From: Alphaproteobacteria bacterium
GTDB lineage: Bacteria > Pseudomonadota > Alphaproteobacteria > JAPOUT01 > G958296285
Reading direction: 5' to 3'
DNA length: 64,000 nt
Assembly (NCBI GenBank): GCA_965209065.1
Contig: OZ242373.1
Span: 1,415,384 to 1,479,383 of the forward strand
Position 1 is the first letter of the stretch, and the number at the start of each line of letters is the position of its first letter. Position numbers and translations under genes: made by a program. Under the pieces are notes generated by a model. That model did not search any database and was not told where the DNA came from. It worked only from the letters and a program-made list of their open reading frames with translations. This document shows, piece after piece, positions 1 through 64,000 of the stretch.

Positions 1-202
1 GGTCGTCTTCTAAAAAGAAGGGAACAAACAGCAAGTGCGCGAGCAACAGGGCTGCCCAAATGAAAGGCACGGCAAGCGCGGATATATTGCCTTGCCCGCT
101 TAACACAAGGCTCAAAATGACGATAAGAAAAAACCCCACAGCAGCGAAGCTACTTTGCTTAAAGGCGAGCTTCACATCGCGCTTAAAAATAGCGCCGAGC
201 AT
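1..202 (-). CDS. ccmB: heme exporter protein CcmB (the C-terminal part lies outside the window, upstream of position 1)
   Basis: Reverse-strand translation from ATG at 202 gives MLGAIFKRDVKLAFKQSSFAAVGFFLIVILSLVLSGQG..., which resembles the CcmB N-terminus. It lies immediately downstream of ccmA with a 20-nt overlap. No stop codon before the window edge. Confidence 0.6.
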   Translation of the reverse strand, partial: MLGAIFKRDVKLAFKQSSFAAVGFFLIVILSLVLSGQGNISALAVPFIWAALLLAHLLFVPFFLEDD

Positions 203-773
203 TAAACTGATCCATATTGATAACCTCGCCCTGCCCGAAGTCTTTATGATGTTCGGCAATCATCACCGCGCCGCCGGTTTGTAGGTGGTTGTCAATCTCG
301 CGCTTTAATATAGTTTGGCGTTTGCTATCCAAAGAGGCAAAGGGTTCGTCTAAAAGCCACAGGGGTCGCGCAACAAGGCTCAGGCGCGCCAAAGCGACAG
401 CGCGCGCCTGACCGGCAGACAAATGCGCGGGCATTAGTCCAAGCAGATGCTGCGCGTGCCATAAGCGCAAAGCGTCTTCGGGTGGGGCATTTTTATCGCC
501 CAACAAAGCGGCAAGAAAGAGTAGGTTTTCCTCGATAGTCATTTTGGGGTTGAGTCCATTTTCGCGGGCGAGGTAGTGGAAGGGTGCGGTAATTTTCAGC
601 GCGTCAGATGTCTTGAGCAGTCCGGCGGCGAGCGCAAGCAGGCTACTTTTCCCAGCACCATTAGAGCCTTGCAGATGTAGGAGTCCGCCCTTCTCCAGCG
701 CAAAGGACAGGCGAGCAAACACGTGCGCGCTGCCGCGTGTGCAAGAAAGATTTTGTGCCAAAATAAGCGTCAT
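183..773 (-). CDS. ccmA: heme ABC exporter ATP-binding protein CcmA
   Basis: 196-aa ORF with a Walker A motif (GSNGAGKSSLL), the ABC signature LSAGQ and a Walker B motif (LWLLDEP). Its size and sequence are typical of CcmA. ccmB follows it. Confidence 0.8.
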   Translation of the reverse strand: MTLILAQNLSCTRGSAHVFARLSFALEKGGLLHLQGSNGAGKSSLLALAAGLLKTSDALKITAPFHYLARENGLNPKMTIEENLLFLAALLGDKNAPPEDALRLWHAQHLLGLMPAHLSAGQARAVALARLSLVARPLWLLDEPFASLDSKRQTILKREIDNHLQTGGAVMIAEHHKDFGQGEVINMDQFNARRYF

Positions 774-815
774 TATGCTATATATAGCGCAAGATAGAAA
801 AAGGAAGTAAAATTT

Positions 816-3521
816 ATGTTGTTAGCATCACACCCGAACAGTTTTAATTCTTTGTCGCGTTTGACGAGCGGAGGCAAGGCGTTTGATTATTTCAGCTTAC
901 CGGCGGCGGAGGCGGGGGGGTTAAAGGGCTTGAGTGCCTTACCTTTTTCCTTGCGTATTGTGCTGGAGAATTTGCTTCGCTTTGAGGACGGGCAGACGGT
1001 AACCAAGCAGGACATTGAGCGCGCGGCTTTGTGGGCGAAGGAAGAGATAGCCTATCGCCCGACGCGCGTCTTGATGCAAGATTTCACGGGCGTGCCGGCG
1101 GTGGCGGATTTGGCGGCGATGCGTGATGCGCTTGTGGCTGATGGCGGTGATGGTCAAAAGATAAACCCGCAAGTGCCGGTAGATTTGGTGATAGACCACT
1201 CGGTGATGGTGGATAGGTTTGGCACGAAAGAAGCGCTGGCGCAAAACATCAAGCGCGAATACGAGCGCAACCAAGAGCGTTATAGTTTTCTGCGTTGGGC
1301 GAGCGAGGCTTTCACTAATTTTCGTGTTGTGCCGCCGGGCGTTGGCATTTGCCATCAGGTCAATTTGGAGAATTTGGGCAAGGTTGTTTGGACGAAAGAA
1401 ACGCCAGAGGGCGGGGGCGCGGGTGCGCTTGTCTATCCTGATAGTCTTGTTGGCACGGACAGCCATACGACGATGATAAATGCGTTAGGCATTTTGGGTT
1501 GGGGCGTTGGCGGCATCGAGGCGGAGGCGGCGATGTTAGGGCAACCTATTTCTATGCTTCTGCCGGAGGTGATTGGCGTTCACCTCACGGGCGCGGCGGG
1601 CGCGGGCATTACGGCAACGGATATTGTTTTAGCGGTCACGCAAAAGTTGCGCGAAAAAAATGTGGTTGGCAAGTTTGTTGAATTTTACGGCGCAGGATTA
1701 GATTCGATGGCATTAGAAGACCGCGCGACAATTTCCAATATGGCGCCGGAATATGGCGCGACCTGTGGTTTCTTTCCGGTGGATAATAAGACATTAGATT
1801 ATTTATCAATAACCGGCAGGAGTGACACGCAGATAGAGCTTGTGCGTGATTATTTAGAGGCGCAGGGTCTTTTTCGTTCGGGCGCGAGCCAAGTGCCGAC
1901 CTTCAGCGACACGCTAGAGGTAGATTTGGGCGAGATGGAAGCAGCCCTTGCTGGACCTAAGCGTCCGCAGGATAAAGTTTTACTAAAAAACGCGTCAAGC
2001 AGTTTTGCTGGTTTGCTAACAAGCGAGTATAAAATTGAAGCCAAGCCGAGCGAGCGCGTTCAAAACGCACGCGTTCGCGTTGAAGGCAAAGATTTTGATT
2101 TAGGTCACGGCGATATTGTTATTGCGGCGATAACCTCTTGCACGAACACGTCCAACCCGCGCGTGATGTTGGGCGCGGGCTTGCTTGCGCAAAAGGCGCG
2201 GGCGCGTGGGCTGGCGACTCAGCCTTGGGTCAAGACTTCTTTGGCGCCGGGCTCGCAGGTGGTTGCCGATTATTTGCGCCACGCTAATTTACAAGAGGAG
2301 CTAGACGCTTTAGGCTTTCAGGTTGTTGGTTTTGGTTGCACGACTTGTATTGGCAATTCGGGACCTTTAGATGAGGCGATTTCCCAAACGATACAGGAGC
2401 ATAAGCTGGTTGCGTCTGCGGTTCTTTCGGGCAACCGCAATTTTGAGGGCAGGATTCACGCTGATGTGAAAGCGAATTATCTCGCTTCGCCGATGTTGGT
2501 GGTGGCTTATGCTTTGGCGGGTTCGATGTTTGCCGACCTCACGCGTGATAGTCTCGGCACGGATAGGGACGGCAAGGCGGTTTATCTAAAAGACATCTGG
2601 CCGAGCAATGAGGAAATCACCGAATGTGTGCGTAGCAATTTAAGTCAGGATATGTTTCGTGCGCGCTATGCTAATTTATTCAAGGGCGATGAGTCTTGGG
2701 CGGCGATTGAGGCGGATAAGAGCGCGGTCTATCACTGGCTTGACAGCTCCACTTATGTGCGCAAGCCGCCCTTCTTTGAGAAGAAGGCAAAAGGCGGTGA
2801 CGCAGGGCGCTCTATTGAGGGCGGTCGTGTGCTGGCTTTGCTGGAAGATTCCATTACGACCGACCATATTTCGCCGGCGGGTTCTATTGCGCCTAATTCA
2901 TCGGCGGCAAGTTATTTGGAGGAGCGTCAAGTCAGCCGCAAGGATTTCAATTCCTATGGTGCGCGGCGCGGCAATCATGAAATTATGATGCGCGGCACTT
3001 TTGCGAATGTTCGCTTGCGCAATAAAATAGCGCCCGAAACCGAAGGCGGTATGACGAAGTTATTTCCATCGGGTGAGACGCTAACAATTTTTGATGCGAG
3101 CGAGCGTTATAAGCAGGACGACACGCCTCTGGTTATTTTCGCCGGCAAGGAGTATGGCACGGGCTCTAGCCGTGATTGGGCGGCGAAGGGTCCTAGGCTT
3201 TTGGGTGTGCAGGCGGTTGTTGCTGAAAGTTTTGAGCGCATTCATCGTTCTAATTTGGTTGGCATGGGTATTTTGCCTTTACAATTTCAAGATGGCGAAA
3301 GTTGGCGTGGGCTTGGCTTAACCGGCGCAGAGGAAGTGGCGATAGATGTTCCTGATAATTTAACGCCGCGCCAAACGATAAAAGCGCGCATCACGTTTAG
3401 CGATGGCAGCGAAAAGAGCCTAGAGTTGCTCTGCCGCATTGATACGGATAATGAAGTAGAATATTATCGTTCTTTTGGCATTTTGCCTTATGTATTAGAG
3501 CGTTTAACAAAAGAGGCGTGA
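816..3521 (+). CDS. acnA: aconitate hydratase A
   Basis: 901-aa ORF with conserved aconitase motifs (…VPPGVGICHQVNLE…, …GTDSHTTM…, …SCTNTSNP…, …GCTTCIGNSGPL…, …SGNRNFEGR…). The length is typical of AcnA/IRP-family aconitases. Confidence 0.95.
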   Translation: MLLASHPNSFNSLSRLTSGGKAFDYFSLPAAEAGGLKGLSALPFSLRIVLENLLRFEDGQTVTKQDIERAALWAKEEIAYRPTRVLMQDFTGVPAVADLAAMRDALVADGGDGQKINPQVPVDLVIDHSVMVDRFGTKEALAQNIKREYERNQERYSFLRWASEAFTNFRVVPPGVGICHQVNLENLGKVVWTKETPEGGGAGALVYPDSLVGTDSHTTMINALGILGWGVGGIEAEAAMLGQPISMLLPEVIGVHLTGAAGAGITATDIVLAVTQKLREKNVVGKFVEFYGAGLDSMALEDRATISNMAPEYGATCGFFPVDNKTLDYLSITGRSDTQIELVRDYLEAQGLFRSGASQVPTFSDTLEVDLGEMEAALAGPKRPQDKVLLKNASSSFAGLLTSEYKIEAKPSERVQNARVRVEGKDFDLGHGDIVIAAITSCTNTSNPRVMLGAGLLAQKARARGLATQPWVKTSLAPGSQVVADYLRHANLQEELDALGFQVVGFGCTTCIGNSGPLDEAISQTIQEHKLVASAVLSGNRNFEGRIHADVKANYLASPMLVVAYALAGSMFADLTRDSLGTDRDGKAVYLKDIWPSNEEITECVRSNLSQDMFRARYANLFKGDESWAAIEADKSAVYHWLDSSTYVRKPPFFEKKAKGGDAGRSIEGGRVLALLEDSITTDHISPAGSIAPNSSAASYLEERQVSRKDFNSYGARRGNHEIMMRGTFANVRLRNKIAPETEGGMTKLFPSGETLTIFDASERYKQDDTPLVIFAGKEYGTGSSRDWAAKGPRLLGVQAVVAESFERIHRSNLVGMGILPLQFQDGESWRGLGLTGAEEVAIDVPDNLTPRQTIKARITFSDGSEKSLELLCRIDTDNEVEYYRSFGILPYVLERLTKEA

Positions 3522-4231
3522 TGAGAAAAATTATTTTTGCTTTTGCTTTGCTTGTCGCTTTTGGCGTGTGGGGGGAAAGTGTTGCCAAACAGTCGCCTGT
3601 GCTAATAGAGCTTTACACGAGTCAAGGGTGTTCCTCTTGTCCGCCGGCGGATAGGTTTGCCGGCGAGCTTGCCAAGCGTTCCGATGTGGTTGTTCTTTCC
3701 TTGCCTGTCACCTATTGGGATAGGCTTGGCTGGAAAGATAGCCTCGCTTCGCCGCAATGGACGAAACGCCAGCGGCGTTATGCGAGTCGTATGGGTGAAC
3801 GGATTGTCTATACGCCGCAGATGGTAATTGATGGCAAATTCCATGCGGTTGGCTCTAGTCGTGCTAAAGTTTACCGCCTTATTAAGCAGAGGCGAAATGA
3901 GAATAAGCAAGCACCAATTATTCAAGTGAAGCAAATTGGGAACAAACTATTATTGACAATTAACCCAACGGCGAAGCCTAAAAAGGTATTAAAAGTTTGG
4001 CGCGTTGATTTCATTAGAAAAAAACCTGTAGCGATTGGTTCGGGAGAAAATGGTGGCAGAACGGTTACTTACTATCATGTTGCGCGCCATTTAAGCGCCC
4101 TATCTAACTGGCAAGGCGAGGCAAAGAAGCAGAAGCTAAAAATTAAATCCCACACCGATGGCGTTGCTTTTTTTATACAAGAAGAAAATCACGGCGAAGT
4201 GTTAGCGAGTGCTTCTATTTTATTAAAATAA
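3518..4231 (+). CDS. DUF1223-family secreted thioredoxin-like protein (CxxC)
   Basis: 237-aa ORF whose start overlaps the acnA stop (ATGATGA). It has an N-terminal signal peptide (MMRKIIFAFALLVAFGVWG) and an ELYTSQGCSSCPPAD motif typical of DUF1223. Confidence 0.65.
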   Translation: MMRKIIFAFALLVAFGVWGESVAKQSPVLIELYTSQGCSSCPPADRFAGELAKRSDVVVLSLPVTYWDRLGWKDSLASPQWTKRQRRYASRMGERIVYTPQMVIDGKFHAVGSSRAKVYRLIKQRRNENKQAPIIQVKQIGNKLLLTINPTAKPKKVLKVWRVDFIRKKPVAIGSGENGGRTVTYYHVARHLSALSNWQGEAKKQKLKIKSHTDGVAFFIQEENHGEVLASASILLK

Positions 4232-5320
4232 TTATTTTCTTTTTGTTTTTTGGAGATGTCGCGGGTGCAGGATAATTCTTTTGGCTTGCTCGGTTGGCAG
4301 AAGAAACGCAAAATTTTGTAAATGATGTTGTATTTTCTTCGCTTGCGCTTGAGCTTTTAGACTTGTCGCGCGGGCGGTTATTTTAGCCCAGTAGCCTGAT
4401 GCGTGGCGTTGAATTTCAAGAATAAGAGCAAGCCCCGAGAAGCTTTCAAAAATCACAATATGCGGGCGATTAAATTTAACTTTATCGAGAGGTTGAACCG
4501 CGCGAAAGCGCAGTGCTTTGATATTTTTTTCCACCGCCGCGATGCGTTTTTTATCATAGGTGCCTACCAAAGGAAGCCCGCGCCTATCACTCACCGCCCA
4601 ATTCTCTTGAGGGTTCTGCCGTTTTAATATCCACCCTTTTTTGCGATAGAGAGAAAACTGCACTTTGGTTAGGTGGAAGGGTTGATAACTGGCATCTTCG
4701 TTAAGCCATCGGGTTAAAAAATTGAGGTCAATCCAATCTTGCATATTGGTCCGCAGAGGCAGCGCGCCGCGCGCGAGGTAGCTTTGGTTTTCTCCTTCGC
4801 GGCGCACATAGATGGAGGATTGCCCGAACACATCGCCAATGGCTTCAGGGCGATGACCCACTAAAAAGCTTGCGCGTTTTTTATTTTTTGGCTTAAAGGT
4901 GTAGAAGGTAATTCTAATGGCTGGTCCTAATTTATCGGGCGCAATGAGTCCTAGTTTCGTCAATTCGGCTTTAGAATTCCCGCGTTTTGCTTCTACTTTC
5001 AATGTGGCGACCCCATAGAGAAGGCGATTGGTTAGCTCTTGTTTAGCGAAGAAATTGTTAGCTTGGCGAATACGAAAAAAGGTTTCATTTTTTTCGCGCC
5101 AAAGCGTTATTTTTTGAGTGCCAGAAAGTCCGCGTCCTATTTCTAGTTGCATTATTTTAATTTGCTTCGTTTGCTGGGCGAGTTTGGGAAAAAGTAAAAA
5201 ATGTTGAAAATGTTTTTGCGTGAGTCGTTGATTTTCTTGAACGACAACGAGCCAAGTAATTCCAACGATAATAAGCGTAAAGGCTGTTAAAAAGTAAAAA
5301 ATGCGATTAATTTTATACAT
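4232..5320 (-). CDS. DUF4340-like protein, the usual partner of GldG-type ABC auxiliary proteins
   Basis: 362-aa ORF with an N-terminal transmembrane helix. It is the last gene of a co-directional cluster with a GldG-like protein. It starts 13 nt after the stop of the upstream ORF. No catalytic motifs were recognised. Confidence 0.45.
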   Translation of the reverse strand: MYKINRIFYFLTAFTLIIVGITWLVVVQENQRLTQKHFQHFLLFPKLAQQTKQIKIMQLEIGRGLSGTQKITLWREKNETFFRIRQANNFFAKQELTNRLLYGVATLKVEAKRGNSKAELTKLGLIAPDKLGPAIRITFYTFKPKNKKRASFLVGHRPEAIGDVFGQSSIYVRREGENQSYLARGALPLRTNMQDWIDLNFLTRWLNEDASYQPFHLTKVQFSLYRKKGWILKRQNPQENWAVSDRRGLPLVGTYDKKRIAAVEKNIKALRFRAVQPLDKVKFNRPHIVIFESFSGLALILEIQRHASGYWAKITARATSLKAQAQAKKIQHHLQNFAFLLPTEQAKRIILHPRHLQKTKRK

Positions 5321-5335
5321 TGCTTGTTTCCGCGA

Positions 5336-7210
5336 TTATTTCCGATAATGAGATTTTTTAAGCCACAAAGAAACCATTACCAAAAACAATAGGGCAACAG
5401 GAATAAAAAAGATATTAAAAAATTTGACCCATTGCCCGAGCGTTTCGATGTCGCGATTCAGCTCACGGCGCACCGAATGGAGTGCCTTACGCGAAGCAAG
5501 GAGTTCTCTTTCCAAGCCAAGCAGTTGTTCTTGTCCTGTTTGTGTTTTTTCGGGAGCATTGCCAAACTTGGCTAATCTTTGCTGTATGGTTTGAATTTTT
5601 TGTCTTAGTTGATATTCTTCGCGAGCGAGTTTTTGCGATGCCTGCTGCCGCAGGGCATCGACTTGAGTAAAAGAGCGTGTTTCGGGCGAGCGCGCGCGCA
5701 GGGTTATCAAAGCGTCATTGCCCATCAGGGCATCGAGCGCATTGAGAATAAACGTAGCATTATCAGCCGTTGGGACAATAATGCCCCTTTGATAATAGGA
5801 CATATTAACCCAAAAGCGTTTTTCTAACAGGTCGCTATCGGCAACGAGAATAATTTCGGTCGGTTTGATACTTTGATTAACGTGAGGTAGAAAGGTTTCG
5901 CCTTTTTGTTTTCTTCTTTTGGGCGGGGTGCGAAAAGCGCTTGTAAGTGTGCCTGATAGTTTTGCGGCGAGAATATATTTTTTGTGCGCCGCGCGAAAAG
6001 CTGCGAGCAAATCATCGGGGGTGCGGGGGGTTTGAATATACTTTGTTGAAAAAAGCATACTATTGTCGGAACTTGTAATGAGCGGTTTGAATTGCGCTGT
6101 GATATTTTGTTTTGGCAAAAAGTGTCCGCTGGTAGCGAGATTAATGTTGCTCAAGCCACGCGTGATAACCTCCTCTTGTGAGATGCTATTTTTATTGGCG
6201 CCGAGCCATAAGATATAATCGCGCTCTATCATACTTTTTCTCAAGCTATCCTGCTGGACGACTCTCTGCGCGAGGGTTCTATCAGCAACCACATCGCGTG
6301 TTTCATACTGAATGCCCCACGCGCTTAGCAGGGGTTCGAGGCTAGAGGTAAGCCCGAGTCCTTTAATTTTTTTTCCGCTTTGATTAACCAGCTTGCTTAT
6401 TTCGCAATAGGGATCGACTAGAAGTAAAATTTTTCCTCCCCGCAAAACGAATTGATCAATCGCATAAAGGGTTTGGCGATTAAGTTTTTTGGGGTGAGCG
6501 ATAAATAGAGTTTGAATGCGTGAAGGCACTTCGCGGATATTTTGCTCTAAAAACTCTAATTGAAAGTGAGCGGCAAGCTGGTTATAAATCAAAAAAGGTT
6601 TGGCTCTTCCTTGTAAGGCGGCGGGCAGCCCTTCGATACCGGTATCTAGCGGCAGACTAGAGATAACCCCAACACTTGGCTTCTCTTCTTGTTCGAGGGC
6701 ATGCATTATTTGTATCAGGTCATATTCGAGCTGATGTTGTCGTTCAATGCTAAAGCTAGGAATAGTTTCAACGCCGCCCTGTCTATTTTCTGCGACCAAG
6801 CCAAAGTAGAGCGGCGTATCGTCAATGGTGGCAAGGGGTCGCAAGCCATAGCTAAGCGCCCTATCCTCATTTTGACTAAAGGGTTCGGGGTCAATATATT
6901 GAATTCTAACTCTGCCTTGAGCGTGTTTTTCTATTTCCAATAGTAGCCCACGGGTTCTTTGGCTAAAATTTCTAATCGCGGGATAGGTTTGGGATAATTT
7001 TTGTGAGAAGAATAATTTTATTTCTATGGGTTGGTTAAGGTTTTGTAAAATGCTTTTACTTCCTTCGGTGAGAGTCCAAAGTTTTTTTTCTGTTAAATCA
7101 ACTTTGATGGGGCGCAGTAAAATTTGAGACAAAACGAGCGCAGCAAGAAAGCTAACAAACAAAAGTGTCAAAACAATGATGTGGAGTAAATGGTATTTTT
7201 TAGCTTTCAT
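5336..7210 (-). CDS. GldG-family ABC-transporter auxiliary protein
   Basis: 624-aa ORF with N- and C-terminal transmembrane helices flanking a large soluble domain. It overlaps the upstream ABC-2 permease gene by 11 nt. The architecture is that of the GldG / ABC_transp_aux family. Confidence 0.7.
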   Translation of the reverse strand: MKAKKYHLLHIIVLTLLFVSFLAALVLSQILLRPIKVDLTEKKLWTLTEGSKSILQNLNQPIEIKLFFSQKLSQTYPAIRNFSQRTRGLLLEIEKHAQGRVRIQYIDPEPFSQNEDRALSYGLRPLATIDDTPLYFGLVAENRQGGVETIPSFSIERQHQLEYDLIQIMHALEQEEKPSVGVISSLPLDTGIEGLPAALQGRAKPFLIYNQLAAHFQLEFLEQNIREVPSRIQTLFIAHPKKLNRQTLYAIDQFVLRGGKILLLVDPYCEISKLVNQSGKKIKGLGLTSSLEPLLSAWGIQYETRDVVADRTLAQRVVQQDSLRKSMIERDYILWLGANKNSISQEEVITRGLSNINLATSGHFLPKQNITAQFKPLITSSDNSMLFSTKYIQTPRTPDDLLAAFRAAHKKYILAAKLSGTLTSAFRTPPKRRKQKGETFLPHVNQSIKPTEIILVADSDLLEKRFWVNMSYYQRGIIVPTADNATFILNALDALMGNDALITLRARSPETRSFTQVDALRQQASQKLAREEYQLRQKIQTIQQRLAKFGNAPEKTQTGQEQLLGLERELLASRKALHSVRRELNRDIETLGQWVKFFNIFFIPVALLFLVMVSLWLKKSHYRK

Positions 7211-7988
7211 TGCTATTACTATTTTTAGAATTCTGTGTTGAAATGTTTTCTAGCCGAGCGCCTGTCTGCCAGTCAATCAATAGAGCGGTGAGGATAAGCC
7301 AAACAAGAATATGAACAAAAAAGAAAGCGATGTCAGCTAAATTGATAACGCCTAAAATAATAGAATCAAAGTGGCTCAAGAAGCTAATCGCGGCAAGCGT
7401 TTCTAAAAATAGCGGCGGCAGCGTATGGGCGAGCAAGTCTAAAGCGATAGGCCACCCTAGAATAACAAAGAGCGCGCACACGCTTGCGCCAAGCACAAAA
7501 GCGATAACCTGATTACGCGTCAAAGCAGACATAGCAGAGCAAATGGCTAAATAAGCCCCCGCCATTAAAAAACTAGCGAGATAACTTGCGAGGATAAGAC
7601 CATTATCAGGATTGCCGAGATAATTCACGCTCACCCAAATGGGAAAGGTCATCACTAAAATGAACGCGGAGAAAACCCACGCGGCGCAAAATTTTCCTAG
7701 CACCATACTCATCAAGGGCAAGGGCCAGGTGAGAAGCAGCTCTAGCGTGCCTTGTTGTTTTTCCTCCGCCCACAACCGCATAGCGATGGCGGGCATAAAA
7801 AACAGGAAGAGCCACGGATGAAAAGCGAAGAAGACATCAAGGCTTGCTTGCTCATTCTCATAAAAGTTCCCCAAGTAAAAGGTAGCCGATTGCAAAATAA
7901 TGAGAAAAGCAATAGCAACGATAAGGGCGATGGGTGCTTCAATAAAGCCTCTGAGCTCTCGTAGGAATATGGCGCGAAAGGGGGTCAT
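7200..7988 (-). CDS. ABC-2 type transporter permease (GldF-like)
   Basis: 262-aa hydrophobic ORF with about six predicted transmembrane segments. It overlaps the ATPase gene by 4 nt (ATGA). Confidence 0.7.
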   Translation of the reverse strand: MTPFRAIFLRELRGFIEAPIALIVAIAFLIILQSATFYLGNFYENEQASLDVFFAFHPWLFLFFMPAIAMRLWAEEKQQGTLELLLTWPLPLMSMVLGKFCAAWVFSAFILVMTFPIWVSVNYLGNPDNGLILASYLASFLMAGAYLAICSAMSALTRNQVIAFVLGASVCALFVILGWPIALDLLAHTLPPLFLETLAAISFLSHFDSIILGVINLADIAFFFVHILVWLILTALLIDWQTGARLENISTQNSKNSNSNES

Positions 7989-8998
7989 ATTTTTTTCTTT
8001 TGCTCCCCATTTTTTTCTTCTGAAGGATTAACGATATGATAGAAAACATCTTCAAGTCTGCCTCCTTCTACCGCTAAAGAGCGCAGGGGAATATTTTCTT
8101 TATTGGCTTGGTGTCGTATTTCTTGGGCGATTTTTTCGCCTTGCTGATTTGCTTTCGGAAAAAAGGTAATGCGTGTTTCGTTTCCTTTGACGCGGGTTTC
8201 GAGAGAGAGCACAGATTTATTATTTTGAAAAATATCGACAAGTTTTTGCTGGTTGCGCGTAGCGACGCGCGCGGATACCGCATTATAGTATTTAGACCGC
8301 GCGGCGAAAGCGGCGGGGGTTTCATCGACGAGCACATTTCCTTTATGCATAATCAGCACACGGGTGCAAAGGGGTTCGACTTCTTCTAGGATATGAGTTG
8401 AAACAATAATCGCTTTCGTTTTAGCCATAGAGCGAATGAGGGAACGGACATAGCGTTTTTGGTTTGGGTCTAGACCATCGGTTGGTTCATCGAGGACAAG
8501 CACCGGCGGGTTGTGAAAGATAGCTTGGGCGAGTCCGACGCGTCTTCTAAAGCCTTTAGACAAATTGGCGATGGGTTCGAAAACGACTTCGCTCAAGTCG
8601 GCGAGCTCGATGGCTTGCTCGATAGCTTTATTAGCTTCTTTGTTTGAGAGTCCGCGCGCGCGCGCAGCGAAGCGCAGGAGATATAGGACGGGCAGGTCGT
8701 GCCACAAGGGAGCGCCTTCGGGCAAATAGCCGAGCATTTTTTTAGCGGCGATAGGTTTATCAGCGACATTACATCCTTTAAGATAGATATTGCCGGCAGA
8801 AGGTCTAAGGAAGCCGGCGATCATTCTCATTGTCGTAGTTTTACCTGCGCCATTGGGGCCCATAACGCCAAGGACCTCGCCGACTTTAACATCAAAAGAG
8901 ATGTGATTGACAGCGCGAATATTGCCAAAGAATTTAGCAACTTTCTCTAAGCGGATAAATGGTTCGTCTAGATTTTGCTGGCTTATTTTTTCTGCCAT
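7985..8998 (-). CDS. ABC transporter ATP-binding protein (GldA-like, with C-terminal extension)
   Basis: 337-aa ORF with Walker A (GPNGAGKTTT), the signature LSKGFRRR and Walker B (VLVLDEPT). It is the first gene of a four-gene minus-strand cluster. Confidence 0.85.
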   Translation of the reverse strand: MAEKISQQNLDEPFIRLEKVAKFFGNIRAVNHISFDVKVGEVLGVMGPNGAGKTTTMRMIAGFLRPSAGNIYLKGCNVADKPIAAKKMLGYLPEGAPLWHDLPVLYLLRFAARARGLSNKEANKAIEQAIELADLSEVVFEPIANLSKGFRRRVGLAQAIFHNPPVLVLDEPTDGLDPNQKRYVRSLIRSMAKTKAIIVSTHILEEVEPLCTRVLIMHKGNVLVDETPAAFAARSKYYNAVSARVATRNQQKLVDIFQNNKSVLSLETRVKGNETRITFFPKANQQGEKIAQEIRHQANKENIPLRSLAVEGGRLEDVFYHIVNPSEEKNGEQKKKI

Positions 8999-9030
8999 TT
9001 TGCTTTACGTGTCCTTCGGGTTGATGATTC

Positions 9031-9045
9031 ATATAATATAGCACT
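9031..9045 (-). promoter_or_regulatory. putative -10 element (TATATT/TATTAT) and AAGGA Shine-Dalgarno sequence for the GldAFG-like ABC cluster
   Basis: Minus-strand reading gives tagtgcTATATTATatgaatcatcaacccgAAGGAcacgtaaagcaaaATG. Any -35 element would overlap the upstream terminator. Confidence 0.3.
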
Positions 9046-9082
9046 AAAAACCCCCGCATAGCGTGCGGGGGTTCGTTTTTTA
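9046..9082 (-). terminator. rho-independent terminator of the BI-1/YccA-family gene
   Basis: Minus strand has the GC-rich hairpin cccccgcacgctatgcggggg followed by TTTTTAG, immediately after the stop codon at 9099. Confidence 0.65.
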
Positions 9083-9098
9083 ATTAAAAGAAATAAAT

Positions 9099-9824
9099 TT
9101 ATTTTCTATCACCAAAGAACTGGAGCATAAAGAGGAACATATTGAGGAAGTTAATATAAAGCGAGAGTGCGCCAAGCACGACACTTCGGCTAAGCATAGC
9201 GCTCGCGGCACTTCCCATTTGGCTAAGCTGTAGGTAAGTATTTTTGAGTCTTTGGACGTCCCATGCGGTAATGCCGGCAAAGAGCAGCACGCCAATAGCG
9301 GAGATGGCATAATGAAGCGTGGTGCTTTGCATAAATAAATTGACAATCATAGTCACGAGCAGCCCGATAAGAGCAATCATAAAGAAAGTTGAAAGCGGCG
9401 ATAGGTCTCGTTTGGTTGTATATCCATAGAAGGCGCAAGCGGAGAAAGTAATCGCGGTAATGAGAAAAACACGCGCGATAGATTGACCTGTATAAAGCAA
9501 GGAGACATAGCCGAGCGAGAACCCTTCTAAAACGATAAAGCTCCAGAACAAAATTTGGAGGGTGGATTGCTGTAAAGTATTCACCTTAAACATAAGAAAG
9601 AACAAAATGCCGAGAGGCGCAAAGTTCAGCACGAACAGGAGCGCGGGATAATTTTGCGCGAGGGTTAGATAATATCCGCTTGCGGCGGCGAGATAAGCAA
9701 CGCCCCCAGAAACAAGAAGAGATAGAGCCATCAAGTTAAAGACTTGAGACATATACTTACGCAAGCCTTGGTCGACCATTTCGCTTGTTTGAGCGTGGGT
9801 CATATTTTTATCAAAATCTGCCAT
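9099..9824 (-). CDS. Bax inhibitor-1 / YccA family inner-membrane protein
   Basis: 241-aa ORF with seven predicted transmembrane segments. Its length and hydrophobic pattern are typical of BI-1/YccA proteins. An AGGAGG sequence lies 6 nt upstream of the ATG. Confidence 0.8.
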   Translation of the reverse strand: MADFDKNMTHAQTSEMVDQGLRKYMSQVFNLMALSLLVSGGVAYLAAASGYYLTLAQNYPALLFVLNFAPLGILFFLMFKVNTLQQSTLQILFWSFIVLEGFSLGYVSLLYTGQSIARVFLITAITFSACAFYGYTTKRDLSPLSTFFMIALIGLLVTMIVNLFMQSTTLHYAISAIGVLLFAGITAWDVQRLKNTYLQLSQMGSAASAMLSRSVVLGALSLYINFLNMFLFMLQFFGDRK

Positions 9825-9854
9825 TTTAGACCTCCTAGTGTTTGTCTATATTTT

Positions 9855-9883
9855 AATATAAGGTTTCGCGGGGCTTTTGTCAA
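9855..9883 (-). promoter_or_regulatory. sigma70-like promoter of the BI-1/YccA gene
   Basis: Minus strand has a near-consensus TTGACA, a 17-nt spacer and TATATT, followed by AGGAGG and the ATG at 9824. Confidence 0.5.
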
Positions 9884-9920
9884 GCCCACGCACACGCTAG
9901 AGCAAGGGGCACAAGAGGCA

Positions 9921-9957
9921 TAAAAAGAGCTCCCCCTCTCTAAAAAGAGAGGGGGAG
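9921..9957 (-). terminator. rho-independent terminator after giant gene copy 1
   Basis: Perfect 11-bp inverted repeat ctccccctctc-taaaaa-gagagggggag at 9930-9957. On the minus strand it is followed by CTCTTTTTAT. It lies about 40 nt after the stop codon at 9994. Confidence 0.6.
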
Positions 9958-9993
9958 ATTTGGTTTATCCCCCAATAGAAGAGCGTTCCCGTT

Positions 9994-12900
9994 TTAGCGG
10001 CAAGCAGTAGCAGTGCTACAAGTCAGGCTTGCGCCCCAAAGAATGATGGGGTGCGCGGCGGTGCCTGTATAAACAAGCGCGGGTGCATTAGCAACCCCAT
10101 TTTGCCCTATGAATAGAGTGCGCGGCGCATCGGTGCTGAAAACATCTGCTTGAGTAATGCTCACTTGCGCAGCAATTAGAGCCTCAGCATCCGTTAGCAC
10201 GACCGCGCCACCTGCGGTGATAGCTATATTACCAGCGCCTCTATAGAGCGTGCCGATGAGATTGACATCACCGCCCGCCGTTAGAGTTAGGTTGCCATTA
10301 GAGCGCCTACCATATCTTTGCTCGAGAATGATATCTTCACCTGCTTGAATAGCAACATCACCATCAGGAAGAATAATGCTACCGCCAGCTCTTAGGATAA
10401 CATTACCAGCCGTCATAACAGAGCTGTCTGTAAGGATAATATCGTTCATTGTTTCAATAACAATATTGTTACCACCTGTGGTTTGGATGCCAGCGTCATA
10501 CACAACTCTATTAGCAACAATTCTGACATTGCGTTGGCTGACCCTAACACTTCCAGTGTCGCTCATTGAGCGCAAGACAAGCGTTCCAAAACCTATATTC
10601 AAGTTGTTATTTAGCTCAATGTCATTCATCGCGATTAAATTGACGTTTTGATTGTTAGCAACATCGTCAGGCATTTCAACCATCTCGTCAGTGTCTATCA
10701 TAATGTTCATGCCAGTTAGAGTAACCGGTTTGGTTTTAGAGAAGATGACGATGGGGGCGTTAATTTCTATATTATCGCTTGCCGCAATCTCAGCATCAAT
10801 GATGATAATTTCCGTTGCTTCTAACACGATTTTCCGTGTCACGCCGTTGCCGCCCGCGCCCGTGCCAACCTTATCTGCCGAGATAACAATACGATTGGCT
10901 TTAATGGTAATAGGCATATCGGGAAGAATCAAATTACCACCCTCGTCCGCATTGACGATGAAGTCTTTGTCATCTTCATCGGTGAAGTCGACTATGTTGT
11001 CCTCTAGATTATCTTCATCTGCAAACGGGTTGCCTGCTTCAAAAGCGTCCATTAGGTCTATGTTTTTATCTGCGCCGTCGCCGCTGTAAAGAGCGAATTG
11101 CGTTGCCCAAGTTAAGCGTCCTTGAATTTCAGCACCCAAGTAGCTAATTCTTGGCGCACCCTCGGCGGTGGAAGTAATCGCGCCATCCTCATCTACTACA
11201 TTGATATTGAACGTAACCTCTGTCGGCTTGTCTGTGGGGAAGAGCGCACCATCTTGCGAGAGCTTGATAAAGCTTGCGGTAAGCGCGGTGGGGTCGGCAA
11301 AAGTGATAACGCCTGTGTCGCCTCTCTCATCACCAGCGATGAGATCCAATCTGCCTACACCAACATCAAACCCGCCTGATAGAGCAAGATTGCCGGTGGC
11401 GGTAACCGTAAGATTTTGAGTGGAGGTTGTGCCTACTGTCGGTGAAGTGAGCGTGATAACAGCACCGAAAATGCTGGTTGCCTTCTCGGTAGAGAAGTTA
11501 ATCTGCCCGACAACAATAAGACTTAGGTTTTCTTGCGTGATAACTGCCGCCTCATTGACCGTTGCGGTCGATTGCGAACGCACCACACCACCAATAGTTA
11601 TATTTTGCGCGTTGATGCTCGTTCCATCAGCATGGGTGAACATAATGTCTTCATCATCACCTGCTGTTAGGGTCAAATCAACGCTGGCGAAATTTATATT
11701 TTGCGCGTGTATGGTGATAGAACCACTAGCCGTGATACCCAAAGAAGCTGTGCCCGCCAAGGCTGACGTTGCTTCGCTCCCTGTTCCAGAGAGGACTATA
11801 TTCACATCCCCTGCCATGATAATGCTGGCACCCGATATAGATAGGCGAGTGGCGCTTAAAGATAGATTGCCCGCTCCAAGAGTAACATTCGACCCAATAG
11901 AGATAACAGCTGAAGCACTGCCCTCAGTTGTCGGCACAATAGTAATAGATAAATTCCTATCCGTAGCCGCCATCCAAGCAGCAAACGTTATTCCATCATC
12001 AGCTGTTCTAATTAAATTGAGGTTAGCCACCGTAAGCGTAGCAGGGCTGGCATCAACAAAAGCACCACCTTGCGACCAGTTAAATGTCGTGGTGGCGATA
12101 GTTGGCGTTCCAGCGAAAGTGGCTTGACCGCTTGTGGCGGTGATAGCAATCACCTCCGCCGTGAGTGTGCCCGTTCCGCTAAAGGCGATATCGCCTCCGC
12201 TTGTGATGGTTAAAGTGCCACCTGTTGTTGCGGGAGTTGTTCCTGCCGCCGCAACTGTTCTACCGAGATCGATATTGCCTGATAGAGCAACCGCACCTGT
12301 GGCAGCTACTATCGTCAAGTTTTGACCGCTTGCGGTAGGCGTGCTATCGGCGGCAGAAGCCAGCGTAATATCAGCACCCGAGATAGCAGTTGGCTTGTCG
12401 GCAGCAAAGTTGAGCGCACCATTCGCCGTTAGGGTGAGGTTATGGCTCGCAGCCACTATTTCTTCTGCATCGTCAGTTGCTGGTGTGATGGTTTGCGCTC
12501 TAACAACGCCACCGATGGCAATATCGTTTGCCTTCACATCAGCGGCTTTGGTGAAGATGATTTCACCACTTGCCGATAGGCTCAAGTCGCCCGTGCCGGT
12601 GTTGGTGTTGCCGTGTTGTAAGTCTATGGTGTCTGCGCCAATGGAGATATTACCTGCGGTCGCAATTAGGGTGAGGTTTTGATTATCCGTATTGCGAATA
12701 GCGGCAGCAGCACCTGTGGTGTCCGCGCTTGTCGTGATGGTTATCGCTGAAGCCATTAGGGTAACATCAGCCGCGCCGGTTGCGAGGAAACTTCCGCTAA
12801 GCGTCAAGGTGCCCGTGCCTAGATCAACATCGGCAAGAGTAATGCCTTCATTGGTTGCTGTGAGAAAGAGGTCTCTGCCTATTGCCACCATCCACTCTGC

Positions 12901-15900
12901 GATGGTTATCGCGGCAGCAGAAGTGATGGTTAAGTCATCTGTTACTAACGCGGTTGGCGCTGTGCCGAGAGAAGCATAAATCAAGACAACATCGCCCGTG
13001 CCAGCGTTATAACTACCCGCAAGTGTTAGCGCACCTGAAGCGGTTATCCTAAGGTCTTGGTTGCTTGCGGTTGCCACGCCGCTTGTAGCGGTGCCAGTAG
13101 CCGTGAGCGAAACAACAGCACCGCTAATGGTTGTGGCTTGCGTGGTAGAGAAGTGTATCGGCATCTCTGCGCCAGCAGTTGTTGTGCCTGCGGTAATCGT
13201 AATGTTTCCAGTGGTCTGAAGCACACCGCCGAGCAATACTGCGCCAGTAGCGGTTATCGTAACGTCGCCAGCTCCCGCATCAGGTGTGGTGGCACTTTCA
13301 GCAGTGCCAGAAGTTAGCGTAATAGCACCACCTGTAAGCATAGTTGTCGCTATGCCGAAGCCTATCGCGTTATCAGCACCAGACGTGACACTAATAGCAC
13401 CTGTGCCTGTATTAAACAAGCCGTCCAGAATTGCTGCACCCGTTGCCCTTATGGTGAAAGCCGCATTGCTTGCCGCGCCTGCTGTGGTTGAAGTTAAGCT
13501 GACATCAGCACCCGAAATAGTTGTCGCACCAATGAGCGTGATAGCACCTGCGGTAGTGAGCGTTAAGTTATGCTGTGTCGTTGTTTCGTCAGCAGTGGCT
13601 TGCGCTCTTATCGTGCTGCCAGTAATGGTAGTCGTGGCAGGTAAGTCTCCTATGCCCGCTACAGTTACGCTTCTACCGAAAGTGATGTTCGCGGCGGTAA
13701 GCACGGCGGCTTTGCTGAAGGTAATGTTGCCGTTTGTCGAGGCGGTGAAATCCGCCGTGAGGTTTATCGCTGTGGCGGTAAGCGTGATATCACCTGTGGC
13801 GATAAGCGTGAGGGCTTGCCCGCCACGGATAGCGGCATCGCCAGCTTCTGTGCCTTCTGCGGTAGCAGTGAGCCTTATCGTCGAAGCCGTTAGCGTGGCA
13901 GGAGCAGCACCCATTGTGATGACGACTCCACTGAGCGTTAAGGTGCCGGTGCCTAAGTCAGCGGTGGCGAGGGTAATGCCTGCGCCGGTAGCGGTAACCG
14001 ATAGGTTTCTGTTTTCTTCCACCATCCACTCTGCGATGGTTATATCGCTCGTAGAGATAATTGCTAAGCCGCCTGCGGTAATATCACCTGTCGGTGCCGA
14101 AATAGAATCGTAGTTCAAAGTCAAAGCGCCGGTGCCTAAGTCATAATCGCCGTCTAGCGTTAGCTCGCCTGAAGCGGTTATCGTGAGTGCTTGGTTGCTT
14201 GCGGTTGCCGTGCCGCTTGTAGCGGTGCCGGTAGCCGTGAGCGAAATATCCGCACCGCTAATGGTTGTGGCTTGCGTGGTAGAGAAGTTTATCGGCATCT
14301 CTTCACCAGCAGTTGTTGTGCCTGCGATAATCGTAATGTTTCCAGCACCCGTATCAAACGCACCGCCGAGCAATACTGCGCCGGTAGCGATTACCGTAAC
14401 GTGGCCACTACCTATAGCAGGTGTGCCACCTTCATCAGCTATGCCTTCAGCAGTAGCAGTGCCAGAAGTTAGCGTAATAGCACCACCCTTGAGCACGGTT
14501 TCCACGATGTTTGTTCCGTCGGCGAAGCGTATTGCGTTATCAGCACCCGAAGTGACGCTAATATCACCTGTGCCTGTGTTAAACAAGCCGCTCAAAACCA
14601 CTCCGTTGCTTGCCGTTATGGTGAGGTCGGCATTGCTTGCCGCACCTTCTGTGAGTGAAACTAGGCCGATGCCCGCACCCGTGATGGTCGTCTCACCGAT
14701 GAACGTGATAGCAGCTGTGGTGATGAACACTAAGACATGCTCAGTCGTTTCCCCGTCAGCAGTGGATTGAGCTCTTATCGTGCTGCCAATAACGCTTGCC
14801 GCTACATCGCCTGCGGCGGGAACATTTCTACCGAAAGTGATATTCGCGGAGGCAAGCGTGGTGGCTTTGGTGAAGGTAATGTTGCCACCTGCTGATGCGG
14901 TGAAGTCTCCGCTGAGGTTTATCGCTGTGGCGGCGATGGTGATATCACCTGTGGCGATAAGCGTCAGGTCTTGGTCGCCACTGATAGCGGCATTTGTTTC
15001 TTCTGTAGTCGTGAGCCTTATCGCCGAAGCCGTTAGCACGACATCTGCGTCTCCCGTTGTGATGAACAATCCGCTAAGCGTTAAAGTGCCTGCGCCCAAA
15101 TCAGCAGTGGCGAGGGTGATTTCGCCTGTGGCAGTGAGGGATAGGTTTCTATCTGTAGCCACCATCCAGTCTCTTAGGACAACCGCTTCTGCTGCCTCGC
15201 CTGTGTAAGCTAGGGTGAGGTTGCCTCCACCAGTTAGGGTAAATCCACTTGTTTCACCAAAAACGCTATCGCCCTTTGACCATGTGAGGTTGGGCGTTGC
15301 TATTGTTGGGAGTGTGCCGTCCGTGTGGGCGGTGAACGTGACGGCATTTGTTGTTGTTAAGACCACAGCACCCGTGGCATTAGTGCCCGTGGCACTGATG
15401 GAGGTCACCACATCAGCCGAGCCGATTGTCAAACGATTTGTCGTTAGGTTGAAGGTCGGTGCGGTGAAGACGCCGACCAAGCTGGTAGAGCCAAGCACAT
15501 TGGCGGTAAGGCTTGTATCTGCGCCCATTGTCAAAATGCCGTTCAAGGTTAGTCTTCCTTGAATGGTTAGGGTTAGGTCGCCACTAAAGGCAGTGGCATC
15601 GCCGTCATCAGCACCGGCGCCAATGCCAATGCTCGCGGCGGTTAGGACAAGCCCTGCGGCTCTAATTTCTCTTATGCCTGCCGGGAAAATGATTTTACCA
15701 GTCGTTGTGATGGTAACAATTTCAGTGCCGAAGTCTAAAAGACCATCTGCGTTTATGGAGAAGTCTGAGAAGTCGCCGTTAGTGTCAGCAAGAAGAGCGG
15801 CAATATCAACATTATCACTACCATTATCCGGTGCGAATTCCAGTGTGTCTAGCACAAACCAATCGCCATCATTGTCCGTGACCTGTTGTTCCCCTGCACC

Positions 15901-18900
15901 TAGATATTTAACGCGAGGCTTCACTTCCGCATTTCCCGCAGTGGTGAAAGTAGCAGGAGCGGTCGAGCCTGCGGTGAAAGGCGTATCATTCTGTTGTAAT
16001 CTGATAGAGCTTGCCCTCAAGGTGGGAGTAGGCGTAAAGACAATGTCGCCTGTTCCGCCGCTTGCGCCCGCAACAAGCCTGATGATGCCCGTGCCAGCAT
16101 TAAACATACCGGCGATGGTGAGGTCTCCAGTCGCATTGATGGTTAGGTCTGCGTCAATTTGACTGCCTTCTTCGGCTGAATCCAAGCTAACGGCAGCACC
16201 CGAAATGGTGGCTTTGCCGATGAAGGTGATAGCACCTGCGGTGGTGAGCGTTAAGTCGCTTGCGGTTATAACCTCTGCGTCATCAACCGTTGCGGTTGAG
16301 CGCGCGGAAATTACACTGCCCGTTTTACTTGCCTCTGTAGTTACACCGCCTGCGGTTGATGCCGGAATCTCTCTGCCGAAAATGATGTTCGTGGCGGTAA
16401 GCGTGGTGGCTTCCTTGCTAAAGACAATACCATTCGCGCTAGTCGTTGAGGCGGTGAAGCCTCCCGTGAGGTGTATCGCTGTGGCGGCAATGACAATATC
16501 ACCAGTGGCGATAAGCGTGAGGTTTTGGTCGCCACGGATAGCGGCATCGCCTGATGTTGTGCCGTCCGCACTTGCGGTGATGCTGATATCTTTCGCGGTA
16601 ATTGAAACGGCGGCGGTTGAAACCAGCAGGGTGCGCGCGTTAATCGTCAAGTCGCCAGTGCCTAAATTGGCGGAGGCGGAGACTTCAACTATTTTGCCGG
16701 CGGCTGTGATGGAGAGATTTCTATTTGCGGTAGTATCCACCATCCACGCTCTTAGGTTAATGATTGGGCCTTCGCTTGCGGTGCTGGTGAGAACGAGACT
16801 TGGGGTTGCCAGCGTCAGCTCTGCGGGGAAGTTGGCACCACTTGACCATACGACTGCGGTTGCGGCGGTAATGCTTGTATCACCATCAGTGCTTGTGCCA
16901 GACGCATCGGTTAGGTTGAAGGTAGGCGCAGTGATGACCGCACCCGAGAGGTCTGCACGGCGAGCGGTGATGGCTAAAGTTAAGTCATCGCCCAAAGTGA
17001 GCGCGCCCTTCAAGATGAGATTTGCGGTAAGCGTAATCGCTAGGTTTCCACTGAAAGCAGTAGCAGGCGCGGTATCTGCGCCAGCGCCGATGCCGATGCT
17101 CGCCGCTTCTAGGGTAAGGCTGGCGGCGGTAATCGCCGTTATGCCTGCGGGGAAAATGATTTGTCCTGTCGTGATGAGCCTCACAGATTCCTCGCCGAAG
17201 CTGAGGATACCAGTGGCGACGTCAAAGGTGAAAGGTCTAAATGCCATTTGGTCTGAATCACCAGCGATAAGGTCAGCGATAATAATGTTTTCATCGTCCG
17301 CATCGTATGTGAGGGCGGCGAATTCAAACCAGTCATGCTCCGTTTGCGGGAGTCCGCCCGTGCGCTCCGCATTGGGCAGTGCGTTTTCAAAAATAGTGAA
17401 AGTGACGCCTGTCGGTTCATCTTCGGGGAAAAGAGCGTTTTGCGTTAATAGAATGGAGCGCGCGGTTAGCGTCAAGCCGTCATTAAGAGTGATAGAGCTT
17501 TGGTTCTCATTGTCGCCATTGTTTCCAGCGCTAAAGTTCATTTCGCCGCCGTCTGCCTCATTACCCACATCAAATAGACCTGAGAGGTTGATATTACCAT
17601 CGGCAGTTAGGGTAAAGTTTTGCTTGCTTGTTGCACCCGCGATAGTGGAGGTAAGCGTTATCGTGCCTGCCGTGATACTCGTTGCTTTACTTGCATCAAG
17701 GACGATTGCGTTCGCCGCATTAAGCGTGAGGTCAGCACCCGCAGCTCTAATGTCGCCACCGATTGTTATATTGTGCGCTCTAACAACAGAGGCTTTGGAG
17801 AAGATAACTTGTCCGCTTGCCGACAGGTTCAAACTACCTTCGCCGCCATGTCTCAAGTCTATATTATCCGCGCTAATGGTGATATTGCCTGCGGTCGCAC
17901 TTAAGGTGAGCCCTTCACTGCTACTCGTATTGGTAATCGCGGAACTCGCGCCAGTTCCATCGCCTTTGGCGGTGATGTTGATTGCCCCTGCGGTGAGCGT
18001 GATATTACTAGTTTTCACAGAAAAGTCGGTGGTAACAAGTGTCAAAATGCCGCCGCCTAAATTGATATTGATTCCTGTCGTAATCGCAGTGGAACTTCCT
18101 GCGCTAGTGATACTCAAACTTCTCCTGCCTGATGTCGGCACCATCCAGCCAGCGATATCAATAGTCTCTTCGCTTGAGGTGATTGCCAAGCTATCGGTTG
18201 TGAGGCTTGATAAAATAGTCGCATCAACTGAGGCGTAAGAAAGCACGAGGTCGGTCGTGCCGAGGTTAAAGCTTCCTGAGAGGTCAAGCGCGCCCGATGC
18301 CGTAATGGAAATCGATGCGCCGGCGGCGGTGGCTGGGGTAGTGGAATAGAGAGTGATGTCCCCGCCCTCAAGGGTTGCGCCGTCAGCGAAAGTGATAGCG
18401 GAGCCTCCCATAGCCATCAAAGTCAAGTTGCCGTTGCCGAAAGCGACAAGTCCAGCAGGAACGTTAATATCGGCGGTAGAGGAAGCTATAGTTAGGTTTT
18501 TGCCTGTGCGGATTGCCCATGCGGGAATAGTGAAGTCTGTGGCTCCATTGATATTAAGGGTAAGGTCGCCGGTATTCGTTCCTACGTTAGGGCTTCGGTT
18601 CGTAACGGTGGGAGCAGTTATCGTGAGGGCTGCCGCGCCAAAGCCTGAGCCACTAAGTGAAATGCCAGTGCCAGTGCTAGTTGTTATAGAGTATGTTGTC
18701 GTAATAGACGAAGCGCCACCGCCTGTCGCCGCTAGACTCGGCTGGTCGAATTCCCCTGCTCCTGTATAGGTAATAGCAAAATTTCCTACTAGAATGCGAG
18801 AGTTACTGCTAAGTCCCGAGCTGCTTTGGTCAGTGCTTATGCTGAAGGTATTGTTATCACCTGCAAAACTAAAGGTATGAAGTCCGCTAATAGTGCCATT

Positions 18901-21900
18901 ATCATTAGCAACCCCTGCGGTCAATGAGCCGCTTAAATTGAGGGTAACTGTAGCATTGCCCGCGCTGCTTGCGAGAGTTGATGCGACACTGCTTCCCAAA
19001 GTCAAAGTGCCTGCGGTGATGGTGGCGTCTCTAGCGAAGACGATACCATTGCTGTTAGCCGTGGTGGTTCTCAAGGCTAGGTCGCCGCTTCCGATATTAA
19101 GCACGGAGGGAACATTAAGAGCAACTTCGGTGGTGGTTACCGACAAGTTCGTGATATTCGCGGTTGCCCAAGCGGGTATATTGAAAGCGGTGGCGCCTGT
19201 ATAGGTGAGCTCGAGCGTTTCTGCGGTGAGCATAACGTTGGTTAGCGTGGCGTCAAATTCGCCCGCCGACAGGGTTAGCGTGTTTGCGCCGAAGTCATAA
19301 GCAAGCCCTGCGGTATCTGTAAAGGTTATTTTACCCGTTGCGGTCATTGATACATTGGCGGGGTTCGCAACGCTACCTGATAGCGTTATGGTTGCGGCTG
19401 TGATGGCAACATCGGCGCTTCCAAAGTTCAAAGTGGCGGCAGTTAATGATAACGCGCCTGTTCCAATGTTAAGTGCCGCAGGTATGGTGATGGTAACGCC
19501 AGCCACTGAGCCTGAATCAATAGTTAAGTTTTTACCAGCAACAATAGCCCACGTTTCAATAAGGAAAGTGCCATTCTCTTCTGCCAAGTTAATCGTAAGT
19601 GCGCCTCTAGTAACGGTATCAACCGCGCTCACTTCATTGGCGGTGAGGGTTAAATCTCCTCCGCCGATAGTAAAGCCGCTAGGCAGAGAAATCTCATCAG
19701 CCGTAATGCTTAAATCAACACCGGCAATCGCCGCCCAAGTTGGAGGCGTGAATGCGCCTGTGCCAGTATAAGCTAAGGAAATGTTAGAAACATTGGTAAT
19801 TGTCGGTGAGGGCGTGGCGGCAAATATAGCAGCACTAAGCGTTATGCTGGCGTTGGTGGAGGTAGTGCTATTAGCAAAATCATAAGCACCACTTAGAGAT
19901 AAAGTGCCGCTGGCAGTAAAGCTCAAAGGAGGCAACAGGGCATTGTTTGATGCGGCTGTTGTGGTGGCGAAGGTAATATCGCCTGCGGTGATTTGTGTAA
20001 AGCCTCCGCCAAAGTTAATTTTGTTCGTGTCTATATTTAAGTTTCCTGTTCCAAGAGAAACACCAGCTAATATATTCACCGTTGCTTCGCTTGCGGTTAT
20101 CGTGAGGTTTTTATCGCTTACAGCCATCCAATCAACGATATCAAGAGCGGTTGTGCCACTATTGGTAATTTCAAGCTCGCCGAAAGTGATGTTGGTGCTG
20201 TTGCTATAGGTGAGCGTGCTTCCCGCGCCCGATGTGCCGTAATTAAGCTCGAGCGTTTGCGTTCCGACATTAATCGGACCATTAAGCGTCAAGTTGCCTG
20301 TAGCCGTTATCGTTAAGTCTGCGCCCGCCGCAATGGTTGCCGCACTTGCTCCCGTTATGGAAACGGTTGAGCCGGTGATTGTAGTTTCTGTCAGCGCATT
20401 GGCGAAAGTTAAAGAGCCTGCGCCTATGGTTAAAGCCTTACCGCTATCGCCAAAAGCGCCGCTGAGCGTAATTGCGCCGTTTGCGGTGAGCTTGATACTA
20501 GCTCCCCACCCGCTAATGCTACCGGCGGAAATGGTTATACTGCCTGTTGTTTTTATTTCAGTAAGGGTGCTAGGGAAAGTAATTTGCCCCTCTGTTTGAA
20601 GCTCTAGAGGCTGACCGCCTAAATCTAAAACGCCATTAACAACGCTGAACTTACCTGATATTAACGTGGCTAAATTGATTGATGCCTGACCTGTGCTCAT
20701 AATAGGCACAGGAATGGAACAGCTGGTGTTTTCGACCGTTGAACAGGTAGCCCAAGTGCTAACCTGATATCCGTCCGCCGCATCAGCGCCGGTATATTTC
20801 ACCGCAGGCTTAACATTAAAGCTTGCGGGCGACACGCCATTAAAAGCTTCCTTGTTTGCTGATTGCGTTAGGCTAATGGTTTTTCCATTGATGGTGGGGG
20901 CGGGGCTTCCTGTAAACAAAATCTGACCGCCCACAGCAGTGATAGCTAAATCACCTTGAGTAGAGCCTGCCAAGCCGATGTTAAATGTGCCTTGAAGGGT
21001 TATGTCGCCCGCTGTCGTTGTTAAAGTGAGGTCTTGATTGCTCTGCGTTGCTCCCGCCGTAGAAGTGAGCGAGATGGATGTAGCTGTAATCGCAGTGGAG
21101 GCATCTAAGGCAAAACTAATTCCTCCAGTAGCACTTATCACTAAGGAGCCAGTTCCAAAATTTCTTGTTCCGCTAGGAAAAGCGATAGATGAATCGTCTG
21201 TCGTTATAGTCAAACTTCTATCGAAAGCGGCGCCGCCGCTAGCAGGAATCAGCCATTCGTTAGCTTCCGCCGTAAGGTCAAATGAGCCTGTGCTCAAAGT
21301 AAGGTTAACGCCACCCGCAGTTAAGGCGCGGTTGGTGCTGGCGTAAGTTAAACTTGCGGTCGTCAAGGTGAGCGTGCCAGTGCCGAGATTAATAGCACCT
21401 GATAAAGTCACGGCATCAGCATCTAGCGTTACGTTGCGCGCCGCGCTTGGAGCGTCGGGTGTTCCTTTTGAAGTCAGCGAGATAGAAGAGCCGCCGTCAA
21501 TTTTGGTGTCGCCGCTATAATTGATGGTGGAGCTTCCTGTGGTCGTAAGAGTGATAGTGCCGCCCGTTTGGATAAGCCCTGATAGCGTGAGAGCGCCGTC
21601 CGGAGTTATCTGCACATTATGGGTATTGTTTGGTGTTCCATCAATAGCCGATGAAAGCGTGATTTCATCGGCGGTGATGGTAGTGGCGCTTGAGAAAATA
21701 ATCGCATCAGCCGCGTTGATTGTTAAATCAGATATTCCCGAATTAAATAGGCCACCAAATAATCCTCCTACGCTCACCGTTCCGCCAAGCGTGATGTCAT
21801 TTACTTTGATGATTACGTCGTTTGCGAATCGAATCTCACCATTTGCCGCCGATAGGGTTAGATTGTTTTTATTGGCGTCATCATCACCCGTGCGTTTAAG

Positions 21901-24900
21901 GTCTATGCGAGTAGCGTCTATTACCAAATTGCTAGTTCTCGCGATGAAGGTTATATCATAATCCCCAGTGCTAATGATACCAGGAACACTCCCATCGGTA
22001 GAGTCTCCCCTAATGGAAAGGGTATGAGCGGAGAGCGTCACATCAGCCGCGCCAAAGATAATTTGATTTCTTGCGGTGAGGGTCAAAGTTCCCGTGCCGT
22101 TCGTTGTGATAGATGTGGGAATGGTGATATTGCCGCTCAAGTGCGTTGTGGTGAGGGTCAAGTTTCTATTGGCATTGCTACCAAGCATCCATGCCGCATA
22201 GGTTAAGGTGCCTGCGTTCGTTTTGGTTACGGTCAGGTCATCTGTGGTAAGAGCCGTAGGCGCGGTGAAAGTGCCGCCGAAAGAAAGCGCCACATCTCCC
22301 TCGCCGAAGTTATAACTGCCTACGAGGCTCAAGTTGCCTGTGCTGGTAATACTAATTGCGCCATTGGCGGCAGAGGTATCGGCGGCGTTGGATTGTAGTT
22401 CAACAACGCCTGCGTTAATTGTGGCGGCGCCTTGGAAGTCCAATTTCCCGCCGGTAGATTTCAATGCTAGTTTTCCTGTGCCTGCGCTGCGGTCATAGCC
22501 TGCTAGTATAATAATATCGCCGGTAATTTCAATATCGGTGGTGCCTGCCGCGTCAGGCATCCAGTCTGCGACCGCGAGATTTCCCGAAATCCCGCGTATC
22601 GTTAAAGTGTTTACGCCAAAGCTCACAATGTCGTCAGCGGCAAGAGTCCTTGTGGTTATCGCAAACGAGCCTGCCCTAAAACTACCGATAAGAGTGGTTG
22701 TGCCTGTCGTCGCGATTATGGTAAGCGCGTTGCTGTTAGATGCGGGAGCGGCGGCGGCGTTGATGCTTACGTTCGCTGCGGTCAAAGTGGCATTGCCGTC
22801 AGGCACGATGATAGTTCCTGTGCTGGTAGTGGTTAGGCTCAAGCTCCCGCCGCCGATGTTAATGCTCGCGAGGGTAATGTTGCCTGTAGCTGTAACCGTC
22901 AGGTTTTGCCCTGATTGCTCCATCCAGCTCGCCAGCGTGAGCGCGCCGCTTGCGTTAATGATAAGCGTGCCTCGGCTTGTGAAGCTTGGGGGAGTGTCGC
23001 TCGCCAGCGTTGCGGCGTTTAGCGTTAGGGTGTTGCCGTTGAGGTTAAAGTTGCCGGTCAGGTCTAGCTCGCCAGTCGCGGTGAGGGTAACTGCGCCGGC
23101 GGCGGCGCCTGATGCATCGCCTGTGGTAAGCGTAAGGTCTGCGGCGGAGATGGTGGGGGTAGCTTCGGTAAAGCTAATGCGGTTCGCGATTATCTCTAAA
23201 TTTTTCCCTGAGAAGCTGATGTCGGGGACGCTAACAGCTATACCTGCGGCGTTGATAGTAAGAGCGGTGGTTGCGCCGGTCATCCAGCTTGCGATGGTGA
23301 GTGCTTCGCTTGCGCTGTTACCGGCGGTAATGTTAAGTGTGGCGACAGTAAGGTTGGGGGTGGTATAGGCTAAGGAGCCGCCGCCATCGCCATATTGAAT
23401 ATCGAGGGTGGCGACATTAATCGCTCCAGCTAAAGTTACGCCGGCGGAAGCGTCAATCGTAAGTTTTGTTCCCGGCGTGGTTGCGCTCGCGCTGGTTATG
23501 GTGATGCCCGAGCCGATAATTGTTGTTGTGCCTGTGAAGGTCAAATTGCCGGCTGAATTGATTTCTAAGTTTCTAGCCGCAATACCGAAGCTATTCGCTA
23601 GGGTGATGTTGCCCGAAGTTGTTGTGAGCTTGATAGTGCCACTAGCCGCGAAGCCACTTACGCTGGTTGCGGTGATAGAGATAGAGCCTCTCGTTTTTAT
23701 TTCCAAAAGGTCGTTAGGGAAAGTGATTGTGCCTGTTGGGGTGAGTGTAAAATTAGAATCGCCTAAATCCAAAATGCCATTCACAATTTCAAATTTTCCG
23801 TCAATCTCATTCATAATGTCGGCGGCGGAAATGTTCGTGCCAGCTATATCAATATGGTCGGGCTGGAGGCAATTCGCCACGCTGGGGGTGCATGCGCCCC
23901 AAGATGGAATGCTGTATGTTGCGCCTGCCGCTAAATCTGTGCGTATGAGAATTGGCAGGTATACGCTCGCTGGGTCGGCACGATTAGGACTGCCGACTAC
24001 ACCACCATACCCTCTCCTAAAGGTCGTTGAGCCTATATCACTAGCAAAAGCGGTGGCTGTTTGCGTTAGTTCAATGGTAGCATTGTTATCTGTAATAATA
24101 ATTGTTGGCTCGCTCGTCCAAATAAAGTTGCTGGCGGTTAGTTTGATACTAGCTGCCGTGTCCTTATTAGTCACCGAGCTCGAAAATCCGGTCGGTCCAG
24201 CGCCTATTCGTGCCATCTCAAGATGACCCTGAATTTCAATTGTGCCTGTCGTAGTGAGGATAAAATCTCGTTTAATGTCGCTGCTTGTAAGAAAGTAACC
24301 CCTATCATTGACACCATCTTCATCGGCTATGAAGTTAAGCACTACTGCCCCAGCATTAAGTTCTGTTATGTTTATTTCTTGAATAATGGGGGTATCATTA
24401 GCGCCGACAGCCATATGGTCGATGAGTGTTAGGTTGGGGATATTAAGTGTTAGCGTGCCCCCATCACCTAAATTATAAACACCCCTTATAGAAAATTGAG
24501 TGAATCTAGCCCCGGTTTTTTGGTTTATTGTGAGGTTTTGATTACCATCACCACTAATGGCTGTAAAGGCAGTCGTTGTTATATCAACATCTGTAGCATT
24601 AAGCTGAATGCTCTCTGCCACTGTAATTACAATATCATCATTAGCTCCGCCAGCACCATCATCAGCGCCATCAAATATAATACGCGGCGCGGTGATTTCT
24701 AAAGTGTTTGCTATGACACTCCCAGTAATTAAGACGGGTCTCGTTTCTGATGTTATCTTAATTTGCTTAGCCAGTAGCGCCCAGCTTCTAATAACAAGCG
24801 GGTCTGAGGAGTTATGTGTGTTTTCTATATTAACGACATAGTTTTCAAAAGCGTCCGCCTGATTAGCCCCAGTGCCAGTGGTCGGATAGATTATACCGCC

Positions 24901-27687
24901 CATACCCACATTCAGAATTAAATTATTTTGAAGAGTAGCAGTGCTTACTTTTACAAGATTTTTGAAGGTGATGGAGTTTGTGCCATATATTTTAACAGAC
25001 GATAATACCCCTGCATTATTACCAAAGCCTTCAAGGTAAGGGGCGTCAAGTGTCAGGTTTGTTGCTCTAATAGCAGCTTGGGAAATGATGCCACTAAAAC
25101 TACTTAATACCTTCATTGATAACTGACCATTTGTTTTTAAGATTAAATCAAATGCTGGGTGGTTGCCGTCATCATCTTGCGCGGCAAACACGTTCGCTAT
25201 TCTTAAATCTATCTCTGAACTATCTATATCAGCCGCTACCGTGCCGCCAGTTATTTCAATAGTGAGCGTAGCACCCGCAGATAATCCACTTATTCCACCT
25301 GTGCTAAATACATCTTCATCTCCGTTCTTCCCCGCCGACGGATTAGACGTAGAGTGGGTGTTGGCGGCGGTTGCTATGGTGATAGAGCCAGTGGTTGTTA
25401 TTCTCGTTAGGGTTGAGGGAACAATAATTTTGCCGCCGGTTATAAGCGTTAAGTCAAATGTTCCTAAATCTAAAACGCCATTCTCAATCTCAAAGCCACC
25501 TAACACGTCCGTTAGCGTTATACTGCCCACTTGCTCTACGTTAATATCTGCCTTCGGGACGGGGGGAGCTTGGCAAAATGAATCGCCAGCAAGGCAAGAT
25601 GCCCACCTTGGACGCGTATAATTCTCAGTGGCATTTGTTTGGCTAATAATAGGATTTGTGTCGTCGGACCTAATAGGCAGTTCACTGTCAGGGTCAAACG
25701 CTTTCGCCTGCTTTAAGGTAATGGTGCGCGCGCTTATAGTTCTTTTTGTTGGGGCGTTATTAGCTGGGTCAGTTAGGTGGGGAATTGTGCTAAAATTAAT
25801 ACCGCCGGTGCCTGCGGTGATGACTAAATCACCCCCGCCTACATCTGGAGCGTATATAAAGATAGCGGTATTGATGTTTACCGCTCCATCAGCGGCGGCG
25901 GCGATAATCGTGAGGTTTTTCAATGTTGAGAAGGGTTGCCTTACAGCAGTAAGAGTGACTGAAGCGCCGGTAAGTGTGGTTGCCCTAGAACTAGAAAGAG
26001 TTAGCTGACCCGCTGAATTGATGGTTAAATCCGAACCGCTAACACCAAAATTACCCGATAAGCTGATATTGCCAATAGGATTGTCGAAGTCATTATTGCT
26101 GGTGGTTGTGGTGAGCGTAAACGCAGTGCCTGCTGTTGTTGGTGTCCATGAAAAAGTGCCACCTATGCTGATGTTGATATTTCCTGTTGTTGTTCTTATT
26201 CCGGTAAGTGCGGGAGGGAAAACAACATTGCCGGCTGTGCTAAGCGTGAAATTAAATGTGGTTACATCAAACTCACCCGAAGTGAAATCAAACTTTTCTG
26301 TTATTGCGTCCATAATTTCTTGCGCGGTGATGCCATCGTTGTCTGGGTCTGTTATGTTAATCGCGCCCGCAGTCTTAATCGGCGTTGTATCGGTTGTGGT
26401 TAGCGTGGCTGCTTCGGTTGGCGTAGTGCCAAGGTTTGTGCCATCATAAACATAAGCCTTTAGGGAAGTGGGTCGTGTGCCAAACGCTCCTACCTGCGAT
26501 AAAGCAATGGTATCTGCATATAAAGTTACACCCGAGCCAAAAGTAATTACGCCCCCTGTTGCCGTTATCGTTAAAGTAGGCGAGAAAGTGCTTGTGCTTA
26601 CCAACTCTATATTCTCGTTTATAGTTATTGTTGGCGCCGTTAAAGTAAGATTGCCACGAGCTAACGCATTGCCCGTCGTGCCACGATCTATTGTCGCACC
26701 AACAGTTATATTCTCAGTCGCCGCCAGCGAAAGTGTCGTCCCCGCATTAGCCTCAAGGTAAACGCGAATCGCACCTCCCAGCAAATAAAGAGTCTCTCCC
26801 GCATTATCATCTTCCGCTATATTACCTATATCTGTCGCATCAACCATATTGGCTCTTAAGCCATTATTATCTGTAATAACGATATTGGTAGGGTCAAGCA
26901 AAAGCTCCCCTGTTTTCACATTCAATAAATCAAACGAGGCGAGACTCTTCTTACCTGAAATCTCAACGAAACCGCTTCCCGCATTTATGTTGCCTTGAAA
27001 GTTTGTGCTAACATCAGACCAAATAATAACGCGCGGTGATGTTATTAACGCGCCCGACTCCACAATTGTTTTTTGTGAGTTGGTAATATCTCCCTTGCCT
27101 TGAAAATCACCGCCAACAAGAACCTCTTCATTTGCCGTTAAACTTGCGCTTGAACCTATCCTTACCTCATTCGCGCCCTCTACGATTATTCTATCTGCCG
27201 AAACCGCGCCGCCAACATTAACCACTTCGCCCTTGCTTAAACTTTGTAAATGAACTTCGCCTGAAGGCGCATTGATAACACCTTGCGCCGAAACCGAACC
27301 CGAACTCGCTGAGGCTAACAAGCCCCCAACATTCACCACCGAACCCGCGCCAAACTCTACGCCAGCAGGATTCTCCAAAACCACACGACCATTCGCGCTT
27401 AACGTGCCGTCTATCTGTGTGCCAACGCCATTACGAACGCCTATCACTATAGACGAACGCGAACTCGGCTGATGGATTCTAACTTCCTCTCCCGCCGAGA
27501 TGTCAAAGCTATTCCAGCTCGTTCGCAAGCTGTCGGTATATTGTCTTATGTTATATGCGTCACTTAAATCGCCCGAGCCCGAGAGAATCTCTCCCCCTCT
27601 TGGCGCGGCAGACGCACTCGCTACACAAAAAAATGCTAGAAAAGCAACGCTTAACCAGCCTTTGACGGCTATTTCTTTTATCGGCAT
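9994..27687 (-). CDS. giant TPS-domain exoprotein, copy 1 (TpsA / filamentous-haemagglutinin-like, 5,897 aa)
   Basis: Single uninterrupted 17,694-nt ORF. AGGAGG lies 8 nt upstream of the ATG. It has a Sec signal peptide (MPIKEIAVKGWLSVAFLAFFCVASASA). A ~230-aa TPS-like domain follows (…WNSFDISAGEEVRIHQP…DGTLSANGRVVLENPAGVEFGAGSVVNVGGL…, compare the NPNGI region of FhaB/ShlA). The remainder is T/A/G/S/I/L/N-rich imperfect repeats with recurrent xWMx(5-8)RNLTLT modules, three W-x2-C-x6-7-C modules and a distinct acidic C-terminal domain ending CSTATACR. Confidence 0.85.
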   Translation of the reverse strand: MPIKEIAVKGWLSVAFLAFFCVASASAAPRGGEILSGSGDLSDAYNIRQYTDSLRTSWNSFDISAGEEVRIHQPSSRSSIVIGVRNGVGTQIDGTLSANGRVVLENPAGVEFGAGSVVNVGGLLASASSGSVSAQGVINAPSGEVHLQSLSKGEVVNVGGAVSADRIIVEGANEVRIGSSASLTANEEVLVGGDFQGKGDITNSQKTIVESGALITSPRVIIWSDVSTNFQGNINAGSGFVEISGKKSLASFDLLNVKTGELLLDPTNIVITDNNGLRANMVDATDIGNIAEDDNAGETLYLLGGAIRVYLEANAGTTLSLAATENITVGATIDRGTTGNALARGNLTLTAPTITINENIELVSTSTFSPTLTITATGGVITFGSGVTLYADTIALSQVGAFGTRPTSLKAYVYDGTNLGTTPTEAATLTTTDTTPIKTAGAINITDPDNDGITAQEIMDAITEKFDFTSGEFDVTTFNFTLSTAGNVVFPPALTGIRTTTGNINISIGGTFSWTPTTAGTAFTLTTTTSNNDFDNPIGNISLSGNFGVSGSDLTINSAGQLTLSSSRATTLTGASVTLTAVRQPFSTLKNLTIIAAAADGAVNINTAIFIYAPDVGGGDLVITAGTGGINFSTIPHLTDPANNAPTKRTISARTITLKQAKAFDPDSELPIRSDDTNPIISQTNATENYTRPRWASCLAGDSFCQAPPVPKADINVEQVGSITLTDVLGGFEIENGVLDLGTFDLTLITGGKIIVPSTLTRITTTGSITIATAANTHSTSNPSAGKNGDEDVFSTGGISGLSAGATLTIEITGGTVAADIDSSEIDLRIANVFAAQDDDGNHPAFDLILKTNGQLSMKVLSSFSGIISQAAIRATNLTLDAPYLEGFGNNAGVLSSVKIYGTNSITFKNLVKVSTATLQNNLILNVGMGGIIYPTTGTGANQADAFENYVVNIENTHNSSDPLVIRSWALLAKQIKITSETRPVLITGSVIANTLEITAPRIIFDGADDGAGGANDDIVITVAESIQLNATDVDITTTAFTAISGDGNQNLTINQKTGARFTQFSIRGVYNLGDGGTLTLNIPNLTLIDHMAVGANDTPIIQEINITELNAGAVVLNFIADEDGVNDRGYFLTSSDIKRDFILTTTGTIEIQGHLEMARIGAGPTGFSSSVTNKDTAASIKLTASNFIWTSEPTIIITDNNATIELTQTATAFASDIGSTTFRRGYGGVVGSPNRADPASVYLPILIRTDLAAGATYSIPSWGACTPSVANCLQPDHIDIAGTNISAADIMNEIDGKFEIVNGILDLGDSNFTLTPTGTITFPNDLLEIKTRGSISITATSVSGFAASGTIKLTTTSGNITLANSFGIAARNLEINSAGNLTFTGTTTIIGSGITITSASATTPGTKLTIDASAGVTLAGAINVATLDIQYGDGGGSLAYTTPNLTVATLNITAGNSASEALTIASWMTGATTALTINAAGIAVSVPDISFSGKNLEIIANRISFTEATPTISAADLTLTTGDASGAAAGAVTLTATGELDLTGNFNLNGNTLTLNAATLASDTPPSFTSRGTLIINASGALTLASWMEQSGQNLTVTATGNITLASINIGGGSLSLTTTSTGTIIVPDGNATLTAANVSINAAAAPASNSNALTIIATTGTTTLIGSFRAGSFAITTRTLAADDIVSFGVNTLTIRGISGNLAVADWMPDAAGTTDIEITGDIIILAGYDRSAGTGKLALKSTGGKLDFQGAATINAGVVELQSNAADTSAANGAISITSTGNLSLVGSYNFGEGDVALSFGGTFTAPTALTTDDLTVTKTNAGTLTYAAWMLGSNANRNLTLTTTHLSGNITIPTSITTNGTGTLTLTARNQIIFGAADVTLSAHTLSIRGDSTDGSVPGIISTGDYDITFIARTSNLVIDATRIDLKRTGDDDANKNNLTLSAANGEIRFANDVIIKVNDITLGGTVSVGGLFGGLFNSGISDLTINAADAIIFSSATTITADEITLSSAIDGTPNNTHNVQITPDGALTLSGLIQTGGTITLTTTGSSTINYSGDTKIDGGSSISLTSKGTPDAPSAARNVTLDADAVTLSGAINLGTGTLTLTTASLTYASTNRALTAGGVNLTLSTGSFDLTAEANEWLIPASGGAAFDRSLTITTDDSSIAFPSGTRNFGTGSLVISATGGISFALDASTAITATSISLTSTAGATQSNQDLTLTTTAGDITLQGTFNIGLAGSTQGDLAITAVGGQILFTGSPAPTINGKTISLTQSANKEAFNGVSPASFNVKPAVKYTGADAADGYQVSTWATCSTVENTSCSIPVPIMSTGQASINLATLISGKFSVVNGVLDLGGQPLELQTEGQITFPSTLTEIKTTGSITISAGSISGWGASIKLTANGAITLSGAFGDSGKALTIGAGSLTFANALTETTITGSTVSITGASAATIAAGADLTITATGNLTLNGPINVGTQTLELNYGTSGAGSTLTYSNSTNITFGELEITNSGTTALDIVDWMAVSDKNLTITASEATVNILAGVSLGTGNLNIDTNKINFGGGFTQITAGDITFATTTAASNNALLPPLSFTASGTLSLSGAYDFANSTTSTNASITLSAAIFAATPSPTITNVSNISLAYTGTGAFTPPTWAAIAGVDLSITADEISLPSGFTIGGGDLTLTANEVSAVDTVTRGALTINLAEENGTFLIETWAIVAGKNLTIDSGSVAGVTITIPAALNIGTGALSLTAATLNFGSADVAITAATITLSGSVANPANVSMTATGKITFTDTAGLAYDFGANTLTLSAGEFDATLTNVMLTAETLELTYTGATAFNIPAWATANITNLSVTTTEVALNVPSVLNIGSGDLALRTTTANSNGIVFARDATITAGTLTLGSSVASTLASSAGNATVTLNLSGSLTAGVANDNGTISGLHTFSFAGDNNTFSISTDQSSSGLSSNSRILVGNFAITYTGAGEFDQPSLAATGGGASSITTTYSITTSTGTGISLSGSGFGAAALTITAPTVTNRSPNVGTNTGDLTLNINGATDFTIPAWAIRTGKNLTIASSTADINVPAGLVAFGNGNLTLMAMGGSAITFADGATLEGGDITLYSTTPATAAGASISITASGALDLSGSFNLGTTDLVLSYASVDATILSSLTTDSLAITSSEETIDIAGWMVPTSGRRSLSITSAGSSTAITTGININLGGGILTLVTTDFSVKTSNITLTAGAINITAKGDGTGASSAITNTSSSEGLTLSATAGNITISADNIDLRHGGEGSLNLSASGQVIFSKASVVRAHNITIGGDIRAAGADLTLNAANAIVLDASKATSITAGTITLTSTIAGATSKQNFTLTADGNINLSGLFDVGNEADGGEMNFSAGNNGDNENQSSITLNDGLTLTARSILLTQNALFPEDEPTGVTFTIFENALPNAERTGGLPQTEHDWFEFAALTYDADDENIIIADLIAGDSDQMAFRPFTFDVATGILSFGEESVRLITTGQIIFPAGITAITAASLTLEAASIGIGAGADTAPATAFSGNLAITLTANLILKGALTLGDDLTLAITARRADLSGAVITAPTFNLTDASGTSTDGDTSITAATAVVWSSGANFPAELTLATPSLVLTSTASEGPIINLRAWMVDTTANRNLSITAAGKIVEVSASANLGTGDLTINARTLLVSTAAVSITAKDISITASADGTTSGDAAIRGDQNLTLIATGDIVIAATAIHLTGGFTASTTSANGIVFSKEATTLTATNIIFGREIPASTAGGVTTEASKTGSVISARSTATVDDAEVITASDLTLTTAGAITFIGKATISGAAVSLDSAEEGSQIDADLTINATGDLTIAGMFNAGTGIIRLVAGASGGTGDIVFTPTPTLRASSIRLQQNDTPFTAGSTAPATFTTAGNAEVKPRVKYLGAGEQQVTDNDGDWFVLDTLEFAPDNGSDNVDIAALLADTNGDFSDFSINADGLLDFGTEIVTITTTGKIIFPAGIREIRAAGLVLTAASIGIGAGADDGDATAFSGDLTLTIQGRLTLNGILTMGADTSLTANVLGSTSLVGVFTAPTFNLTTNRLTIGSADVVTSISATGTNATGAVVLTTTNAVTFTAHTDGTLPTIATPNLTWSKGDSVFGETSGFTLTGGGNLTLAYTGEAAEAVVLRDWMVATDRNLSLTATGEITLATADLGAGTLTLSGLFITTGDADVVLTASAIRLTTTEETNAAISGDQDLTLIATGDITIAATAINLSGDFTASAGGNITFTKATTLASANITFGRNVPAAGDVAASVIGSTIRAQSTADGETTEHVLVFITTAAITFIGETTITGAGIGLVSLTEGAASNADLTITASNGVVLSGLFNTGTGDISVTSGADNAIRFADGTNIVETVLKGGAITLTSGTATAEGIADEGGTPAIGSGHVTVIATGAVLLGGAFDTGAGNITIIAGTTTAGEEMPINFSTTQATTISGADISLTATGTATSGTATASNQALTITASGELTLDGDYDLGTGALTLNYDSISAPTGDITAGGLAIISTSDITIAEWMVEENRNLSVTATGAGITLATADLGTGTLTLSGVVITMGAAPATLTASTIRLTATAEGTEAGDAAIRGGQALTLIATGDITLTATAINLTADFTASTNGNITFSKAAVLTAANITFGRSVTVAGIGDLPATTTITGSTIRAQATADETTTQHNLTLTTAGAITLIGATTISGADVSLTSTTAGAASNAAFTIRATGAAILDGLFNTGTGAISVTSGADNAIGFGIATTMLTGGAITLTSGTAESATTPDAGAGDVTITATGAVLLGGVLQTTGNITITAGTTTAGAEMPIHFSTTQATTISGAVVSLTATGTATSGVATASNQDLRITASGALTLAGSYNAGTGDVVLIYASLGTAPTALVTDDLTITSAAAITIAEWMVAIGRDLFLTATNEGITLADVDLGTGTLTLSGSFLATGAADVTLMASAITITTSADTTGAAAAIRNTDNQNLTLIATAGNISIGADTIDLQHGNTNTGTGDLSLSASGEIIFTKAADVKANDIAIGGVVRAQTITPATDDAEEIVAASHNLTLTANGALNFAADKPTAISGADITLASAADSTPTASGQNLTIVAATGAVALSGNIDLGRTVAAAGTTPATTGGTLTITSGGDIAFSGTGTLTAEVIAITATSGQATFAGTPTIATTTFNWSQGGAFVDASPATLTVANLNLIRTADDGITFAAWMAATDRNLSITIVPTTEGSASAVISIGSNVTLGAGNLSLSATRLSISGASIIMAGDVNIVLSGTGSEATSALAGTASLGITASGSITIHAQNINFASVDLTLTAGDDEDIMFTHADGTSINAQNITIGGVVRSQSTATVNEAAVITQENLSLIVVGQINFSTEKATSIFGAVITLTSPTVGTTSTQNLTVTATGNLALSGGFDVGVGRLDLIAGDERGDTGVITFADPTALTASFIKLSQDGALFPTDKPTEVTFNINVVDEDGAITSTAEGAPRISYLGAEIQGRLTWATQFALYSGDGADKNIDLMDAFEAGNPFADEDNLEDNIVDFTDEDDKDFIVNADEGGNLILPDMPITIKANRIVISADKVGTGAGGNGVTRKIVLEATEIIIIDAEIAASDNIEINAPIVIFSKTKPVTLTGMNIMIDTDEMVEMPDDVANNQNVNLIAMNDIELNNNLNIGFGTLVLRSMSDTGSVRVSQRNVRIVANRVVYDAGIQTTGGNNIVIETMNDIILTDSSVMTAGNVILRAGGSIILPDGDVAIQAGEDIILEQRYGRRSNGNLTLTAGGDVNLIGTLYRGAGNIAITAGGAVVLTDAEALIAAQVSITQADVFSTDAPRTLFIGQNGVANAPALVYTGTAAHPIILWGASLTCSTATACR
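11970..16750 (-). repeat. intragenic tandem array of ~1.13-1.58 kb (~380-aa) repeat units in giant gene copy 1; counterpart in copy 2 at about 29,790-34,600
   Basis: TGGATG (Trp-Met) signature codons recur at 11973, 12891, 14025, 15165 and 16743. Spacings are 918, 1134, 1140 and 1578 nt. The units are alignable (…xWMVxxxRNLSxTATGxITLAxxDLGTGTLTLSG…AAIRGDQxLTLIATGDIxIAATAIxL…IRAQSTA…). Confidence 0.6.
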
Positions 27688-27699
27688 GGGAGAACCCTC

Positions 27700-27760
27700 C
27701 TGTTATAGTATAATCAGAGTATTATTCTAACACGCTTATTTTCTCCGCTTCAAGCAAAAA
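27700..27760 (-). promoter_or_regulatory. putative promoter and 5' UTR of giant gene copy 1 (duplicated with the unit)
   Basis: Minus strand has TTGAAG (27748-27753), an 18-nt spacer and TAGAAT (27724-27729), then AGGAGG (27696-27701) and the ATG at 27687. A near-identical sequence lies upstream of copy 2. Confidence 0.4.
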
Positions 27761-27805
27761 ATAAGGCGCGATTGGCTTATCCCCCAATAGAAGAGCGTTC
27801 CCGTT

Positions 27806-30800
27806 TTAGCGGCAAGCAGTAGCAGTGCTACAAGTCAGGCTTGCGCCCCAAAGAATGATGGGGTGCGCGGCGGTGCCTGTATAAACAAGCGCGGGTGCAT
27901 TAGCAACCCCATTTTGCCCTATGAATAGAGTGCGCGGCGCATCGGTGCTGAAAACATCTGCTTGAGTAATGCTCACTTGCGCAGCAATTAGAGCCTCAGC
28001 ATCCGTTAGCACGACCGCGCCACCTGCGGTGATAGCTATATTACCAGCGCCTCTATAGAGCGTGCCGATGAGATTAACATCACCGCCCGCCGTTAGAGTT
28101 AGGTTGCCATTAGAGCGCCTACCATATCTTTGCTCGAGAATGATATCTTCACCTGCTTGAATAACAACATCACCATCAGGAAGAACAATGCTACCGCCAG
28201 CTCTTAGGATAACATTACCAGCCGTCATAACAGAGCTGTCTGTAAGGATAATATCGTTCATTGTTTCAATAACAATATTGTTACCACCTGTGGTTTGGAT
28301 GCCAGCGTCATACACAACTCTATTAGCAACAATTCTGACATTGCGTTGGCTGACCCTAACACTTCCAGTGTCGCTCATTGAGCGCAAGACAAGCGTTCCA
28401 AAACCTATATTCAAGTTGTTATTTAGCTCAATGTCATTCATCGCGATTAAATTGACGTTTTGATTGTTAGCAACATCGTCAGGCATTTCAACCATCTCGT
28501 CAGTGTCTATCATAATGTTCATGCCAGTTAGAGTAACCGGTTTGGTTTTAGAGAAGATGACGATGGGGGCGTTAATTTCTATATTATCGCTTGCCGCTAT
28601 CTCAGCATCAATGATGATAATTTCCGTTGCTTCTAACACGATTTTCCGTGTCACGCCGTTGCCGCCCGCGCCCGTGCCAACCTTATCTGCCGAGATAACA
28701 ATACGATTGGCTTTAATGGTAATAGGCATATCGGGAAGAATCAAATTACCACCCTCGTCCGCATTGACGATGAAGTCTTTGTCATCTTCATCGGTGAAGT
28801 CGACTATGTTGTCCTCTAGATTATCTTCATCTGCAAACGGGTTGCCCGCTTCAAAAGCGTCCATTAGGTCTATGTTTTTATCTGCGCCGTCGCCGCTGTA
28901 AAGAGCGAATTGCGTTGCCCAAGTTAAGCGTCCTTGAATTTCAGCACCCAAGTAGCTAATTCTTGGTGCGCCCTCGGCGGTGGAAGTAATCGCGCCATCC
29001 TCATCTACTACATTGATATTGAACGTAACCTCTGTCGGCTTGTCTGTGGGGAAGAGCGCACCATCTTGCGAGAGCTTGATAAAGCTTGCGGTAAGCGCGG
29101 TGGGGTCGGCAAAAGTGATAACGCCTGTGTCGCCTCTCTCATCACCAGCGATGAGATCCAATCTGCCAACACCAACATCAAACCCGCCTGATAGAGCAAG
29201 ATTGCCGGTGGCGGTAACCGTAAGGTTTTGAGTGGAGGTTGTGCCTACTGTCGGCGAAGTGAGCGTGATAACAGCACCGAAAATGCTGGTTGCCTTCTCG
29301 GTAGCGAAGTTAATCTGCCCAGTAGTATCGCCAGCAATAAGGCTTAGGTTTTCTTGCGTGACAACTGCCGCCTCATTGACCGTTGCGGTTGATTGCGCGC
29401 GCACCACACCACCAATAGTTATATTTTGCGCGTTGATGCTCGTTCCATCAGCATGGGTGAACGTAATGTCTTCATCATCACCTGCTGTTAGGGTCAAATC
29501 AACGCTGGCGAAATTTATATTTTGCGCGTGTATGGTGATAGAACCACTAGCCGTGATACCCAAAGAAGCTGTGCCCGCCAAGGCTGACGTTGCTTCGCTC
29601 CCTGTTCCAGAGAGGACTATATTCACATCCCCTGCCATGATAATGCTGGCACCCGATATAGATAGGCGAGTGGCGCTTAAAGATAAATTGCCCGCTCCAA
29701 GAGTAACATTCGACCCAATAGAGATAACAGCTGAAGCACTGCCCTCAGTTGTCGGCACAATAGCAATAGATAAATTCCTATCCGTAGCCGCCATCCAAGC
29801 AGCAAACGTTATTCCATCATCAGCTGTTCTAGTTAAATTGAGATTAGCCACCGTAAGCGTAGCAGGGCTGGCATCAACAAAAGCACCGCCTTGCGACCAG
29901 TTAAATGTCGTGGTGGCGATAGTTGGCGTTCCAGCGAAAGTGGCTTGACCGCTTGTGGCGGTGATAGCAATCACTTCCGCCGTGAGTGTGCCCGCGCCGC
30001 TAAAGGCGATATCGCCTCCGCTCGTTATGGTTAAAATGCCACCTGTTGTTGCGGGGGTTGTTCCTGCCGCCGCAACTGTTCTACCGAGATCGATATTGCC
30101 TGATAGAGCAACCGCACCTGTGGCAGCTACTATCGTCAAGTTTTGACCGCTTGCGGTAGGCGTGCTATCGGCGGCAGAAGCCAGCGTAATATCAGCACCC
30201 GAGATAGCAGTTGGCTTGTCGGCAGCAAAGTTGAGCGCACCATTCGCCGTTAGGGTGAGGTTATGGCTCGCAGCCACTATTTCTTCTGCATCGTCAGTTG
30301 CTGGTGTGATGGTTTGCGCTCTAACAACGCCACCGATGGCAATATCGTTTGCCTTCACATCAGCGGCTTTGGTGAAGATGATTTCACCACTTGCCGATAG
30401 GCTCAAGTCGCCCGTGCCGGTGTTGGTGTTGCCGTGTTGTAAGTCTATAGTGTCTGCGCCAATGGAGATATTACCTGCGGTCGCAACTAGGGTGAGGTTT
30501 TGATTATCCGTATTGCGAATAGCGGCAGCAGCACCTGTGGTGTCCGCGCTTGTCGTGATGGTTATCGCTGAAGCCATTAGGGTAACATCAGCCGCGCCGG
30601 TTGCGAGGAAACTTCCGCTAAGCGTTAAGGTGCCCGTGCCTAGATCAACATCGGCAAGAGTAATGCCTTCATTGGTTGCTGTGAGAAAGAGGTCTCTGCC
30701 TATTGCCACCATCCACTCTGCGATGGTTATCGCGGCGGCAGAAGTGATGGTTAAGTCATCTGTTACTAACGCGGTTGGCGCTGTGCCGAGAGAAGCATAA

Positions 30801-33800
30801 ATCAAGACAACATCGCCCGTGCCAGCGTTATAACTACCCGCAAGTGTTAGCGCACCTGAAGCGGTTATCCTAAGGTCTTGGTTGCTTGCGGTTGCCACGC
30901 CGCTTGTAGCGGTGCCAGTAGCCGTGAGCGAAACAATCGCACCGCTAATGGTTGTGGCTTGCGTGGTAGAGAAGTGTATCGGCATCTCTTCACCAGCAGT
31001 TGTTGTGCCTGCGGTAATCGTAATGTTTCCAGTGGTCTGAAGCACGCCGCCGAGCAATACCGCGCCAGTAGCGGTTATCGTAACGGCGCCCTCGCCTACA
31101 TCAGGTGTGCCACCTTCCTCAGCCATGCCTTCAGCAGTAGCAGTGCCAGAAGTTAGGGTAATATCACCACCTTTAAGCACGGTTGCCTCGTCGGTGAAGC
31201 GTATTGCGTTATCAGCACCCGAAGTGACGCTAATATCGCCTGTGCCTGTATTAAACAAGCCGCCCAAAGCCACTCCGTCGCTTGCCCTTATGGTGAGGTC
31301 GGCATCGCTTGCCGCGCCTTCTGTGGCTGAAATTAGGCCGATAGCAGCACCCGTGATGGTCGTCTCACCGATGAACGTGATAGCAGCTGTGGTGATGAAC
31401 ACTAAGTTATGCTGTGTCGTTGTTTCGCCTTCTGTGGATTGAGCTCTTATCGTGCTGCCCGTAATGGTAGTCACATCAGCCACACCCTCTACCTCACTCT
31501 CTACAGTTACGCTTCTGCCGAAAGTGATATTCGCGGCGATAAGCCTGACGGCTTTGGTGAAGGTAATGTTGCCACCTGCTGAAGCGGTGAAGTCTGCGGT
31601 GAGGTTTATCTCTGTGGCAGTGATGTTGATATCGCCTGTGGCGATAAGCGTGAGGGCTTGCGCGCCGCGGATAGCGGCAGTTGCTTCCTCTGTGCCTTCT
31701 GTGCTTTCTGCGCTTGCGGTGAGCGTTATCGCCGAAGCCGTTAGCACAATAGTATCAGTGCCCGTTCCCGTTGTGATGAAGTCTCCGCTCAGCGTTAAGG
31801 TGCCTGTGCCTAAGTCAATATCGGCGAGAGTAATGTCTGCGTCTGTAGTGATAGATAGATTTCTGTTTTCTTCCACCATCCAGTCTGCGATTTCTATCGC
31901 GTTCGCCGAGATAATTGTTAAGCCGCCGCTTGCGGTGATATCACCTATCGGTGCCGAAATAGAATCGTAGTTCAAAGTCAAAGCGCCGGTGCCTAAGTCA
32001 TAATCGCCGTCTAGCGTTAGCTCGCCTGAAGCGGTTATCGTGAGTGCTTGGTTGCTTGCGGTTGCCGTGCCGCTTGTAGCGGTGCCGGTAGCCGTGAGCG
32101 TGACCGCACCACCACTAATGGATGTGGCTTGCGTGGTAGAGAAGTTTATCGGCATTTCTTGGTCTACGGTCGTTGTGCCTGCGGAAATCATAATAGTTCC
32201 ATCACCTGCATCAAACACACCGCCGAGCAATACTGCGCCGGTAGCGATTACCGTAACGTGGCCACTACCTATAGCAGGTGTGCCACCTTCATCAGCTATG
32301 CCTTCAGCAGTAGCAGTGCCAGAAGTTAGCGTAATAGCACCACCCTTGAGCACGGTTTCCACGATGTTTGTTCCGTCGGCGAAGCGTATTGCGTTATCAG
32401 CACCCGAAGTGACGCTAATATCACCTGTGCCTGTGTTAAACAAGCCGCTCAAAACCACTCCGTTGCTTGCCGTTATGGTGAGGTCGGCATTGCTTGCCGC
32501 ACCTTCTGTGAGTGAAACTAGGCCGATGCCCGCACCCGTGATGGTCGTCTCACCGATGAACGTGATAGCAGCTGTGGTGATGAACACTAAGACATGCTCA
32601 GTCGTTTCCCCGTCAGCAGTGGATTGAGCTCTTATCGTGCTGCCAATAACGCTTGCCGCTACATCGCCTGCGGCGGGAACATTTCTACCGAAAGTGATAT
32701 TCGCGGAGGCAAGCGTGGTGGCTTTGGTGAAGGTAATGTTGCCACCTGCTGATGCGGTGAAGTCTCCGCTGAGGTTTATCGCTGTGGCGGCGATGGTGAT
32801 ATCACCTGTGGCGATAAGCGTCAGGTCTTGGTCGCCACTGATAGCGGCATTTGTTTCTTCTGTAGTCGTGAGCCTTATCGCCGAAGCCGTTAGCACGACA
32901 TCTGCGTCTCCCGTTGTGATGAACAATCCGCTAAGCGTTAAAGTGCCTGCGCCCAAATCAGCAGTGGCGAGGGTGATTTCGCCTGTGGCAGTGAGGGATA
33001 GGTTTCTATCTGTAGCCACCATCCAGTCTCTTAGGACAACCGCTTCTGCTGCCTCGCCTGTGTAAGCTAGGGTGAGGTTGCCTCCACCAGTTAGGGTAAA
33101 TCCACTTGTTTCACCAAAAACGCTATCGCCCTTTGACCATGTGAGGTTGGGCGTTGCTATTGTTGGGAGTGTGCCGTCCGTGTGGGCGGTGAACGTGACG
33201 GCATTTGTTGTTGTTAAGACCACAGCACCCGTGGCATTAGTGCCCGTGGCACTGATGGAGGTCACCACATCAGCCGAGCCGATTGTCAAACGATTTGTCG
33301 TTAGGTTGAAGGTCGGTGCGGTGAAGACGCCGACCAAGCTGGTAGAGCCAAGCACATTGGCGGTAAGGCTTGTATCTGCGCCCATTGTCAAAATGCCGTT
33401 CAAGGTTAGTCTTCCTTGAATGGTTAGGGTTAGGTCGCCACTAAAGGCAGTGGCATCGCCGTCATCAGCACCGGCGCCAATGCCAATGCTCGCGGCGGTT
33501 AGGACAAGCCCTGCGGCTCTAATTTCTCTTATGCCTGCCGGGAAAATGATTTTACCAGTCGTTGTGATGGTAACAATTTCAGTGCCGAAGTCTAAAAGAC
33601 CATCTGCGTTTATGGAGAAGTCTGAGAAGTCGCCGTTAGTGTCAGCAAGAAGAGCGGCAATATCAACATTATCACTACCATTATCCGGTGCGAATTCCAG
33701 TGTGTCTAGCACAAACCAATCGCCATCATTGTCCGTGACCTGTTGTTCCCCTGCACCTAGATATTTAACGCGAGGCTTCACTTCCGCATTTCCCGCAGTG

Positions 33801-36800
33801 GTGAAAGTAGCAGGAGCGGTCGAGCCTGCGGTGAAAGGCGTATCATTCTGTTGTAATCTGATAGAGCTTGCCCTCAAGGTGGGAGTAGGCGTAAAGACAA
33901 TGTCGCCTGTTCCGCCGCTTGCGCCCGCAACAAGCCTGATGATGCCCGTGCCAGCATTAAACATACCGGCGATGGTGAGGTCTCCAGTCGCATTGATGGT
34001 TAGGTCTGCGTCAATTTGACTGCCTTCTTCGGCTGAATCCAAGCTAACGGCAGCACCCGAAATGGTGGCTTTGCCGATGAAGGTGATAGCACCTGCGGTG
34101 GTGAGCGTTAAGTCGCTTGCGGTTATAACCTCTGCGTCATCAACCGTTGCGGTTGAGCGCGCGGAAATTACACTGCCCGTTTTACTTGCCTCTGTAGTTA
34201 CACCGCCTGCGGTTGATGCCGGAATCTCTCTGCCGAAAATGATGTTCGTGGCGGTAAGCGTGGTGGCTTCCTTGCTAAAGACAATACCATTCGCGCTAGT
34301 CGTTGAGGCGGTGAAGCCTCCCGTGAGGTGTATCGCTGTGGCGGCAATGACAATATCACCAGTGGCGATAAGCGTGAGGTTTTGGTCGCCACGGATAGCG
34401 GCATCGCCTGATGTTGTGCCGTCCGCACTTGCGGTGATGCTGATATCTTTCGCGGTAATTGAAACGGCGGCGGTTGAAACCAGCAGGGTGCGCGCGTTAA
34501 TCGTCAAGTCGCCAGTGCCTAAATTGGCGGAGGCGGAGACTTCAACTATTTTGCCGGCGGCTGTGATGGAGAGATTTCTATTTGCGGTAGTATCCACCAT
34601 CCACGCTCTTAGGTTAATGATTGGGCCTTCGCTTGCGGTGCTGGTGAGAACGAGACTTGGGGTTGCCAGCGTCAGCTCTGCGGGGAAGTTGGCACCACTT
34701 GACCATACGACTGCGGTTGCGGCGGTAATGCTTGTATCACCATCAGTGCTTGTGCCAGACGCATCGGTTAGGTTGAAGGTAGGCGCAGTGATGACCGCAC
34801 CCGAGAGGTCTGCACGGCGAGCGGTGATGGCTAAAGTTAAGTCATCGCCCAAAGTGAGCGCGCCCTTCAAGATGAGATTTGCGGTAAGCGTAATCGCTAG
34901 GTTTCCACTGAAAGCAGTAGCAGGCGCGGTATCTGCGCCAGAGCCGATGCCGATGCTCGCCGCTTCTAGGGTAAGGCTGGCGGCGGTAATCGCCGTTATG
35001 CCTGCGGGGAAAATGATTTGTCCTGTCGTGATGAGCCTCACAGATTCCTCGCCGAAGCTGAGGATACCAGTGGCGACGTCAAAGGTGAAAGGTCTAAATG
35101 CCATTTGGTCTGAATCACCAGCGATAAGGTCAGCGATAATAATGTTTTCATCGTCCGCATCGTATGTGAGGGCGGCGAATTCAAACCAGTCATGCTCCGT
35201 TTGCGGGAGTCCGCCCGTGCGCTCCGCATTGGGCAGTGCGTTTTCAAAAATAGTGAAAGTGACGCCTGTCGGTTCATCTTCGGGGAAAAGAGCGTTTTGC
35301 GTTAATAGAATGGAGCGCGCGGTTAGCGTCAAGCCGTCATTAAGAGTGATAGAGCTTTGGTTCTCATTGTCGCCATTGTTTCCAGCGCTAAAGTTCATTT
35401 CGCCGCCGTCTGCCTCATTACCCACATCAAATAGACCTGAGAGGTTGATATTACCATCGGCAGTTAGGGTAAAGTTTTGCTTGCTTGTTGCACCCGCGAT
35501 AGTGGAGGTAAGCGTTATCGTGCCTGCCGTGATACTCGTTGCTTTACTTGCATCAAGGACGATTGCGTTCGCCGCATTAAGCGTGAGGTCAGCACCCGCA
35601 GCTCTAATGTCGCCACCGATTGTTATATTGTGCGCTCTAACAACAGAGGCTTTGGAGAAGATAACTTGTCCGCTTGCCGACAGGTTCAAACTACCTTCGC
35701 CGCCATGTCTCAAGTCTATATTATCCGCGCTAATGGTGATATTGCCTGCGGTCGCACTTAAGGTGAGCCCTTCACTGCTACTCGTATTGGTAATCGCGGA
35801 ACTCGCGCCAGTTCCATCGCCTTTGGCGGTGATGTTGATTGCCCCTGCGGTGAGCGTGATATTACTAGTTTTCACAGAAAAGTCGGTGGTAACAAGTGTC
35901 AAAATGCCGCCGCCTAAATTGATATTGATTCCTGTCGTAATCGCAGTGGAACTTCCTGCGCTAGTGATACTCAAACTTCTCCTGCCTGATGTCGGCACCA
36001 TCCAGCCAGCGATATCAATAGTCTCTTCGCTTGAGGTGATTGCCAAGCTATCGGTTGTGAGGCTTGATAAAATAGTCGCATCAACTGAGGCGTAAGAAAG
36101 CACGAGGTCGGTCGTGCCGAGGTTAAAGCTTCCTGAGAGGTCAAGCGCGCCCGATGCCGTAATGGAAATCGATGCGCCGGCGGCGGTGGCTGGGGTAGTG
36201 GAATAGAGAGTGATGTCCCCGCCCTCAAGGGTTGCGCCGTCAGCGAAAGTGATAGCGGAGCCTCCCATAGCCATCAAAGTCAAGTTGCCGTTGCCGAAAG
36301 CGACAAGTCCAGCAGGAACGTTAATATCGGCGGTAGAGGAAGCTATAGTTAGGTTTTTGCCTGTGCGGATTGCCCATGCGGGAATAGTGAAGTCTGTGGC
36401 TCCATTGATATTAAGGGTAAGGTCGCCGGTATTCGTTCCTACGTTAGGGCTTCGGTTCGTAACGGTGGGAGCAGTTATCGTGAGGGCTGCCGCGCCAAAG
36501 CCTGAGCCACTAAGTGAAATGCCAGTGCCAGTGCTAGTTGTTATAGAGTATGTTGTCGTAATAGACGAAGCGCCACCGCCTGTCGCCGCTAGACTCGGCT
36601 GGTCGAATTCCCCTGCTCCTGTATAGGTAATAGCAAAATTTCCTACTAGAATGCGAGAGTTACTGCTAAGTCCCGAGCTGCTTTGGTCAGTGCTTATGCT
36701 GAAAGTATTGTTATCACCTGCAAAACTAAAGGTGTGAAGTCCGCTAATAGTGCCTTTATCATTAGCAACCCCCGCGGTCAATGAGCCGCTTAAATTGAAG

Positions 36801-39800
36801 GTAATTGTGGCATCGCTCGCGCCGCTGCTTGCGAGAGTTGATGCGACACTGCTTCCCAAAGTCAAACCGCCTGCGGTGATGGTGGCATCTCTAGCGAAGA
36901 CGATACCATTGCTGTTAGCGGTGGTGGTTCTCAAGTCTAGGTCGCCACTTCCGATATTAAGCGCGGAGGGAACATTAAGAGCAACTTCGGTGGTGGTTAC
37001 CGACAAGTTCGTGATATTCGCGGTTGCCCAAGCGGGTATATTGAAAGCGGTGGCGCCTGTATAGGTGAGCTCGAGCGTTTCTGCGGTGAGCATAACGTTG
37101 GTTAGCGTGGCGTCAAATTCGCCCGCCGACAGGGTTAGCGTGTTTGCGCCGAAGTCATAAGCAAGCCCTGCGGTATCTGTAAAGGTTATTTTACCGGTTG
37201 CGGTCATTGATACTGATACATTCGCCGGGTTGGCAACGCTACCTGATAGCGTTATGGTTGCGGCTGTGATGGCAACATCGGCGCTTCCAAAGTTCAAAGT
37301 GGCGGCGGTTAATGATAACGCGCCTGCTCCAATGTTAAGTGCCGCAGGTATGGTGATGGTAACGCCAGCCACTGAGCCTGAATCAATAGTTAAGTTTTTA
37401 CCAGCAACAATAGCCCACGTTTCAATAAGGAAAGTGCCATTCTCTTCTGCCAAGTTAATCGTAAGTGCGCCTCTAGTAACGGTATTAGCCGCGCTCACCT
37501 CATTGGCGGTGAGGGTTAAATCTCCTGTGCCGATAGTAAAGCTTGCGGGCAGAGAAATCTCATCAGCCGTAATGCTTAAATCAACACCGGCAATCGCCGC
37601 CCAAGTTGGAGGCGTGAATGCGCCTGTGCCGGTATAAGCTAAGGAAATGTTAGAAACATTGGTAATTGTCGGTGCGGGCGTGGCGGCAAATGTAGCAGCA
37701 CTAAGCGTTATGCTAGCGTTGGTGGAGGTAGTGCTATTAGTAAAATCATAATCACCACTTAGAGATAAAGTGCCGCTGGCAGTAAAGCTCAAAGGAGGCA
37801 ACACGGCATTGTTTGATGCGGCTGTTGTGGTAGCAAGCGTAATATCGCCTGCGGTGATTTGTGTAAAGCCTACGCCAAAGTTAATTTTGTTCGTGTTTAT
37901 ATTTAAGTTTCCTGTTCCAAGAGAAACACCAGCTAATATATTCACCGTTGCTTCGCTTGCGGTTATCGTGAGGTTTTTATCGCTTACAGCCATCCAATCA
38001 ACGATATCAAGTGCGGTTGTGCCACTATTGGTAATTTCAAGCTCGCCGAAAGTGATGTCGGTGCTGTTGCTATAGGTGAGCGTGCTTCCCGCGCCCGATG
38101 TGCCGTAATTAAGCGCGAGCGTTTGCGTTCCGACATTAATCGGACCATCAAGCGTCAAGTTGCCTGTAGCCGTTATCGTTAATTTTGCGGTTGCTGGCGT
38201 GCTTGCCGTGTTTGTTCCCTTTATGGAAACAGTTGAGCCAGTGATTGTAGTTTCTATCAGCGCGCTAGCGAAGGTTAAACTGCCTGCGTCTATGGTTAAA
38301 GCCTTAGTGCTTACGCCAAAAGCGCCGCTGAGCGTAATTTCACCTGTCGCGGTGAGCTTGACGCTGGCGCCCCACCCGCTAATGCTGCCAGCGGAAATGG
38401 TGATAGTGCCTGATGTTTTTATTTCCAAAAGGGCGCTAGGGAAAGTAATTGCGCCGCCTGTTTGAAGTTCGAGAGGCTGGCTACCCAAATCTAAAACGCC
38501 ATTAACAATGCTAAACTTACCCGCTATTAACGTGGCTAAATTGATTGATGCCTCCCCTGTGCTACGAACAGGCACAGGAACAGAACAGCCGGGGTTTTCA
38601 TTTGTTGAACAGGTAGCCCAAGCATCGCTAACCAGATATCCGTCAGCCGCATCAGCGCCGGTATATTTCACGGCAGGCTTAACATTAAAGGTTGCGGGTG
38701 AAGTGGAGCTATTAAAAGCCTCCTTGTTGTTTGACTGCGTTAGCGTAATGGTTTTTCCATTGATAGCGGGGGTTCCAGTGAAGCTAATCTCGCCGCCCAC
38801 AGCAATGATAACTAAATCACCTTCAGTAGATGCGGGCAAGCCGATGTTAAATGTGCCTTGAAGGGTTATGTCGCCGCCCATCGTTTCTAGCGTGAGGTCT
38901 TGGTTGCGCTGCGTTCCGCCTGTCGTAGAATTAAGGGAGATAGATCTAGCTTTAATAGTAGTGGCAGCACCCGAAGCAAAAATAATCGCGCCAGTTCCAG
39001 AAGAAGCTAACGTTAGCGCGCCAGTTCCAAAATCTCTTGCTCCGCTAGGAAGGAGAATAGAGCCGCCAATTCCAATTGTCGTTATTGTTAGGCTTCTATC
39101 GAAATCAGTGTCGGTTGTGGCGGGAATCAGCCATTCGTTAGCTTTCGCCGCAAGGTCAAATGAGCTTGTATTCAAAGTAAGGTCAACCGCGAGCGCAGTT
39201 AAGGCGACACGGGTGGTGTAGGTTACAGTATTGCTCTCTATGAAGAGCGTTCCCGCGCCGAGATTAATAGCACCCAATAAAGTCACGGCTTCGGCATCTA
39301 GCGTTACGTTGCGAGCCGCGCTTGGTGCGGCGGGTGTTCCGCTTGAAGTCAGCGAGATAGAAGAGCCGCCGTCAATTTTGGTGTCGCCACTATATTCGAT
39401 GGAGTTGCCCGCAGTGGCCTTAAGAGTGATAGTGCCTGATGTTTGGATGAGTCCTGATAGCGTGAGATTGCCAGTCGAAGTTATCTGCACATCGTGGGTA
39501 TTGTTTGGTGTTCCACCAATAGCCGATGAAAGTCTTATCTCCGTGCCCGTGATAGTAGTGGCACTTGAGAAAATAATCGCATCAGCAGCGTTGATTTCTA
39601 AATCACCATTTCCACTAGCCACCGCTCCGCTAATTAATGTTCCCGCATTCACCGTTCCGCCAAGCTTGATGTCATTTACTTTGATGGTCGTGTCTTTTGT
39701 GAATTGAATTGTGCCACCTGCCGATAGGGTTAGATTGTTTTTAGTGGCATCGTTATCACCTGAGCGTTTAAGGTCTATGAGAGTGGCGAATATCGTCAAA

Positions 39801-42800
39801 CCGCCAGTTCTCGCGGTGAAGGTTACATCATAATCCCCAGTGCTAATGATAGCAGGAACATTCGTATCGGTAGATCTTGCCGTAAGGGAGAGGGTATGAG
39901 CGGAGAGCGTCACACTAGCACTACTAAAGCGAATTTGATTCGTTGCGTTGAGGGTCAAAGTTCCCGTGCCGTTTGTTGTGATAGATGTGGGAATGGTGAT
40001 ATTGCCGCTCAAGTGCGTTGTGGTGAGGGTCAAGTTTCTATTGGCATTGCTACCAAGCATCCATGCCGCATAGGTTAAGGTGCCTGCGTTCGTTTTGGTT
40101 ATGGTCAGGTCATCTGTGGTAAGAGCCGTAGGCGTGGTGAAAGTGCCGCTGAAAGAAAGCTCCACATTACCCGTGCCGAAGTCATAACTGCCTCCGAGGC
40201 TCAAGTTGGTTGCGCTAATTTGAATTAAGCCATTGGCGGCAGAGCTATCAGCCGTGTTGGATTGTAGGTCAATAGTGCTCCTGACAAGATTGGCAGCCCC
40301 TTGGAAATCCAAAGCTCCGCCGCTAGATTTCAATATTAGTGTTCCCGCGTTGCTAGTGCTAAATCCTGCTGGTATAATAATATCACCGGCAATTTGAACA
40401 TCCAATTCATCGCCCGAATCCCTAGGCATCCAGTCAGCAAGCGTAAAGCTTCCCGACAGACCACTTATCGTTAAAGTGCTTACGTTGAAGCTCAAAATTC
40501 CACTAGTGGCAAGAGTCCCTGTGGTTATCGTAAATGAGTCCGCTCTAAACCTACCAATAAGAGTGGTTGTGCCTGTCGTCGCGTTTATCGTAAGAGCGCG
40601 AGCGTTGCTGGCGGGAGCGGCGGCGGCGTTGAGGGTTACATTAGTCGCGGTCAAAGTAGCATTGCCAGCAGGCACGATGATAGTTCCTGTGCTGGTAGTG
40701 GTTAGGCTCAAGCTCCCGCCGCCGATGTTAATGCTCGCGAGGGTAATGTTGCCTGTAGCTGTAACCGTCAGGTCTTGCCCTGATTGCTCCATCCAGCTCG
40801 CCAGCGTGAGCGCGCCGCTTGCGTTAATGATAAGCGTGCCTCGGCTTGTGAAGGTTGGGGGAGTGTCGCTCGCCAGCGTTGCGGCGTTTAGCGTTAGGGT
40901 GTTGCCGTTGAGGTTAAAGTTGCCGGTCAGGTCTAGCGTGCCAGTCGCGGTGAGGGTAACTGCGCCGGCGGCGGCACCTGATGCATCGCCTGTGGTAAGC
41001 GTAAGGTCTGCGGCGGAGATGGTGGGGGTAGCTTCGGTAAAGCTAATGCGGTTCGCGATTATCTCTAAATTTTTCCCTGAGAAGCTGATGTCGGGGACGC
41101 TAACAGCTATACCTGCGGCGTTGATAGTAAGAGCGGTGGTTGCGCCGGTCATCCAGCTTGCGATGGTGAGTGCTTCGCTTGCGCTGTTACCGGCGGTAAT
41201 GTTAAGTGTGGCGACAGTAAGGTTGGGGGTGGTATAGGCTAAGGAGCCGCCGCCATCGCCATATTGAATATCGAGGGTGGCGACATTAATCGCTCCAGCT
41301 AAAGTTACGCCGGCGGAAGCGTCAATCGTAAGTTTTGTTCCCGGCGTGGTTGCGCTCGCGCTGGTTATGGTGATGCCCGAGCCGATAATTGTTGTTGTTC
41401 CTGTGAAGGTCAAATTGCCGGCTGAACTGATTTCTAAGTTTCTAGCCGCAATACCGAAGCTACCCGCCAAAGTGATGTTGCCCCCGCCCGTGCCAGCTAT
41501 CGTTGTGAGCTTGATAGTGTCACTAGCCGCGAAGCCACTTACGCTGGTTGCGGTGATAGAGATAGAGCCTGTCGTTTTTATTTCTAAAAGGTCGTCAGGG
41601 AAAGTAATTGTGCCTGTTGGGTTGAGCGTGAAATTAGAATCGCCTAAATCCAAAACACCATCATCATCAATCTCAAATTTTCCTTCAATCGCCTCTGTTA
41701 TCATTTGGGCGGTAATGTTCGTGCCAGCTATATCAATATGGGCAGGCTGGAGACAATCCGTCGCGCCATCGGGGCATGCGCCCCAAGATGGAGCGGCGTA
41801 TGTTGCGCCGCCAGTTAAACCTGTTTGCGTGAGAATTGGCAGGTATGCTGGCGCATCAGCGGCATTAGCACCGCCAGATATACTGCCTAGCCCGCGCCTA
41901 AAGCTCGTTGTGCCTATATCAGCAGCAAAAGCCTCTGTTTGCGTTAGCTCAATGGTAGAGGAAGCACCGGTAACAATAATTGTTGGGTTGTCGGTAAAAG
42001 TAATCTCGCTTGCGGTTAGTTTGATGCTAACGTCCGCAACATTCGGCGCAAACCCTGTGTTCTGCGCGCCCGGACCTATTTCTGCTATCTCAAGATGACC
42101 CTTAATTTCAATTGTTCCTGTCGTAGTGAGGATGAAATCACCACTCACGCTACTTGTAAAAAAGTAGCCCTTATCATTGACACCATCGGCATCGGCTATG
42201 AAGTTAAGCACAACCGCGCGCGCATTAAGTTCTGTTATGTTTATTTCTTGAAAAGCGCCGGAATTGGAGCCGGGTCTGCCGCTAAGTGTTAGATTGGGGA
42301 AATCAAGTGTTAGTGTGCCGCCACCTAAATTATAAACACCCTTTATAAAAAATTGAACGAAAACAGCGTTGTCTTCTTGCTTTATTGTGAGGTTTTGACT
42401 GCCATTAACATCATCATCAATGTTTGCAAAGGCGAGCATGTCTGTATTATTCTTTGTAGTATTAAGCCTAATAGTCTTTTTCACTTTAATTTCAATATCA
42501 GCATCTCCATCAAATATAATACGCGGCGCGGTGATTTCCAAGATATTTGTTGTTACACTTTCAGTAATTAAGACGGGTCTAGTCGTTGATGTTATGCTAG
42601 TTCTTGCCGCTTGTAGCGCCCAGCTTCCAATAGTAAGCGCATCTGTGGAGTTATGTGTGTTTTCTATATTAACGGCATACTCGGAAAAAGCGTTCTCCGC
42701 ATTAGCTCCAGTGCCAGTGGTTGAATAGCTTATACCGCCTACGCCGTCCACATTCAGAATTAAACTTTGTGTAAGATTAGCAGTGCTTACTTTTACAAGA

Positions 42801-49246: not shown

Positions 49247-49928
49247 AAGCAGGAGTATAGCACAGGTTTTCTGCCTATTGCTACTAACAGCAGGCGGCGT
49301 GGCAGCATCGGCGGAGGCGAGGCAAAACATTTTGATTTATGGCGATAGCCTGTCCGCCGGCTATGGATTAGCCTCTAATGAGGGATTTGCCCCCCAGCTA
49401 GAGCAGGCACTCAAGGCGAAGGGCAAGCGCATTAAAATATTTAACGCCAGCCAGTCGGGCGAAACAACACGCGGCGGGCTCGCGCGCTTGAAATGGACGC
49501 TCGACAACTTGCCCGCAATGCATATCGCCATTATCGAGCTCGGGGCGAACGATGCCCTGCGCACGCTATCACCGCAACGCACAAAAGAAAATTTAAGCAA
49601 AATGATAGCCATTCTACAAAAACGCAAGATAAAGGTCTTATTGACAGGCATGCTCGCCCCGCCCAATTTGGGCGAGGTCTATGGTAAAGCCTTTAACAGC
49701 CTCTACCCCGCCCTAGCGAAAAACTATAAAGTTAGGCTTTACCCCTTCTTTTTAGAGGAAGTCGCCACAAAAAGAGCCCTCAACCTAAAAGATGGCATTC
49801 ACCCTAACGCAAAGGGAGTGAAAATAATTGTTTCAAACATTATGCCTTTCGTGTTAGAAACTTTAGAATCTCGCATAAACGAGAAAGCAAACGGGGGAAA
49901 AACTAATGGAATATCGTCCTTTAGGTAG
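49221..49928 (+). CDS. tesA: SGNH/GDSL arylesterase (TesA-like acyl-CoA thioesterase I / lysophospholipase L1)
   Basis: It has a signal peptide and the ILIYGDSLSAGYGL catalytic-Ser block, followed by G…N and DGIHPN (the catalytic D-x-x-H) motifs. It is divergent from ybbA, as in E. coli tesA-ybbA-ybbP. The start was chosen at MATSFNSV (49221). Confidence 0.8.
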   Translation: MATSFNSVISRSIAQVFCLLLLTAGGVAASAEARQNILIYGDSLSAGYGLASNEGFAPQLEQALKAKGKRIKIFNASQSGETTRGGLARLKWTLDNLPAMHIAIIELGANDALRTLSPQRTKENLSKMIAILQKRKIKVLLTGMLAPPNLGEVYGKAFNSLYPALAKNYKVRLYPFFLEEVATKRALNLKDGIHPNAKGVKIIVSNIMPFVLETLESRINEKANGGKTNGISSFR

Positions 49929-50949
49929 AACAGACGTGAAAGTGTCTGAAATTTGTTTAGGCACAATGACTTGGGGGCAGCAAAACACCGAAGCAGAAGG
50001 TCATCAGCAGATGGACTACGCCATAACGGAGGGTATCAACTTTTTTGACGCCGCAGAAATGTATCCCATTCCCCCCAAAGCCGAAACGCAGGGACGCACC
50101 GAAAAAATTATCGGCACGTGGTTTCAGAAAAATAAAAACCGCGATAAAGTCATTTTAGCAACAAAAATAGCCGGACGAACGCAGATGAACTGGCTGCGCG
50201 AGGACGGCTCTGCCGGCGAGCTCAATCGCGCGCAAATTTTAGAGGCAGTGGATAAAAGCCTCAAAAGACTCCAAACCGATTATATTGACTTGTATCAGCT
50301 TCATTGGCCCGACAGACCCCTACGCGCTTTTGGTGGCACGTTAATTTATAAACATTACACCGGAGACGAAAATCCGATTGATGAGATTCTAGCCGCACTG
50401 AACGAGTGCGTTCAAGCCGGTAAAATTCGCCATATCGGGCTCTCTAACGAAACCGCGTGGGGCGTGATGCGCTTTTTACATTATGCCGAAACGAAAAGCC
50501 TCCCGCGCATTCATTCTATCCAAAATGCTTATAATCTCCTCAACCGCTGCTTTGAGCTGGGGCTTGCTGAAATTGCCTCGCGCGAGCAGGTGGGGCTACT
50601 CGCCTATTCTCCTCTAGCGCAAGGCTATTTGAGCGGAAAATATCAAGGCGGCGCGCTGCCGCAGGGGTCGCGCAAGCAGCTGTTTCAACGCCTCGCGCGA
50701 TATGAAGTCGAAGGCACCGAAAGCCTGATAGATAAATACCTCGCGCTCGCCAAGTCGCTCGGGCTTGACCCCGCGCAGATGGCGCTCCGCTTTGTAACCG
50801 AGCAAAAATTTGTAACATCTAACATCATCGGCGCAACCTCTATGGAGCAGCTTAAAATAGCGCTCGGCAGCCAAGACATCGCGTGGAATAGGGATACTCA
50901 AGATGCCATTAACAATATCCATCTACAAACCCCTAACCTCTGCCCTTAA
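49906..50949 (+). CDS. tas: NADP(H)-dependent aldo-keto reductase (Tas-like)
   Basis: 347-aa ORF. Its N-terminus MEYRPLGRTDVKVSEICLGTMTWGQQNTEAEGHQQMDYAITEGINFFDAAEMYP… parallels E. coli Tas. It also carries the LKRLQTDYIDLYQLHWPDRP block. Confidence 0.85.
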   Translation: MEYRPLGRTDVKVSEICLGTMTWGQQNTEAEGHQQMDYAITEGINFFDAAEMYPIPPKAETQGRTEKIIGTWFQKNKNRDKVILATKIAGRTQMNWLREDGSAGELNRAQILEAVDKSLKRLQTDYIDLYQLHWPDRPLRAFGGTLIYKHYTGDENPIDEILAALNECVQAGKIRHIGLSNETAWGVMRFLHYAETKSLPRIHSIQNAYNLLNRCFELGLAEIASREQVGLLAYSPLAQGYLSGKYQGGALPQGSRKQLFQRLARYEVEGTESLIDKYLALAKSLGLDPAQMALRFVTEQKFVTSNIIGATSMEQLKIALGSQDIAWNRDTQDAINNIHLQTPNLCP

Positions 50950-50980
50950 CGCAGGCGTAATTTGTGCTATAAGAAAGGCA

Positions 50981-51376
50981 ATGAGACCCTTATCGCCCCA
51001 TCTGCAGATTTACCGCCCGACAATGACGATGCTAATGTCTATCGCTCATCGCCTTTCGGGGTTGGCACTTTATGGGCTAGCACTAGGATTTATCCTTTGG
51101 CTCAACCTACTTGCCTTCGCCCCGAGCTATTTTGACTTGGCACAAACCTATTTAAGTAGCACCGAAGGACAGGTCGCTTTATTTATAAGTCTCTGGATTT
51201 TCTGCCATCATCTATGCGGCGGGCTACGCCACTTTATATGGGACTTAGGCTTAGGGCTTGGGCATTACGGCAGAGAGATTTTCGCTTTTGGCACTTTCAT
51301 TTTTGGTCTGTTGTTAGCGGTGGGTATCTTTTTAGCTCCTAACTATGAAATAATTTTACAGGAGCTAAACCGATGA
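50981..51376 (+). CDS. sdhC: succinate dehydrogenase cytochrome b556 subunit
   Basis: MRPLSPHLQIYRP… is the conserved SdhC N-terminus. The protein has three transmembrane helices and the gene precedes sdhD, sdhA and sdhB. The start was taken at the internal Met of the tabulated ORF. Confidence 0.8.
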   Translation: MRPLSPHLQIYRPTMTMLMSIAHRLSGLALYGLALGFILWLNLLAFAPSYFDLAQTYLSSTEGQVALFISLWIFCHHLCGGLRHFIWDLGLGLGHYGREIFAFGTFIFGLLLAVGIFLAPNYEIILQELNR

Positions 51377-51816
51377 CAAAAAGGGATTTAGGCTCTTCTC
51401 ATCAAGGCACAAAACACTTTTGGCATCAAAGAATAACCGGACTTGCCAATTTAGCTCTAGGGCTTGCCTGCATGATTGCTTTAAGTTTTTACGGACGCAC
51501 GATGCATAGCGAAGTCTTAAGTTGGCTTTCTCAACCTTGGGTCATCGGCGCGATGACCTTTCTTATCCTATCCGTGCTATGGCACATGAAATTGGGTTTA
51601 AGCGTGGTTATTGACGATTACGTCCATAAAGAAAGTTTGAGACTCCTTTGTCAAGTTTCTAATATCTTTATCACTCTTTTAGCGGGTGTGTTTGCCCTGC
51701 TGGCGCTTATACAGATTCTATTGGGCGAGCCTTCCTTGTCTTCTGCGCCAATAGAGCCGATGTATAATGAAGACAATATAAACGATGGGAGCATTATGAA
51801 TGAGCAAAACAAGTAG
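51373..51816 (+). CDS. sdhD: succinate dehydrogenase hydrophobic membrane anchor subunit
   Basis: 147-aa membrane protein between sdhC and sdhA. Its start overlaps the sdhC stop (ATGA). Confidence 0.75.
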
Positions 51817-53611
51817 CTATACCTATATTGACCACCAGTTTGATGTCGTTGTGGTCGGCGCGGGCGGCGCGGGACTGCGCTCAACTTTAGGCTGCGCACA
51901 AGCGAACCTTAAAACCGCTTGCCTAACAAAATTATTTCCAACACGCTCGCATACGGTTGCCGCGCAAGGCGGCATCTCAGCTGCCATCGGCAATATGGGT
52001 GATGACGACTGGCGCTGGCACATGTATGACACCGTCAAAGGCTCCGACTGGCTCGGCGACCAAGACGCCATCGAATACCTGTGCCGCAACGCGCCCGAAG
52101 CGGTTTATGAGCTAGAACATTTTGGCGTCCCTTTCTCGCGCACCGAAAGCGGACGCATTTATCAACGCGCGTTCGGCGGAATGACAACGCACTTCGGCGA
52201 AGGCATCGCGCAACGCACTTGCGCCGCCGCCGATAGAACCGGCCACGCTATTTTACATACGCTCTACGGACAAGCCTTGCGCCATCAAGCAAAGTTCTTT
52301 ATCGAGTTCTTCGCGCTTGACTTAATAATGGACGAGCAAGGACGTTGCTGCGGGGTTACCGCGCTTTGTATGGAAGATGGTAGCCTCCACCGCTTTCAAG
52401 CCGATATTGTTATTTTGGCGACCGGCGGTTATGGACGCGCTTATTTCTCTTGCACCTCAGCGCATAGCTGCACCGGTGACGGCAACGCGATGGCGTTGCG
52501 CGCCGGTCTGCCGCTACAAGATATGGAGTTCGTTCAGTTTCACCCAACCGGCATTTATGGCGCGGGCTGCCTTATCACCGAAGGCGCGCGCGGTGAAGGC
52601 GCCTATCTTGTCAATCAGCAAGGCGAGCGCTTTATGGAACGCTACGCGCCTTCAGCAAAAGATTTAGCCTCGCGCGATGTCGTCAGTCGCGCGATGACAA
52701 TAGAAATTCGTGAAGGACGCGGAGTCGGCGAGAGAAACGACCACATCTACCTCCACTTAGACCACATCAGCCCCGATATATTGAAAGTGCGCCTGCCGGG
52801 CATTAGCGAATCCGCTAGAGTTTTCGCCAACGTGGACGTTACGCGCGAACCTATTCCGGTTTTGCCTACCGTTCATTATAATATGGGCGGTATCCCAACC
52901 AACTATAAAGGCGAAGTGCTCAACCCAACTCAGGGCGATGAGGAAGCCACCGTCGAGGGTCTTATGGCAGTCGGCGAAGCCGCTTGCGTTTCGGTGCATG
53001 GCGCTAATCGACTTGGCTCTAACTCTCTAACCGACTTGATTGTTTTTGGCAGAGCCGCCGCCGAACACGCCAAAGAACTCCTAACGAAAGAACTCTTAAA
53101 GCCGAACGCTAAAAAGGCGAAGCTCCCCAGCGATGCCGGCGAACAAAGCTTAGCGCGACTCGACCGCTTCCGTCACGCGCACGGCGGCACGCCCAGCGCT
53201 GAATTGAGGTCGCAGATGCAACACACAATGCAAGAAAATTGCGCCGTCTTTAGAAGCGGCGAGGTGCTACAACAAGGCGTGGCGAACATCGCCGCCATCT
53301 ATAACGGCATAGAGGATATCGCCGTTTCTGACCGCTCTTTGATTTGGAACAGCGACTTGATAGAAACGCTCGAATTTGAAAACCTGATTCTACAAAGCCT
53401 CGCGACCGTTCATTCGGCAACCGCGCGCGAGGAAAGTCGCGGCAGCCACGCACGCGAGGATTTCCCTAAACGCGATGACGCAAAATGGATGCGCCATAGC
53501 CTCGCGAAAGTTGATAATGCCGGCCAAGTCGCTCTATCCTACCGCTCGGTGCATAAAAAAACCCTCAGCGATGATGTTGAATATATCCCACCCAAAGAAC
53601 GAGTCTATTAA
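51800..53611 (+). CDS. sdhA: succinate dehydrogenase flavoprotein subunit
   Basis: 603-aa ORF with the FAD-binding fingerprint [12 protein letters not shown], the covalent-FAD region [10 protein letters not shown] and conserved HPTG and RLGSNSL blocks. Confidence 0.95.
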
Positions 53612-53622
53612 AGGAGCAGAGA

Positions 53623-54402
53623 ATGGCTAAATTTTCTTTACCCAAACATTCTAAAATATCTAAGTCGGGTCGCGTTTTTGCAGCACCCGACGGCGCGAAA
53701 AACATTCGCCGCTTCAAAGTCTATCGCTGGAATCCCGAAACAAATAGCAATCCTCACATGGACGTCTATCACGTCAATATGGACGAGTGCGGACCTATGG
53801 TGCTAGACGCTTTGATTAAAATTAAAAATGAAATCGATTCCACTTTGACTTTTCGCCGCTCGTGCCGTGAAGGCATTTGCGGCTCGTGCGCGATGAACAT
53901 CAATGGCGTGAATGGCTTAGCCTGCTTACAACCCATAGAAACACAAGCAGGCACAATAACCATTTATCCTTTGCCCTCTTGCTCGGTGGTGAAAGATTTA
54001 GTCCCCGACCTAACGCAATTCTACAAACAATACGAACAAATAGAGCCGTGGCTTCAAACAAAACCGCCCGCCGAAGGCGAACATATACAATCTGTAGAGG
54101 AGCGCGCCAAACTTGACGGCTTGTATGAATGCATTTTATGCGCCTGCTGCTCTACCTCTTGCCCCAGCTACTGGTGGAACGGCGACCGCTACTTTGGTCC
54201 CGCCGCCCTGCTACAAGCGCACCGCTGGCTGATGGATAGTCGCGATGATGCCGTCGGCGCGCGCTTGGATAATTTAGAAGACCCATTTAGACTTTATCGT
54301 TGCCATACCATACTCAATTGCGCCAAAGCATGTCCCAAAAACTTAAACCCCGCCAAAGCAATAGCCGAAATAAAACAAATGATGGTTTCTAGGCGCACCT
54401 AA
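53623..54402 (+). CDS. sdhB: succinate dehydrogenase iron-sulfur subunit
   Basis: 259-aa ORF with the 2Fe-2S motif [11 protein letters not shown], the 4Fe-4S motif [12 protein letters not shown] and the 3Fe-4S motif [13 protein letters not shown]. Confidence 0.95.
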
Positions 54403-54416
54403 CCTATTGAAGGCGA

Positions 54417-55493
54417 ATGATATCCGCTTTTTATAAAGCCTATCAGGGCTTAACAAGTGCCGATGAGCTCGAAAATGATGAGCCACAAGAAAATGTCGCG
54501 CGCGCTTTAGATAAACTCGCGCTGGCTTTAGAAAAAAAACATAGTGGCTTTAGGCTGTGGGGAGGCTTCTCACGCAAACCGCGAGCGAAAAGTCTTTATG
54601 TGTGGGGAGGAGTCGGGCGCGGCAAAACAATGCTGATGGATTTATTTTTTGACTCACTCCAGCTTAAAAAGAAACACCGCTTACACTTTATAGAGTTTAT
54701 GAAAGAAACTCACGCCGCCCTTAAAACGTTGCGCGCGCAAGAAGAAGGCGATGTCGTGCTTATGTTGGCGCGGCAGCTCGCGCAGAAATGGCGGCTGATT
54801 TGCCTCGATGAATTTCAAGTAAGCGATATTGCTGACGCTTCTATTCTAGGGCGTTTGTTTTCTGCGCTTTTTGATGAGGGCGTGCTGTTGGTAACAACCT
54901 CTAACCGCAAGCCCGATGATTTATATTTAGGCGGATTAAACCGCCAGCGCTTTTTGCCGTTCATCGCTCTGCTAAAGCAGCGCGCGCAGATTTTGTTTTT
55001 AGGGGAAGGAAAAGATTATCGTATGAAGTCGCTTGCTTCGTTAGAGCGTTATTATCTCAATAATAGCCAAGCCTTGAAAGAAAATTTTGCGCAGCAAACC
55101 CATCATCAAGCCAAACCATGCGCTTTAGAAGCCGGCGCGCGCAACCTGCTGATTCCACTTCAAGGCTTCGGCTGTGCCTATTTTAACTTTAGCGACCTAT
55201 GCGAGCAACCCCTCGGCAGTGCCGACTACCTATTGCTCGCCCGACACTATCGCACAATATATATTGACGCTATTCCTGTGCTCAATAATCAAAAGCGCAA
55301 CGAAGCAAAAAGATTTATCCACTTGATTGATGTGCTTTATGATGAACGCACTTTACTCATCGCCAACGCCGCGGCAGAGCCCAACAACCTCTATCAAGAC
55401 GATAGAAAAAGCACAGAAAAATTTGAGTTTGAGCGCACACGCTCGCGGCTGAATGAAATGCGCGCACCCGATTATGGTGCGCACCAAAAATAA
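54417..55493 (+). CDS. zapE: cell division protein ZapE (AFG1-family ATPase)
   Basis: 358-aa ORF with the P-loop GGVGRGKTMLMD and a Walker B-like motif ICLDEFQV. It lies downstream of sdhB. Confidence 0.8.
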   Translation: MISAFYKAYQGLTSADELENDEPQENVARALDKLALALEKKHSGFRLWGGFSRKPRAKSLYVWGGVGRGKTMLMDLFFDSLQLKKKHRLHFIEFMKETHAALKTLRAQEEGDVVLMLARQLAQKWRLICLDEFQVSDIADASILGRLFSALFDEGVLLVTTSNRKPDDLYLGGLNRQRFLPFIALLKQRAQILFLGEGKDYRMKSLASLERYYLNNSQALKENFAQQTHHQAKPCALEAGARNLLIPLQGFGCAYFNFSDLCEQPLGSADYLLLARHYRTIYIDAIPVLNNQKRNEAKRFIHLIDVLYDERTLLIANAAAEPNNLYQDDRKSTEKFEFERTRSRLNEMRAPDYGAHQK

Positions 55494-55510
55494 TCTTCTA
55501 GTCCTAAATT

Positions 55511-56515
55511 TTATTCTTGGGGCAGAACAACAATTTTACCCTTCACCTTGCGTGATGCCATATCTTGTAAGGCTTGCGCACCTTCGCTAAGTTTGTAAGT
55601 TTTAGAAACAAAGGGTTTTATCTTTCCTTGCTTAAATAAATCTGCCAATTCATCTAAATTCTTTTTGTGGTCCTTCGGCTGGTGCATCGTAAAAGCACCC
55701 CAGAAGACACCAACAATTTGACAGCCCTTCAACAAAGCAAGATTAAGCGGAATTTTAGGAATGTCGCCCGCCGCAAATCCGATAACCAGATAACGCCCTT
55801 GCCACGCGGTCGCGCGTAGCGTGGGCTCAGCGTAATCGCCGCCAACCGGGTCATAGACCACGTCAGCACCCTTGCCGCCCGTCAGCTCTTTTATTTTATC
55901 CGACATTCCCTTTTGCTGCTCACGCGAAAGAGAACCTGTCGGATAACAAAAAGCCTCGTCCGCGCCGCGCTCCTTACATATTTTATTTTTTTCTTCACTA
56001 GAGGTCGCCGCAATAACCCGCGCGCCCATCGCCTTGCCGAGCTCAACCGCCGCTAAACCAACGCCGCCTGCCGCTCCCAAAACCAGTAGCGTCTCTCCCG
56101 CTTTGAGCTGCGCGCGGTCTTTGAGCGCATGGTGGCTCGTGCCGTAAGTCATCAAAAAAGCCGCCGCCGAAACTTCGTCCATGCCTTCGGGAATTTTGAC
56201 AATCCGTGTAGCATCAACCGCAAGCTTCTCCGCCATACCGCCATAGCCACACGAAGCAATAACACCATCGCCGAGCGACACGCCTTTCACCTCATCGCCA
56301 ATCTCTATGATTTTACCCGAAGCCTCTCCGCCCGGCGCAAAAGGCGGCTCAACACGCATCTGATATTTGTTTTGTATCATCAGCACATCGGGGAAATTAA
56401 CCGCCGCCGCACCAACTTCAATCACAACCTGACCCTTGCCCGCTTTAGGCTCAGGCAACTCGCCTACCTTCAAGGTGTCAGGCAACCCATAAGATTCACA
56501 AACCAAAGCTTTCAT
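55511..56515 (-). CDS. NADPH:quinone oxidoreductase / zinc-independent MDR-family dehydrogenase
   Basis: 334-aa ORF with an N-terminal GroES-like domain and a Rossmann motif (LVLGAAGGVGLAAVELGKAMGARV). This is the quinone oxidoreductase-like MDR family. Confidence 0.8.
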   Translation of the reverse strand: MKALVCESYGLPDTLKVGELPEPKAGKGQVVIEVGAAAVNFPDVLMIQNKYQMRVEPPFAPGGEASGKIIEIGDEVKGVSLGDGVIASCGYGGMAEKLAVDATRIVKIPEGMDEVSAAAFLMTYGTSHHALKDRAQLKAGETLLVLGAAGGVGLAAVELGKAMGARVIAATSSEEKNKICKERGADEAFCYPTGSLSREQQKGMSDKIKELTGGKGADVVYDPVGGDYAEPTLRATAWQGRYLVIGFAAGDIPKIPLNLALLKGCQIVGVFWGAFTMHQPKDHKKNLDELADLFKQGKIKPFVSKTYKLSEGAQALQDMASRKVKGKIVVLPQE

Positions 56516-56584
56516 ATTTTCCTCCTGTTGATATTATTCTATCATCTTTAAGCCGTGCGTGCTAGAGTTTGTTTCGAGGTTGAG

Positions 56585-57151
56585 ATGAAAAAATATATTG
56601 TTTTATCCATTTTTTTTAGCCTGCCCCTGCCTCTTGTCGCCGCGCAAATGCAAGGAGAGGCAACCCTTCTCGGCGAATCCAGCGACTGGCAGGCGCATAA
56701 GTATTTCGAGCAAGACGAAAAAGGCATTCGTATCCCCGTGTGCGCTCTGTCCTCTTTTGCCATCGTGAGCTTTCCAAAAACTTTTGCGGACCGCAAGCCG
56801 CGCGCCTATGTGTCGCGCAGAAAAAAAGAGGGAGGGCGTTCTTGGTTTTATGAAATTGCGATAAAGTTTGATGTTGCGCTCTTGCCCGCCCCTTCGCCTG
56901 AGCGCGCGCCTATTTTAAGCATTGGGGAGAAGCAATTTAATCTCTTTGTCGGCGCAACGCGGAGCGGCGCGGAAGCCGCGTGGGCTTGGGTCTTGCCGAA
57001 GGATATTAGAAACGTGCTAACCTTGATGCGCTACGGCACGGATATGGAGCTTGTCGCTTTTATTGGGGACGAACGTCAAGTGCGCGATAAGTTTTCTCTG
57101 TTCGGCATTAGCAAGGGCTTAGCCCTCATTAACAAAAGCTGCGCGCAATGA
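56585..57151 (+). CDS. secreted protein, invasion-associated locus B (IalB)-like
   Basis: About 188 aa from MKKYIVLSIFFSLPLPLVAAQ (a signal peptide). Its size and periplasmic character resemble the IalB family. The assignment is from pattern memory only. The tabulated ORF starts 30 nt earlier. Confidence 0.4.
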   Translation: MKKYIVLSIFFSLPLPLVAAQMQGEATLLGESSDWQAHKYFEQDEKGIRIPVCALSSFAIVSFPKTFADRKPRAYVSRRKKEGGRSWFYEIAIKFDVALLPAPSPERAPILSIGEKQFNLFVGATRSGAEAAWAWVLPKDIRNVLTLMRYGTDMELVAFIGDERQVRDKFSLFGISKGLALINKSCAQ

Positions 57152-58308
57152 GTGCCAAAAAAATGCATACTTGTTTGAAAAAAAATTTTTGGGGGCTGTC
57201 GCGTGAAGCCGTGGCAAAAGAACTTCTAGCGCTGGATATTCCTCAAGGCAAATTAAAAATGCGTATCGCGCAGATTTGGCGCGCAGTTTATGTTGAAGGT
57301 GCTAAAGATTTTTCCTCCATCACTACCCTTTCTAAAGACTTTAGAGAAATGTTAAACAAACATTTTTCTCTAGCCCGACCGCAAGTGAAAACATGTTTAT
57401 CATCTAAAGACGGCACAAAAAAATGGCTGCTTCAGCTAGACGGCGGGCGTAGCAAAGGAGAAGTGGAAGTCGTTTTTATTCCTGAAAAGCATGAAGGTAA
57501 AAAAACGCGCGGCACTTTATGCCTGTCAAGCCAGATTGGCTGCACACTCACTTGCCGTTTTTGTCGGACGGGAACACAAGCATGGCAACGCAACTTAACG
57601 GCGGGAGAAATTATATCTCAAGTGCTCGTTGCCTTTGACGACCTAAACGCATGGCAACAAGATTCTAGAGAAACGACTCACAGAGAAATAACCCACATTG
57701 TGTTTATGGGGCAAGGCGAGCCTCTGTTTAATTTAGACGCCGTGCTTCAAGCCATTGAAACGTTAAGCGATGGTGATGGACTTGCTTTCTCGCGCCGTAG
57801 AATAACCATCTCCACCGCAGGCGTGGTGCCCGGTATTCGGCGGCTCGCGCAGCACGCGAATGTGCGCTTGGCTATCTCCCTTCACGCGGCTGATGACGAA
57901 AAACGCACAAAACTTATTCCACTCAATAATAAATATAATATAGAGAGCCTGCTAGAAGCCGTGCGCGATTATACTCAGCACAAGAACTCCTCACACGCAC
58001 GTGCTACCTTTGAATATATTATGTTAGACGGCATTAACGATAGCGATGAAGACGCGCGCAAATTAGCCCAGCTCATTCGTGGTATTCCCGCGAAGGTAAA
58101 TCTCATTCCGTTTAACGCGTGGCAGCCTTCGCCCTTTCGCCCATCAAGCGAGGCGCGTATCAAACGCTTTCAATCGCTTATTCGCCGCGCCGGCTATGCC
58201 GCACCCGTGCGCCGCGCGCGCGGACTTGATATTATGGCAGCATGCGGACAACTAAAAACCGCCAGTTTGGAAACCAAAAGTTTGAAAGAGAGGAAATATG
58301 GCGAATAG
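57148..58308 (+). CDS. rlmN: 23S rRNA (adenine2503-C2)-methyltransferase RlmN (radical SAM)
   Basis: 386-aa ORF with the radical-SAM cysteine triad in LSSQIGCTLTCRFCRTG and conserved GEPL and FNAW blocks. Its ATG overlaps the upstream gene by 4 nt. Confidence 0.9.
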   Translation: MSAKKMHTCLKKNFWGLSREAVAKELLALDIPQGKLKMRIAQIWRAVYVEGAKDFSSITTLSKDFREMLNKHFSLARPQVKTCLSSKDGTKKWLLQLDGGRSKGEVEVVFIPEKHEGKKTRGTLCLSSQIGCTLTCRFCRTGTQAWQRNLTAGEIISQVLVAFDDLNAWQQDSRETTHREITHIVFMGQGEPLFNLDAVLQAIETLSDGDGLAFSRRRITISTAGVVPGIRRLAQHANVRLAISLHAADDEKRTKLIPLNNKYNIESLLEAVRDYTQHKNSSHARATFEYIMLDGINDSDEDARKLAQLIRGIPAKVNLIPFNAWQPSPFRPSSEARIKRFQSLIRRAGYAAPVRRARGLDIMAACGQLKTASLETKSLKERKYGE

Positions 58309-59530
58309 AATCGTGCTTGCCTATTCAGGCGGACTAGATACCTCCGTCATTCTGGTTTGGCTAAAAGAACATTATCAATGCGAGGTGATTGCCTTTCTCG
58401 CCGACTTGGGTCAAGACGAAGACTTAGACCAAGCAGCAAAAAAGGCTCGCGCTTTGGGCGCGGCAGATGTCGTTGTGGAAAATCTACAAGAAGAATTCGT
58501 CCGCGATTATGTTTATCCAATGCTTCGCGCCAACGCGCTTTATGAAGGACGCTACCAGCTCGGCACTTCTATCGCCCGCCCCTTAATAGCGAAGGCGCAG
58601 ATAGATTGCGCGCGCCGCCTCAAGGGCGATGGTCTCTGCCACGGCGCGACCGGCAAGGGCAATGACCAGATTCGCTTTGAGCTAAGCTACGCCGCGCTCG
58701 CGCCCGACCTCGAGGTCATCGCGCCTTGGCGCATCTGGGATAAACGCGGGCGGCAGGAACTCCTCGCCTATGCCGAAGCACACCAAATCCCGGTAGATAA
58801 AAACGCCGAGAACAATCGCCCGCCCTTTTCTATGGACGCCAACCTGCTTCACCACTCTAGCGAAGGCAATAGCCTAGAGGATATGACTCAAGCCGCGCCC
58901 GACCACGCCTTTAACCTAACGCAATCACCCGAACAAGCGCCCGATGAAGCCGAAACTCTCACGCTCACTTTTGACAAGGGCGATTGCGTTGCGCTGAATG
59001 ACACGCGCCAAAGCCCCGCCGAGATGCTACGCGCGCTTAATAAAATTGGTGGCACGCACGCTATCGGTAGAGTGGATATGATAGAGAACCGCGCAACCGG
59101 AATGAAATCGCGCGGCGTGTATGAAACGCCCGGTGGCACTATCTTGCTCCAAGCCCATCGCTTTATGGAAGAACTGACTTTAGACGGCGCCGCCTATCGG
59201 TTGAAAGAAAGCCTGATGCCTCTTTATGCTGAACTCATTTACAAGGGGTTGTGGTTCGCGCCTGAGCGCGAAATGCTTCAAGCCCTCATCAACCAGAGCC
59301 AGCTTTATGTTAGCGGTAACGTTAAAATAAAACTCTATAAGGGCACGATAACGCCTCTCGCAAGAGAGAGTGCGTTTAGCCTCTATGATGAAGGGCAAGC
59401 CAGCTTTGAAGAAAATACACACGGCGAAACTTACGACCACAAAGACGCTGAGGGTTTTATCAAATTAAATAGCTTGCGACTTAAACAATTATACAAACAA
59501 ATATCTAGGCAGATGTATAAACAAAAATAA
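58298..59530 (+). CDS. argG: argininosuccinate synthase
   Basis: 410-aa ORF with the PP-loop AYSGGLDTS and conserved blocks typical of ArgG. Confidence 0.95.
   Translation: MANRIVLAYSGGLDTSVILVWLKEHYQCEVIAFLADLGQDEDLDQAAKKARALGAADVVVENLQEEFVRDYVYPMLRANALYEGRYQLGTSIARPLIAKAQIDCARRLKGDGLCHGATGKGNDQIRFELSYAALAPDLEVIAPWRIWDKRGRQELLAYAEAHQIPVDKNAENNRPPFSMDANLLHHSSEGNSLEDMTQAAPDHAFNLTQSPEQAPDEAETLTLTFDKGDCVALNDTRQSPAEMLRALNKIGGTHAIGRVDMIENRATGMKSRGVYETPGGTILLQAHRFMEELTLDGAAYRLKESLMPLYAELIYKGLWFAPEREMLQALINQSQLYVSGNVKIKLYKGTITPLARESAFSLYDEGQASFEENTHGETYDHKDAEGFIKLNSLRLKQLYKQISRQMYKQK

Positions 59531-64000: not shown

Follow-up and report, generated by a model that had tools for sequence, protein, structure and literature searches.

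How do two adjacent giant genes come to be almost identical over thousands of nucleotides and deeply diverged in the stretches between? The question is raised by two open reading frames (ORFs) in the 64-kb window of alphaproteobacterial DNA analysed here (the window being the whole stretch under study). The downstream ORF, g1 (9994..27687, 5,897 aa), and its upstream tandem paralogue, g2 (27806..45898, 6,030 aa), both lie on the reverse strand, as do the blocks, leaders, intergenic region and hairpin described below, and are 90.7% identical over ungapped columns (about 87-91% overall). An earlier note on this DNA had read the pair as near-identical flanks, recently homogenised by gene conversion, around one central cassette that is kept different. 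The ORF list places both genes where that note had put them, and its start and stop offsets (18,211 and 17,812 nt), its quoted peptides (at aa 271 in g1 and g2) and its antisense ORF pair (16205..18238 and 34062..36095, different at one residue) were recovered as described. As it had also noted, g2 is the longer protein, by 133 aa, with ~110 aa of the surplus falling within the segment called block 1 below.

Predicted TpsA-type exoproteins encoded in tandem

The g1 product matches the profiles PF05860 (TPS; aa 47-227, E 2e-11, 44.8 bits vs a cut-off of 33.5) and TIGR01901 (adhes_NPXG; E 2.8e-13, 49.6 bits vs 29.1). By inspection, its N terminus, MPIKEIAVKGWLSVAFLAFFCVASASA/AP, reads as a Sec signal peptide, and the sequence LENPAGV at aa 104-110 contains, at aa 106, an NPAG variant of the NPNG-type motif. 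Beyond the TPS domain, no Pfam or NCBIfam profile gave a match in an hmmscan of the full 5,897 aa. The passenger is predicted to fold into a right-handed β-helix; self-BLASTP gave only the identity match, and chunked BLASTP revealed degenerate internal repeats. A homologue search with aa 1401-2900 matched only paralogues from within the lineage. The passenger sequence of the variable modules is likewise without relatives outside the lineage. We conclude that g1 and g2 are TpsA-type exoproteins with a lineage-restricted passenger, a β-helix by prediction.

Neither the 64-kb window nor the syntenic loci of other strains contain a TpsB (ShlB/POTRA) gene, which is likewise absent from the locus of another TpsA paralogue (L024). 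From the TPS domain alone we infer secretion via the TPS pathway; one TpsB encoded elsewhere may serve both proteins, and sharing it would keep the TPS domain uniform.

The layout of the locus points to a tandem duplication with a unit of ~17.8-18.2 kb, in which the ORF would be preceded by a 75-nt leader (a promoter-like site and a ribosome-binding site) and followed by a 34-nt tail. The protein encoded by each unit would begin with a Sec signal peptide and the TPS domain and continue as a lineage-specific, repetitive fibre of β-helix type of ~5,600 aa. In pairwise alignments, the 118-nt intergenic region that contains the duplication junction (27688..27805) resolves into a copy of the 34-nt 3' tail, then ~8 nt, then a copy of the 75-nt 5' leader. 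The promoter scan detected a promoter-like TTGAAG-18-TAGAAT (27753->27724) in the g1 leader, together with an AGGAGG ribosome-binding site; in the homologous g2 leader (45899..45974), the promoter-like motif reaches 8/12, under the scanner's threshold. A terminator-like hairpin with a 12-bp stem and a T tract follows g1 alone (9922..9957), none being found after g2. In the window and the syntenic strain loci, the giant genes are neighboured by FtsX/ABC, GDSL lipase, sdhCDAB, Bax1-I and ABC-2 transporter genes, the gene after g1 being the Bax1-I/YccA homologue, which is syntenic in the strain loci.

Alternation of similar and diverged blocks

Block boundaries were set by HMM segmentation of the g1/g2 alignment. 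The signal peptide and TPS domain form a conserved block (g1 27017..27687; g2 45228..45898) with 17 differences in 671 nt. At 97.5% identity, this part is similar in the two copies, as had been claimed, though it falls short of the 99.9% block further downstream. Directly after it comes variable block 1, the most diverged segment of the pair (g1 23594..27016, aa ~225-1365, a predicted β-helix; g2 41463..45227, ~110 aa longer and hypervariable among strains), with 56-72% nucleotide identity, 61% amino acid identity and 186 gap columns. Its edge (nt 671, aa 224) falls where the match to the TPS profile stops (aa 227). Repeat slippage was considered as a source of length variation in block 1 and rejected, as no tandem repeats were detected with TRF. 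The reading of a diverged block with sharp limits that follows the TPS domain is thus confirmed; the 3' boundary proposed for it earlier (23590/41457) is correct to ~5 nt, and the true 5' edge lies ~117 nt further upstream than had been stated.

Towards the C terminus, similar and diverged segments continue to alternate. Block 1 is followed by a homogenised block of 99.1% identity (g1 22800..23593; g2 40669..41462) and by variable block 2, which spans 2.5 kb at 74-79% identity (g1 20317..22799; g2 38183..40668) and includes a similar island of 201 nt in g1 (22077-22277). An intermediate block of 97-98% identity (g1 18942..20316; g2 36799-38182) leads into the near-identical block (g1 14361..18941; g2 32218..36798), in which 5 differences occur over 4,581 nt (99.9%) and which contains the longest exact run, 2,724 nt. 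Variable block 3 (g1 13265..14360; g2 31086..32217) covers 1.1 kb at 76-78% identity. The conserved C-terminal ~1,090 aa (g1 9994..13264; g2 27806-31085) are 98.5-99.3% identical, the value for the last 1,077 aa being 98.6%, and this C-terminal module is common to the other TpsA paralogues of the same genome at 34-39% amino acid identity. The C-terminal ~4,500 aa are therefore not near-identical throughout, as the earlier note had stated, since they contain two more diverged blocks, and the diverged blocks thus number at least three, in place of a single central cassette.

The contrast between blocks is far from what uniform divergence would produce. Mismatches per 100 nt have a dispersion index of 15.2, vs 0.90 in permutations (maximum 1.28, n=2000), and the longest identical run compares with at most 147 nt in permutations, so the discrete identical and diverged blocks seen at first reading stand well above chance. 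Synonymous divergence (dS) is 0.00-0.11 in the similar blocks vs 0.31-0.47 in the diverged ones, and third-codon-position mismatch is 0.3-5.8% in the homogenised blocks vs 21-28% in the diverged ones. The signal peptide and TPS block has a dS of 0.107 and a dN/dS of 0.11. Across the diverged blocks, dN/dS ranges from 0.48 to 0.66 (block 3, 0.48 with dS 0.31; block 2, 0.59 with dS 0.32); the overall value of 0.66 in block 1 is raised yet below 1, and hence fits relaxed constraint and diversifying selection alike.

Probable copying between genes and exchange among strains

The comparison sequences were contigs at 1.8-8.8x coverage, all from one metagenome and representing co-occurring strains, so that some of the blocks could have been produced or sharpened by chimeric or collapsed assembly. 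A megablast search of plasmids with the upstream flank gave no match, and the TPS proteins recovered by a TPS-domain scan of the contigs of GTDB representatives were all distant (28-46% identity); species-level relatives are hence absent there. The tandem pair is kept in other strain contigs of the sample. Median identity of the strain flanks is 99.0-99.5%; across g1 and g2, the share of windows with less than 90% is 14-79%. For the fragmented ORFs at the g1 position of other strains, a reading as pseudogenes or silent donors was considered and rejected, as the isolated breaks are homopolymer-length differences in contigs of at most 5.8x.

Site patterns were scored in quartets that combine two strains, with comparison copies from two different low-coverage contigs, because no second strain has both paralogues over one long segment. 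In the near-identical block, sites grouping by genome, by paralogue and crossed number 40:2:0, in the 99.1% block 32:1:3 and in the intermediate block 22:5:3; in these homogenised blocks, g1 and g2 of the window share variants that are missing from both paralogue positions in other strains. This excess of by-genome sites, along with the low third-position mismatch, upholds the proposal that gene conversion homogenised the flanks. The proposal that a segment is kept different is upheld by block 1, in which 587 or 689 sites group by paralogue vs 0-1 by genome; the divergence there is thus old and maintained, with g1- and g2-type segments conserved as orthologues. Two strains share 99-100% identity in g1-type block 1, which is therefore not itself fast-evolving, a point that counts against the account proposed below.

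The remaining variable blocks have been more mobile. Block 3 gives a pattern of 14:7:18, and other strains carry crossed alleles there; alleles of both block 2 and block 3 occur at swapped positions in other strains, and allele painting identified one locus (L001) in which the g1-position copy carries a g2-type allele in block 2. Among the compared strain contigs, block 1 was never seen to switch between the g1 and g2 positions; swapping was observed for blocks 2 and 3. At the g2 position, strains with ~99% flanks also carry alleles that are <90% identical to both g1 and g2, including a ~500-aa segment, and the N-terminal region at this position is hypervariable in the population. Across six alleles, the signal peptide and TPS part is 88-98% invariant up to nt 671 and hypervariable beyond.

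Taken together, a tandem duplication, repeated conversion tracts and exchange between strains and positions probably explain the mosaic. Gene conversion, presumably by RecA-type homologous recombination, would have struck repeatedly, in tracts that differ in age and are at present 99.9%, 99%, 98.5% and 97.5% identical, and would make the two genes evolve in concert. Three stretches would have escaped homogenisation and persisted as deeply diverged alleles, block 1 most strongly, perhaps because identity below ~80% stops tract initiation and/or because selection maintains two specificities. The variable-block alleles would be reshuffled as they pass from one co-occurring strain to another and between the g1 and g2 positions, and the population would thereby come to carry many mosaic fibre variants on a ~99% identical genome background.

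One alternative holds that the duplication is recent and that the diverged segments were imported afterwards from other strains or lineages, with little or no conversion between the paralogues. The g2-position alleles that match neither g1 nor g2 (<90%) do point to allele import or ancient polymorphism. As an account of the locus, however, this is unlikely: the orthologous g1- and g2-type block 1 segments in other strains (587-689 by-paralogue sites) make the duplication older than the strain split, the variants common to the two window copies only (40:2 and 32:1) need copy-to-copy transfer, and g2-type alleles at the g1 position indicate exchange between positions.

Less probable still is an assembly artefact, in which a mixture of ~99%-ANI strains entered the 1.69-Mb contig, the identical blocks reflect consensus collapse of the two copies and part of the breakpoints arise where sequence of different strains was joined. 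The sample does contain several contigs, at 1.8-8.8x, that are strain variants of this very locus, with frame breaks of homopolymer type, and one consensus given to g1 and g2 would also yield the by-genome pattern. Nevertheless, the diverged blocks (56-79%) are in frame within intact ORFs of 5,897 and 6,030 aa and cannot be errors, and the similar blocks are graded (97.5, 98.5, 99.1 and 99.9%) rather than all-or-none. The tandem arrangement and the paralogue-specific block 1 recur in independent contigs, and in other strains, too, copies of the 4.6-kb near-identical block at different positions are 98-100% alike.

Programmed variation, whether by silent cassettes (as in pilE/pilS and vlsE), a diversity-generating retroelement (DGR) or a site-specific invertase, would fit the mosaic alleles and the hypervariable region in a surface-type protein, yet it is highly improbable at this locus. 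Both copies are full-length ORFs with their own leader and ribosome-binding site; no partial or silent cassettes, DGR reverse transcriptase or recombinase were found in the window or the syntenic loci, where the neighbours are housekeeping genes; and the other TpsA paralogues, which match block 1 at ≤58% and in the TPS domain only, are not donors. We give equally little credence to selection alone, that is, uniform ancient divergence shaped block by block through purifying vs relaxed or diversifying selection and no recombination: the coincidence of the block 1 edge with the TPS boundary and the low dN/dS in the TPS domain (0.11 vs 0.66 in block 1) would suit it, but the blocks lie 4- to 100-fold apart in synonymous and third-position divergence (third position, 0.3% vs 28%), and the 2,724-nt exact run and the by-genome site patterns speak against it as well.

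Relation to known surface proteins and significance

The closest analogue of g1/g2 is the hmw1A/hmw2A pair of H. influenzae, which encodes paralogous adhesins exported by the TPS route. Its first 1,259 bp, the 5' part for the secretion domain, are identical and the sequences then diverge, with ~80% identity overall (PMC2424069, PMC10127715); the binding domains sit where dissimilarity peaks, just past the identical 5' part (PMC2424069). Similarly, g1 and g2 are 97.5% identical over their first 671 nt, most dissimilar directly after and strain-polymorphic there. The HMW proteins, of ~120-160 kDa, are encoded at separate loci, each with its own hmwB (TpsB) and hmwC glycosyltransferase, whereas g1 and g2 are tandem, ~4 times longer, endowed with two further diverged blocks and without an adjacent TpsB or glycosyltransferase; past the TPS fold, there is no sequence similarity between the two systems. 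By analogy with HMW1/HMW2, block 1 may plausibly determine specificity in binding or antigenicity.

In size class, overall identity and presumed sharing of a transporter, g1 and g2 resemble LspA1/LspA2 of H. ducreyi, proteins of 456 and 542 kDa that are 86% identical and are both secreted by one TpsB, LspB (PMC4030455). The genes for LspA1 and LspA2 do not lie in tandem, and the proteins are known to act against phagocytosis; the passenger of g1/g2 is unrelated and belongs to an uncultured alphaproteobacterium. The babA, babB and babC genes of H. pylori encode Hop outer-membrane proteins at dispersed loci, and their switching has been demonstrated experimentally during infection. Intragenomic conversion between these paralogous adhesin genes is reported to generate mosaic or chimeric alleles and strain diversity (PMC4271554). 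Protein family and secretion route differ from those of g1/g2. An initial search of the literature brought up nothing specific on conversion between TPS paralogues.

The analogy with FHA/CdiA fibres drawn in the earlier note is weaker. The repeat families Fil_haemagg and Fil_haemagg_2 are absent from the hmmscan of the 5,897 aa, so that g1, unlike Bordetella FhaB and FhaS/FhaL, is without Pfam FHA repeats. The CdiA-defining features are also absent: neither protein has the VENN pretoxin motif or a polymorphic C-terminal toxin, the C termini being 99-100% identical, and no immunity gene lies beside them, g2 being followed by the 118-nt gap, which holds no ORF, and g1 by the Bax1-I/YccA homologue. 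On these grounds, and with no Pfam match after the TPS domain, a CdiA/CdiI reading was rejected. In CdiA, the receptor-binding domain lies mid-protein.

A mosaic built by copying between genes and allele exchange among strains is a clear instance of an already known kind of surface-protein evolution and involves no new mechanism. It nonetheless shows cleanly, in nature and in the largest class of bacterial surface proteins, how genes can evolve in concert and yet retain diverged islands. The population context, in which fibre alleles that differ by 20-40% sit between ~99% identical flanks, makes the example stronger. As a practical warning, such loci split metagenome assemblies into strain-variant contigs. 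Because the hypervariable zone begins exactly where the shared secretion domain ends, it provides a first candidate specificity determinant in this uncultured alphaproteobacterial lineage. Finally, we raise as a speculative and rather doubtful possibility that both fibre genes are expressed and form a cassette-free surface-diversification system, in which segmental conversion between the full-length copies and exchange among ~99%-ANI strains continually reassort the three variable modules. If so, a streamlined, uncultured alphaproteobacterium of 1.69 Mb would devote ~2% of its genome to fibres whose specificities form a library at the level of the population, perhaps under selection by a host, a phage or a grazer.

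Mosaic identity between the two fibre genes

The tandem giant TpsA-type genes g1 (9994-27687, minus strand, 5,897 aa) and g2 (27806-45898, minus strand, 6,030 aa) encode proteins whose N terminus is a Sec-type signal peptide (MPIKEIAVKGWLSVAFLAFFCVASASA|AP), followed by a TPS secretion domain (Pfam PF05860, aa 47-227, 44.8 bits where the cut-off is 33.5; TIGR01901, 49.6 bits) with an NPAG motif at aa 106. The ~5,600-aa passenger beyond this domain is rich in T, A, G, I, S, and L, carries degenerate internal repeats all along, and has zero matches to Pfam and NCBIfam models. Homology between the genes extends from 75 nt 5' of each ATG, a leader containing a promoter-like TTGAAG-18-TAGAAT and an AGGAGG ribosome-binding site, to 34 nt past each stop codon, and the duplication junction falls within the 118-nt intergenic region between g2 and g1. 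A terminator-like hairpin is present downstream of g1 only; between it and the Bax1-I gene lies a strong match to a sigma-70-like promoter (TTGACA-17-TATATT, 11/12; 9855-9883, minus strand).

As the earlier note had anticipated, alignment by identity (MAFFT with a two-state HMM; coordinates on g1) separates distinct similar and diverged blocks, ranging from 56% up to 99.9%. The signal peptide and TPS domain (27017-27687), 97.5% identical to g2, give way to block 1 (23594-27016; 41463-45227 in g2), where identity is 56-72% (61% for amino acids) with 186 gap columns. There follow a similar block (22800-23593, 99.1%), diverged block 2 (20317-22799, 74-79%), a further similar block (18942-20316, 97-98%), a near-identical block (14361-18941, 99.9%; 5 differences and a 2,724-nt exact run), diverged block 3 (13265-14360, 76-78%), and the C-terminal similar block (9994-13264, 98.5-99.3%). 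The earlier note had placed block 1 and the start and stop offsets between the copies correctly, and the peptides it quoted are present as given; the near-identity that it described across the C-terminal ~4,500 aa is wrong, as this part contains blocks 2 and 3. Mismatches per 100 nt have a dispersion index of 15.2, against 0.90 when permuted (maximum 1.28; 2,000 permutations), so the patchiness is not due to chance. Just 8 of 1.84 billion representative proteins are related to block 1 at E<=1e-3, the strong ones being its own orthologues, and its sequence is lineage-restricted.

The plus strand of g1/g2 contains long ORFs of up to 677 aa, namely 16205-18238 and 34062-36095, a pair that indeed differs at one residue, and ~20 others. 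Because the sense codons are RNY-like (77% A+G at position 1, 36% C at position 2), one antisense frame is short of stops (12.5 per 1,000 codons versus 43-113 in the other frames), and these ORFs are compositional by-products that give no evidence of genes.

Site patterns and alleles among co-occurring strains

Several co-occurring strains are represented at this locus by contigs of the window's own metagenome assembly (ERZ25069786), with the tandem arrangement kept. Scored in 300-nt segments, the genes around the locus have a median identity of 99.0-99.5% to the window, and hardly any segment drops below 90%; within the giant genes, 14-79% of segments do.

The key result comes from quartet site patterns, comparing both window copies with copies at both positions elsewhere. 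Since block 1 sites group by paralog (587 sites with locus L002 or 689 with L023, other patterns 0-1 each), its g1-type and g2-type segments are conserved as orthologues, their divergence predating the strain split. By-genome sites dominate in the homogenised blocks (by-genome:by-paralog:crossed, 32:1:3, 22:5:3, and 40:2:0). Because the duplication predates the strain split, yet these sites group by genome, the homogenised blocks require copy-to-copy transfer, i.e., gene conversion, as had been proposed for the flanks. The accompanying idea of a single central cassette kept different holds for block 1, but there are two more diverged blocks, and block 3 quartets are mixed (14:7:18). At gene nt 4330-4630, L001 (g1 position) and L002 (g2 position) are 73.5% identical, and the window paralogues 99%; if the two loci come from the same strain, conversion over 22800-23593 would be specific to the window's lineage.

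Painting revealed the window's g2-type allele in g1-position copies, across much of block 2 in L001 and in part of block 3 in L019, and the N-terminal variable region at the g2 position has several additional allele types among strains. One intact allele (L022 1-4099, ctg50567, g2 position; gene called at 6,357 aa) includes ~500 aa (aa ~400-900) just 40-58% identical to any sampled paralogue, despite flanks ~99% identical to the window. Across six alleles, invariant sites make up 88-98% of nt 1-671 and 0-50% of the next ~1.4 kb, which has large indels, with conservation resuming at ~nt 3930; the switch from conserved to variable, at aa 224, coincides with the point where the TPS match stops (aa 227). 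A recent duplication followed by allele import would account for the novel alleles but not for the by-genome sites, and we consider it rather unlikely.

The g1-type variable block of L001 (10900-14200, ctg44184) is 99-100% identical to window 23500-26800 while adjoining gene parts are 73-97% identical, which suggests that this block 1 allele was recently shared, or swept, between strains.

Assembly collapse or chimerism is less probable still: it leaves unexplained the in-frame diverged blocks and the graded identities of the similar ones, and the same pattern recurs in independent contigs. In low-coverage strain contigs, the giant genes are broken into several called ORFs (L019 6442-6931; L020 700-1750; L001 13474-13486). 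The isolated frame breaks, in conserved context, are single-base homopolymer length differences, hence more probably read errors than signs of pseudogenes.

Third-position mismatch is 0.3-5.8% in similar and 21-28% in diverged blocks, and dS 0.00-0.11 and 0.31-0.47, respectively, so the patchiness is more than protein-level constraint alone; dN/dS rises from 0.11 in the TPS domain to 0.48-0.66 in the diverged blocks. This synonymous-site contrast contradicts selection acting alone, without recombination, which is very improbable.

Genomic setting

The genes flanking g1/g2 are housekeeping: an ABC ATPase, FtsX permease, GDSL lipase, aldo-keto reductase, and sdhCDAB upstream, and a Bax1-I family gene, ABC-2 transporter genes, and aconitase downstream. 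Just upstream of g2 (46005-49928), the 849-aa FtsX-family permease, ABC ATPase, and divergently transcribed GDSL lipase, an arrangement kept in all strain contigs and resembling E. coli tesA-ybbA-ybbP, are probably unrelated to the fibre genes. Genes for a TpsB, a toxin/immunity pair, a reverse transcriptase, or a recombinase are absent from the window. Programmed variation through silent cassettes or a DGR, whose defining parts are not present in the window, thus merits very little credence. Nor is the pair a CdiA/CdiI system.

The window's SdhA and aconitase are encoded on a 1,687,333-bp contig, and the best named relatives of this SdhA are alphaproteobacteria (75-77% identity; Hyphomicrobiales, Parvibaculales, and Parvularculales), so the organism is an uncultured small-genome alphaproteobacterium. 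Its 1.69-Mb genome, ~2% of which is occupied by g1 and g2, encodes at least 6 TpsA paralogues. Four shorter ones (P0004, P0005, P0007, and P0011; 1,350-2,299 aa, on the 1,687,333-bp contig) are 43-58% identical to g1/g2 in the TPS domain and 26-39% over their last ~450-1,400 aa, a pattern indicative of a conserved C-terminal module, ending ...WGASLTCSTATACR. No TpsB/Omp85 gene adjoins g1 or g2 in the window, and the paralogue P0006 (1,933 aa; L024, ctg50567 394675-420476) stands alone amid amidohydrolase and nadA/nadB/nadC genes, suggesting a single shared TpsB encoded elsewhere in the genome.

Proposed origin and relation to known adhesins

Most likely, repeated homologous conversion tracts of differing age hold most of both fibres alike, including the TPS domain, which presumably has to be compatible with a single shared TpsB. 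Three stretches remain distinct, either because their low identity may keep tracts from initiating or, perhaps, through selection for two specificities, and would be reassorted by exchange among strains and between the two positions.

In function and evolution, g1/g2 resemble HMW1A/HMW2A and LspA1/LspA2, the latter 86% identical with one LspB (PMC4030455), and their evolution also resembles bab-type adhesin gene conversion; they lack FHA repeat families. Over 1,259 bp, hmw1A and hmw2A are identical; the segment where they differ most, near the N terminus, contains the binding domains, which are polymorphic among strains (PMC2424069). By this analogy, a role of block 1 in receptor binding or antigenicity is plausible. 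Such genes are of a kind already known, although this pair is unusually large and tandem; its value lies mainly in showing, at good resolution, a hot spot of diversity within an uncultured lineage.
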